A stretch of 54,136 nt of DNA, counting the filler, from Jimgerdemannia flammicorona (Eukaryota), in NCBI GenBank assembly GCA_003990765.1. It is 3 parts of 3 records of this genome, joined end to end, with 100 filler letters (N's around TTAATTAATTAA, not from the genome) between each part and the next. Parts side by side here need not be neighbours in the genome. Positions count along the whole stretch, not along the records: positions 1 to 17,982 come from RBNJ01002341.1; 2 more parts are not named here. One strand, given 5' to 3'. The notes beneath the pieces are model-generated. The model searched no databases. It worked only from the letters and a program-made list of their open reading frames with translations, and had not been told where the DNA came from. Made by a program: the position numbers and the translations under genes. Shown here piece after piece: positions 1 through 54,136 of the stretch; position 1 is the first letter of the stretch, and every line of letters starts with the position of its first letter.

Positions 1-1072
1 AATAGATTCAACAATGGCTGCCGACAAGGAAATACGGGCCGAGGCTCTAGGTGAAAGCGAGTGGGACGTACTTAGGAATGTTGTCAGAGTTTTGGAAGTA
101 AGTGGTGGTTGCCCTGGCTCCACACTCGTTTTGTCTGCCTCCGCACAGTGCAATACCTCACCACATATAACTGCCAGTGTTTCGACGATTGTACAAAGGA
201 TATAGTCAAACAAACGACCCCGACAATAAGCTCTGCGATACCAGTATATGTACAACCTTCTGATTGACCGGCTAGAGGACAAGCTCGAGGACAGGCTAGA
301 GGGTTGTGGTGATTTATGGTTAAGCCTGGATCAGAGAGACGCCGTGGTGGTTGCTCTAAGCAAGCTTAGAGAATACTATACCCAAACAGATACCACCGTA
401 TACTCAATCAGTACAAGTATGTTGATGTCGGCGTGTAGCCATTACCCCTTCCAAAACAAGAGGAAACCCCGCAAAAACTCACTCTCCTTTTCTTCGAACA
501 GTGCTGGACCCACGCTTAAAGCTACAATACCATAAAGATCAGGGCTGGGAGCAGCACTTCATTGAGAGAACCAAGCAGGCCGTAATTGAAGTGTACTGGA
601 AAAACTATGCACCACTGCAAGGTTCTGGCCGAAGTCCGGACGAATATGCCGAGGGATCCCTCCTGTCCCACATTTACTTCGGCAGAAAGAGGAAGAGGGA
701 GCCATCAGTGGAAGAGCTGCCATCAATAGATGAACTTACCATTTACCTCACCAGCGACCGCGTGGTCCTGCTGGAGGGCACAGAGGTGCTCAACTGGTGG
801 AAGGTGGGTTGTCTGGTGGGCATTGGGCCAATTTAACCCACCAATCTAACCACCGCTCTACTCTACCCATGGGGCATGCAGCTGCGTCAAACAGACTTCC
901 CCAGCCTGTGTGGTATGGCTTGGGACTACCTGGCGATTCCTGCCTCCAGCACTCCCGTCAAGCGGGTGTTCTCAGGTGGGGTGGACCTCATTGCCCCAAG
1001 AGGTGTGTGCTGAATGCTGAGACAATCCGGGTGTGTATGTGTCTGAAGTCTTGGTGGGGCTCAGGCCGCTAA
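1..1072 (+). pseudogene. hAT-family transposase, C-terminal part (spliced, frameshifted)
   Basis: Joined exons read EWDVLRNVVRVLE..PTISSAIPV..VLDPRLKLQY..EVLNWWK|LRQTDFPSLCGMAWDYLAIPASSTPVKRVFSGG..LNAETIRVCMCLKSWW, the hAT dimerisation domain. GT..AG introns at about 98-178, 417-501 and 804-880. Frameshifts near 248 and 997. Confidence 0.9.
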
Positions 1073-1139
1073 AATTCGGCAGGTCCGCGGATAAGTTGGT
1101 TGGCCTTGTGGAATATTTAATATCTTTCAAATTAATAAA

Positions 1140-1724
1140 AAGGAAAAAAACCCGAGGACTCGGCCCGGAGTTTGCAGCCAAAGTGGGGCGGGGTTGGCAG
1201 CCCCAAGCTGCCAGTGCCTGGGTCGGTGGGCGGGTTGGTGGGCAGGTCGGCGGAGGGAGCGTGCAAAATTTGCGGCTCTCCGCTGGCAGCAAGGGGCAGC
1301 CCCAAGCCACAAGTGTCCGGGTCGGGGGGGGAGGTGGAGGGAGTACGCAAAATTTGCGGCCCTCCACCAGCAGCGAGAGGCAGCCCCAAGCTGTCAGCGC
1401 CTGGGTCAGTGGGCGGGGTCGGTTGGTGGGCAGGGCAGGTGGAGAGAGTGCACAAAATTTGTGGCCCTCCGCCAGCGGCATAGGGGCAGCCCCAAGCCGC
1501 CAAGGAGTCCGGGGCGGAGGGTGCTTCTGGCAGTCGAAGGGTGCTTCTGGCAGTCGGAGGGTGCTTCTGGCAGTCGGAGGGTGCTTCTGGCGGTCAGAGG
1601 GCATTTCCGGCAGTCGAAGTTGCCAGTTCGGGTCCCACGGGCACCCCGGCCCTGCACCGCAGTGCCGCACCGGCGGCACTACAGAGCAGGGCCGAGGGGC
1701 CGGTAGGGCCCTGTATAACGGCTA
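1140..1724. repeat. Subterminal repeats and probable right end of the first hAT element
   Basis: Recurrent GCAGCCCCAAGC and CAAAATTTGCGGC units, and a 20-bp tandem GGGTGCTTCTGGCAGTCGGA at about 1519-1620. Ends ..CCCTGTATAACGGCTA, a CTA terminus typical of hAT elements. The left end is outside the window. Confidence 0.6.
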
Positions 1725-1825
1725 AGCTAGTGCTACATAAGAGGCGCCCGGCCCAACCCCCCCATATAAGACTGTCCAACCTGCACAAAATAGCTGCCTA
1801 ACCCTCATGAAAGATTGCCTAACTC

Positions 1826-3851
1826 TCACAAAAACTGCTCCACCTGCCAGTCCCAGGCCTTGATGAGCCTGTCATCCGTTGTGAGTGCGACGACTGTTGT
1901 GTCCAAGCTCTCCTCGAAGGCGACGGTGCCGTGGTGGTCATGTGGTTAGAATAGGATGGCCATGTTGGCCGCAAACGGGACCCCGAAACCATAGGTGAGG
2001 TCGTACCAGACTCCGCCGCTGTCCTCCCAGGTTGGGCCCTTCCTTTCCGAGACGTAAAACATTACCGGAGTGACATTGTTGTCTGTGTGTATGGGTAGAG
2101 AAAGGTTGCGCCCGACATATCCTGATGTGATGTGAGCGTACGGTTGGGTGAACCCTTGGCCCAGGACCTCATACTGCCAGGCTGTGCTGGTGGATGCCTG
2201 CCCTTGGTCCAGCCCCGGGAGCCCCGGCTTGGAAACCTGCCAAAACGGACGGCAACCGGTCAGTCCTTTTTGTGTTCAGGGGGCAGAAACCCCCCGGGCC
2301 GCAGAAACCCCCTGGGCTGCAGCACCCCAAAAAAGCAGAGCTCCTCACCTCATACAGCATGCTAAATTGCGCCAAGAATGTACGTACAGCCGCGCCGAGA
2401 TCACCACCAAGCTGGCCTGCCGTACGCTCTACCAATCTGCTCAAAGAACCCCAGATCATAGCCACCATCGCCGCACAGGCCGTGTCATGCTTGCGCGCAG
2501 TTTGCTCTTCGATGGCACTTCTAAAGTTCCGGTAGGGGTACAGAATCTTGTGTATCCCTGGAATTGTATCAAAAAGAGTATGTCGGCGAAGAGTGTGATT
2601 TATCTGGGGAGGGGTTAAAAAAAAAGGGAGACAAGTGTGGGGGATTTCGGAACCCACCCTTCACCAGTGTTGCAGTATACCCAATTCCCGTCCAAACCCC
2701 CCCTCCTTGCTTTTTTCGCCCCCTCTTCCCTGCCACCCAGTATTTGACACAATCCTCGCAAATCTCGTTGATGTGGCAGTGAAGCTCGTCGCCGTAGAGG
2801 TTCCTTACCACCATCGCAACCATAGATATGGTTCTCTTCATCGTTGGTTACTCCTGCTGGCCAATGGACCCCTTGGTCAAGTATGATTGGCTCTGATTCG
2901 AATGTAGACCCCCAAGCCTTGATGATGATGTTGGTACTGCTCATGCTGAACATCTTGCCCTCGAATTTCTCTATTTGATCAGATGCTGGACATGGTTGAA
3001 CTCGGGTAACTTTGAACTCTCCTTTCCACTGGAACTGAGCCCTGATCTGGGGGACCAAGATAAGTATGCGGATGGGTTGCATATGGGCGGGTTGTGGGCG
3101 GGTTGCGTGTAGGCGGGTTGCGTGCGGGCGGGTGGGTTACATGCGGATGGGTTGCATGCGGGTTGCGTGCGGGTGTGGGTGTTTTTTAGGGGGAGACCAT
3201 GTAAAAATGAAATTAAATAAAACACAGAGATGGGTATTTCAGAAAAAGAGCACGAGTGAGTGAGCTGCATGCCGATGAGTTGCATGCCGACGAGTTGCAC
3301 GCCGACAAGTTGCACGAGTTGCACAAGAATTGCTCACGAAGGCTTGCTTCTGTTCCTTTTGAGACCTCCACCACGCGATGCATTGACTCAACAGCTCAGC
3401 TACCAAAGGCATGCCCCACAATGTCCGCCAGCCTTTCTTCATCTTGACCAGATATTGCGAATAAAGTTGGCAGATCTCGCCATAGAGCTGTGGACCCTGA
3501 GAAAAGCACGAGGTGAATTGGATCATGCTGGGGAAGTTTAAATAAATAAACACAAGTAAACAAGTGGTGGCCGAGTGAGCAACCTACATCTACTATTGGC
3601 TGCTCCAAAAAGGCTGCTGCGTACATAGCTATGAGGTCTGTGAATTCTGAGGTCCGAAGGGCCGCCATGAGTTGTTGTCGGAATTCTCTCTCATCCCCGC
3701 TATCACCATTGCCATCGCCACTGCCACCGCCACCGCCATCACCCCTTTGGCTCTCGATGAGCAGCTTGTGTGCTGTCCATATGAGAAAGAATCTAACATT
3801 GTCAGCAGAGAGTGCGTTTCCACCTTGAATACTCCCTCTTTTGACGATCAT
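1826..3851 (-). pseudogene. TET/JBP-like 2OG-Fe(II) dioxygenase pseudogene (multi-exon)
   Basis: The minus-strand frame reads GRNLSLPIHTDNNVTPVMFYVSERKGPTWEDSGGVWYDLTYGFGVPFAANMAILF*PHDHHGTVAF. HxD lies at 2089-2081, the distal His at 1933-1931, and one TAA at 1948-1946. Upstream exons include KRGRKKQGGGVWTGIGY. The 5' limit is uncertain. Confidence 0.6.
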
Positions 3852-4054
3852 TGCAGGGTGAAAAATGAGTAGACTGGACCAACGTACGAAATTTAGGGCT
3901 GCTGTTTTGTTTACTCGTGATGTGGCAGGAAAGAATAAAGAAAAAGAACAAAGAAAAGAAGGGAACAAAGGAAAGGGTGATGTCACCAAAGTGTGGCAGA
4001 AAAAAAAAACAAGAGCGAAATGAACAAAAGAAAGGGTGATGTCACCAAAGATTT

Positions 4055-4235
4055 CAATCCGAATGGATCAATCCGGATGGGTCAATCCGGATGGGTCAAT
4101 CCAGATGGGTCAATCCGGATGAATCTGGATCAATCTGGATCAGATCACGAGACCAATCCGAGTTGATTCGAATCTATCACATGACGAATCTGAATAGAAT
4201 CTCATTTGGATCAACTCCATTCGTTCAGAGCACTA
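4055..4235. repeat. Subterminal repeats plus hAT-type terminal repeat
   Basis: Tandem ATGGGTCAATCCGG-like units ending ..CAGAGCACTA. Its reverse complement TAGTGCTCTG matches the consensus TIR start of the hAT element at 25125-31821. Confidence 0.55.
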
Positions 4236-4239
4236 TATA

Positions 4240-4406
4240 TAACAAAGTTCTAATTTATAATTTGATATTACTTAATTATTTAATAACTCTTTTATAGTCT
4301 ATACTGTTTTTATTAGCTCTCTTATAGATTATATAATATTTTATTGAGATTTTTTTTTTAAAAAAATTATAGTTATTATACTAATTAAATCTACTAGTTT
4401 TTATAA

Positions 4407-4439
<33 letters not shown>

Positions 4440-5339
4440 TAAAAAAAGCTTTAAATATTATATATAATATAATATTATTTCTATATAAGTAACTTATTTT
4501 TAGATTATAATATATTTTAATTATAATATACTTTTTATTAAATATATTATTTTATTTTATTATTTTTTTTAAAGTAAAGTTTTCTTACTTTATTTACTAT
4601 ATATATATCTTATTCTTTTTTATTAATATATTATAAAATTTTTATAAATATATTTAATAAGTCTTTATAGCAAATCTTCAAATTATATTTTTGTTATAAT
4701 AAAAGAAATAGTTAATAAGATAGAGTTAATAATAGTTATAATAAATAGTAAAATATTATCTTTAGATTTATATATTAGTATTACTACTATCTCTTTATTT
4801 TTTCTTTTTATCTAAATTAAATAATATTTATAAGACTTTAATAGAATTTTTTATAGTGAGAATTATTTAAGCAATAAAGATAGAGATGGCTATTTAGATA
4901 ATAGATAGTAGAAATAAAGATAGCTATAGCTGAGATCATAAAAGTAGAGATAACTTTCCTATACTTATTAGATAGAATTACTTCTCTCCCTTCTCTCCTT
5001 ATATCTTTTGATCTTTTTTATTCTAATAGTGAAAAAGAGATAAATAGTTCATTATTACTAATAGTAATAACATTTACTTCAGCTTTAGGTAGAGATTTCT
5101 AATTTAGACTGAGAAAGTATTAGTATAGTAGATTTGTAAAACTGAAAAGAAATAACTTTAAAAGAGCTAGTATTAGTATTAGAGAAGTTCACTTATATTT
5201 CACACAGTGGTTGAGTTATAAACATTACTGTATATATGTCACTATATAAATGTCACTGTTCAAAAGAGAGAGAAATTATGAACTCACTAAAATCCTATCC
5301 CCTAACCTGCACCCATTTTTGGAACCCCTCAACTGTGTA
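4240..5339. other. Extremely AT-rich decayed repeat relic, possibly a DNA transposon
   Basis: Abrupt AT-rich, CpG-free block. It ends in ..CCCATTTTTGGAACCCCTCAACTGTGTA, which resembles a TA-flanked Tc1/mariner end. No readable ORF. Confidence 0.3.
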
Positions 5340-5735
5340 CTCAAAGTTTGAAAATGGAAAAAAGCTGTGATGCCAGCTTCGTCTGATACCTGTCCAAAAA
5401 TAACATCTCGTCTCAACTTTGAGTACGACTAATGACCTGTGCCCACACGTTTGCGAATCGGACTGATTTTGTGGTCGTCCAGTAACTCAGAGATACTGAA
5501 CTTATATTCACAAAATTAACCATACCCATACTTTTATTCGCAATGCTATGCTTCGCAATTATGCAATCATATTCCCATCACACTTCCCTATCCACTTTCC
5601 CACTAACTAACCACATGGTCACGTCGCAAGAGGTACCGAGATGCTCGATGCTAAACATAATCAATCCCGTTCCTCTACCTCGCTATCCACGCTACCGGGC
5701 CGCTACTAAGCAACGCCCGTTGTTGGGCTGCCGAC

Positions 5736-6968
5736 TCAGTCGTAGAAGTCAATGTGAGTTCCCGAGCTGAACCCGGCTTCGGTGAGGAGGAGGAGGTTGA
5801 CCAACTTCGTCGCCGAGTCCTCCATCCGAACGAGCTTGCTCTGCGATGGCGATATTGGGTAAGGGGACCAATGAAATTGATGACCAACCGAGCGACAGGA
5901 GAACTTCGAATTGAGACACCGAAAACGTAGTGTCGATCCCATATCCAAAATAAGCTCACACGTCGACCAGTTAAACCCACCTCTGTATGCATCTTGGTGT
6001 ACAATTCTTTCTGCTCCATGTCCCCCAGAGTGTTGCGCACGTCGCGCTGCATTTCATTATCCAGTGGACCGGGCGCGTACGAGAGAGTTTTGACGTCGTT
6101 GGAAGCCTATTGCATGAAGATAACGGATTAAAATGGAGGATGACGGATATGGTCTGACATTTGAGTTTATGGACCTCCCTTCCCCAGAAAATTGTACCTC
6201 TTCCAGAGCTATAACCTTCAATAGCTGGTCCCTGGCCGCCTTCGCCGTGGAATACAGCCCCCAGTACGGGAACGCCTGAATTGCCAGCAGAGAGGAGATA
6301 TTGACGATGACGAGGCTAGGCGAGAACGGGTGCACATCATCAGCGGATCGGGTTCTGGGACGGAAGTAGGAGAGGAAGGAGGAGCTGACGAATAGAAAAT
6401 TTGGTCAGATAGGCAATAGGCCATAAAGCGTCACCCAACATAGGAAAATGATATGAAGTTGGTTTATTACCAGAGCGCGCTGAAAGACACAATGTTAATG
6501 TCCGTGTAATGTTTGATGTCGCGCCAGTTGTAGCGGGCGACAGTTTGTGAGAGGTTGCCGAGGGAGGCAGCGTTGTTGATAAGGATGGCTTTGGTGATTG
6601 GGGGGCCAGTTTCACGGACATCCTTTAATGACAAAGTGGAGTTTCAAATTAAGACGGCATTTTTGCCCGGAATTGGGCCACGAACTACCATTCAACCATA
6701 CCTCAATGGCCGTTTGAATCTTTCCCAACCACTCGTCTGTCCTCTCAATCTCATCGAACTGCACGTCGCCCACGACCACGACCTTGGTGGTCTCAGACTT
6801 GAGCTCGGCCTGAACGCGCTCGAGGGCCGTAGTGTCGCGGCCGATGAGGATGAGGGTGAGGCGGGAGGGCGGAGAGACGGCAGACGAGGTAGTAAAAGCG
6901 TGAGCGACGGCACGACCGAAGCCGCGATTCGCGCCGGTGATGGTAACGAGGATATGCGGGTGGAGCAT
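5736..6968 (-). CDS. Sepiapterin-reductase-like short-chain dehydrogenase/reductase (multi-exon)
   Basis: Motifs TGANRGFG, LINNAASLG, VNISSLLAIQAFPYWGLYSTAKAAR (YxxxK), YAPGPLDNEMQ and C-terminal FSSGTHIDFYD*. The exons join in frame through GT..AG introns. Confidence 0.88.
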
Positions 6969-7282
6969 GATGTTTTTGCAGAGAGTGGTGGTATCACCAC
7001 CAGAGGTTTTGGATTTTAGAGGACGTCTTCTCAAAACACTTGGCGGATAAGCCACATTGCCACATGACGACTGTGGGCCGAGCTCGCCATGCAATCGAGA
7101 AAGACAAATACCACCATGAACGAGATTTCTCAATTGGCGAGACAGCCACCAACCGAAAATTCCCCGATCGATATCGACGACAGCCAGGGTCTTGCAAAGT
7201 AAAATCGGAACCCACTAGGACATCCTATTTGGAAGAACGCCCACCGATCCATATAAGGGTGATGGCACTGGTCATTCTCCTC

Positions 7283-7292
7283 GTGACGTCAC
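7283..7292. promoter_or_regulatory. Palindromic ATF/CREB-type site in a divergent promoter
   Basis: GTGACGTCAC about 50 bp upstream of the LSM3 ATG, within the 376-bp gap between the head-to-head SDR and LSM3 genes. Confidence 0.3.
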
Positions 7293-7344
7293 CCACACGC
7301 AAAAACGCCACCCTCCAAACCCACCACTTCGCAACTCTCTCACC

Positions 7345-8036
7345 ATGTCTGACGTCGTCCCCGCCCCCACCACCGCCGTTCCCGCCCCCGCCCCGGAGAC
7401 CAATGCCGTCGAAGAGCCCCTGGACCTCGTCCGCCTCTCGCTCGACGAGCGCATCTACGTCAAGCTCAGGGGCGACCGCGAGCTGAGGGGGAAGCTGCAC
7501 GTACGTGTTTAGCAGCTTCGCGTGTTGTGCGAGAAATCGAGGGCGCTGACAAGTGTATCGATGTATGACGTTGTGGTGTATTTTGCATTAGGCTTACGAC
7601 GGTCACTTGAACATGGTGCTCGGCGACGTCGAGGAAACCATCACTGTGGTGGATATCAATGAGGAGACGTACGAAGAGGTCATTCGGGTATGTCGCGGTT
7701 TCACAATTTACTTTCTCTACTGTCTTTCCATATTCTAACATAATAGGGAGGGCAGTACCAATTTGAATATCTCTCATTGTCCTCACTTTTTTTTGTTATT
7801 GGTCCTGCAGACGGTGAAACGCAACTCGGAAATGCTCTTTGTGCGTGGTGACGGCGTGATTCTGGTACGTGTGGATATGGCATATACATTCTATGTAGTT
7901 GACCGAATGTCCATCGAGCCCATATTGACCTCGCGCATTGTGTCTATTTCGACCTCATACTCAATCTTGCTCCTTTTCTTTCTCTTCCCGCCATGTACAC
8001 GCTACATCGCAGGTCTCGCCACCGTCGCGGGCGTGA
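7345..8036 (+). CDS. LSM3: U6 snRNA-associated Sm-like protein LSm3 (4 exons)
   Basis: [47 protein letters not shown]..|[25 protein letters not shown]. Introns at 7501-7591, 7688-7810 and 7865-8012. Confidence 0.96.
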
Positions 8037-8406
8037 CGGGTACGGTGAGGGGTTGCGTATGTTTGGAACATTTATCCTATATCCATATTGTGTGATTGGA
8101 GTTGTTTTGCGATCGGAGTGAGTGCCTGACCAGTAGTCACTGTTTGATCATTTTGAGTACTGTATCGAGAACCAATATAGTGGATTTTGTTTTTAATAGA
8201 GAACCGAACATGAACTCAGCTTGTCCGTTTTCTTTATAATATGTAATATAGCACTGCCCCTTAAAAAAATACTGTCATTCGTTGCGTGTGACGTCTGTCT
8301 CGACGGCGTCACAATAGAGTGTCAACATCAAAGGCTTTTCAAACCCCGGGGTGTGGTATCAGATCCTACATGCCCACATCTCTAACCCCCCCCCTCCCCT
8401 CTGGGC

Positions 8407-10403
8407 TCACTTCCTCAACGCCTGCCCAAAGTTGACCCCCTCCTCGCTGAAGTCCTGCCGCCACAGGACTTCCTGGGCGTAATACAGTCCGGGCACGTGG
8501 CAGTTGTCTTTGCACGTGTAGATGAGCAATGTACCCCAGTCCAGCGAGTTCGAGACGGCGTGATCGATTTGGAGGTGGATAAGGAGGGTGGACAGGACCT
8601 GTGTAATCGTGTACCGTATTGGAGGAGGCTTTTGGTTAGACTCGTTCCGAGGGTGCGGGCGCGTCTTGGAGAGTGGGGCCGATTACCTGGAACTCGAATG
8701 TGCGCTCCCCCCCGCAGTGCTCGCACCGCGGGATGTCGTCTGGTTCCGGCTTGCCGTGGTCGCTGACCCAGAGTGGGTTGGGGTTTTCGAGCTCGTATTC
8801 TACGCGCGCGTAGCTATGGTTTAGTCGAGACGTGAACGAAGAGGAAAGAGCGTGGGCGATAGCATGAAAAGGGGAACCGAAGAAACACTTCATAAAAAAC
8901 CCGTCCGTTCCCAATCTCTAGCGATAAATAACAATGCCTTTGGATCGTATCGTACCGTAGAACCTGCTCGGGCTCCAGCTCAACTTTCTTCTGGAACTTG
9001 AGGAACGCGCTGTCGACGTTGACTTTCGTGTTTTCGTAGGTCTCGTCGCCGACAGGAACGAGGGCTCGGGATGGATCTGGATTACATGACGCATAGTAAG
9101 TGCAGATGAGGGGACAGATCACACTAACCGTATTAAAACATACATCAGCAGAGGAATAGCCAATAGACAAAACAGAAGAGATTGAAGAGTAATACCCTCT
9201 CCTCACATGCCCAAATCATCCCAACTATCCTTCGTACCTCCTCAAAAATAAAATGAAATCGTACCGAACCCAAGCTTCGCCACTCCCTCCGTCACTTGCT
9301 CGACCCCATCAACCCCACGCTCCTCCTTTATCGTCTCCTCAAAGTACCTCTGCTGCTCTTCTTCCTCCTCCGCCTCCTCGCCGGCCCCCTCGGGTTCCGA
9401 AACGATCTCTTTCTCCGGGAATACCCACCCCGCCTCCCTCAATGACCGCTGGTCCAACTCCACTAACTGCGCCGGTACGTCCCCACCCAAAGGGCACGTG
9501 CGTTTGTGTAAACCTTCTGTCCAGTGTGCCTGCTGGTGATCGCGCGAGCAGTAGTGCGCCAAGTGGCACTTGGAGCATGTCTTGGGTCCGTGCAGAGAGC
9601 AGACTGTACAGAGCGGTGGAGGAGTGAAGGGAGCCGGGACGAAAGGCGCGGGTGCAAGTTTCGACGTCGGGTTCGGGTTCGGCGTCGCCAGGGTTGGTGT
9701 TGTCGTATCGTCGTCGTCGTCGTCGTCGTCGTCGTCTTTGGATGTCGGCGGATAGTATGGGTTATGCTGGGGGAGTTGGCTGCGGTACACTTTGAAGCTG
9801 AGGTGCGGTGGGGCAAGGGGATCATCATCAGTTGTATTCTCATGAAGATTGTATGTCGCGGAAGTGAACAAGGCATGCACGGAGAATCCGCCTTTATACC
9901 TGCTCCTCCAAGACTGTTTATGACATGATCCTTTCCTGCAGCAGAACACGTAGACAGTGCGGTGGTATGACTCAATGGGATGGTCCTCTGGCGTGTAGAG
10001 CTTCAAGTAAGGCGCCAGATCAAAGCATATTGAGGAAGTTGTATAGACTTGAAATACTGCAAAAGAAGCGAGAGAGGCCTCCGGATCAGATCAGTTCCTC
10101 ACCTGTACCAGTAACTTCAATGGCTTCCCGCAGACTCCGCACTTGACCGCCTCCACATCCAGTATATGCTCCGGGTTTAGCCACGCCTATGTCCAGAAGC
10201 AAATCGAGAGGAATCAATATTCCACTCACAGCTCCCCCTCTTCTCTCCAACCAACCTCCGATCTCATTTCTTAAACGCACTGGCTTTCCGCCCAACTTGC
10301 TCGGAAACGTGTCGGCCGTCAGGGGCGTCACGGGGTCCTCGGCAAAGCCGAGTTGGACCACCGCGGCGCGGCCCGCGGGTACTTCGTCCTCGATGTCGGA
10401 CAT
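8407..10403 (-). CDS. PDCD2/TSR4-like protein with MYND zinc finger (multi-exon)
   Basis: VQLGF..FPSKLGGKP, YHRTVYVFCC, MYND finger CTVC..CSKC..YCSRDHQ..HW..HKRTC, and a PDCD2_C region IPRCEHCGGERTFEFQ..LDWGTLLIYTCKDNC..QDF. Confidence 0.9.
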
Positions 10404-11541
10404 GGTGGAAAAAAGAAAGAACCCTTGAAGGCACCAGAGGCGAAAAACAAAATTACCTTCTTGTGGCTTGTACCGCACGTGGTTTGACTGGTTTGGGTTC
10501 GAACAGAGATACTAGGCTTAAATCCACTTGCAAGCAAAAAAGGATAGATGAAACATCTCAACAATGAGCGTGGCAAACTTTAACCGTCTCTCAGAAGGCA
10601 AAAAAGCAATCAATATTACAAATATATCTTTTTCAAATAAATAAATAAATAAAATAAACATGAATCTATAAATATAGTTTTGATTTAAATAAAATGATTT
10701 GAATTGATAGGCTCCAATTCAATTCACCTCTCATGAGTGCTTCAAGGACCAGCTTCTTTTCCAAATTGCGGTTCACATGAGAAATAACGTGACTTAGCAA
10801 GACCCATTACATAATTATACACGTGGTTTTATCTTCGACCGCTACGCCTATCCGTTGTGGCACCCACAGAAATCTCGGCCGAGCCGTCAAATAACGAGAC
10901 ACTGAGCCGGATAACCCCGATATACAGCAGTAGTTGTAAGAGAATGCGAGCTGAAAGCTTATCCAAGTCAAAAATGATGGAAGAAAATTATATTACACAC
11001 AATAAAAAAAAGTTCACAAGGCACATGTCATATTCCACGCAATAAAAAGTTCAGAAGGCACATGCTATGTCAGGCTTTGTCTCTGGCGACCACTTATTCC
11101 AAATTCTTACATTCGCGTCGTCTTGTTCCTTGTCCCGCTGTCTTTGCAACGACCCACCATTAGTCGATCCTTTCCCTGAGAGAGAGACTAACGATCTGTA
11201 TCACACGTATCGTGGGTATAATTCTGTGTGACATCATCTCAGCCCATGGTTAACATTCCCCAACACCGTCGACATCAGAAAGAGAGACTGGGACAGCATC
11301 CCGGGTTTGCGGTCTAACCCCTTCACTAGTGGCCTTCGGGTTGCTCTGAAGAAAAATTTAGGCACGCCAACCCTGAGGCCGCACGGGGCGGGCAAATGCG
11401 TGCGGCGACAGGTTGTTGGGAACTTTGACGCTTTTTTGACATGAAAAAAAGGTAAAGCATCCTATTTTATTTCCCGACTATGTGCTACGCCTTTTTTTTT
11501 TTTTTTTCTGTCCACATACGCTGACATTTTTTGGCCGACGC

Positions 11542-11601
11542 GCCGGTCTTGGCTGCTCTTAAAGCCAACTGATGAGCCCCTTGAGCAAGGGCGAAACTGG
11601 T
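11542..11601 (+). ncRNA. Type III hammerhead ribozyme
   Basis: GUC cleavage triplet 11546-11548. Stem I TTGGCT/AGCCAA. Core CTGATGA 11569-11575. Stem II GCCC/GGGC. GAAA 11593-11596. Stem III GCCGGT/ACTGGT. Loop I GCTC is complementary to loop II GAGC. Confidence 0.88.
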
Positions 11602-11789
11602 CCATGTCGTCGAGATGCGGTGCCGGCTGCCTTGCTGAAGTACAGACCCTCAGTCGAGCTGCTAGGAGCATAATTACATGCAAATGTGTCATTCCGCACT
11701 TTCCAAAAAGTTAAAACTATACTAGAGATCCAGTATCAATGATATCTTAGTACCCCGCGAATCATAATTTCGGGCATGACCAACGACAA

Positions 11790-11889
<100 letters not shown>

Positions 11890-11949
11890 ATATTCATTTT
11901 ACATCTTATCGGACTTTCCGACCCGAATTCTTACACAATTTTTTACCTT

Positions 11950-12400
11950 AGCCACGGCAACATTCACATCACTCTCGCTCAAGGCCAGATAGACCTTGTC
12001 ACCAAGGTCGCGGTCATCAACAAGAAGGTTGTTCTCGTCCTGACCGAGGATCGTCCTCGTGTCATCCAGAACGCCGCCGATGTCTCCGGGCCGTGCTCCA
12101 GACCTTCCTCCCCGCCCGTGGGGTGGCCTCGCCATTGGCGTGGTGCTCTTGGTATCACCAACCCATCCGGTCGCCTTCGGCACACCTACCCTCGCTACCT
12201 CGGCAACCAAGGCCTCGTCTACTGGCGCCAGGTGAACGACAACAACTGGCAGTCCCTGTACGAGTTCGGCCACGGTTTGAGCTACTGGACGTTCGCCTAC
12301 TCCAACATCACCGTCTCATCCACGACTCTGACCCCCAAGCACCCTGTCAAGGCCTCCGTGCGTTCCCTGTCGATGCTCCTTTCACGCATCTGTGCGCCGT
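11950..12400 (+). pseudogene. GH3 beta-glucosidase C-terminal fragment
   Basis: QIDLVTKVAVINKKVVLVLTEDRPR, GITNPSGRLRHTYP and LYEFGHGLSYWTFAYSNITV are GH3_C motifs. There is no N-terminal catalytic domain, and the segment shows internal deletions and frameshifts. Confidence 0.8.
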
Positions 12401-13281
12401 AGCTAGGTTCGTCGTCAGACCAGTAGGGTAGTTGGTGCGACGCGCGGAAAGGTTGAAATTTTAATTTTCACAGTACTTCACGACTGACTTTTGCCAGGCC
12501 CTTTTCTTCAAAGTACTTCAAAACTAGCCTCTTTTCCTCATAGATCCCGGGACTATTTCTTTCGCAACTCATCGTCGCTTCGACCTGCCGTCGTCGCCAC
12601 CTAGGCCCTCTTAGGCTGAGCTATCGAGAAGTACGGGCATTGACAATACATGGACCTAACAAGGATTACCGGTGCCGATCACCCGTTACAATATGAATTC
12701 CAACGGCGACGACTGGATCTCCTTCACGGCCACGAATCTCCGGCCGCTACCTCCTGTGCTCGACAGATGACTGGAGCGGGCGCTTGATTTTGTTTGGCGT
12801 CCGGTCAGTGCGATCCCGACCGACGAGTTCAATATGTTGGCATCCGAGTGACAAGTACTTATTCGTTACGGAAGACGATTGGAAGGTGAATTTCGCACAG
12901 GAGAAGATGGTGGATAAGCTGGTGGGGCAAGGCCGTGGTCAGGAGACAGAGTGGAAAGCAAAGGACGACTGTGTCTATAATCCCCTCTATAAACAGATAC
13001 AGTACGCATAATTATATCGACCATACAATCTCTTCAATTGCCAGTCGCCTTCTCTAGGTTTTATTTCCAGAAGCCTGCCGCGATGCCCTATTTTTTTTTT
13101 TTTTTTTTTTTTTTTTTGATCATGAGATCGGATCTGCCACATTTCCGTGTACGTCATTATTAGCCAATGAAAAACTATAGTGGCACGGCGAAGGTCTAAA
13201 AAACCAGCAGGCCGTGGACGTTTTTTTTCCTCTGCCCTCGTCTTCATTTCGCGATAACACTTTACACTTTTAATAGAAAAG

Positions 13282-14003
13282 ATGTTCCTTCGTCCGAACC
13301 TTCTTCACTTCTCAATCCTCAAACGCCTGAGCTTCCCCCCTCGACCAGCACGCGCCTACACGACCACCCCACTCCGCCACGATGCTACTCCATATGTCCG
13401 TTACATAGCCATTGACAACCCGCGAAAGGGCAACGCCCTCTCCCTGTCCGTCCTCGAGTCGCTCGAGCACCAGCTGCTCGCGGTAAATCCGGGATGGAAG
13501 TACTTTGGTCGCGACTGGGAGGTTCCCTGGGAAGGAGATGATGCAGCCTTGGAGCGGTTCTGGAAACCGCTGAATCGTGAGGTCAAGGTGGTGATTTTGC
13601 GGAGCGAGGGCGAGGGTGTGTTTTCGTCGGGACACGATCTGAAGGAGATCAGGTGTGCAGATTAATTTGCGGCGTTCGAGATAGCTACAGGACGTGTCAT
13701 TTATAGTTGTTATCCTACCAGCACACTAGACTCAACCCTACATGCCAAGATATTCGATGCCTGCAATCGGGTGATGATATTGATCCGCGAACTACCTCAA
13801 CCGGTTATCGCACAGGTATACTGAAAGTACATGTTTCTTCGTAATTGTAATAGTATTTATGTTCAACTGCAAATTTCACATATTCTGGTTGCGTAGGTGC
13901 AAGGTATCGCGACGGCAGCGGGATGTCAGCTCGTAGCCACGTGTGACTTAGCGGTGGCGAGGTGAGGTCTTTCTTTTTGCGGTTTATTGTTCATGAAAGG
14001 CTG

Positions 14004-14039
<36 letters not shown>

Positions 14040-14656
14040 TCTTTCTGTGAATAATTGGTCGTGGCCCAGCGATAAGGCAACGTTTGCAACACCAGGTAGG
14101 CCGAAACATGCCAGATGTCTTAATTCACGAACACTACATTCTGTGATAATGCCTGCCATTAATTATAATCATCCATTACTTCGGTTTCATTAGGTGTCAA
14201 CATCGGTTCGTAAACCCACCATGTTTCACACAACCCAACCGACCTGCACTTCCCACTAACACAGTCCCTTAAACTCCCCCACCCATAGGCCTCTTCTGCA
14301 CCACACCCTCCGTTCCACTCTCCCTTAACCTCCCGTCCAAGTCCCTTCATCGCCTCCTCCTCACTGGCACACCGATCCCGGCCTCCGAAGCACTCTCTTT
14401 ACACCTCATCTCCCATGTGTCCCCGCACGACACCCTCGCCTCCGACACGCTGGCGCTGGCTGAGGGCATCGCGCGCGCGAGTGGCCGGGTGCTAGCGCTG
14501 GGCAAGTACGCGGTGAGGACGCATGCCGAGATGGTTGGGTTGAGGGAGAAGTACGAGTTCGGAGCGAAAGTCATGCGGTGGAACGTGAGGCTCGGGGACG
14601 CAAAGGAAGGGGTCGCGGCATTTTTGGGCAAGAGAGGGGCGGTGTTTAAGGATTAG
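13282..14656 (+). CDS. Enoyl-CoA hydratase/crotonase family, ECHDC3-like, probably mitochondrial (multi-exon)
   Basis: KGNALS, FSSGHDLKE, LPQPVIAQ|VQGIATAAGCQLVATCDLAVA, FATPG|VNIG|LFCTTP and DAKEGVAAFLGKR. The Arg-rich N-terminus looks like a presequence. Confidence 0.9.
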
Positions 14657-15068
14657 GGGGTCAAACTGGACTAGCGACGATGTTTGGCATTTTTCCTGTT
14701 GCAAACGCGAATTCAGCCCCATCATGCTATCATGGGTAGCTGCTGCAATCTAGATATACGATGCGCCATTCAACTCTTCGTCGACAGATTACTAAAGATC
14801 TCGATGGAAACATGATCGAATACATCTTTGCCGCCTTGATGGGCGACACTTGGCGCCATCACCGTAGGTGACAAATTGACAGATCTTGTCGCGTTTGAGT
14901 AACCAGCTTGACGGAGATGTTAGCTTGCAATATGTGAAAGCGTTCCAGGAGAAGCACAACTGTGTTTGGAGTAATAGTATAAAGTGCAGACATTCGCACT
15001 GCCTTCCAACCCTCAATTCACACTCTCCAATCCAAAGCAAGCAAACAACCCACATTCCAGCAAAAGCC

Positions 15069-15695
15069 ATGGCCAAGCAAATCCTCGCTCTTCTCTTCTT
15101 CGTCCCGGGCCTCCTCGTCACCCTCGGCGCCGCTATTCCCGTCCCCGAATCTACCAGCGTGCCCCAGGAACGCGACCTGGGCGAACGCTGCTTTGATAGT
15201 GCATGCGGCTGCGATGACCTTCCCTGCGGCGACTTCGACGTGTGCGATTTCCCCTGCAAAGGCTTTGGAGGAGCCTGCGGCTTTGGCTGCTATGGCTTCG
15301 GCGCGTATGGTTTCCCCTACAGAGGCTTCGGGGCCTGCGGCTATGGCTTTGGCTGCAATGGATGCAGCGGCCTCAACGCCCTTGCCAAACGCGACTTGAC
15401 TTCGATCCACGACAAGCGTGGTGCGTATGGCGCTTGGGGCGGTGGCTACGGCTACCCCTGCGGTGGCTACGGCTTTGGGTATCCCGGCCTCGCAGATTGC
15501 GGGACCTGCGGCCCCTACGTAGTCGACAGCAGCACGGCGTGCAACAAAGCCAACCAGGCCTGCGACCACGTAGCCTACGAAAACTGTAAGCATGTCGCGT
15601 GCAACGTGTGCAAGGATTGCGACCAGGCGTACTGCGCAAATAATGACCACTGCTGCGATGCCAGCAAGTGCGCCAATTTCAATGTCGTTAATTGA
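15069..15695 (+). CDS. Secreted Cys/Gly/Tyr-rich protein, 208 aa, unknown family
   Basis: Intronless ORF with a hydrophobic signal peptide (MAKQILALLFFVPGLLVTLGAA), 24 Cys, GYGFG-type repeats and two KR sites. TATAAAG at about 14978. Confidence 0.8.
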   Translation: MAKQILALLFFVPGLLVTLGAAIPVPESTSVPQERDLGERCFDSACGCDDLPCGDFDVCDFPCKGFGGACGFGCYGFGAYGFPYRGFGACGYGFGCNGCSGLNALAKRDLTSIHDKRGAYGAWGGGYGYPCGGYGFGYPGLADCGTCGPYVVDSSTACNKANQACDHVAYENCKHVACNVCKDCDQAYCANNDHCCDASKCANFNVVN

Positions 15696-16510
15696 GTGGG
15701 CGCGGTAAGTTGTGAAGAGGTGTAAATAGGAGCGCTTGCGAATGTGGCACGCAGGAACAGTTTGTACATATGACCTAATTGTATGCATATAGCCCGACTA
15801 CAACATAATAAATTGGGGGACAACCCACAAATGTAATCCTACGTCCGTCAATGATATTGGGATTGCGATTAGCACATTTTTCCACTACAATCGGTCGTGA
15901 CAATACCGTTCGTTATAGTCAATGCCACCACTCGATGCGAAGTATTGTTCATATTCTTCTTTTTTTTTTTTTTTTTTTTTTTTACACTATAATAGTACGA
16001 TTCCTACATTCTATTATATTGTCTGCCGCAGCAGTTTCACACAATGTCAAGATCAATATAATGCAGGTAGTTGTCCGACAACAATAGTGGAGGTTAGGGA
16101 GGCAGCAGAGGGATTCAAGATGACTTTGTAATCCGATGCCTTTTCAACTATTAAGGGAAGCGTGAAATCATAAAAGCACGTTGCTGTCCGTCCGCTGGTA
16201 GCGTGATGGGTTGGGTTGAGTATGAGATGAGATGGCAATATATTTTACCTCGTGGACACTTGGCATTAAATGGGTTATTTTTCAATGTGGCATTGGTTGC
16301 CAATAATCGTAGATTGCAGCAGTCGTTCAAAGGCAAATTCTATTGCCCTTTAACTCATTACTAAGTATATACACTGAGTTACTGCACGTAAACGTCACGT
16401 CGTTATAAGTCATATGTACGGATGTGTATGTGTAGGTAATGCGCCAATGACAGTGACAGTTCTCCTTCTACCCGGGAAATCGTAAAGCCATAAGTATATA
16501 TTCTATATAC

Positions 16511-16545
<35 letters not shown>

Positions 16546-17982
16546 GTACATTTCAGACAGCACATTGCTGCTCGGCCCTTCGTGGACACCCAAACGTGCC
16601 ATTAGATGCCGATATCAGACCTCGTATTTGAAGTCGTTGCTCTCCAAACTCACATTCGTTCTTGGTCACTCCTCGCTCAACCCCTCAGCTGATTCACATT
16701 CTGGGATTTGCCCCCCCCCAACACACACATCATGTATGCGAGTCGACTGCCCTAGCCAGATGCGCGATCCGTAACCCGGTTCACGATTTCACGCTATCGG
16801 GTTGCAAGAGTGTCTCGCAGCAGGCGGACCGATAAGCAACTTGCCCTCACCCCTACTCTTGCCTTCACCCTTTTACCCTCTTTGCCTCATTCGCCCCCCT
16901 CATTCGCCCGCGCTCGCTCATTCCCCCCCTCATTCGCACATGCCGGCTTCTTACATATACTGGAACGGCCAGGTATCCTAAAAACGTGAATATCCTAGTT
17001 GCGTGCATTCGCTCGCGGCGCATATAGTATGAGTGTATTTTATAAAAATAATAAAATAAAATAAAACATATAGAAAAAAAAAAACATTCATGGCCCGCTG
17101 ATTATTTAGAGCGCCCAGTCCCTTCGCCATGCCACTATCCAAGCTCAGCCTCTCGACCTTGCCCAGCCCTAAGCGCTATAATGCTTAAGGGAAGACGCCA
17201 GCTTATAACTACTAGTTTTGACCCCTCTGCCAGCGTTTATGGAATCAGCCACTGAAATGAAAAATTTTGTGCCGAGGTCACATTTCATTGGCTAATAGCG
17301 ATGACGTAAAGGAAATCTGGCGGACCCGAAATACCGTGGAGAAATCCGCGACAAAAGGTGCGAGAACAAATCGCCACAGCAATCGAGAACCTTGAGGTGA
17401 TATGCTTGAGCTATAATGCCATCGAATGATTGGGTGGATTGAAGAATGTGAGTATGATGTGGGTTAAACACGGTGGAGTATTTATGGCATGGCGAAGATT
17501 CATTTTTGATTTATTCTTTTTTATCGCCATCTCCAGGTAAATTTATAAACGATCGACATTGCAAACAACCATCTGGAGCACATTGAGTGCGTCGCACACC
17601 TCATGAAGCTGGAGGATGTTTTGTTGTTCCGCCCATTCATTGGGATAACCTCCTCTCTTCCTTCTAGGAGTTTGAGCAGCAGCTGACAAACGACAGCTCT
17701 CCATCGTTTACCTCGAGGGCAACCCCATGCAGCGCGACAACCAGCCCATTTACTGGACCAAAGTGAACTGGCCGTGCCGTATAGATTGCAGTAGTCGTTC
17801 AAAAGCAATACCTGATTCTGAATTTCTACGCGTAAACTCCACGACGCTATAAGCCATATGTACGAATGTACATGCGCCAATGAGTGACAGCTCTCGAATA
17901 AGTATTGTTTGAGAATGGTGTTGGGGATGACCTCTCTTCTACCAGGGTAAGCCATAAGTATATATTCTATGTACCAAAAAAA

Positions 17983-18082
17983 NNNNNNNNNNNNNNNNNN
18001 NNNNNNNNNNNNNNNNNNNNNNNNNNTTAATTAATTAANNNNNNNNNNNNNNNNNNNNNNNNNNNNNNNNNNNNNNNNNNNN
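17983..18082. other. Assembly gap / contig linker
   Basis: N-run containing TTAATTAATTAA, which gives stops in all six frames. Confidence 0.95.
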
Positions 18083-21000
18083 TTTTTTATAGTCCCTTGG
18101 ACTCCGTCTTTATTATCAGTCTATGAATAAGTATATAATATCACCACCCACTATCTGATCCTCATTGGGGGGCCCCTCCCCACCTCTTCATGTACAAAGA
18201 CCACTCTCTCACCAATAACTCCAACTCTCCCACCACTCTGACCACAGATTTTCACTACCAAGTGGTACCTCTGACCCCCCTGCAGCCCCCAACCAAGCCA
18301 CCAGCCTGTCAAGGTATCCTCTATAAGGCACTGCCAATATGATAACCAGCTCTCCAAGCTCTGTCGCCTCTCCTCCTCAAATACAAATAGCCAGTGACCA
18401 GCCAGCCCAACCCAAATAGCCAATGCCCAGCCTAGAGTAATCTACTCCTCTCCTACCCCTTCTATCAATCGATCCCTCAGGTCCTCCCACCTCCCCCATA
18501 CATCATCACCCCTATACCTTACCCCCAAGCAGTCCCCAATGGCCTGCCAAAAGTCTCCCAACACCTCACACTCCCCTAGCCAATGTTCTGGCATCTATAC
18601 AAATCCCCCTTCCTGCCCTACATTATGGCACTCCTTGCAGTCAAAGCAGCCCCCTACAACAAGGTGTCCTGAGTGGAAGTTAAGCATCACATTCCTCCTC
18701 AGCATGCGCCACCAGACCACCCAGTACTTTGGCAGTATCCAATTTTTCACTGCGGCACTCCAGATCTAAACCCCATGCCAGTCCTACTCCTCACCAATTC
18801 CAACTCCTTGCCAACCACTAGGCCACAGATCCTGGCCTGGTCCCCTTTGGCATTCGATGCCATCACTAATATTGAACTTAAGTAAAGGCATGCCTCCCAG
18901 AAGAATGCTATCCCATCTCTACATCACTGGGCCCCAAGCCCTCTCCCCCTCATCCCCTTACCAGCGAATACCAATGCAGTGTGCCCCCTCAGCTATCCCC
19001 ACCAGAAGCCTTTATATCTCAGTTGTGCAGTATTCTGAAGCCCAACGAATGAAAGAAGATCACCAGTCAAGCCTCTTGGTGATGTCTGCCTCTCCCATAC
19101 CTTCTGTAGCAGAGGAACCCAGCCCCCTCCACGCAACTCCACCACCCTCCTCAGCCACTATGCCCTCAAGCAGTGTAGTCTTTTGGGGAAGTCCACCAGC
19201 CCAAGACCACCTCTTGCCACTGGTAGGGACAAAGTCTCCCAACCAATCTGACTCTGTCTGCCAGCTCAAATCCATCTCTTGGCCACCTTCACCAATCTCT
19301 TCACTACCTAGGCTGGAAAGTCCAGATGATAAGCCAAATACCACAGCTTTGGCAGCCAGTATATATTCAAAATCGAGATCCTTTCTGCCAGAGAGAAGTG
19401 TCTACCCCCCCAACCCTGCAGGTCCTCCTCCCAAATTCCAATCCTCTGCTCCCACCACAGCCTGGACAAAACAGACCCATAGACTAACAAATAGATGCCC
19501 AGGTACTGCACTGCCTCTCCAGTGGGGACAATTGTTCCAATAACTTCTCCACCCACCAGGCTGTTGCCCAGCACTATTGTTTCACACTTGTGCCAATTCA
19601 GCTTCGCCCCAGAGTTCTCCTCATACTACTCCACTGTCTTCTTGAGCTCTTTGACATCTGCAGTCACTCTCAAACCAACCACCATATCATCTGCAAAGGC
19701 TCCAACCTTCCAGCCAACTCCATAGATAGAGAGCCCCACTATCCTCTGCTGAATCCTGTCCATTAGAGGTTCCAAGGAAAGAGCATACAAAATGGGGGAC
19801 AGTGGGTCCCCCTGGGGCACTCCCCTACCCAGAGGAAATGCTACCCCTCTATGCCCATTATACATGAGTGCAGCCCTACTCCTTTCCAGTAGGCTGACCA
19901 TCACCGACTGAAATGGGACTGGAACCCCAATTCTATCTAATACTTTCACCAGCCAGACTTACCGCACCTGGTCATAAGCCTTCTCCTGGTCCAAGAAGAC
20001 AAGACACCCATCTAGTCCACAGACTCGAGCACCTTCAATAACTCCATGTACCCAGGCCATGCCATCTCTAATAAGCTGACCCCCTATGAAGCCCCTCTGC
20101 TCAACACCCACAATTTGCTGGGCTATCTTCTATAGTCTTGCGACCACCACCTTAGTCACCAACTTTCTGTCCATATCTAGCAACATTATTGGCTGCCAGT
20201 TCTTCCAATCCTCTTGCCTTCCCTTGTTCTTATAAAGCAGCATCACCAGCCCAAGATCCTGCTCCCCCACCCATCTCCCCGACTGTAATATAGAGTCACA
20301 CAGTACTGTCAACTCCCCCAACATGCCCGGGACTCCAACCATTCACTTCCAGAAGTCCCAGGAGAGGCCATCCTCCCCAGGCGCCGTACCTGAGGCTGTC
20401 GCGGCAAGAACCTGGTAGATCTCATCCTTCTTTACAGGCATCATCAGGTCACCTAGTCCTTCAGCTTGTAGTGGGTGCCAATCTTCTAATATTTGGTCAA
20501 TGACCATGGCATCCACCCCACCCTCTTCCTCACTCCACAATCTACTCCATCGCACCTTCAGTGTACCAAGGATGTCCTGTACACTATGTACTAGTACACC
20601 ATCCAAGTCAAGTACCCCTTCCCACTGCTGCTGTACCCTTCTCGCTCGAAGTGTCCTCATGAGAAACTTGGAAGGTCTCTCCCCTTTCTCCAGCCCCTGC
20701 CAATGCAGCCATGCCACCAGGCCTTGCACCCTTGACTCTTCCTCTTCCCACAGCATCTGTTGTAGTTCCCCAACCTCTATCTTCACCCTCATTATTCTCC
20801 AATCCTTTTCTCCCTCCACTACTGCCAGTCTCGCCCACTCCTCCAGGAGCCTAACAAATCTAGTAGAAGCCCATCACACTTTCTGTCTTCGCTGCTTTCC
20901 AGCCACTCTGCCAGCCTCGCTCCAATACATCCTAGCTATCTCTTTCATTCTCATCCACCGAACCCCAATCACAGCCTCTTCCTGCCGCCAATTCACCACC

Positions 21001-24000
21001 TTCAGCTGAATGTCATTCGCCCACTCCTCCCACCAGGACTCATCATCCAACAAGGAGGAATTTAGGTGCCAATGTCCAGGCCCATCACTACTTTCCCCAA
21101 AACACCCCTGTCCCAAAAGGCCCCAGTAATCTGACCACGGACACCATTTTACCTCTAGTACCTTCCAAACATCATAGTCCCAACAGTCGGCTGTCAGAAT
21201 CTAGTCAATCCTTGTCCCCAGACCTCCAGCCTAATGTGTATATACCCTCCTATCCCCCCAGTACTCCCTACCAGCATCCATCAGTGCTCCTAGCCTTTTG
21301 ACCTCCTCCCACATTGCCAGCCCCCCACTCCTGCTCTCAGCACCCCATTCTCCATCAGTTCTATTCAGCCATACATCCCGAACCATATTGAAATCTCCTC
21401 CAAGCATATCCAACCCAGCTTCAGCAAGGATCCCACTCTCTAGAAGCCCTTTCACCCAATCCACATGCTCCCCCCACACAGTAGAGCAGTAACAGGAGCC
21501 AACTGTGACTGGCTCCCAACCTGCACGAATCCACTCACCCCAGACCAGTCTCTCCCCCCAGCTCCTCACATCCCTTATCTCCCCTCTGCCTTTCCGAACC
21601 AGAATTCCAACCTTGCTATTCCAAATCACCATACCACCCCATTCCTTAGTCCATTTCATCCTATCAGAGTCATCCTTGTACCTGACATCTTGCAAGAGGA
21701 AGAGATCGGCCTCCAATCCCTTCAACCAAATAAAAATGTTCTTGTGTCTAACTGTGCCCCTAAGCCCATTCACATTCAAAGAAAAAATGTTGGTTGTACT
21801 GTTCATAATGAAATATGGTTTATTCTCAATCAATCCCTACTGCTCTATACCCATCTCCTCCTGTGCCGTGTCCAGATTATGTTCAGCCATTACCTCCTCC
21901 TCTTCAGCCCTCTGAGCCTCTAGTCCAGCCAACAGCTCATTCATCTCCTCATCAGCCTTCTCCTCAAACTCCTCTCTGTACTCGATGCAAGCCTCCTGCC
22001 AAAGCTGCAATCCATGATGCCTGTTCCAATAGTACTCAGCCTTCTCCCCAGCAACAACTGCCAACTCTGCCTCCCTCTCCTTGTCCACCTCATACCCTTC
22101 CTCCTCCAGATATACTGCAAGAATTTCTGCCTTCAGCACCATCACTACTCCTTCCCTCTGCAAAATTCTCATCTAGTGCTCGTCGCCCATCCCATGCAAG
22201 TCCACCTCCCCCAGCTCTTCTGCCGCCAGGTTATTCATCATCCGGCACATCCAAAGTAGGTTCCCCACCTCCTTCCCACCAGGGGTCCCAGCCTCCCTCC
22301 ATCCAGCATTGTGGTGTCAGCTCCTGCACTTGCATCCTCATCCCACACCTCCAGGATATCCACCAGTTCCTCCTCCCTGGCCTCCACTACTTGGTCCCCA
22401 TCCATCACCTCTGGAATGCTGAATTTCACCTACTGGGTCCCCAGTATTGTCACATCCTCCCCCGACTTGTTCCTAGAAGCCGGGCCATGTCTGATAAGAG
22501 GAGAGGGGGTGGGGGAGTTCTCCCAGACTTCATCCTAGACCTCCAAGGTGCTGTCAGCATATGGGTTGCTAATCTTCACCTCTTTAGCCTTCCCTGTCTT
22601 TGCCCCATCGTTCCCACTCCTCTCACCAGCCCAGATACTTGCTCCGGCCCCTTCTGCACCCATCTTCATGCTCGCATCCTTCTGTGGTCTACCCCCCAGT
22701 TTAGCCAGCAGATCTTTCTGCCTCTTCCGCCCCTGAGCCCTTTCCCACTGCACCTTGTCCACTCGAATCCTCTTTCCATCCACCACCTCCAGGTGCATCG
22801 ACTCCTCGAAAGTCTTCCAGGCCTTAGCTCACCATTCCACAGCCCCATCCAGCTCCTCCAGTGCTTCCAATAAATCTTCCTCCTCTTCTTTACTTCCTTT
22901 CATCTGTGTCACCTTGCACAGAAATGCTCCCCAAACCATCACCAAAGGCCAGTCCCTCATCTTTCCAGTAGCCTCTTTCCCAGCCAGCTGAATCCTCACA
23001 TCTACGTCTCCAGTCCTGAGCGTGGTCCCTTCCCAGACCCTGAATCTGATATCCACCACCTCTCTGTACTCTGCCATGACATCCTCCACTCTCTTCCTCA
23101 TCTCCATCACCATCACTGTGGGTACTCCTTTCACCAGCAGTTGGACCACCCTTGGATTCCATTTCAAACACCTCGCCATCGGAACACACATCTCCCCAAC
23201 CATCAACCCAACCTTCAGTGCCTCCTCCAGTGGTTCAACCTCCTCAAAACCCACCTCTACCCCCTCTAGTCCCTTCAGAAACTTCACCAAGGCTGCTCCT
23301 GCCACCTGCTTAGCGATAAGCCCCAACACCATTTTTGCCGTCACCACTAAGCCCCGGAAGCACAGTGTGACTGCAAATGCCGAGATCGACTTCTTGAGTA
23401 ACGGAGCCACCGCCAGTCCCATTATACCATCTGCCAGGTCCCTGGGCCTTGTGCCCTTCCCACTGCTTGGCTCACTATCAGCAGTCCCATCTAGATTTTT
23501 TTCTAGATCACCTGTCACACCCCCATCAGCAGTCTCTGTCCCAGCCGCTACCCCCCCAGCTCCACCCCTATGGCCCTCCAGAGAGGTACCCCCAAGAGGT
23601 TGCTGCCTGGAAGCCTTCACCAGTACCTTCCTCCCTCTCAGCCAGCCCTCTAGTTCAGCTCCCTGCTGACCCCCCTTCACCTTCTCCACAAAGCTCACTC
23701 TGCCAGACCCTTGACCTCCAGCTCCACTCCCTCCTCCACCATGGTCTCCCACCAGTAGGCCCCTCATACTTCCCCCCAAGCCGAGGCCTCTCTCCACTTG
23801 CTGTCATTCAAATGCTCCAGGGCCACCCTGCCCAGTATGCACCTCCAGATGCTTGTTGGATGCCATGATACTAGTAGCTTTTCTCTAGAAACTGTGTCGA
23901 AAGTGTTGCCAAAAGATTGTGTAACCTGAATGTTATTGGAGAAAGATGCCTGCCCACTATTACTCTCTTCTCCATCACTCTCAGCAGTATATCCTCTATC

Positions 24001-24090
24001 TCTAAGTCTATCTCTACTCCTTCCAAACTCTTCAAAAATTTCACTGAGACTGCTCTTTTCATCTCTTGGACCAGAAGTCCCAGAATCATC
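18083..24090 (-). mobile_element. Near full-length L1/Tx1-type non-LTR retrotransposon, inactivated
   Basis: ORF1 at about 23800-21837. ORF2 starts at about 21806 with an APE endonuclease (SLNVNGL, LLQD, GGDFN, SDY), then RT (LDQEKAYD, GVPQGDPLSP, AFADD) and a C-terminal Cys/His zf-RVT-like motif (C..C..EHWLGEC). A short A-tail lies at 18083-18088. Many in-frame stops. Confidence 0.92.
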
Positions 24091-24620
24091 CTCACTATTA
24101 CTGTTAAGCTCTACAAACACATTGTAATAGTAAATTCTGATCTTAATTTCTTAAGTAATAGTACTATCATTAGTCCCATTATACTATCTATCAGGTCTCT
24201 GGGCCTCATACCCATCTCTTGTTCAGATTTACTATTAACTATTATATCTGGATTTTTTTCTAGATTAGCAATTCTCTTACCATCAGCAGTCCTGCCCTCT
24301 CCAGCCACTACTTCCCCAGCCCCACTGCTCTTACTGCCATAGACTACTCTACCAGACCCTGCAGTCCTTGCTATCTCCTTGTCTTTCTTTAGCTAATTCT
24401 CCAATCTAGTCAATAGATATCCCACCTTTACCTTGTTAGCAAAGTTCATCCTTCCAGACTCCTGCCTACTAGCTCTAGCTCTATTTCTTCCACCTTCTCT
24501 TTTATCTATAAGAGAGTTCAGCAGACTCTCTTTCAAGCCATAACTCTTTCTCACATACTGCCAGTCAAATACACCAGAACTGCCCTGCCTAGCATACTCA
24601 TTAGTTACCATATTATTAAT
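24090..24620 (-). mobile_element. Second, truncated ORF1 fragment of the same LINE family
   Basis: NLEKNPD..RPRDLIDSIMGL..LLKKLRSEF aligns by eye with DLEKNLD..RPRDLADGIMGL..LLKKSISAF of ORF 22829-23797. Confidence 0.75.
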
Positions 24621-25499
24621 ACCTATTCTCCAAAAATGATATTGTAAGTATTGTCAGAAGTTTATATAATCTAAATATTATTAAAGAAAGAATGATATAT
24701 TGTCTTCTCATCTTTGTCATTCTTTGCCTTATTATCCTTTGCTATCTTACTCTTTATTGCTCTCAGATAACTCTTAGACTATAGTCAGATATAGGCAAAT
24801 TTGTCTGTAAAAAATTATAAATTTATTATATTTATATCTTTATTAAATATTTAAAGATATTTATTAAAATTTTTAAAAAATAATATAAAATACTTAACTA
24901 ATTTATTTAAATTGATTTTTATTTCTAACTTTTATCTTTTTATAAAAAAAAAATTAAACATCTATAGGTGAGATAGATTTTATATAAGTTATATAAGAGT
25001 GAGTTTTGAGAACAGAGTGAATAATTAGAATAAAATTACTCATGAAGACCTGTTTCTACTCTCTCTGAGTTCTCCACTATATATATAATACATTAGCTCA
25101 GTAACTTTACTACTAAGGCATACCTAGTACTCTACAATTCAAACTGATCTATATATATATTTAACCCTATCTAGAATTATACATAACCTATCTATAATCT
25201 GACTTAGAAATATATATCACCTATCTTTAATCCAATCTGGAATTAAATATCACCCATCTTTAATCTGACTTAGAAATATATATCACCTATCTTTAATCTG
25301 ACTTAGAATTATATGTCACCTATCTTTAACTTAATCTAGAAATATATATCACCTATCTTTAACTCAACCTCTAAACCTAATCCTGAACCCAACCTCTGAA
25401 ACATAATCCTGAATCCAATCTCTGAACCTGAGAACCCAATTCTCTGAACTCTGCTCTGAAAAAATAATTTAGATAATATTTAGATAATATTTAGAGCAA

Positions 25500-27790
25500 T
25501 TGAAAGTGAAAAATATCTGAAGACCACTAAGAATCCAGATATATGTATATAAAAATTATATTTACATATAAGCTGTTTTGACATTTAGTTACTAGCTTAC
25601 CAGTAATAGAAAAAATATATTTAGATGAAACAGATGTTACTAAAATAGTAAGATAATCATGAGTCATTTATGAAAGATTAGAATATACTAATTGATTTTA
25701 CTACCACCAATTTAGTATATCTATATAAGAATTAGCTAGATTCTCTAACAAATAACTAAAATAGAGAAATATAAATGAAAATCAACTAAGCCAATAAAAA
25801 AACATAACAACAATACTCACTATTCAAGCTTATCATCTATATTGACATGCTGTTTCTTCTCATATATTAAGTTGATAAAATCATCAGTATTATAGAATAT
25901 TGAGGGTATAATGACAGTATTAATAGACTTATACTCCTTTTCCCAGATATGTTCCATCTGATTCTTCTATTTATTAATTAAGGATTTTTTCCATTACTTA
26001 TGATAAAAATAATATATATTAATATATAGATCTAAGGCCAAAGCTATACTATACAATGATGTCACCTTATAGTAATACTTTAGAAGTTTTATACATATAT
26101 TCTTAGTAGTAGTAAACATTATCTATAAAAAAATAAAAAATAAATTAAAATATATACATATTACTTCTCAATTATTTACTAAATTAATTTCTAATTTATA
26201 ATTAAAATTATTTTCAAAATTATATATATATCTGATTAAAACATTCACCAGTTTGATATATATTGATAATATCTTTATTATTGTAGGATACTTTGAAGCT
26301 AACATTACAGTTATCACTTTAGCAAAAGGCTTAAGAAATCAGCAAATCAATTCAAATTGTTATTATATATCTTTAGATATATTACTTATTTACTTATTCA
26401 TGGTACACAATATATCTAAATACTATTTGGATATAATATTAATTTATTTAGTACTAAAATATATCCAAATTATATTCTAAAATTTATACAAATAGATTCA
26501 AAATCTTATCTTACAAATCTCCAGAGCATGCACTAATATTTTATATATAGAACTCTATCTTATTGTAATATCTAAAAGAGACTTCAAAATGGGAATTTCA
26601 GAGGATTTATAGACTTTTACCAGTTGTATTTATTATTGTACTAAATTTTTAATCTTCTTTATTAACTCCTATAGCTTTCCAATGGGCTTGCTAAGAGAAC
26701 CAAGAGTATTATGAATAATGAGATTCAATATATATCTGAAATAGCAAATATAAGTAAGTAGATAATAGAGATTCTTAAAAAGAGTATTATTGTTACTAGT
26801 ATCATTATATATAATAGTAATGATTTAATTGTCACTAGGTAATAAATCATCTATTACTACATAACTCTAGGCTCTTCATAAGATTGGCACTTATGTATAT
26901 TATTTTGCTGATATTTATAAAGTCTAAGATAATATTATATATCTTCCAATCACTGTCAATTTAATGAGCTATTATTCCAAGAAAGATCTTAATATTAACA
27001 TTTGATATTCAACAATCAAGTATAAGTACCACCTTTGACTTGAGCTCTACTAGTCTTGCTTTTACTTAAGTCTAAAATAGTTCAAATTTCTTTTTAATAA
27101 CTTGTGAAATCATATCAGCTAATGGAAGAACTAGATTAGAGTATAATATGTAAAGAAGATACTTAAAGTCAGGATTTTCAACAGTAGAGAATGGCTGATA
27201 CCCAGTGATAATGAAGTTGATAATTAACTGATGGAAATTCTCATTACTTAAAGTCTTGCTAGTGTGGTTCTATTTGTAATAATAAAATTTGATAAATTAT
27301 TTTTCTAATATCTCCTAAGTACTTTTCAAATTTCATTTTATCTATACTTACAATATTATCTTTCTTAGATCAGTGAAGATTCTCAGCATGCTGGAGAGGT
27401 AAGAGTATGGTATCATGATGCTTCCAGAGATGTTATTTAAGATTATTGATATTGTTATCCTTCAATATATATATAGCTCTGAGTCATACAATAGCTGTAA
27501 CTGACAAGCTTACTTTGTAAATTCTATTTGAATAGAGAAATATGAGACTATATTAGAACCTTAACTACTTATGACCAACTACTCTTATAACTGCAACTAT
27601 TAACACAATATATAAAACTACCTTTATAGTATGATTCCATACCTAGCTATTACCAGATTTTGTTTTTATTTTTTTTTTTCTCATATTTGTTGGTAACAAT
27701 AAACCAGTAGAGATATCTGATATATCCTTCAATATATCCTCTAATATATTATCTGATAGTTCTGAAATTTCTCCTAAATATAGTTTTTGA
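25500..27790 (-). pseudogene. hAT transposase, heavily C>T/G>A mutated
   Basis: Relic motifs in the expected order: S*VWNH (BED), LK*HLWKHH, QPFSTVENPDF, AH*IDSDW, ICYFRYILNLII, DITIR*SS, IALALDLYIK (LDPRxK), AILVTSVSSKYIFS..QNSL..LDS*W. Confidence 0.85.
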
Positions 27791-29287
27791 TCTTTAGATA
27801 TTTTGAAAAGTATTTAATAATAGCAGGAACTGAGAGCTTAAGTAAGAGGCCAAGAGCTGGAAAGTGGCTAGAAAGTGGTGAGCTAGAGAGTGGTAAACTG
27901 GAAAGTAGTGAGCTGAGGGACAGGGAATGGACTGGAGGGGCAGTGAACTGAGGGGTAGAGAGTTGGGGGCAGAGAGTTGGGGGTATAAAGTTGGGGGTGA
28001 GGAGTTGGAGGCATAGAGTTGAGAGCATAGAGTTGAGAGCAGTGAGCAGTGAGAAAAGCCAGGAACTGTGGGGTCTGGAACAGAAGTCAGTGAGCTGGGG
28101 AGCAGCAAGATGGAGAGTAGTAAGATAGTGGCATAAGATGCAATGGCCAAAGATTGATTATATATTCTATATGATTCAGAATATTCTGAGTAAGCCCTGA
28201 TTGAGCAAGGTTTGTGATACATTTAAACAAGATTAGTAGTGAGGTTTAAGTAAGATTTGTAAGTAAGATTAAAGTGAGATTTATAAGTGATATTTGAGTG
28301 AGATTTGCAATGATATTGAAGTGAGGTTTGTGGCATATTTGAGCAAGATTTATAGTGAGATTCAAGCTAGATTTACAAGTAAGATTAAAAGCCAGATTTG
28401 CAAGTGATGTTTGAGCAAGATTTGCATAAGCCAGGCTTTGTAAGTCTTGCACTTACAAGTCTAGACAAACTCAGTCTAATAAGCTAATATAATATATATA
28501 TAAGCTGATATCACATAATATTAGCTATCAGCTGAGCAGAGCTAAGTAGAGCTGAGTAGAGCAAATCTCACTTATGCTTATACTTATGCTTATAATCTAG
28601 AGCTTTTCTCACTATGTTCTACTTCTCTTATATAACCCTCATATATTCCTCTATCTCTCTCATTCTCATTTCTTGGATTGCAAATAATATGCAATTTTTT
28701 AGAGATTTTGAAAGGAGTTTTGAAGAGATTCTGAAAGAGCTTCTGAAAGAGATTTCAAAGAGATTCTGAAAGAGCTTCTGAAAGATATTATAGCTTTTGA
28801 ACATTTAATATATTGAAAGCTTACTTTTATCTCTCATTTTTTACTTTATCTTATTCTTCACTTTGCCTCATCCTTCACTTTGCCTCATCCTTTGCTTTGC
28901 CTTCATCTTATCCTTTGCTTTATCTCACTTAATTCACTACTATATTAAGTGGCCACCCAGCTAATAAGTATTTACAAGACCCCCCTCAAGCTCAATATAT
29001 CTTAGCTCACTGTTCTAAAGCTCAACACCTTAAAGATATCCAGCTTGCCAACACCCAGTCTATCAAGCTTGCTAACACTCAGTCTGCTGAGCTTGCCAAT
29101 ATCCAGATTGTCAAGATCACTGACTCTCAGCTTACTGACCCTCAGCTTCTCAATCTCTAGCTTAACTACTAGTTTACTACTATATAGCTCACTCCCCCAG
29201 ATCCCCAGCTTCCCAACCACCAGCTCACCACTGGTCTACAAGTACAAGGTTCTCCACCAGATCTCAATAATGCAATTTGAAAAAGTT

Positions 29288-29327
<40 letters not shown>

Positions 29328-29839
29328 AAAAAATCAATGCCTGAATTTTTTTTCTAATAACATTCGAAATATACATATTCTCCAGCTTCTAAGCCTGGGC
29401 TGGAGTACAAATCTTACTATAATTGTCATTTTTGTTATTAAGTTTATCTAAGTACCATCTGAAAGCATTACCAAATTAATTTTCTGGATACCCCAAATCT
29501 TATAGAGAAAAAGTCTTACAAATCAGACATTAGGCATGCCTTTGCTACAGCCAATAAATATATTAAGAAAGTACATAATAACCAACTGAGGCAAAAAGTC
29601 ATAAGAGTAATAAAAAACTATATAAAAATTATAAAATATTTATCATACTATATCAGCTTCAAGGTAAATACCAAAGTATGAAACAAGTGAGGTTGTCTAG
29701 ATAGAATTGTCATTATAAATAAATATGAAAAACTGCTGGTTATATTTGAATAAGTATCAGTGAAGAATAACAAAATACTTTATACATGACTAATGGGTGA
29801 TAGGCTAGTGTATTTAATTAATATTGAGAAAGAGAGGGG

Positions 29840-31076
29840 TAGCAGTAGAGAAGATAGAGAGATAAGAGAGGTCAGTGTCAGTGGAGGGATCAGTACTGGT
29901 AGAGAGATCAGTAGAGAGATCAGTACAGGAAAGGTCAGTGTGAGAGAGGTTAATATAGGGGAGATTGGTATAGGAGTAGTTGTATAGAGGAGGCTGGTAT
30001 AGAGGAGGTCAGTATAGGAGAGGTTGGTATGGGGGAGATTGGTGTAGAGGACATTAGCATAGAGGAGATCAGTATGGGGGAATATGGAGAGGTCAGTGTG
30101 GAGGATAAAATAGAGATTAGTATAGAGAAGGTTAGTATAGGCTCTCAGCCTCTCTCTCATACCCTCATCCCTACACCCTTACTCCATCCCCCATCACTCA
30201 TTATAACCTTCTTCTCCACATACACCATAATGACTAATCAGCAACATGATGACAATGAACTTACCCCCTCTCAGACCACTGACTATAAGCCCGGAGAGAA
30301 GAAATCCATTCAGGAGTACCAGACTCTCGATACCAATGCTAGAAGTGAAAGACCTCTCTTGGCCTCAGTTAGGGTTCTGGGCCTTCCAATGATTCTCACT
30401 GTATTATCTCCCAGATTGCCCTGGAGGTTGCTGGCTACTCAGACATCATTCTGGACCTCTCTATACCAGAGGCCTTACAGACTATTAAGAACAAACCCTT
30501 TATAATCAAGGTGGGTATAGAGTATAGGATGAAGGTTTTATTCAAGATCCAACATGATGTTGTCTCTAGCCTCAAGTATCTATAGATCATCAAGAGGTAT
30601 AGTATTCAGATTAATAAGACTAAGGAAATAATTGGCTCATATAGCCCTGTACTTGAGTCATATGAGAAGAAGTTTGTGGTTGAGAAGACACCCACTGGCA
30701 TATTGGTTTGTAGTCATTATGAGGCTAAGAGCAAGTTTGTTAATGACAATAATATCATACACATTGAATGGAACTAGTCCTTTGACATTAAGAAGGACTA
30801 GAAATAAATAGATACAGGGAGAAGGAGAGTGGAGTTGGTCAACAGATTGCACTTGCTTTGTTCATGAGTGAGAGGATTTATGTATGTTGTCTGGATACTT
30901 CACTTGTCATTATTTCATTGTTTCATTTTTGTATTAGTCTGTTTCTATGTGAATTGTATAGTTAAATATGATTTGTGATACTGGCTCCCTTGCTTTGCTA
31001 TTCTGAGAAACAAAAACCAAGCATTATCACATTCAAACAATTGTTGAGTTTGGATTCAATAAATACTAAAAACACT

Positions 31077-31107
<31 letters not shown>

Positions 31108-31310
31108 TATGGGAAGATCAGCATAGAGGACAAAATAGAGATTGGTATAAAGGAGATTAGTATAGAGAAAGATATGGAGGAGAAGAATATGGAGGAGAAG
31201 AATATGGAGAAGAAGAATATAGAGGAAAGTAGTTCAGAATATATAAAGGAAGATGGTTTAGAATATGAGAAGGAGGAGGATCAGTTGGTTTATAATGATA
31301 AAGAGTAAGA
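29840..31310 (+). repeat. About 15-bp tandem array (GAGGAGATTGGTATA-like) split by the Rho-GDI retrocopy
   Basis: The same purine-rich unit occurs at about 29840-30142 and 31102-31300. It translates as an acidic EEIxx repeat, probably the tail of a decayed cargo gene. Confidence 0.6.
30230..30807 (+). pseudogene. RDI1: Rho GDP-dissociation inhibitor processed pseudogene
   Basis: YKPGEKKSIQEYQTLD..KPFIIKVGIEYRMKVLFKIQHDVVSSLKYL*..IGSYSP..HIEWN*SFDIKKD*. No introns. A 3' UTR with AATAAA and a poly(A) tract at about 31077-31101 follows. Confidence 0.92.
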
Positions 31311-31849
31311 TCTGTTCACACTAGTAAGTTCTTTATTTTTCTGATTTACTTTCTATTTATTTTTGATTTAATTTTGATTTCTGATTTTTAATTATATTTC
31401 TATTTATTTATTCTAAATATATATCTTAGATATGTAATTTTTTTTTTGTACCTTATAGCTTAAAGGTGAATTAAAGATGGATCTGTATTGGGTCAGAGTC
31501 AGATTACATATATTTCTTAGGTTGGATTATGTATATTTTTCAGATTAGATCATATATATTTCTTGGCTCAGGTTAAAGATGGGTTACATATAATTCTGGG
31601 TCAGGTTAAAGATGGGTGACATATATTTCTGAGTTAGGTGAAAGATGTGTGATATTTAATTCCAAGTTGGATTAAAGATGAGTGATGTATATTTCCAGGT
31701 CAGATTAAAGATAGGTGACATATATTTCTAGGTCAAGTTAAAGATGAGTTATATATAATTCTGGGTTGGCTGTTTTATGAATTGGGTTTTGGATTAATCA
31801 GGTTGAGTTTGCAGAGCTTTAGGCAGAGGAGTATTACAGAGGGATTCAC

Positions 31850-34800
31850 TGACACTAATTCTATATACACTATCCCTGGAGCCTCTTTTGGATAGGATAT
31901 ATCATAAGATAGGAGAGTTGGACATTCTGGGGGTTAATTAGAAGGTGGGGACCTTACCAATGATATAGTGGTCAGGCTGTGGTCAGTTGAGGATATTGCA
32001 ATACTGAAAGATACAGTAGAGTGATATGAGGAGTACTCAGATGCTAAGCTCAACTGATATAAGTATAAGACTTTGGTATTAGAAGGAGGAATAGTAGGTA
32101 GAGATGTCATTAGAATAATTATCCCTATAGGAGAGGCTGTGTACTATCTGGGAATCTACTTTTTGGTATATGGTTCTTTGCTACTATACAGATAGTGGAA
32201 GCAGCAGTTAGTGGAGTGAGGAAGTACTCTCTTAGATTGAGATAGTTGCTATATATCTCTGGTAGGAAGGGTGATAGTGTTGAATGTTTACTAGCTATCT
32301 AAGCTAGGATATCTAGAATACCATTTGGACTTTCTGATATAGGTGGTCAAGTAATGATACTCCTGGACACCTTTTCCAGTTACTACTCATGTTATACATA
32401 CTTTTACAATATACTTTCAAGCATTTATTAGAGAAAGATACTAAGGCAATGGCAACCAACAAGCAAGCTGACATATGTACTAAGTCAGGTAGACCTGGAG
32501 CCTTCGACTGATAATATGTTGGATGTAGGTATGGATTAGGGATAGGGTTGTTCAGTAGTCCAAGTGGACTGGGCAGATCAGATAGTGGTAGCAGCACTGG
32601 GAGAGGAGCTAGAGAGCAGATGGGGAGGAGCTTTGTGGATATATTGAAGAATAGTAGATGGCTGGTTGGATCTTATAGTAGATGGATAGAGAGAAGAAAA
32701 AGCAGAAGGAAGGGGAAGTGAGAGGTGTTGGACCTCAGCCAGTAGAGGAAAGAGCTAGTAGAGCAGTAGCTGGGAGTAGGGGGGGGACTGCTAATAGTAG
32801 CATGACTGAGAATCTGGAAAAAAATCCAGATGTGACTACTGATAGAGGGGCTGAGCAGATGGGCCCAAAGAGGAAGGGGGATCTAGCAGATGGTATGACA
32901 GGACTGACAGTAGCACCATTACTCAGGAAGTCGATCTTGGAGTTTGCAGCAACCTTGTATTTCAGGGGCTTGGCTGTGATAGCAAGGATGGTTCTGGAGA
33001 TTATCTCAGAGCAAGTGGCTGAAGCTGCATTAGTGAAGTTTCTGAAGGGACTAGAGAGAGTTGAGGTGGGTTTTGAAAAGGCAGGTCTACTGGAGGAAGC
33101 TTTGAAGACTGGAGTGGTAGTAGGAGAGGTGGTGGTCTCTATGGTGCGGTGTTTGAGGTGGGACCCCAGGGTGGTTCAGTTGCTGGTAAAGGGGGTACCT
33201 ATGGTGATGAAGGTTGAGACTAGGAGGAGGGTGGAGGAGGTGATGGCAGAGTATAGCGATGTGGTCAATATTGAATTCCAGATGTGGGAGGGGACTACTT
33301 TTAGGACAGAGAATATTGATATCAGGATTAGACTGATAGAGAGAGAGACTACTGGGAAGACAAGTGACTGGCCTTCAGTTATATTGTGGGGGGCCTTCAT
33401 CTGTAAGATATCAAGGGTGAAGGGGAGTTGAGCAGAGCAGTTGAGTGAAGGACAAAGGTCTGGAAGATGTATGAAGAGACTATATATTTTGAAGTTGTAG
33501 ATAGGAAGCATATTCATACAGACAAGAGGCAGTGGGAGAGGGCTCAAGGGTGCAAGAGACAGAGAGAGTTGTTGGTGAGTATAGACAGTAAGATAAAGAA
33601 GGATGCTGGAGGAGCTGAAGGGTCTGGAGGGACTAAGGCAAGTGTCTGGGCTAGTAAGAGAGAAGGGAATAGAGAGAAAGACCTGGATAGGGCCAGGAAG
33701 ATACCATGCAATGACCCATATGCTGATGGTATGTTCAAGGTCTGGGAAGAGTAATTGGATGGTACTCCTCCTCCTCTTATCAGGAGAGGTCCAGCTGGGA
33801 GGAGCAAGGTAGTAGAGGATGTACTAATGTGTGGTACCCAGCAAGTACACTTTGGAGTTCCTGACATGGCAAAAGGGGGACAGGTGGTGGCAGTTGGCAA
33901 GGATGAGCTGGTGGATGTCCTGGAGGAGGAGTGGGATAAGATAGTAAGTGTAGGGGCTGATACTATGATGCTGGATACCAGGAGGCCAGAGACACTAAGA
34001 GAGAAGGAGGTGGAGAACCTATTATGAATATGTTGGATGATGAATAACTTCACAGCTGAGGAGTTGGGAGAAGTGGACCTAAGAGTGATAAGTAAGAAGC
34101 ACTGAATATGGATTCTGTATAGCAATAGAGTAGTGGAGGCACTGAAGGTAGAGGTACTTGCGATTCTTTTAGAGAAGGAGGGGTATGAGGTTGATAAGGA
34201 GAGGGAGGCAGAGCTGGCTGTTGTTACTGGTGAAAGGGCTGCCTTCTGTTGGGCAGAGTGTTATGGGCTGAAACTCTGGCAGGAGGCCTATCTGGAGTAT
34301 TATGAGGAATTTGAAGAAAAGAAGGATAGAGAGATGGCTGAACTGCTGGTTGGATTGGAGGCAAGGGAGGCTGATAAGGAGGGATTGGCTGCTGAACATA
34401 ACTTAGATATAGCTCAGGAGAGGAGGGATGTGGACTTATAGAGGATGAGTAGGATACTACTTCTAAACATTCTTCCCAATAAATAGTACATATAACTAAT
34501 ATTTTTTCTCTGAATATGAATGGGTTATGGGGATCTGGGAGGTGGAAGAATATTTTTACTTGGCTTAAGGGATTGGAGGCTGATCTCTTTCTGCTACAGG
34601 ACATATGCTGTGAGGATGAGATAGATCAAGTAGAGTGGGCTAGAGAATGGGGAGGAGCTATAGCTCGGATTGATAAAGTGGCAATTTTGATATAAAGGGG
34701 TAAAGGAGAACTTGGTGAAATCAGGAGTTGGGGTGACCATTTGGTATAGGGGGAGTGGTGTTGACCTGGGTAAGAGCCTGTGAGAGTTGGCTCTTACTAC

Positions 34801-36060
34801 TGCTCAGCAGCTAGGGGTGAGTAGATTGCATAGATTCAAGATCTTTTAGAGGAGGGCACATTCTTGAAGGATGGGGTAGATGTTCTGGGAGGTGACTTCA
34901 ATATAGTGCAGAATCTTCAGTTAGATAGAACTGATGGTGGAAGGAGTGCTGGTGGAAGGAGCAGCAGCCTGGATATATGGAAGAAAGTAGAGAATCTTAG
35001 CTCCTTAGGAGATATAGGCAGAACACAGTAGGGAGAAAAGAGGATCTACATGCATTGGGTAAATGGTCTAGGTACAAGGATTGACTAGATACTGATAGCC
35101 AAATACTGGGGCCTGGATGTTTGGAGAACTCTAGAGATAGAGTGGTACCTATGGTCTGACCATTGGAGACTGTTAGGGCAGGGGAGGTTTGGAGAGAGTA
35201 GAGATAGACCTAGATATTGATGCCTTAACTCCTCTCTGCTGACCAAGAAGGTATTGTGGGACTATTGGGTGGAGGACATTCAGGGGAAGATCATAGGCTG
35301 GATACATAAGGGCTTATAAGTAGATGTCCAGTGGATGAAGTTGAAAGAGACAGCAAGGGCTTACTGGCTCTCTTTGGTGGGGCTGAATGGAATTAGGAGG
35401 CTGTGGTTCAAGGGCTTTTGGTGGGGTGTGACTGATGGGGTACACCCAATTGACTTGCGCTGGCAAGGCAATGAGGGGGAGGCAGTGTGGGGGCCTAGTA
35501 TGTGGCATTGGGATAGACTGCTCCTGGGGGGTGCTCCACTTGCTACGTTCGATATTGAGGAGGAAGTAGAGTGTCAGCAGGGACTGGGCCAGGATCTTTG
35601 GCCGAGTGGATGGCAGGCAGCAGGGATCGGCGAGGAGTGGGACTGGGCTGGTATCTGGTCTTGGAGTGCAGAGGTACAGAGGTGGCTTCCTCCCAAGTTC
35701 TGGGTGGTATGGTGGAGAATGTTGCAGAGGAATGTCATGCTGAATTTCCACACAGGGCATTTGGTAGATGGTGGACAATTCAACTGTGAGGAGTGTTATG
35801 ATGGCGGGGATCGGCGAGGAGTGGGACTGGCCTGGTGTCTGGTCTTGGAGTGCGGAGGTCCGGAGGTGGCTTCCTCCCAAGTTCTGGGTGGTATGGTGGA
35901 GATTGTTGTGGAGGAATGTCATGCTGAATTTCCGCACAGGGCACTTGGTGGATGGTGGACAATTTGACTGTGAGGAGTGCTATGGTGTTGGGCAAGCTGG
36001 GGGTCATGTACAGACGCCAGAACATTGGCTTGGAGAGTGTGAGGTATTGGGGGGCTTTTG
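31850..36060 (+). mobile_element. Rearranged L1/Tx1-type LINE copies
   Basis: A post-RT fragment (about 31850-32340), an ORF1 homologue (32682-34441) and an APE domain (from about 34490). The sequence then jumps directly to the C-terminal zinc-finger region, so RT is missing. A tandem duplication of about 186 bp lies at about 35620-35990. Confidence 0.88.
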
Positions 36061-36160
36061 NNNNNNNNNNNNNNNNNNNNNNNNNNNNNNNNNNNNNNNN
36101 NNNNTTAATTAATTAANNNNNNNNNNNNNNNNNNNNNNNNNNNNNNNNNNNNNNNNNNNN
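36061..36160. other. Assembly gap / contig linker
   Basis: N-run containing TTAATTAATTAA. Confidence 0.95.
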
Positions 36161-38285
36161 CCCCACCTTGAGCGTTCACCCAGTAGTCCGTCATCTTCGA
36201 TTTTGGCATCGCGTCAGGACATTTTATCTTAGCCCTGCAAGGAGAGATCTCGATGATCAAATGTTGCCTGTCTCCGCCCAACACAATCTGGCTCAATTCG
36301 AACTCGTGTGAGTAATCGGTTATTTTAATCTTCAGGATAAAATCGATGGTAAACGTCTGCTCCATGTCGCCGAGTTTCGCGTTTGACAAAGTGCAGACAC
36401 CAATGGTGAACTTTGGGTTCTCTAGCGCTTGGGTCATGGGTTCACCTTGATTAAAGTAATTGGTAACTGGCGAAAATGAAAACCAGATTTTTCTGTACTA
36501 ACGGCGAAAATCCGCGGGGCCGTTAAATGTAGCTGCAGTAGCGTTGTTTCCCTGGTGTCCCTGCTGATAGTAGTGATAACTCCCCTGGCGCTCCCGTCTT
36601 TAGTATCCCCATCTTTATTATCCCCTAGCTTCCGAGAAATTGGATAAGATCCGGGTACATCGCTATTGACATAACGACGTAACATAGTAAGGCCATGAGG
36701 GATCTTAAGGGACGGTTTTGAATGTAAGGATCAACTTGGCCTCGGCCTCGGGCCGTCCATGGCAGCGCATAGACCAAGGCTGCGAGATGGAGGGCGATGA
36801 ATTCTTTCATTTAGTATAGAACAAAGAAAATCCAAACGTTTTTTTTTTTTTTTTTTTGTTTTTGCCAGGGCTATTTCTATTCATTACCTCATCACCTCAT
36901 TCCATATCAATTTTGTGAACCAATGCCTACCATGTAAATCCAATTGGGCAGCTGTGTCATAAGCCAAATTCCACGTGCTCCAGCAGATCTGAAAACAGCG
37001 GTGCACCCACGTCCATCCTCTCGCACAACCATCGAGGATCCTGCAGGCCGAATCCAATCCCTACGATGATGTTACAATGGTAAAGACATGCAAGACGTTC
37101 AAAGGCACGGCTTCGAGTGTGGGCTGCTTTAGTTGTAGTTGGAATGATGGATAAAATAGATAAGTAGCAGTCTCGATCTTTCTTTTTAGCTGGAGCTCAT
37201 TTGATTATTTGGTTTATTTATTTGGCTGACTAATTTGTTCATAAATTCTGTACCTCAGTAGTTTGTTAGATGCCTTTTATACTACATATTGTGAACAATT
37301 ATTTATTCTGACAAGTTGTCAGAATATTTATGAGGCTTTACTATGCTAAGCATAAACAAGTTTCGGTATTACAGTAATAGTATTTGTATTGATAAATAGA
37401 GTCTAAGTCAAATATTATATATAAGGTCATGAAAACTAAGTGTTGATTTAAGACTCTATGTTTCGGTCTTGTTTGACGTTACAGATACGAGCCTTCAACT
37501 TACAGCAATCCCTACAGTTTGTAAGAGGAATTTGATACATGCTCATCGAGTCCGACATTCCCAAATGCACTCAAGTGCTTTGAGCTCTACATTTACTCCG
37601 AATGTTCTTGACTTGCAGGGAGACAGAGTTCACCAGGTCCAGGTCCAGGTCATCGCCATCGTCATCGTCATCGCCATTTGTATGACAACGTATGAAACAA
37701 CCTTTTGACATCCTTGAATTACTCTTCAAGAAGGTGAAGCCAACTTTCAAGTTAACTGTGTAATCTATCGGTTCATCCCCAAAATTTATCCACTTATACT
37801 TTGCCATGTGCCGCTCAAACGGATGTCTCAGAATTCTGACCGTTTGGACAGGTTTATCCACCTTATAGCACCATCTGATTTCCCTGATACTCTCGCTTTG
37901 AGTGGTCTTCTAGTAGAGTAACTCCTTCGACTCTGGCATCGTATCGGTACAATTAATGTTACCTTTGCAAGGGTTGATCTCGGCGAGGAAATTCTTGAAG
38001 AAATAGTACTCATTTTTGATCAAATGATTCTTGCCTCCGGTCAACACGATCGGGTCCAATTCCAATTTGTGAAAGCATTCGGTTATTGGGTAAAAGCAGG
38101 TTTAAACTAATGCAACAGATCTTGACAAACGTCACGATTCAGTGGACACCTGCAGGTTTTATTGCGGATACGTCGAGTTTCTGACGCTGGATCTCGGAGA
38201 TATGTCAGCATTGGGCACAACTGCGCGATGGAATCAAGCTCACGATCCCTGCGTGTTCGCTCATCCATCTCCTGTTCATGATCAG

Positions 38286-38369
38286 AGAACAGAATCGACG
38301 ACGAGGGGGCACGCGCCCTAGCCAAATCTCTAAAGCAGAACACGACCTTGACCACGTTGGATCCTCACA
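38286..38369 (+). pseudogene. Isolated 84-nt RI-like LRR exon, remnant of an LRR gene
   Basis: cag|..NRIDDEGARALAKSLKQNTTLTTLDPH|gtatga. Same length and phase as the exons at 44323-44933. Confidence 0.75.
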
Positions 38370-39174
38370 GTATGACGTCATCGACCGCTGCAAGACATCG
38401 CCCAATTCGTCATCACCAAGGTTTGGATCGCGTCGGAAAACGAAGTCGTACAAGAATCCCTCGCAAACAAAGGAGTCGTATCAATCCACCTCATTGACAA
38501 AAGACGACCGAACCTGAAACGAATCATTGACCATCCGACGTCCCGCGACGTATCTGGGAAAGCATGGATTGACTCCGCGATAAAGAACGCCCCAGACAAT
38601 ACCGTCGAAGATCGCAACATACAAGGATTTCGGTATCGTCCTACACGACCAATTTTCGAGAAATGGCTAAGCACTTCCTACATCGTTTGCTTTTGACAAA
38701 AAGGTTCCCAAAGGACAAGAGTTATACACAATTCAAATCAATCTAAATTGTGTAATATAATTAGAATGTATCATATAACCAGTTTAATTCAAAATACTAG
38801 ATACTATATTAATTATATAAAATAACTCTTTAATATTAATTGTAAAATAATATTAATTATATTATAAATAAATAAAAGGTTTAAATAAAAACTAATATAG
38901 AAAATTCAAATTATATTACATAATTTTTTTTTATTCAGATTTGTCGAAAAATTCAGTAAGAAACGATATTTAGAATGGCTACATACACGGCGAGATGTTG
39001 GTATAAGAGAATGGCCCAGATTTCGACGAGTAGCTCATTGGCAAGATATAAAGTTCGAATTCGCTATTGGCTCAAAGCATATCGGCACGTGGGATGGATT
39101 CTGAATCATGTGAGGTGTGACGTCTATTAAGCATTGTTGAGGCATCTCACGTTTCCTTTGCACTCTTTGCACTA

Positions 39175-39675
39175 ATGGCTGAACTCAGCCCTCAACCCCC
39201 GGGCCTCTATGTGAGGCCCAAAGACCCAGCAGACCCAGCAGACCCAGCAGACCCTCACACCTTCACATATCACACTCTTGCTTCGCCTATTACCTCTCTT
39301 CGACCTGCAAACAACCCGGCCAGCAGCACGCCTCAGTGCAACTTCACTTTCTCCGCCCACACAAAGGCTACCCCGCGTCGTGTCAAGGAGCCAAAATCTC
39401 TACGCGCGGCCGCCGTTACTCAAGTTCCCTTATCAATTCCGAATCCCAACGAGCCCTCTCGCCTCAAAATTCGAATCCGGGTAGCTGACTTGCCCAAGTC
39501 AAAGGCCGATACCTCGCCAATGGACGAATCGCCGAACTCGGCGGAAGGGGGCCCGGAAGCAACCGCCAAACCTCTCCGGGGTAATGTGCCAGAAAATGGT
39601 CCTGCGGATAAGGAAGCACTGATGACCTTGTTGCAGGAGGGCGAAGATGGCAACGTGCCAGATGAGGAAGCGTAG
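39175..39675 (+). CDS. Hypothetical low-complexity Pro/acidic ORF, possibly a gene relic
   Basis: GC-rich 166-aa ORF with an ATG start. Acidic coding-like sequence continues past the stop. No recognisable domain. Confidence 0.3.
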   Translation: MAELSPQPPGLYVRPKDPADPADPADPHTFTYHTLASPITSLRPANNPASSTPQCNFTFSAHTKATPRRVKEPKSLRAAAVTQVPLSIPNPNEPSRLKIRIRVADLPKSKADTSPMDESPNSAEGGPEATAKPLRGNVPENGPADKEALMTLLQEGEDGNVPDEEA

Positions 39676-40615
39676 ACGGCGACCGTGATAAAGTCGGATG
39701 TGAAGTCGGAGGAGGGATCGGATGTAGAGTGAGTAGAGGACTGGGGAGGGCGGAGCGGCTCGGCAATAGAAGGATGATAAAGAGGAGGAGGAATCTGAAA
39801 AGTTGAATTCAGGACGTAGTGCACCCCAAAGATCAAAGGTGGGGGCGCTTGTGTAGGGTGATAGTTGGCGACAAAATATTGGCGTGGTGCACATGTTAAT
39901 AGCGGAGGTTATGGATAACTGTTCACGTTAACAATAATGTTTCCTTTTAGATTGTTGCATATTTCGGATTTTTCGGCTTTTCTTTTACTTTTCTGTGTCG
40001 CTCATGTCACTGTTGTCATCTTGTGTCAGTGCTATCATTGCCCTACTGCTATATAGCATATTGTGTTTTAGCTATAAATAAAAAATATATGTGATATTCG
40101 CCAAAAATAGTTGCAAGTAGATACATACTCGGCCAGGCGACCTACGTTATGTACTCGGGTGCAAGATATGCATTGGTGAGGACGTAGATAGCGATGCGGG
40201 CGAGGGTATCGATATGGATGAGTGCGAATCTATGAGTATCGGCTCGACTGAATTGTATGAGCCCGCAATGTGGTACACGAACTTGCATATTTGTTGAAAA
40301 CATGTATTGTTCCGGCCATTTATGGGGCGATTAGGGTGTAATAAATGCAATTGCATGACCTTTTACAGATTATCCGCTGCTTGTTAGTGACGCACTAGGT
40401 GGACATTTCGCATTGCGCCATCCTTCCATCATTGCCAACAACGTTGTGGTCGTAAGTGTGAAATAAGAAAAATTTATTTGCAAGCCCGAACACAGAACCT
40501 CCATCATCTTTTCTAAACTCGGTTACGATGGCCTTTATTATCCTCAGTATCATTTTAAGCAGGGAAACTTAATTGAGGAATTGGTACAAACCGCGAATAG
40601 CAATATTAATACCAT

Positions 40616-40649
<34 letters not shown>

Positions 40650-41822
40650 AGGGGGTCTGCGATTCTTGGTCTCATTTACAATGTTATTGACGCCCATCAC
40701 AACATCTTGCACTGCAACCTCTTCCTCACCATATCTTCTTCACAATACATCTCTGTCGTCATGCCATATCCATCGTGTGCCATCCTCCTCCTCGTCACCA
40801 TTGCCACCATCACCATCACTGCCATTGCCATTACTATCATCGGAGTCCAGTGGCACCATAGACTTCAGCATTGCAAACACAATATAGATGATATCGACCT
40901 TACGCATTATAGAGAGGTCAAATCTTCCTCTGCTCGCCGGTTCCATCAATCCACTCATCGCCTTCAATTGGCTTCTGGCCTCTGTGGGAGAGCTGATGTT
41001 AGCTTGGACTGTGATGCTGGCACCATACAGAGTGGGATTGGCCTATGACCTGAGCTGCATTAGCAGGGATGTTCTGTGGTTGAGTGGATTGAAAAACAAT
41101 GAAGTGTGATTTAATTAATAAGGAATATAGGAATGACTAAATGTACTCCATCCTCAACACAATACGATATTTTCCTTTCTTGCCTTGCACACCATCTCTC
41201 TCAACTCATTACACATTCATCCCATGAACTCAACTTATCAACTTATCAAATCACATGGCTTGTACAGTCTCTGCCCCTATTTTCCGCAATCGCTGGCCAC
41301 AAAAGGGTGGCAGAGTGGTCGATATCCGCACAGAGAGTTTTTTCTATGGGTGAGGAAGGATGAATAGATGCAAACAAAGTAAAATCATAAATAAAACTGT
41401 TGTCAATCCCTGCTGTATATATAGCTATGAGAACAATAAACTTGCCCTTTGGAGGCTATCATTTGTCATGCTATACATTTGGTAATGGCGACAGAAGTGC
41501 TTGGGCTGCTATGTGGGCACATGATGGTCACAAAATGCTAACAAATAGCAAGTACTGCTCAGTCTCTGATTACTGAATACTGAATACTGAATACTAATGT
41601 TTTCTTATGAGATAATTATATCATGCCCAGTAATATATCACCATCGCTTGCGATAGTAAAATTACAACTGGTGCCATTGTATGACCACGGAATATGTGTG
41701 CTAATTGTCCAAATATCCGATCAATCCTGACGTCCAAAAACAGATTTGACCGTCACCCGAAAGGAATTGTATTGCGGCACTGCTTCTGAACAATTGGTAT
41801 ACACACATTTACCTCCCTCACC

Positions 41823-43830
41823 ATGTCCTCCGAAGAACCTCCAACCCCCTCGCTTGACGAAATCAAGACCTGGGATGAACACAGAGTCTTCAAGCACTTT
41901 CAACACCCTGCTCTCGGGTTGAAACTCGACCATGCCACGATCTTGTGTGATCAGGAAACATACGGAGCCGCCCTCATCCTACTCACCGAAAATGACCTCC
42001 ATATAACTTACGAGGTGGATCTGTGAAGATAATTATGAAGGAGATTGCCCGATTGAAAGGTGACCATCGTCAGATATATTATTTCAAATGCTTATTGTGG
42101 ATGGGTTGTCATCCAGTAAATGGCCATGCCGATGGTCATGATCTTTTCTTCAACTTCGGCAAAGTGGCGGAAGCCGCTTAACATTCATGTGGAACAATCA
42201 TGCATCCCCTGCGCCAGTTTCAATCGCCAGAGACAACTTAGTTAGCACGGATTTCAGATACGCCAGTCCGTTGAGTTAACGCGGATTTCAGATATACGCA
42301 ATGTCGTTCCTTCACCAAGCGGCTGAGTATTCGTCGCATCTTAGCAATCAATTAGTCGGTAGCAATTTCGCATTTCAATCGTTTTACGCATCCCTCCCTC
42401 CCATCCCCTAGGGTTATTATGTACAATAAACGGCCCCTTTCGCGTATGCGAATGGCGGGCCTTGGAAGCGTATGCTTCCTTATAGCCAAACCCATTCGTC
42501 CCATCTTACATCGTACAGTTCCCTTCCTCATTCAGTGTTTACACGACGGACAGTCCCTTATTCGGACATATTTCGCTTCATTTAGGAGTTTCCTTTTTTT
42601 TTTTTTTTTTTTTTTTTAAAACATTCCCCTTTTTTTTTTTTTTTTTTTTTACAGACATTCACCAGTTAATTTTACGTCATTTAGTTTACATACATTCTTC
42701 AATTATTTTATGTTCGGTTTTTGGTTCTTTACGCGTAGGACACTTTGCCAACTGAAATGAAACATCTTAACTAGGAAACAGTAAACATGCATATACAGAA
42801 GGAGCGAAATTTTTTATACAACTATGTCATCTGGGATCATATTATAACTTGTGTTTTTAATTGTTTGACAACTATTGTCGAAAGCCCCTGGGAAGCTAGA
42901 ATTAAGAACGTCGAAGTCGAAATTGAACCGGTGACAAAGAATATTGAATTGACGTCTGACGAGAAAGAGAAAGATCGACTTTGCAAAGAATGAATAGAAC
43001 TTCGTGAAAAGGAGCACATAGTCCTCGAGCGTAGGTGGACTTGCGATTTTATTCAAAGTGATGGGGTTTCGGGAAATTCACTGAAAATGAGCGAGAATCT
43101 TGCTGATTATTCTTTCTCATTCCAGCACCCGCTTCTCATCTGACATCGGTTAGTGGCAATTGATATTTGTGGTGTTGGATAGTGTTGGATTGCCCTAATA
43201 CAATGCTTATACAACTTCTATTGTTCGCCACATGCATGTAGATGGTACGGGACATGAATGATGATATAGAAGAGTTAAAGATCGACACGAGAAACATCCT
43301 CAGCAGCCTTGACGAACTTCACGGAAAGGTTGACAGTCTTCCAAAGCTTATGCTTGATTTGCATGAGGATACAATCCCAACAGAATTACCGATCTTTACA
43401 GACCATGAACTTGAGTTGTGCGCGCAGACAGAATTTTTTTAAGACGGTTGGAGACAGCTTCGAGGCTACTGATAACCAGGTCAAGAAATATACAACCGAT
43501 GCTCCGTCATCAGTTCAGACACAAGGAAGACTGCCGGGATTGATGCAATAATCTGATCTACGAGAACTTCAAGGTGCAGCAAATGGAATAATCATAATTT
43601 CTCTGCTCAAGTGTGCATTCATTTCGAAATTCGGTGACGCGTGCACTGTCTGGTGTTCCTCTGCGGAAGATAAGGTATATAATCAGTTTGACTTTTATTT
43701 TTATTTTTATTTTTTGCTTTTCTATAGTGACTGATGAATGATCAAAATACAGTTTTATAGCTTGTAATAAAGTTTGTTCAGAAGATGTAGAAGCTCTTAT
43801 TAATGCTGTAATTATTATTGAAATTATTGT
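41823..43830 (+). pseudogene. Decayed SAM-like / coiled-coil / kinase-like gene fragments
   Basis: EIKTWDEHRVFKHF..ILCDQETYGAALILLTENDL resembles the SAM-like N-termini of Crinkler-type fungal proteins. Coiled-coil exons at about 42880-43030 and 43242-43440. Weak kinase-like relic (SDLR..AAN..ISKFG). Confidence 0.4.
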
Positions 43831-44162
43831 GTAAGTTATTCATTAATATTTTTGTTTGATGAACTTTATGTAATAAATACTGGTTTGTCTTACTATTGAA
43901 ATATTTATTTAGACTAAATAATATAAAAAATATACAGTATAATTATTTATTTAAATTTTTAGTTAAGAAATCTCTATAATAATATATTTTAATAAAATTG
44001 ATTTTTTTTATTTTAGGTTTAAAAATATTCTTCAGAAGTGTCTTTAGCTCAGAAAATTCAATCTTTTAGATATTATAATATTTTTATTCGATAGTTCTAT
44101 TATATTTAAAATCATTTATTATAGTTTTTAATTGTATAGAACTTATTTATATATCATAATAG

Positions 44163-45100
44163 ACAATAATATTGAAGACAAGAAAGGAACCACACTAGCT
44201 GAAATACTGAAAATGAACATAAGCCTACAAAATCTGGATTTAGTGTGTATGCAGAAATGAAGCACATTATATTTTTGCATTTATCCATTTAATGTTCTAG
44301 CTAGTAACAACATTTAATGTAGACAATCGTGTTGGCGATCCGGGAGCCATCGCGCTAGCCGACGTGCTGAAGACGAACAAGGGCCTGCAGAACCTGAACC
44401 TATACTGTACGTAGGAACGAAGCGCGTTACGTTTTTTTGCGTTCGTCTGTTTGGCCTTCCAGTGCGTACATCCCGTGCGTTCTCCTGTAGGAAACGGTGT
44501 TGGCGATCTGGGAGCCATCGCGCTAGCCGACGCGCTGAAGACGAACACGGGCCTGCAGAACCTGAACCTATACTCTACGTAGGAATGAAGCGCGTTACGT
44601 TTTTTTGCATTCGTCTGTTTGGCCTTCCAGCTAACGGCCACGCGCGTACATCCCATGCGTTCCCCTGTAGATAACGGTGTTGGCGATCCGGGAGCCATCG
44701 CGCTAGCCGACGCGCTGAAGACGAACACGGGCCTGCAAAACATGAACCTAGAAGGTACGTAGGAACGAAGCACGTTACGTTTTTTTGCGTTCGTCTATTT
44801 GGCCTTCCAGCTGACGACCGCGCGCGTTCATCCCGTGCGTTCCCTGTAGGGAACGGTGTTGGCGATCCAGGAGCCATCGCGCTAGCCGACGCGCTGAAGA
44901 CGAACACGGGCCTGCAGAACCTGAACCTATACTGTACATAGGAACGAAGCGCGTTACGTTTTTTTGCGTTCGTCTATTTGGCCTTCCAGCTGACGACCGC
45001 GCGCGTACATCCCGTGCGTTCCCCTGTAGGGAATGGTGTTGGCAAGAAGGTAGCCATCGCGCTAGCCGAAGCGCGGATTGTAAACAGGATAAACTTGTAG
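44163..45100 (+). repeat. Tandem array of one-LRR exons (84 nt) with near-identical introns; pseudogenised LRR domain
   Basis: Exons 44163-44246 (decayed), 44323-44406, 44491-44574, 44671-44754, 44850-44933 and terminal 45030-45100. Consensus NGVGDPGAIALADALKTNTGLQNLNL. Period about 180 bp. Confidence 0.9.
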
Positions 45101-45169
45101 AAATTGTGCACATTATGTCTTTGAATGCGTATATATATTTTTCTGTTGCTAATAGTATTAACTGTCTCA

Positions 45170-46778
45170 CACCTCATGGCCAAAGGATTCCAGACACAGT
45201 GTATGTCCGTCTACGAGCCTGACGAGATCGTGCAGCAACTGCGTGGTATTTGCCTCCTTCTCCATCTTGAGCTTCAAGACTTCGAATGAACAACTCGACG
45301 CCTTTAAGTCAGTAGACACTGATGCGATTTTGCAAGAATTCTTACTGGGATCCCTGGTATCAACGTAATTTCCTGAAGCCAGTTTACCAATGCTAGAGCG
45401 CCTTCGTCGCCTCTAATTTGTGCGCGCTTCAAGACATCGGTTGATCGAGGATCAATAAACTCGTCGGGGACCAGAATTTTATGATATGGCCTGTTCTAAC
45501 GTATATACTTATGAAAATCATTGCCAAAATCTTCCTGGAACATGACTTGGCTCAGGCGCTGAAGATATTTGATGACAGATACCTCGTGCCATGGATCGAA
45601 TCGTCAAGCGAAGATCCCACCGGCACCATCCGTCTTACCGCCTTCTCAACCAACACCGTCTTGCCCTGACCAGCATACCTCCAATGGTGCGAATAGGACA
45701 GGTCTTTGTTCCTCTCTTCGCCATACGCCTCAAAACGTGGGTTATATCGATAAGCTTCTCCTTGCGTCCGCAAAAAAATCGCGTGAAGGAGATCTCTTCG
45801 AGGTTGTGGGGGGGGGATGCATGATTCGATCCTGGGCTTGCCCTCCTCGCACTTGAACGCACCACCCTCTTCCCGGAACATGAGTAGAGCACCATGGCAC
45901 CGAGGAAATAGTTGCATTTTCGAGTGTCTTTTGGGTCTTTCATGGAGGCGCGCGCCTCCAGCATTGCTTTTTCGACTAGCAAGACACTGGTAGAATTTGT
46001 ACTGTGGAACCGATGGTATATGGAATGCCGTTTTCGGCCAGGGTTCGGGCGACAAGCAGATTCATGGTCGTGTCAAGGCGCAACGCGTCAGCGAAGTCGA
46101 GACCGCCTGTGTCTTGATCTTCAGAGATGAGAGCCCTCGTACCACCGTTCTGCGAGCCGCAGTGTCCCATGAAATGAATCACCGTGGCCATCTCAGGCTT
46201 TCCCCTAAGCAACTCGTACATTTGGTCGACGGTCAGTGGGAACACGCGCTGCAGTAATACCGTTCGATTCTTTTTCTCATACTGTCGTTCGGCGGGACGA
46301 TAGGATCCGGTACGGTGGTGACGATGATGCACAGTGGAAGAAGTAGCGGACGTTTCGAAGGGGGAGCAAAAATAGCGAAAATAGCGAAAGTAGCGAAAGT
46401 AGCGAAAGTAACAAAAGTAGCGAAAGTAGCGAAATTGGTGAAAGTAGCGGGGGATTCTGTAATCGAGGCCCTTCGGTTTGTGCAAGCGTACAAATATGCA
46501 TTGACTAGTCAGACATTGTTGCCTTACGTGTAGGTCGTGGTCGCCATTAAGTTCGAGCAGGATCCGAGAGCACAGAACAATTTTTTGCCGTATTTTCTGA
46601 GATCCGCAGAGTTGGGATTTGAGTCAAAGACATCGACGGCGATAGATCGACCCTCTTGGTTGAAGGAATGGCTTTCAACGAGCTGAGCCAGGTGATTATC
46701 GGCGGCGGAAACCTTGACACAGACTCTGATTTCTTTGGGATTGTCACCGTTGGTTTCCTTTGACAAGGATATTAGCAT
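45170..46778 (-). pseudogene. CHAT (caspase-like) + NB-ARC/STAND NLR-like pseudogene
   Basis: VIHFMGH (about 46179-46162), VARTLAENGIPYTIG..KFYQCLA (CHAT C-terminal half), FFCGRKEKL, P-loop GQGKT (about 45672-45658) and LVRLVDGHTLCL (GxP-like motif, about 45208-45191). Several frameshifts. Confidence 0.65.
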
Positions 46779-48329
46779 ATTTGTGTATGTGTGTATGGGT
46801 GATGGTGTGTTCTCAGTTTGACGTCCAGTTTGACGGTCGTAAACTGTTCGTCCTTTTCGGGTCGAACCCAGTTTGTGATATGAATCAGGGAACTCGAGAA
46901 GGGAGAGGTTTTTTATTTATTTATCCCAATAAAAAAAACAACGCCGCAGACCAACCGACACAATCCCATCTCCATATGGTAGCTCATGGGTAAGACTAAG
47001 AGAACTGCCATTATTTTTCTGTTCGATTTTACTTCCTTCACATTTCCTATACATCGGCACACCAACATGCCACGGTCGTACGAGTCTTGGGCTCCTCATG
47101 GCATCGCGATAACCGTTTAACCTCTAGCCTCCTCTCCATCGTTTCGGAACACTTACAGGCTGAACTTGATGCGACTGCCATCCAAAATATTTCTTCACGC
47201 AAGCAAAAATTCTCTTGCGCTCCTCATTGATATATCTTCAGCACCTGGTTGACGTCATATTCGATTTTCCTGCCATTAACTACATAGCTCCCGCAAAGAT
47301 GGAGGCACTGTAGCAAGTACAGTTCTGCCGATTGGTTGTATTCATATACAAACTGTCCGAAATCATTGTGGAAAAATAAAATAAAATAAAATAAAAGGTT
47401 TGCTTTTATTCTGTGTCTGAGGTCTAGAAAAGACGCACAAAATAATCAGAAGTTCTCTCTGGAGGATTGAATTTGTATCCGATTTTGACTTACTGCTACC
47501 TCCTCATTCGAAACGCTTACTCAAACATACACATTCTGATAGACTTTATAAAAATATTAAGTATCATTTATAACCCCTCAGAAGTTGAGGGGAGCACCAC
47601 AATTCTGATATCATACCAGATAGCAAACTCCCCAAATAATATAGTGGAGTAGTTACTGACAAAACTGTTTTCAAAATCATCTAAACCAACAGCACAACTG
47701 GCGCTCTCAACCGTCCAAAGTCAAGTACGATATTTCTAACCTTGGCGTGTGACATTAAGCTTACCAATGGAGTTTGGGTCGGGGACATGGTGTTGGAAGC
47801 CGGCTGTGGGCTGTGTTGTCAATAAAATTATGAAGGCCAATTAGAATGGAAAGAAGTTCGCACTCCAACGTTTCTGTGTTGTCTTATAAGGAAATTCAGA
47901 GCGCACACTGGCTTTGCTAACAACGACCTCAAACAACAACCAGTTGACTGTTTCCGTAGCTTATGAGTTGGAATGCCATTTAATTAAAATAGTAACATGT
48001 TTACTGGTTGTAAAGCCGCAAAGCCCTGAACCACCGCAACTCCCTTAATCCATTAACAAAGTCCATGTTTTATTCACTAGGTGTCCGCCGCACTCAGGCT
48101 TAGGAGTTCAGAATTCGCACGCATCGTTTAATTCACCACCGTCAGTCACCCGAACCTGGGCAGGCTCCATGCAGCTTGACCCTGCAAGCTTTAAGCTACC
48201 GTCGCCGCATGGCGCATGGCGTCCTCAAAGAGGGGTCTGTGTTCAAAATTCCAGAAATAATTAGAATATTGGGAATTCTTGGAATCAGCTTAGAAATATA
48301 ACTTACCCAGCAATTTGAGAGACAGTGTC

Positions 48330-48651
48330 TTCGACATTGGTGTTTGTCAGATACGCCCTACAAACCTCGGTCGTTCCCGAAAACCAATACGCATTCCTCG
48401 CGATTCGCTCCAGACCCGGCGCGACCTAGACTGAACGCCGAGGCCGAATCGGTTTGTTCCGGCCGGTTGGTGGCGCCCAGGACGAACACGTTGTACGTGC
48501 TACACATGCCGTCCATCCTGGCCAGCTCCACAGCGTCCTCCTCGCCCGACGTGGACTGGGAATCCACTTCGTCAAAGAGAACACACGGCACGGCGGACTG
48601 GATTTGGGGCCAAGCTTCGCCGAACCACATCGTGGGTGGCTCCAGCCTCAA
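48330..48651 (-). pseudogene. CDC48: CDC48/p97 D2 AAA-domain fragment
   Basis: [16 protein letters not shown] (Walker B) and [19 protein letters not shown], with internal deletions. Confidence 0.75.
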
Positions 48652-49937
48652 TGTAGTCCCTTGCTATTAAAGCATTCTCTGCAGTGTGGCCGGCACGACG
48701 TCCTTGCCATATGTCGACTTACATGGCTCGAAAACCACTTGTGGCCACGTACACGACGAGACGTGGTGCAACCAAGCAATACGCCCCGATGCCTCGAATG
48801 AAAATAGGGTATGCCTCGCGGTTCAGAATCTCTTGTCACACCCATGACTATGCGGCGTGTGTTTATATGACCTCTTTTTGGCGAATCCTATTTTTCATTT
48901 GCTTTTACATTCCCCGGCACTGAATATCATTGGAATTGTCCACAATTGGCATTTTGCAATGGCTAAGGTATTTTGGCTCCACTCGCGCCCGAAGGTTGCT
49001 GAAGGTGGAGGCTATACGATCCAAAAGAATACATTAGCGACTTCTCTCCTCGTTGGCTGTTTGGAGAGAAGGTATCAGCGTTGAGAGTATAAATGTATCC
49101 TAGGCGTGAGAAAAAATTTCAAACCGAGCGCGTTCACAATCCTTACAATCCTTTTTCCGCCTTCGGGAATTGCGTTCCATCCATATCTAAGCTCCTTCCA
49201 TTTCTTGGCCGATCCACTGGCCAATTAATATATATATGTATTCGTGCCGCTGATATTTGGCGTATCGGTTCAATCAACATTGATAAGGGTCAGTGATCTG
49301 GTGCCCGATTTATTTGCAAGATTCCCGATCACTGTTATCGCCCAACGTTTGCAGACATCAAAAGTTATTGCAATAGCGTCAGACATGAAGATTCATTGCT
49401 CACATAAGCATTCGTAAACATGTTACCATGTGGGTCGACTGGGGACCTCGTGCCACTGACAACAGCCGTATCCATATGGAAATTGACACCCAATTTTGGT
49501 GACCAAGGTGAAAACATGCGAGCCGATAACCTCCAAGGCAGTAGTGACGACCTAGGCGCCCAATGATACACACGGTACAGGGGATGCAATGGTAACCACA
49601 ATTAACAAGAATACCTTTCTGGGTTATAACTCAAGACGAAAGGGGTAGTTACTGCAACACGAGCATTTGTACTATGATGATCGCTATCCTAAGAGTCGAT
49701 TATGAACCCCTTGCACCCAGTCGTTTCATGGCACACCAAGAACAATTTATATATCGTATTACTGCGTGATACTAAAAGCGGCGACGACGTCACCTCTGCA
49801 CAAATCATCGCTCGCTTCCCAAACCATTTTTCAACGACACAACCTTTCCCTTCTTTTTTATATTTCCACCCGCTATTTTTTTTTTTTTTTTTCTCCGTCC
49901 TAGTTGGCACCTCTACTCTTCGTCCTCCGCAAGAGCC

Positions 49938-50561
49938 ATGGATAACCTCCGCTTGGGCCTCCGCAAGGCGCTAGCCGCCTTACAGCGTCCAAGGCGTAGC
50001 TCGTCCGCCGCAAAAAACGACCTGCTCCAAAGGCCCCCGACCGACCCCGATTATAAGTGGATGGGCGGACGGAGGTTTAACGGGATAAAGGGTCTCGCCT
50101 ACGTTCTGCCCAACGATTCGACTGAGGTCGACAGACTTATTGGGCAGCATTATTTGGTGAAGGAGGTGTTTGGAAGGTGAGGCTTTGGGGCTCGTTGGCA
50201 CGAAATATGACGGAGCAAGACCGGCTCAAGCCCTGATATGTACTTACAATTTGTCGGTTAACTAGCCTTTTTCGAGCTCCCGTCGAAGACTTGGTCAAGG
50301 AAGGTGCCATCGTTCTGGATGTCGGGTGCGTTCCTTTTTGATTTGCTGTTTCGTCGCCCCAAATTGTATATATATACCTAACTTGCCCGAAAATCGTTAT
50401 TATTGCAGATGTGGACCTGGTATGTGACGGACTGTACCATAGATGCGCGCAAATTGCGCACATGTCCATTTGCTGTCCCCTATTGATATATATACTCATC
50501 GTATGCCTGGAATCCTCTTTAAACGTCATTTCTCGGCCAATAGGAACATGGACGATGGTGC

Positions 50562-50598
<37 letters not shown>

Positions 50599-51486
50599 TA
50601 AAAAATCCAAGAGAACCTACGCTAAAAATCTCCGTCGTTTGCCTTCGTTTGGGTTTATAGGAAATGGCGACCCAGTATCCCGACTCTCAATTCCTAGGCC
50701 TCGATATATCCGACTACTTTCCTCACGACATTAAGCCTGCCAACTCGACCTTCGCGGTGTGCAATGTGGTTAAAGGCCTTTCGGAATACGAGGATAACAC
50801 TTTTGATTATATTTTGTAAGTGCAGACCTTTTGGTACACTCATTAAAAAAATGTTATACCTATTCGGATTGAGGGTCTCATAACAACTTCAATTACCTTC
50901 CATACATGTAGCCAAAGATTCATGGTGCCGTGTTACACGAAAGAAGACTGGAACTTTGTCATCAAGGAGTTGCACAGGATACTGAAACCCGGCGGCTATC
51001 TAGAATGTTGGGAAATGGATGCCGAAGCTCAGTGCAGGGGTCCAGAATCCACGAGCGTTGACAAGCGCTGTAAGCATCATTTCCTTTGCGCACTGTTTGC
51101 CCGTTCTTGTGCCGCACGGAAATCATACCCTTCCAACCATCGTGCCACCTCCTCTAACCCTAGCCCGAGAAGCGATGGAGCAACGCGGCCTGGACCCCCT
51201 CGTCGCCCGCCGCCTCACCTCCATCTTCGCCCTCTCTGGCCTGACCTGCGTGCAATCCGTCAACCGCTCCGTGCCCCTCGGCTGGGACGACTCCATGATC
51301 GGGAAGCTCCAGATGCAATTGGCCCGCGAGGAAGCGCGGTCGCTCAGACCGTTCATCACCAAAGTGTTTAATATCTCGCCCGAGGATTATGATGCCTCCG
51401 CGGAGAGGGGGTTCAATGAATGTGCCGAATATCACACCTATATTAATTACGTCGCAGCTTATGGAAAGAAGGCGACTGGTCATTAA
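49938..51486 (+). CDS. Class I SAM-dependent methyltransferase (fungal LaeA-like superfamily, multi-exon)
   Basis: YVLPNDSTEVDRLIGQH, VLDVG|CGPG|TWTM|EMA, FLGLDIS, EDNTFDYI and ELHRILKPGGYLE. Exons are in frame. Confidence 0.9.
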
Positions 51487-51560
51487 CTAGAGTTCGGGTC
51501 GTTTTATGATCCTACGATGGGGAATACTATGTTGACCCAATGTAACCTCATGTCGTAAAC

Positions 51561-51593
<33 letters not shown>

Positions 51594-52619
51594 TTTTCTT
51601 TTTTTGCGTTATGGTATGACTCGTTGATTACTTGTACTAGAATAACTATTTATGCTCGTACAAACGGCTTAATGGCTTTGGCATAGACCGCCTCGGCTTT
51701 ATCGAAATATATGACGATAAAGTTACCTTTCATTAACACTGCGTCCCCGTGTGTGTTTCGATTTGTCTGAGGAGTCATTACTGTGCATCTTCCCTCTTCT
51801 TTCCTTGCCAGCCGTCGCTGTTGCTGCTGAACATGCAACAATACTTGGTTTGGCGCAATCACGATTTATATTTTACCACACACACCTACAGCCTTCTGCA
51901 CATCATGACACTTTTACCCTCGCCCCAAAGATCTAATTATCTCGTCCCACCTTTTATGAGCGGTCATCATCACTACGGGCTCGCTTGTACTAATTGCATT
52001 ACTGAACGCTGGCGGGCGCGGCCGAGGGGAAACGAAAGTGAGTTGCTTTGATTGTTATTTCAGTCAACTGCGAACGGGTAGTATACGATGAGAACAAGCC
52101 CGGTTGCATCGGTAAAAAGGCCAAGCTAAACAGCACTGTGGTGCAGGAATCGCCACCATCGACATGTCATCAAAGAATCGGTCAAGTTGGCATTTGAGTC
52201 CCAGGGATAACTAGCCAATTGTCAAAATTAGGTGTACTGTGTTCAATATTGATGTGATGGAAACTGTTGGTTTTTTATTATTTTATTTCTATATCATGAT
52301 GCATTTGCAAATTCGCATGTCTGAGCTTCGCTAAACCTTTAAGCAGCTGCTTGGGCTTTGTCTTTAGAGCTCGTGGTGTTGATGTATGAGGACGTTCGCT
52401 ATGGCAGTATCGCTAGGAGATCACATATTATAGCTTGGGAGCGAAGACGTGGGGGTGTTGGAGAGACTGGGAAGGGGGGAGGGCTGATTGTTGGTGCGTG
52501 TGAACGAAGCTAGTGGAGTCATAGAACCCGGTTTCGTCTTTGTCTCAAAATGAAGTGGGGCTATTGTCTATATTTTTCCTGCAGATTATGACTAGGGGAA
52601 TAATAGGGTTTGTTCCTTG

Positions 52620-52773
52620 CGACTCCTACGTCGAGCCTTCCACGCAAAAGCTCCGAAGAGATTATCTTTCTCCTCCTTCCCTTCACAGGCGAGAGAGACC
52701 TACGTCGAGCCTTCCACGCAAAAGCTCCAAAGAGATTATCTTTCTCCTCCTTCCCTTCACAGGCGAGAGAGAT
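52620..52773. repeat. Tandem duplication of about 74 bp
   Basis: CCTACGTCGAGCCTTCCACGCAAAAGCTCC..CACAGGCGAGAGAGA occurs twice, upstream of the permease ATG. Confidence 0.85.
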
Positions 52774-52868
52774 CTCGATTCAGGACGCTTTCCGTATCGG
52801 GGTCGTCTTATGCACTCCGCACCCTTTTGAAATTGAAATTTTGAAGCGCGGCGCCCCCTCCTTCAAAC

Positions 52869-53765
52869 ATGCCCCAGGACTCAACACGCTCCACATTACG
52901 CCAGCAGCGCCGCGATCTCCAGCACACTTTCGAACTCGAGGAGATCCCTGACGATGGCGACTACGAAGACGAGCTCGACCACTTCCTTGACAGTCCGCGA
53001 CTTTCCCGCGCCCACAACGATGGCGACGGCGACGACAACAACGACGACGACGACGACGACGCCATCTCCCTCAACTCTGACGAGGAGTCCTTCCTCCCAG
53101 GAGCGTACCACCGCGACCCTTCAACCTTCTCTCTCTTCTCGGTTCCGGATACCATACCCATTATACAGCTAACGTCAACACAATTGAGGGGACCCATTGA
53201 TCTGCAGAAGAAGGTCACCTTCTTGAATGGGTTGACGCTCGTCGTGGGGCTGATGATTGGGAGTGGGCTTTTCTCATCACCAGGTGAATGGCGTTTTTCT
53301 CTTTGTCTAGTTTGAGAGGGTGGTGTTAACTGGTTGCCAGGAAATGCACGGCAGTGGTCTGGATAATGGACCATATATACCGAGATAACCAAATGAAGGC
53401 GACGATCATTCGTGCATCACAAACGATCTTAACGGTCATATCAACCACTACCGAGGCCTTGTCTTGAGAAGCTCTCTTCGCAATCATTCAGGCTCAACAT
53501 GCCCAATCCACCCAACGCTACCTTTTCGACTTCCTAACCCCACCTACCTTCCTCCACAGGCCCCATCCTGGCGCACACGGGCGCGGTTGGCACTTCGCTG
53601 GTGATTTGGCTGGTGTCGGGCCTGTTGGCTATCACGGGCGCGCTGTGCTACGCAGAGTTGGGCACCATGTTACCCATGAACGGTGGCGAGGCCGTGTATC
53701 TCGAGCGTGCGTTTGGAAGTCTCGTATCGTTCTTGTTTGGATTTGTGGCTATCGTCGCGCTTAAG
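52869..53765 (+). CDS. APC-superfamily (LAT/Mup1-like) amino-acid permease, 5' exons; continues beyond the window
   Basis: VTFLNGLTLVVGLMIGSGLFSSP|GPILAHTGAVGTSLVIWLVSGLLAITGALCYAELGTMLPMNGGEAVYLERAFG. Intron 53284-53559. Confidence 0.92.
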
Positions 53766-53784
53766 GTTCGTTGAAAATTAAGAG

Positions 53785-54000
53785 GAAGTGGGATCGGAGG
53801 GAGTGGTGTGGGATGGGAGGGAGTGGTATCGGAGGGAGTGGAGTGGGATCAGAGGGAGTGGTGTGGGATGGGAGGGAGTGATATCGGAGGGAATGGAGTG
53901 GGATCGGAGGAAGTGGTGTGGGATGGGAGGGAGTGGAGGGATTGGAGGGAGTGAAATAGGATGGGGTGATATCGGAGGGAAGGAGAGGAGGATGGGAGAA
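53785..54000. repeat. G-rich degenerate minisatellite in the permease intron
   Basis: GGAGGGAGTGG(TGT)GGGAT units after the GTTCGT donor at 53766. Confidence 0.75.
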
Positions 54001-54136
54001 TGATATAAGAGGTTGAGGTAGGGTTGGAGGAGATATTGGTAATGGTACAAGGTTTTGTGTGCTAGGCGTATATGCGCTCGATTTCTCAATATGCGGCCAC
54101 GACGTAAATTTCATCATCCCCTTCTCATTCAACCCT

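What the first reader, a model, noticed from the sequence alone, without database searches (positions are those of the whole stretch)
1826..2850. Hidden TET/JBP-like dioxygenase not visible in the ORF track
Seen: after removing a GTGAGG..TTTGGCAG intron (about 2348-2237), the minus strand gives ..SGYVGRNLSLPIHTDNNVTPVMFYV..SGGVWYDLTYGFGVPFAANMAILF*PHDHHGTVAF... This is N-x5-HxD, then GG-aromatic..G..hydrophobic strands, then HGT. Known: this layout is that of the double-stranded beta-helix of TET/JBP 5mC/T oxidases, which in fungi travel with transposons (KDZ and Plavaka families). Inference: a decayed transposon-borne DNA-base-modifying enzyme. The single TAA is one C>T step from CAA.
Basis: partly seen in the sequence, partly recalled or inferred. 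Interest (0 to 1): 0.7.

Follow-up and report, generated by a model that had tools for sequence, protein, structure and literature searches.

The report
Decayed TET-like dioxygenase gene copy
A broken, three-exon copy of a repeated mushroom-fungus gene that most likely encoded a transposon-associated TET/JBP-type DNA-base oxidase; it is an ordinary genomic fossil from a poorly catalogued branch of that enzyme group.

Summary
The quoted peptides, the GTGAGG..GGCAG intron (2348-2237) and the single in-frame TAA (1948-1946) are all present on the minus strand. The gene is larger than reported. It has three exons spanning about 3046-1826 and a second intron at 2657-2558. Both intron positions and phases are shared with a distant relative on a metagenome contig.

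It is a pseudogene. Besides the TAA (CAA in other copies, Gln in the closest protein), it has a 20-nt frameshifting deletion at about 2820-2824 and no recognisable 5' end.

No Pfam, PHROGs or PDB sequence match exists, and two AlphaFold models were poor. The TET/JBP assignment therefore rests on a chain. The family matches a Moniliophthora protein (hhalign 97%, E 9e-11). That protein carries the signature motifs of Kojima's (2025) "PE-type" transposon-borne TET/JBP dioxygenases. Language-model neighbours are all PF20515 or PF12851. The weak model hits only cupin and 2OG-oxygenase folds. The HxD...H triad is conserved.

Public runs hold many diverged copies. The window copy's private changes are mostly CpG to TpG. 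The only adjacent transposon trace is a hAT remnant, with no KDZ or Plavaka domain.

Verdict: a real gene fossil.

The parts
1826..2236 (-). Exon 3 (last exon), including the terminal TGA at 1828-1826. It encodes the His-x-Asp (His 2089-2087, Asp 2083-2081), the GGVWYDLTYGFGV strands and the distal His-Gly-Thr (1933-1925).
   Evidence: Translation. tblastn of P0003, P0004, P0005, P0006, P0008 and P0009. Alignments.
1946..1948 (-). In-frame TAA, private to this copy. Other copies read CAA (Gln).
   Evidence: + strand 1948 A>G in 17 contigs of X1 (depth 105.3 of 109.3), in X2 (6.53 of 6.53) and in X13 (2.7 of 2.7). P0003 has Q at this position.
2237..2348 (-). Intron 2: 112 nt, phase 0, GTGAGG..TTTGGCAG.
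   Evidence: Sequence. The frame continues MLYE|VSKPGLPGLD. L001 has an intron in the same position and phase (GTGAGA..TTCCAG after ..RLYL). P0005 and P0009 read across the junction. No RNA splice joint was seen.
2349..2557 (-). Exon 2 (..IHKILYPYRNFRS..QFSMLYE). It encodes the helical region between the N-terminal strands and the HxD strand.
2558..2657 (-). Intron 1: 100 nt, phase 1, GTGGGT..TTCCAG, splitting a Gly codon.
   Evidence: Deduced from the sequence and the gapless match GYTATLVKG-IHKILYPYRNF to P0009 GYTVSYASG-MHSCITPYRNF. L001 has a phase-1 intron in the same Gly codon.
2658..2823 (-). Exon 1, 3' part (MVAMVVRNLYGDE..GYTATLVK-G), in the frame of ORF 2569..2847.
   Evidence: tblastn with P0005 residues 109-186, E 1e-6, and with L001 exon 1.
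2820..2824 (-). Site of a 20-nt deletion that shifts the reading frame.
   Evidence: contigs of X13 carry 20 extra letters here, and contigs of X1 and X2 end in loose letters at 2824. L001 exon 1 aligns to the window as two linked HSPs in different frames, Expect(2) 1e-8.
2825..3046 (-). Exon 1, 5' part, in the frame of ORF 2615..3136 (..KAWGSTFESEPIILDQGVHWPAGVTNDEENHI). There is no start codon region comparable to P0005 residues 1-30. Tandem repeats begin at 3067.
   Evidence: One search shows homology to about 2920. The stretch from 2920 to 3046 is aligned by eye only. ORFs, tandem repeats. Repeat-family depth falls beyond about 3040.
430..1013 (+). Remnant of the C-terminal part of a hAT-superfamily transposase (one in-frame stop). 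It is convergent with the dioxygenase pseudogene and runs off the window's left end.
   Evidence: PF05699 Dimer_Tnp_hAT: E 8.7e-7, 29.1 bits against cut-off 21.4, and E 1.6e-7 on the read-through frame.
1196..1616 (.). Tandem and direct repeats between the hAT remnant and the pseudogene (20-nt unit x5 at 1515-1616, and ~140-200-nt direct repeats at 1196-1521).

Best explanation
Window ~3046..1826 (minus strand) is a dead copy of a repeated three-exon gene of Agaricomycete fungi. Intact relatives encode a ~370-residue protein. I read that protein as a divergent TET/JBP-type Fe(II)/2-oxoglutarate dioxygenase, sister to the 'PE-type' enzymes that fungal DNA transposons carry. On this reading, intact copies would bind Fe(II) through the His-x-Asp (PIHTD) and the distal His (HGT) on a double-stranded beta-helix. 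They would oxidise a methylated base (5mC, possibly 6mA or T) in DNA and so counter methylation-based silencing of the element that carries them.

Shown here: homology, exon structure, conserved triad, multi-copy status and the lesions. Inferred: the fold, the TET/JBP affiliation (through a literature link), the substrate and the transposon carrier.

The window copy cannot make the protein. It has a TAA replacing CAA, a 20-nt frameshifting deletion, and no 5' end. It has accumulated mainly CpG-to-TpG transitions, as expected for a methylated repeat.
For: Real gene family:
- Exhaustive phmmer finds 6 proteins with E<=1e-3 in 1.84 billion (P0003 84% identity, E 1e-71; P0005 is a 374-aa full-length form).
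- P0009 was found with P0005.
- Two metagenome loci carry the same gene.
- Both introns sit at the same codon and phase in the window and in L001.

Triad:
- His50 is invariant in 7 of 7 aligned sequences.
- The acid position is D in 4, N in 2 and E in 1. L001, 97.7% identical to the N-bearing P0006, has D.
- The distal HG is present in 6 of the 6 sequences that reach it.

Link to TET/JBP:
- hhalign of the family without P0008 against P0008 gives probability 97.0%, E 9.2e-11, over 132 columns. It aligns HxD with HxE and HGT with HGT. BLASTP of P0001 against P0008 gives E 4e-11.
- Six short motifs of P0008 occur in Kojima's Table S1 only in rows typed PE (ENQPH 4, GIRV 4, GGHFY 3, MAPP 3, GLAIVTS 1, AANTV 1).
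- Kojima reports that PE-type proteins resemble CMD1, NgTET and CcTET by predicted structure (E<1e-5) (section 3.2.3, read).
- Atlas language-model search with P0009: 30 of 30 named neighbours carry PF20515 (8; best 0.94 with 191 shared features) or PF12851 Tet_JBP (22). The window's own exon gives the same families at 0.89 and 0.88.

Pseudogene and repeat status:
- (L002 also carries two TGA stops).
- 440 contigs of one soil run and 31 of 'organism A' lie on the stretch at 80-100% identity.
- Of 40 listed variant sites, 30 have T/A in the window and C/G in at least 60% of X1 depth. 21 of those 30 are CpG, against 112 CpG among 667 C-dinucleotides in the region.
Against: - No Pfam family at E<=10 for any of 4 window pieces or 6 relatives, so neither Tet_JBP nor any 2OG-FeII model matches.
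- No PHROGs family of relevance.
- No relevant PDB chain by sequence or profile in 7 searches.
- Both AlphaFold models are poor (mean pLDDT 38.9 and 39.2).
- The clade has HxD, not the HxE that Kojima gives as the PE hallmark.
- Its own motifs are absent from his table (0 hits).
- The P0008-to-PE step rests on motif look-ups and alignment by eye, not on a scored alignment.
- An Arg after the distal His is present in most but not all members.
- No transposase of a class known to carry PE-type genes is in the window.
- No activity has been measured for any PE-type protein, according to the sections I read.
Confidence: 0.72

Rival explanations
1. The family is a 2OG-Fe(II)/cupin-fold protein that is not a TET/JBP-type DNA-base oxidase. 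It might be, for example, a prolyl-hydroxylase-like or AlkB-like enzyme, or a small-molecule oxygenase that happens to be amplified. The window holds a dead copy of it.
For: The best structural matches to the weak model are prolyl hydroxylases, AlkB/ALKBH/FTO and plain cupins, not TET entries. No Tet_JBP Pfam match was found. HxD..H is common to the whole superfamily.
Against: All 30 named language-model neighbours are Tet-like families. hhalign links the family to a protein with PE-type TET motifs. The N-x5-HxD/E, GG-aromatic and AAN..HGT blocks match the PE-type rows of Kojima's table by eye. The model is too poor for the ranking among 2OG families to carry weight.
Confidence: 0.17
2. The family is not an enzyme. 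It is a repeat-borne ORF whose His/Asp/His pattern is incidental or vestigial, such as a structural or DNA-binding accessory protein of a transposon.
For: The acid residue is N in P0006 and P0007. The Arg expected to hold 2OG is not invariant. Many copies are pseudogenes.
Against: His50, the GG..Y..G..V..N block and the distal HG are conserved across sequences that are only 25-37% identical. The N-bearing sequences are near-identical to L001, which has D, and one of them is truncated. This suggests decay of copies rather than a family without the triad.
Confidence: 0.07
3. The window copy is still expressed as a working protein, through stop-codon read-through, RNA editing or an alternative exon structure.
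For: A metatranscriptome run holds contigs of family copies. The triad codons themselves are intact in the window.
Against: There are three independent lesions: the TAA, the 20-nt frameshift and the missing 5' end. The RNA-run contig that covers 1948 reads CAA, so it comes from another copy. One RNA-run contig runs unspliced through the intron-1 acceptor, and no splice joint was seen.
Confidence: 0.02

Closest known systems
PE-type TET/JBP dioxygenases of fungal DNA transposons (Kojima 2025, PMC12730594). [quoted passage not shown]
   Same: The order of blocks is the same..MV.VV.RN.., G...G[YMW][ST]AG, N-x5-H-x-acid, GG-aromatic, G-I/F-R/G-V..AAN, HGT/HAT..[ST]xRL (by eye against Table S1 rows). 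The family scores hhalign 97% against P0008, which carries the PE signature motifs. Like the PE type, it is undetectable with Pfam and occurs in Agaricomycetes as a multi-copy gene.
   Different: The clade has His-x-Asp, whereas Kojima gives His-x-Glu as the PE hallmark. Its own motifs (YGFGV, WYDLTYG, GGMFYN and others) give 0 hits in his table. The carrier element is unidentified here. The only neighbour is a hAT remnant, and hAT is not listed among carriers of the PE type.
Pfam PF12851 Tet_JBP and PF20515 2OG-FeII_Oxy_6 (Tet-like 2OG-Fe(II) oxygenases), with the structurally known CcTET, NgTET, TET2 and CMD1.
   Same: They are the language-model nearest neighbours. The HxD...H triad and a predicted beta-rich C-terminal half match. 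The weak model hits cupin and 2OG-oxygenase folds.
   Different: No HMM match at E<=10. No PDB sequence or profile match. No TET-family structure is among the listed fold hits. By my reading of the alignment, the Asp reported as essential for 5mC in CcTET (11 residues after the first His) has no counterpart in the window. This last point was not tested.
TET-carrying hAT7 transposons of rust fungi (PU-type; Kojima 2025).
   Same: A hAT transposase remnant and a TET-like gene lie within 800 bp of each other.
   Different: Those elements are in Pucciniomycetes and carry PU-type genes, which Kojima separates from the PE type (abstract; section 3.4). Here the two remnants are not shown to belong to one element. 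No terminal inverted repeats were found, and the window cuts the hAT part.

Membership tests
TET/JBP dioxygenases (2OG-Fe(II) superfamily) | Double-stranded beta-helix (cupin-type) catalytic fold | tested here: inconclusive
TET/JBP dioxygenases (2OG-Fe(II) superfamily) | His-x-Asp/Glu plus distal His facial triad, conserved among relatives | tested here: met
   The window has H50-T-D52 and H102-G-T. His50 is invariant in 7 of 7. The acid is D in 4, E in 1 and N in 2, and the near-identical genomic copy L001 has D. The distal HG is present in 6 of the 6 sequences that reach it.
TET/JBP dioxygenases (2OG-Fe(II) superfamily) | Match to the Pfam models Tet_JBP (PF12851) or Tet-like 2OG-FeII_Oxy_6 (PF20515) | tested here: not met
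   hmmscan at E<=10 found no such family for 4 window pieces or for 6 relatives, including the full-length P0005. Only language-model neighbours point to these families.
TET/JBP dioxygenases (2OG-Fe(II) superfamily) | Basic residue that binds 2-oxoglutarate downstream of the distal His | tested here: inconclusive
   An Arg lies about 20 residues after the His in the window, P0003, P0004 and P0008 (..DDRL/..DERL/..SNRL), and within one column in P0005 and P0009. It is absent in L001. Its role is inferred from recalled knowledge of the superfamily.
TET/JBP dioxygenases (2OG-Fe(II) superfamily) | Oxidation of 5mC, T or 6mA in DNA | not testable with these tools
   No biochemical data are available. 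The window copy is broken.
PE-type transposon-borne TET/JBP (Kojima 2025) | Sequence similarity to PE-type members | tested here: met
   hhalign of the family against P0008 gives 97.0%, E 9.2e-11. P0008 motifs occur only in PE rows of Table S1. The step from P0008 to the published PE sequences rests on motif look-up and eye, not on a scored alignment.
PE-type transposon-borne TET/JBP (Kojima 2025) | HxE in place of HxD (stated hallmark of the type) | tested here: not met
   The window, P0003 and P0004 have HTD. P0005, P0009 and L001 have HVD. Only P0008 has HTE. The hallmark is stated in section 3.4 of the paper.
PE-type transposon-borne TET/JBP (Kojima 2025) | Encoded inside a DNA transposon (Zisupton, IS3EU, EnSpm, Plavaka or Helitron) | tested here: inconclusive
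   The gene is multi-copy in public runs, and a hAT remnant lies 800 bp away. No transposase of the listed classes was found in ORFs of 75 aa or more across the whole window, or in read-through frames of 1-1100 and 3001-6002. No terminal inverted repeats were found. No genome is held in which to trace other copies.

The most novel reading that the evidence does not exclude
[quoted passage not shown] It kept the ancestral HxD and spreads in Agaricomycete genomes on a carrier not yet linked to this type: either a hAT element, or a compact ~1.25-kb unit that is little more than the gene itself. Similarity among copies in public runs covers exons and introns alike but fades about 30 bp beyond the stop codon and near the 5' end of the coding region.
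Probability: 0.2. Interest if true: 0.5.

Novelty: new member of a known kind. Interest (0 to 1): 0.35.

Why it matters
Fungal transposons that carry their own TET/JBP oxidase are thought to erase the methylation that silences them. Cataloguing these genes is hard because the most divergent ones escape Pfam and gene callers. This locus shows that such copies can be recovered from raw sequence. It adds a small HxD-bearing clade next to the recently defined PE type. It also gives an example in which the supposed anti-methylation gene was itself eroded, mainly by CpG-to-TpG changes typical of methylated repeats. For this window the practical result is annotation: a pseudogene, not a working enzyme.

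Tried and rejected
- **Pfam and PHROGs.** Pfam hmmscan of the window pieces and of six relatives found nothing relevant. PHROGs gave only chance-level hits.
- **PDB by sequence or profile.** Seven searches gave only chance-level hits such as coatomer WD repeats, an antibody VH and Rv1738.
- **Word-indexed protein searches.** A search for longer forms of exon 3 found none. P0005 as query found only P0009. The family alignment found no new member.
- **Locus scans.** Bacterial/archaeal genomes and viral contigs gave none. Metagenome contigs gave two loci that are 99% identical to each other.
- **Structure.** Two AlphaFold2 runs on shallow alignments of 9 rows both gave pLDDT about 39. The fold searches therefore show no more than 'cupin-like'. 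The absence of TET entries from the listed rows says nothing either way.
- **RNA evidence for the introns.** No splice joint appeared in the one RNA run laid. One of its contigs runs unspliced across the intron-1 acceptor. All runs were contigs, so neither expression nor absence of splicing can be judged.
- **Habitat or organism from runs.** Shares were 0.34 or less, so I draw no conclusion.
- **Paralogues in the window.** None.
- **Terminal inverted repeats around the gene.** Only three weak pairs of no evident meaning.
- **Earlier notes of this scan.** Nothing by sequence, place or words.
- **Calls that could not be made.** The whole genome is not held. Cluster members could not be listed. 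The record of L001 is not held.
- **Rejected idea.** I dropped the idea that the piece upstream of 2848 is separated by a third intron. The frame change sits exactly where other copies carry 20 extra letters.
Full report
**Observation.**
The minus strand of 2236..1826 translates as VSKPGLPGLDQ..SGYVGRNLSLPIHTDNNVTPVMFYVSERKGPTWEDSGGVWYDLTYGFGVPFAANMAILF*PHDHHGTVAFEE..WQVEQFL, followed by TGA. The one internal stop is TAA at 1948-1946. The upstream frame ends ..AQFSMLYE immediately before GTGAGG (2348), and the acceptor ..TTTGGCAG ends at 2237. The match is far from chance. Independent database proteins hit exactly this place by tblastn at E 2e-73, 3e-41, 6e-19 and 8e-20.

**Full anatomy.**
- Matching the window to the full-length relative P0005 (374 aa) and to P0009 (259 aa) reveals a second intron, 2657..2558 (GTGGGT..TTCCAG, phase 1). 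Removing it gives GYTATLVKG-IHKILYPYRNF, a gapless match to P0009's GYTVSYASG-MHSCITPYRNF.
- A genomic relative on metagenome contig L001 is about 35% identical in protein and has 34% G+C. It has introns in the same Gly codon (phase 1) and after the same ..LY-x codon (phase 0), both GT..AG. The exon structure is therefore ancestral to the family.
- Exon 1 continues 5' of 2823 in another frame (..WPAGVTNDEENHI). L001 exon 1 aligns to the window as two linked segments in different frames, Expect(2) 1e-8.
- Upstream of about 3046 the sequence turns into short tandem repeats (3067-3314). Nothing corresponds to the first ~30 residues of P0005.

**It is a pseudogene of a repeated family.**
One call laid contigs of four public runs on 1750-3100.
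- The numbers of contigs laid at 80-100% identity were 440 (soil run X1), 23 (X2), 31 ('organism A', X3) and 4 (metatranscriptome X13). Up to 21 different contigs covered one site in X1 and up to 6 in X3. I read this as many diverged copies. In metagenomes, several strains or species could contribute.
- At + strand 1948 the other copies read G: 17 contigs in X1 (depth 105.3 of 109.3), and all covering depth in X2 and X13. That is CAA on the coding strand. The closest protein, P0003 (84% identical), has Gln there.
- At 2820-2824, X13 contigs carry 20 extra letters, and X1 and X2 contigs end in loose letters.
- Differences among copies are almost all transitions (for example X1: 112 transitions and 2 transversions by kind of place).
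- Of the 40 best-supported variant sites listed (198 more were not shown), 30 have T/A in the window where at least 60% of X1 depth has C/G. 21 of those 30 are CpG in the majority form, against 112 CpG among 667 C-dinucleotides in the region. This is the pattern expected from deamination of 5-methylcytosine in a methylated repeat. That reading is an inference; methylation was not measured.
- L002 is 99% identical to L001 over 2716 nt and carries two TGA stops in the same gene. Decaying copies therefore exist elsewhere too.

**What the family is: negative results first.**
- Pfam gives no family at E<=10 for four window pieces or six relatives.
- PHROGs gives nothing relevant.
- Seven PDB sequence or profile searches give nothing relevant.
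- Exhaustive phmmer over 1.84 billion representatives finds only six proteins. Word-indexed searches add one more.
- Two AlphaFold2 runs on nine-row alignments gave mean pLDDT 38.9 and 39.2.

**What the family is: positive results.**
1. Conserved residues. His of P-x-H-x-D is invariant in 7 of 7 sequences. The acid is D in 4, E in 1 and N in 2, and the genomic copy L001 of the N-bearing pair has D. G67, G74, Y78, G83, V86 and N91 are invariant. The distal H-G is present in all six sequences that reach it.
2. Language-model neighbours. For P0009, 30 of 30 named Atlas neighbours carry PF20515 2OG-FeII_Oxy_6 (8 clusters; best scores 0.94, 0.93 and 0.92 with 191, 170 and 175 shared features) or PF12851 Tet_JBP (22). 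For the window's own exon the same families appear at 0.89 and 0.88. The tool calls such hits leads, not proof.
4. The bridge to published work. P0008 is Moniliophthora perniciosa hypothetical protein MPER_04261. The family profile built without it matches it at hhalign probability 97.0%, E 9.2e-11, over 132 columns, with HxD aligned to its HTE and HGT to HGT. BLASTP of the window exon against P0008 gives E 4e-11.
5. The published PE type. Kojima 2025 (PMC12730594; I read the abstract, sections 3.2 and 3.4, and parts of Table S1) defines 'PE-type' TET/JBP dioxygenases. [quoted passage not shown] They are detectable only by HHpred (E 1.4 to CMD1) and by predicted-structure similarity to CMD1, NgTET and CcTET (E<1e-5).
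6. P0008 looks PE-type. Six motifs taken from P0008 occur in his Table S1 only in PE rows. By eye, the window peptide shares the PE block order: MV.VV.RN; G...G-aromatic-[ST]A; N-x5-H-x-acid; GG-aromatic; AAN....[FW].P.D.H[GA]T; [ST]xRL.

I could not enter the published sequences into scoring tools. That last step therefore rests on motif look-ups and alignment by eye.

**Differences from the PE type.**
Kojima states HxE as the PE hallmark. The window, P0003 and P0004 have HTD, and P0005, P0009 and L001 have HVD. Motifs specific to the window's clade give 0 hits in his supplement. I found no paper describing this clade in three full-text searches; for most papers I saw only listings. Supplements of other papers were not examined.

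**Transposon context.**
Pfam scans covered all 242 stop-to-stop ORFs of 75 aa or more (plus three shorter ones near the window's left end), and the read-through frames of 1-1100 and 3001-6002. They found no such transposase.
- The only DNA-transposon trace nearby is the C-terminal dimerisation domain of a hAT transposase at 837-1013 (+). It scores E 8.7e-7, above Pfam's cut-off. It is convergent with the pseudogene and cut by the window's edge.
- Tandem repeats fill the 800 bp between them and also lie upstream of the gene.
- No terminal inverted repeats were found.
- Whether the hAT remnant and the gene belong to one element cannot be decided without the genome, which is not held.
- Similarity among copies in the runs covers both introns as strongly as the exons, but drops outside about 1796..3040. 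This may reflect contig breaks at tandem repeats, or a small duplicated unit. I leave it open.

**Mechanism, with what is shown and what is inferred.**
- Shown: a conserved three-exon gene family, a conserved His/acid/His pattern, kinship to a PE-type-like protein, multi-copy status, and the lesions in this copy.
- Inferred from the named literature and general knowledge of 2OG-Fe(II) oxygenases: intact members fold as a double-stranded beta-helix, bind Fe(II) with H50, D52 and H102 (window numbering of exon 3), use 2-oxoglutarate, and oxidise a methylated DNA base. This would help the carrier element escape methylation-based silencing.
- The substrate is unknown. Kojima notes that CMD1-like or thymine-directed chemistry cannot be excluded even for the PE type.

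**Verdict.**
This is a real, correctly spotted gene fossil. The TET/JBP reading is probably right (about 0.7), but it is indirect. The copy is dead from at least three lesions, and its carrier is unidentified. It adds a member, perhaps a small HxD sister clade, to a kind of system already described. Interest is modest.

Noticed in passing
window 18548-23534 and 32786-36060: Two diverged (66-74% identity), inverted copies of one element flank an AT-rich core (24-32 kb, 21-35% G+C). The left copy carries RVT_1 (19629-19958, minus) and Exo_endo_phos (21234-21836, minus), so it is LINE-like. Both copies have extreme strand composition, with GC skew about -0.45 and +0.45 (2214 C against 868 G in 18-24 kb).
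   Followed up: partly
window 1796-3040: The window copy's private differences from the majority of copies in public runs are mostly CpG to TpG (21 of 30 scored sites). This suggests the repeat was cytosine-methylated. The nonsense mutation itself is CpA to TpA.
   Followed up: partly
window 1750-1800 and 3040-3100: Similarity among family copies in the laid runs covers introns as well as exons. It falls off about 30 bp past the stop codon and near the 5' end of the coding region. Either the contigs break at the flanking tandem repeats, or the duplicated unit is only about 1.25 kb.
   Followed up: no
window 3396-4067 (minus): A 223-codon open frame lies directly upstream of the pseudogene on the same strand. 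It has a Gly/Asp-rich stretch and no Pfam match. It might be another gene of the same element or a chance frame.
   Followed up: no
window 4000-5000: A very AT-rich block (20% G+C) with short tandem repeats lies between the repeat-rich left end and the host genes.
   Followed up: no
window 6060-14653: This stretch holds ordinary host genes in several exons: short-chain dehydrogenase (6060-7214, minus), PDCD2_C with a MYND zinc finger (8410-10090, minus), a GH3 C-terminal domain (11743-12399, plus) and enoyl-CoA hydratase (13258-14653, plus). An amino-acid permease fragment lies at 53538-53771 (plus).
   Followed up: no
L002 1185 and 1880: This metagenome copy of the relative's gene is 99% identical to L001 over 2716 nt. 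It carries two TGA stops (Trp and Arg codons in L001). Copies are therefore decaying by transitions in that organism too.
   Followed up: partly
L001 2320-2945: Two open frames of about 94 codons lie downstream of the intact relative on the 3.7-kb contig. They have no Pfam match, and no transposase was seen on that contig.
   Followed up: partly

Follow-up and report, generated by a model that had tools for sequence, protein, structure and literature searches.

A self-contained type III hammerhead ribozyme sequence in DNA of a mucoromycote fungus, with relatives in tandemly repeated units

Hammerhead ribozymes are known in all domains of life. A complete type III hammerhead with complementary loops had been predicted, from sequence, in intergenic DNA assigned to the fungus Jimgerdemannia flammicorona, and this locus raises the question of whether the motif is a genuine ribozyme and, if it is, what a single self-contained copy represents in a fungal genome. 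The window (the whole stretch of DNA that was analysed, 54,136 bases) consists of three contigs of about 18 kb with spacers of the form N44-TTAATTAATTAA-N44 between them. The ribozyme is located in the first contig (1-17982), and the contiguous DNA examined around it therefore amounts to 18 kb.

The identity of the host DNA was evaluated from a protein-coding neighbour. A PDCD2-like gene with a MYND finger occupies 8369..10403 on the minus strand (tblastn of P0003, 426 aa; Pfam zf-MYND and PDCD2_C), and its start codon, placed by tblastn of P0003 onto the contig, lies 1.1 kb from the ribozyme on the opposite strand. The product is 98% identical to a protein named Jimgerdemannia flammicorona by its source, and its next-best matches are Endogone and Mucorales proteins with identities of at most 53%. 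This protein similarity indicates that the contig comes from J. flammicorona, which we take to be placed in Endogonales (Mucoromycota), or from a close relative, and the 98% identity shows the label "fungal" to be right. The ribozyme sits inside a 1.5-kb gene-free interval beside the promoter region of this divergent gene. No Pfam family was found in 16 reading frames around it, an 89-residue frame crossing it had no protein relative (one candidate, none scored), and a coding sequence across the ribozyme was rejected on these grounds; nor did the contig contain a plus-strand gene with the ribozyme in a UTR or intron. The intergenic, fungal setting originally proposed was thus confirmed. The DNA on either side is rich in homopolymers: a T16 run (11492..11507, +) lies 35 nt upstream of the ribozyme, a T6 run also occurs just upstream, and an A38-C-A58 tract (11791..11887, +) lies 190 nt downstream. 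Because the contig has seven A/T runs of 15 nt or more, the T16 run among them, this run cannot be regarded as specific to the ribozyme. Past the A38-C-A58 tract, a truncated GH3 C-terminal fragment is the nearest plus-strand coding remnant.

At 11542-11601 (+), all of the conserved hammerhead core nucleotides are present, and the stems, ordered as in type III, measure 6, 4 and 6 bp. The 5' strand of stem III, GCCGGU (11542..11547, ending in U11547, or U16.1), pairs with ACUGGU (11596-11601) to form 6 bp, of which two are G-U and one is the A15.1-U16.1 pair. C17 and the predicted cut, between C11548 and U11549 (11548..11549), follow in a GUC triplet directly 5' of stem I, which is a hairpin (11549..11568) of six Watson-Crick pairs between UUGGCU (11549-11554) and AGCCAA (11563-11568), closed by the 8-nt loop I GCUCUUAA (11555..11562). 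The core strand CUGAUGA (C3-A9; 11569..11575) leads into the stem II hairpin (11576..11592), in which GCCC (11576-11579) and GGGC (11589-11592) form 4 bp, beginning with G10.1-C11.1, around the 9-nt loop II CUUGAGCAA (11580..11588). The core strand GAAA (G12-A15.1; 11593-11596) and the 3' strand of stem III then complete the motif (11593..11601). The core therefore reads C3 U4 G5 A6 N7 G8 A9 and G12 A13 A14, with the A15.1-U16.1 pair and an H17 that is not G, and the loops close stems I and II and leave stem III open, as the type III topology demands. The strand GCUC in loop I (11555..11558) is complementary to GAGC in loop II (11583-11586). When checked by script, 16/16 stem pairs were standard and 4/4 loop-loop pairs were Watson-Crick.

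Folding was evaluated with a nearest-neighbour model that leaves out the pseudoknot and the core contacts. The hammerhead three-way junction was the minimum-energy structure of 11542-11601 (-18.6 kcal/mol), and the minimum-energy fold of 11536-11612 retained all three stems. The original prediction had also proposed that stem III may be extended outwards by CGACG (11536..11540, +) and its partner CGUCG (11608..11612); the complementarity is indeed present, but in the minimum-energy fold the register is offset by 3 nt and the pair probability is 0.42. In a 91-nt context, the minimum-energy fold (-29.2 kcal/mol) kept stem I, with other pairings replacing stems II and III, and was not more stable than shuffled sequences (z -0.17). 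Misfolding in long transcripts is therefore possible, although the pseudoknot and core contacts lie outside the model.

In order to evaluate how often such a motif would arise by chance, we used a model in which the bases are independent and follow the composition of the contig. Type III motifs whose stems reach at least 6, 4 and 6 bp were expected 2.4e-13 times per position and strand, or 2.6e-8 times per window, 0.006 times in 250,000 windows and about 1e-4 times in a 250-Mb genome. The pseudoknot complementarity alone is weak evidence, as four Watson-Crick pairs formed between random 8-nt and 9-nt loops in 9.4% of trials. A scan of the entire window with Rfam at gathering thresholds returned 0/4227 families. 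Covariance model RF00008 nevertheless matched 11546-11597 with 30.5 bits (E 6.4e-5 in a 251-nt search), and in a 3101-nt search it was the sole match with E up to 1 (E 7.9e-4). The significant covariance-model match that the original prediction anticipated was thus obtained by E-value, but not by the curated gathering score of 48.5; the shortfall of 18 bits is due mainly to the long loop I and to the match taking in no more than 2 bp of stem III. Together with the bases, the 16 pairs, the core and the fold, this match bears out the claim of a complete type III hammerhead, and we hold with high confidence that 11542-11601 is a genuine, sequence-intact hammerhead.

We searched metagenome contigs for relatives using a pattern in which 26 positions were fixed (the stem I 3' strand, the core and stem II) and loop II was left free. 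Only L123, a contig of 1294 bp, contained it, in two places separated by 530 nt. When the genomes of 185,579 prokaryote species were scanned, the sole record found was L124, whose two matches are separated by 394 nt. This record is a stand-alone 523-bp contig in a bacterial assembly, and the element is found nowhere else in that assembly. The exact module, CTGATGAGCCCCTTNAGCAAGGGCGAAAC, occurred at 0 loci in viral contigs, BLAST against phages and plasmids gave no match, and a search of protein space via ribozyme-crossing frames gave no fungal copy. The 156-aa frame of L123 matched, in a protein search, its own contig and one ENA protein (P0047, 68% identity over 37% of the query), which carries the same ribozyme-encoded peptide.

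These two relatives have in common a ribozyme module of about 57 nt set within tandem units of 530 and 394 nt. L123 consists of 2.0 identical units and L124 of 1.3 units, with one mismatch in 129 overlapping bases. Between the two units only 62 nt (90%), around the ribozyme, are in common, and the remaining cargo is unrelated. L123 and L124 have 60-63% G+C, and their cargo contains no Pfam family in the 4 frames tested; as RNA, it is predicted to adopt branched folds closed by stem I, which are only modestly more stable than shuffles (z -1.62 and -2.07).

BLAST of the window against L123 aligned 11561-11602 (42 nt at 95%) and 11543-11557 (15 nt at 93%) in circularly permuted order, and 8/9 positions of loop II, which the scan pattern did not fix, were identical. 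In both L123 and L124, the parts follow one another as stem I 3' strand, core, stem II, GAAAC, CGGUC (containing the cut site), stem I 5' strand, GCUG and cargo. With this order stem I is either open or, if the cut site of a unit is combined with the core of the unit that follows, closed by the cargo. The 8-nt loop I of the window is accordingly replaced by 490 nt (L123) or 354 nt (L124) of unrelated, stem I-closed sequence. Their stem III is a bare palindrome, ACCGGU, lacking a loop, which by its sequence can pair between neighbouring copies or molecules, never within one motif. The window has the same parts with an 8-nt loop in place of the cargo and stem III strands of its own, and is the sole form that is complete in cis. 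Homology between the flanks of the fungal copy and the L123 unit was rejected, as shuffled sequences scored equally in 62/200 and 190/200 cases.

The aligned positions of the window and L123 contain 5 differences, and pairing is retained at 5/5 of them. Position 11542 is G in the window and A in L123, exchanging a G-U for an A-U pair; position 11553 is C and U, respectively (C-G versus U-G); and position 11598 is U and C (U-G versus C-G). The remaining two, 11558 (C/G) and 11583 (G/C), face each other in the proposed pseudoknot, and the loop-loop pairing of GCUC/GAGC in the window thus becomes GCUG/CAGC in both L123 and L124 through a compensatory double change. Stem I of L124 shows a further compensatory change, from U-A to C-G, together with a single A-A mismatch at its outer end. 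When 5 random substitutions were placed, under a uniform model, among the 32 aligned positions that the scan pattern did not fix, the core, stems and pseudoknot all survived in 1,993/300,000 trials (0.66%), or in 15,163/300,000 (5.1%) without the pseudoknot condition. As the model is uniform and 3/5 of the changes are wobble-friendly transitions, the figure of 0.66% overstates the case, and the real probability is somewhat higher. The pattern of divergence nevertheless indicates that a functional ribozyme was under selection in the lineages between these copies. The loop I-loop II complementarity described in the original prediction is therefore not only present but, through covariation seen in two relatives, gains independent support as a predicted pseudoknot beyond the 9.4% chance figure.

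The fungal motif seems to be alone in its surroundings. The loose pattern CTGATGA-N(8-38)-GAAA occurred at two places in the window against 1.62 expected, and at the second of these (25853-25887, -) an equally sized search detected no hammerhead even with E allowed up to 10. BLAST of 10800-11780 against the window returned homopolymer matches only and no second ribozyme copy, in agreement with what had been claimed, and no repeat or direct repeat was found around the ribozyme in the 18-kb contig. Degenerate neighbouring copies of a 54-nt unit were rejected, with shuffles equalling the upstream score in 603/1000 cases and the downstream score in 616/1000. A retroposed copy ending in the A tract was also rejected: no direct repeat of at least 8 nt joined the 3' flank of the A tract to DNA upstream of the ribozyme, no target-site duplication was detected as repeats of at least 8 nt beside the tract, and long A/T runs are so frequent in the contig that the tract is no evidence of retroposition. 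A SINE-like element driven by a nearby tRNA-like or other RNA gene found no support, as tRNAs were absent from the contig (0 found) and 10100-13200 contained no further Rfam match on either strand at E up to 1. The standard guide-RNA ribozyme cassette is of a design that differs from the fungal ribozyme, and an engineered cassette of this kind, as used in fungi, was dropped as an explanation because the flanks are ordinary genomic DNA.

Two further classes of element can be compared with the locus. Penelope-like hammerheads are minimal type I ribozymes that lie in pseudo-LTRs, and the elements concerned code for a reverse transcriptase carrying a GIY-YIG endonuclease. The ribozyme of the window is instead of type III with full stems, and no reverse transcriptase or GIY-YIG domain was detected by Pfam in the contig's 37 reading frames of at least 120 aa. 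The absence of an LTR or Penelope reverse transcriptase that was originally asserted for the window consequently holds for this contig, but the statement spans just the 18 kb of contiguous DNA. Viroid-like and ambivirus-like RNAs have units ranging from a few hundred to a few thousand nt, with ribozymes in both polarities. The locus does not resemble a copy of such an RNA, as no minus-strand ribozyme match was found within 10100-13200 at E up to 1.

Among known hammerheads, the fungal motif most closely follows the general design of type III pseudoknotted ribozymes (RF00008, clan CL00010; PMC3088659): it has the full core, closed stems I and II and an open stem III, a stem I exceeding stem II by 2 bp, and loops that can form Watson-Crick pairs with each other. 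It differs from them in its RF00008 score 18 bits under threshold and in its mucoromycote host. Perreault et al. 2011 (PMC3088659) give the share of hammerheads with a pseudoknot as about 40%. We assembled a comparison set of 29 distinct type III candidates from 122 viral-contig loci with a GCCC/GGGC stem II. A 6-bp stem I was present in 18/29 of these candidates; at least three Watson-Crick loop-loop pairs were possible in 16/29 (shuffled mean 8.0, maximum 15), and at least four in 6/29 (shuffled mean 1.4, maximum 6). These sequence comparisons indicate that the pseudoknotted design with 6-bp and 4-bp stems is a common natural one. The position of the pseudoknot differs, as judged by eye, with the window using the first 4 nt of loop I and three phage candidates (L007, L028 and L093) the last 3 nt.

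A second group of 11 viral-contig loci (L126-L136, on contigs of 4.8-56.5 kb) are type I hammerheads with the same AGCCAA/UUGG stem I. Their stem I 3' strand and core are identical to those of the window, a resemblance that is partly built in by the phage-scan pattern, which fixed the stem I sequence. Within this phage or bacterial group, L128 resembles L124 in that AGCA occurs in its loop II and its stem I is followed by a GCU tail. The group differs from the window, however, in having a real stem III hairpin, other stem II sequences and an open stem I.

The tandem relatives, by comparison, recall the non-LTR, animal-type retrozymes and hammerhead satellite DNAs described in Cervera and de la Peña 2020 (PMC7229834) and PMC7761336, in which units are arranged head to tail with one ribozyme each. 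Both L123 and L124 and the animal retrozymes have an open stem I and a helix III that is too weak within one copy, a layout that, in the account given for animal hammerheads by PMC7761336, needs dimers. The relatives are unlike animal retrozymes in size and composition, their units being 394-530 nt with 60-63% G+C, compared with about 150-300 bp and under 50% G+C in the figures of PMC7761336. The window itself is unlike a non-LTR retrozyme or satellite, as its only copy is cargo-less and has a proper stem III, its flanks are unlike a unit, and the head-to-tail hammerhead units seen in L123 and L124 are absent from those flanks.

Plant LTR retrozymes, as described in Cervera et al. 2016 (PMC4918200) and PMC7761336, contain two type III hammerheads in direct repeats of about 350 bp that are 600-1000 bp apart. 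A 4-bp target-site duplication, a tRNA-Met primer-binding site and a polypurine tract are further hallmarks of these elements. The likeness lies in the type III form and, in what PMC7761336 reports of these elements, in monomer and dimer genomic copies and a ribozyme that is conserved when the cargo is not; the conserved ribozyme and unrelated cargo of L123 and L124 resemble this last feature. The window nonetheless has one hammerhead with no direct repeats of about 350 bp around it. The original prediction alluded to viroids and plant retrozymes, but the closest relatives that we found are tandem units with an open stem I and a nearly absent stem III. The hammerheads of Yarrowia lipolytica, which we compared by their description in PMC3088659 only, are likewise DNA-encoded and fungal, and Perreault et al. 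2011 (PMC3088659) tie copies of them to interspersed repeats; Yarrowia lipolytica belongs to a phylum other than that of the window's fungus.

Taken by descent and structure, the sequence is identified as a genuine hammerhead in a self-contained, 60-nt type III form. Our interpretation, with a probability of roughly 0.55, is that it belongs to a repeat-borne ribozyme module, as a solitary compact derivative or an ancestral-type form, and is not a device of the host. Descent from a repeat-borne or mobile element as a stranded, cargo-less derivative, or persistence as its ancestral form, is most likely, and a device of the fungus less likely. As the contig contains no repeat and its flanks are unlike L123, a mobile-element origin rests on L123 and L124. 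A chance resemblance to the hammerhead consensus might be suggested by the Rfam score under the gathering threshold and by the presence of one copy only; however, with 0.006 motifs expected in 250,000 windows and homologues that carry compensatory changes, its probability is negligible and a chance origin is effectively excluded. Another interpretation, which we regard as doubtful though worth serious consideration, is that the locus is a silent fossil: an intact sequence that has no plus-strand transcription, or whose RNA misfolds in context, and that is not cleaved in the cell. The alternative fold that is 6.5 kcal/mol more stable in the longer context and the T16 and T6 runs just upstream are consistent with this. 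Decay should bring damaging changes, however, and 5/5 differences from L123 preserve the structure, although the preserved structure reflects selection on the lineage and not necessarily at this locus.

Recruitment by the host, in which the ribozyme would cut plus-strand transcripts upstream of the divergent PDCD2-like promoter or towards the downstream DNA, and would thereby insulate or terminate transcripts or define where a non-coding RNA has its 5' end, appears quite improbable to us. The motif is intact and self-contained, with a real stem III in cis unlike its relatives, and it is single-copy in the contig, within a 1.5-kb gene-free interval beside a promoter region, and these features favour recruitment. 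No plus-strand gene has the ribozyme in a UTR or intron, however, and the nearest plus-strand coding remnant is the truncated GH3 fragment beyond a tract of about 100 A. We also consider it unlikely that the module is of bacterial or phage origin and was transferred horizontally into the fungal genome or into the tandem-unit lineage, even though pseudoknotted hammerheads sharing this stem I are common among bacteria and phages. Such a transfer would fit the AGCCAA/UUGG stem I of the L126-L136 type I hammerheads, some of which have tails like GUC-UUGGUAGCU, as in L124; the presence of L124 in a bacterial assembly; the 60-63% G+C of L123 and L124; and the dominance of the pseudoknotted 6/4-bp design in the phage type III set. 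The stem I resemblance is nevertheless partly a product of the phage-scan pattern, which fixed stem I, and the exact module CTGATGAGCCCCTTNAGCAAGGGCGAAAC is found at 0 viral-contig loci. Moreover, the prokaryotic evidence amounts to 1 contig among the genomes of 185,579 species, a stray 523 bp that could be a contaminant; the phage and plasmid BLAST was empty, and no bacterial gene flanks the fungal copy.

The fungal copy is in our preferred view a compact, solitary member of the module found elsewhere in tandem units of 394 to 530 nt. Its RNA would behave as follows, by analogy with established hammerhead behaviour. A plus-strand transcript through the ribozyme would fold as it is made, with stem I forming before the core and the core before stem II; the 4-bp pseudoknot of loops I and II would dock these two stems, and stem III would be the last to close. 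The RNA would then cut itself between C11548 and U11549, so that the upstream product would end in a 2',3'-cyclic phosphate and the downstream product would begin with a 5'-OH. We expect that self-cleavage at C11548 would probably be seen in vitro.

Hammerheads in fungal genomes have been in print since 2011 (Yarrowia; PMC3088659), and a further genomic copy is unsurprising in itself. Nevertheless, we found no description of a DNA-encoded hammerhead in Mucoromycota in the titles and abstracts of the literature searched, and the main text of the retrozyme review PMC7761336 contains no word beginning with "fung". As a tentative suggestion, to which we attach a low probability, the fungal copy may be the footprint of an undescribed lineage of retrozyme-like, ribozyme-bearing repeats that live in early-diverging fungi or in organisms closely associated with them. 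In such repeats, a pseudoknotted module of about 60 nt would carry interchangeable stem I cargo of 350-490 nt, in one case with modules like the SRP Alu domain, in tandem arrays processed to unit-length and possibly circular RNAs, and the window would hold the minimal, cargo-less form, the only one to cut as a monomer.

One module is seen here in two topologies, self-closed in 54 nt and enclosing 354-490 nt, and these would provide a natural example of interconversion between type I, type III and dimer-dependent forms via the gain or loss of cargo. The compensatory change in the pseudoknot likewise offers a natural mutant pair. If related tandem units live in Endogonales genomes, retrozyme-like elements would be extended to fungi. 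The locus is valuable chiefly as a pointer towards retrozyme-like elements that may exist in early-diverging fungi, and as one of a pair of topologies joined by covariation in the pseudoknot.

The window joins three distinct contigs of about 18 kb each, separated by spacers of the form N44-TTAATTAATTAA-N44 at positions 17983-18082 and 36061-36160. Features of 18083-54136 are without linkage to the predicted type III hammerhead ribozyme at 11542-11601 (+) in the first contig. Long homopolymers are unusually abundant in that contig (1-17982), where seven runs of A or T, each of 15-58 nt, occur within 18 kb, at 11492, 11791, 11830, 13091, 14008, 15960 and 16512. The open frame at 11743-12399 (+) begins with a poly-lysine run, which is the translation of an A tract of roughly 100 nt, and continues into a fragment of the C-terminal domain of glycoside hydrolase family 3 (Pfam E 5.4e-8); this frame looks like a truncated pseudogene. 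Degenerate, GGC/GCT-rich direct repeats were also observed at 15271-15494, in seven copies defined against a reference of 32 nt, with offsets between 15 and 84 nt. They fall within 14880-15797, where both strands carry long, overlapping open frames; a Pfam search of these frames returned no match.

The base composition of the second contig was strongly strand-asymmetric in two blocks, 18083-24000 (37% C, 15% G) and 32000-36060 (34% G, 13% C), which are separated by an AT-rich stretch of 26-36% G+C. No inverted repeat between these blocks was detected at the megablast level. An ORF at 21234-21836 (-) matched the Exo_endo_phos family weakly, as a LINE endonuclease might.

Among the viral-contig loci from the hammerhead pattern scan, L018 contains a 1.5-kb stretch (301-1818, +) with four hammerheads of type I. 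In all four, loop II is of the form CUGGCAAG, and UGCCA, which is complementary to loop II, is located directly past stem I. Hammerheads that are clustered and pseudoknotted in this way are known from prophages, and the L018 cluster has the same arrangement.

A ribozyme module related to that of the window is carried by L124, a stand-alone 523-bp contig of a bacterial assembly in which a hammerhead element of 394 nt is tandemly repeated over 1.3 units (1-523). This element had no other occurrence in the same assembly. Possible explanations for L124 are contamination, a small extrachromosomal element and the collapse of a repeat. The metagenome contig L123 (1294 bp) bears a related ribozyme module in 530-nt tandem units, each of which also holds two similar modules, at 468-644 in one unit and 998-1174 in the other (-). 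These modules resemble the SRP RNA Alu domain, with a hairpin, UGUAAC and a second hairpin; their match to Rfam Plant_SRP was weak, scoring 22.1 bits where the threshold is 105 (E 7e-4). If real, a 7SL-like cargo in a ribozyme-bearing repeat would be unusual.
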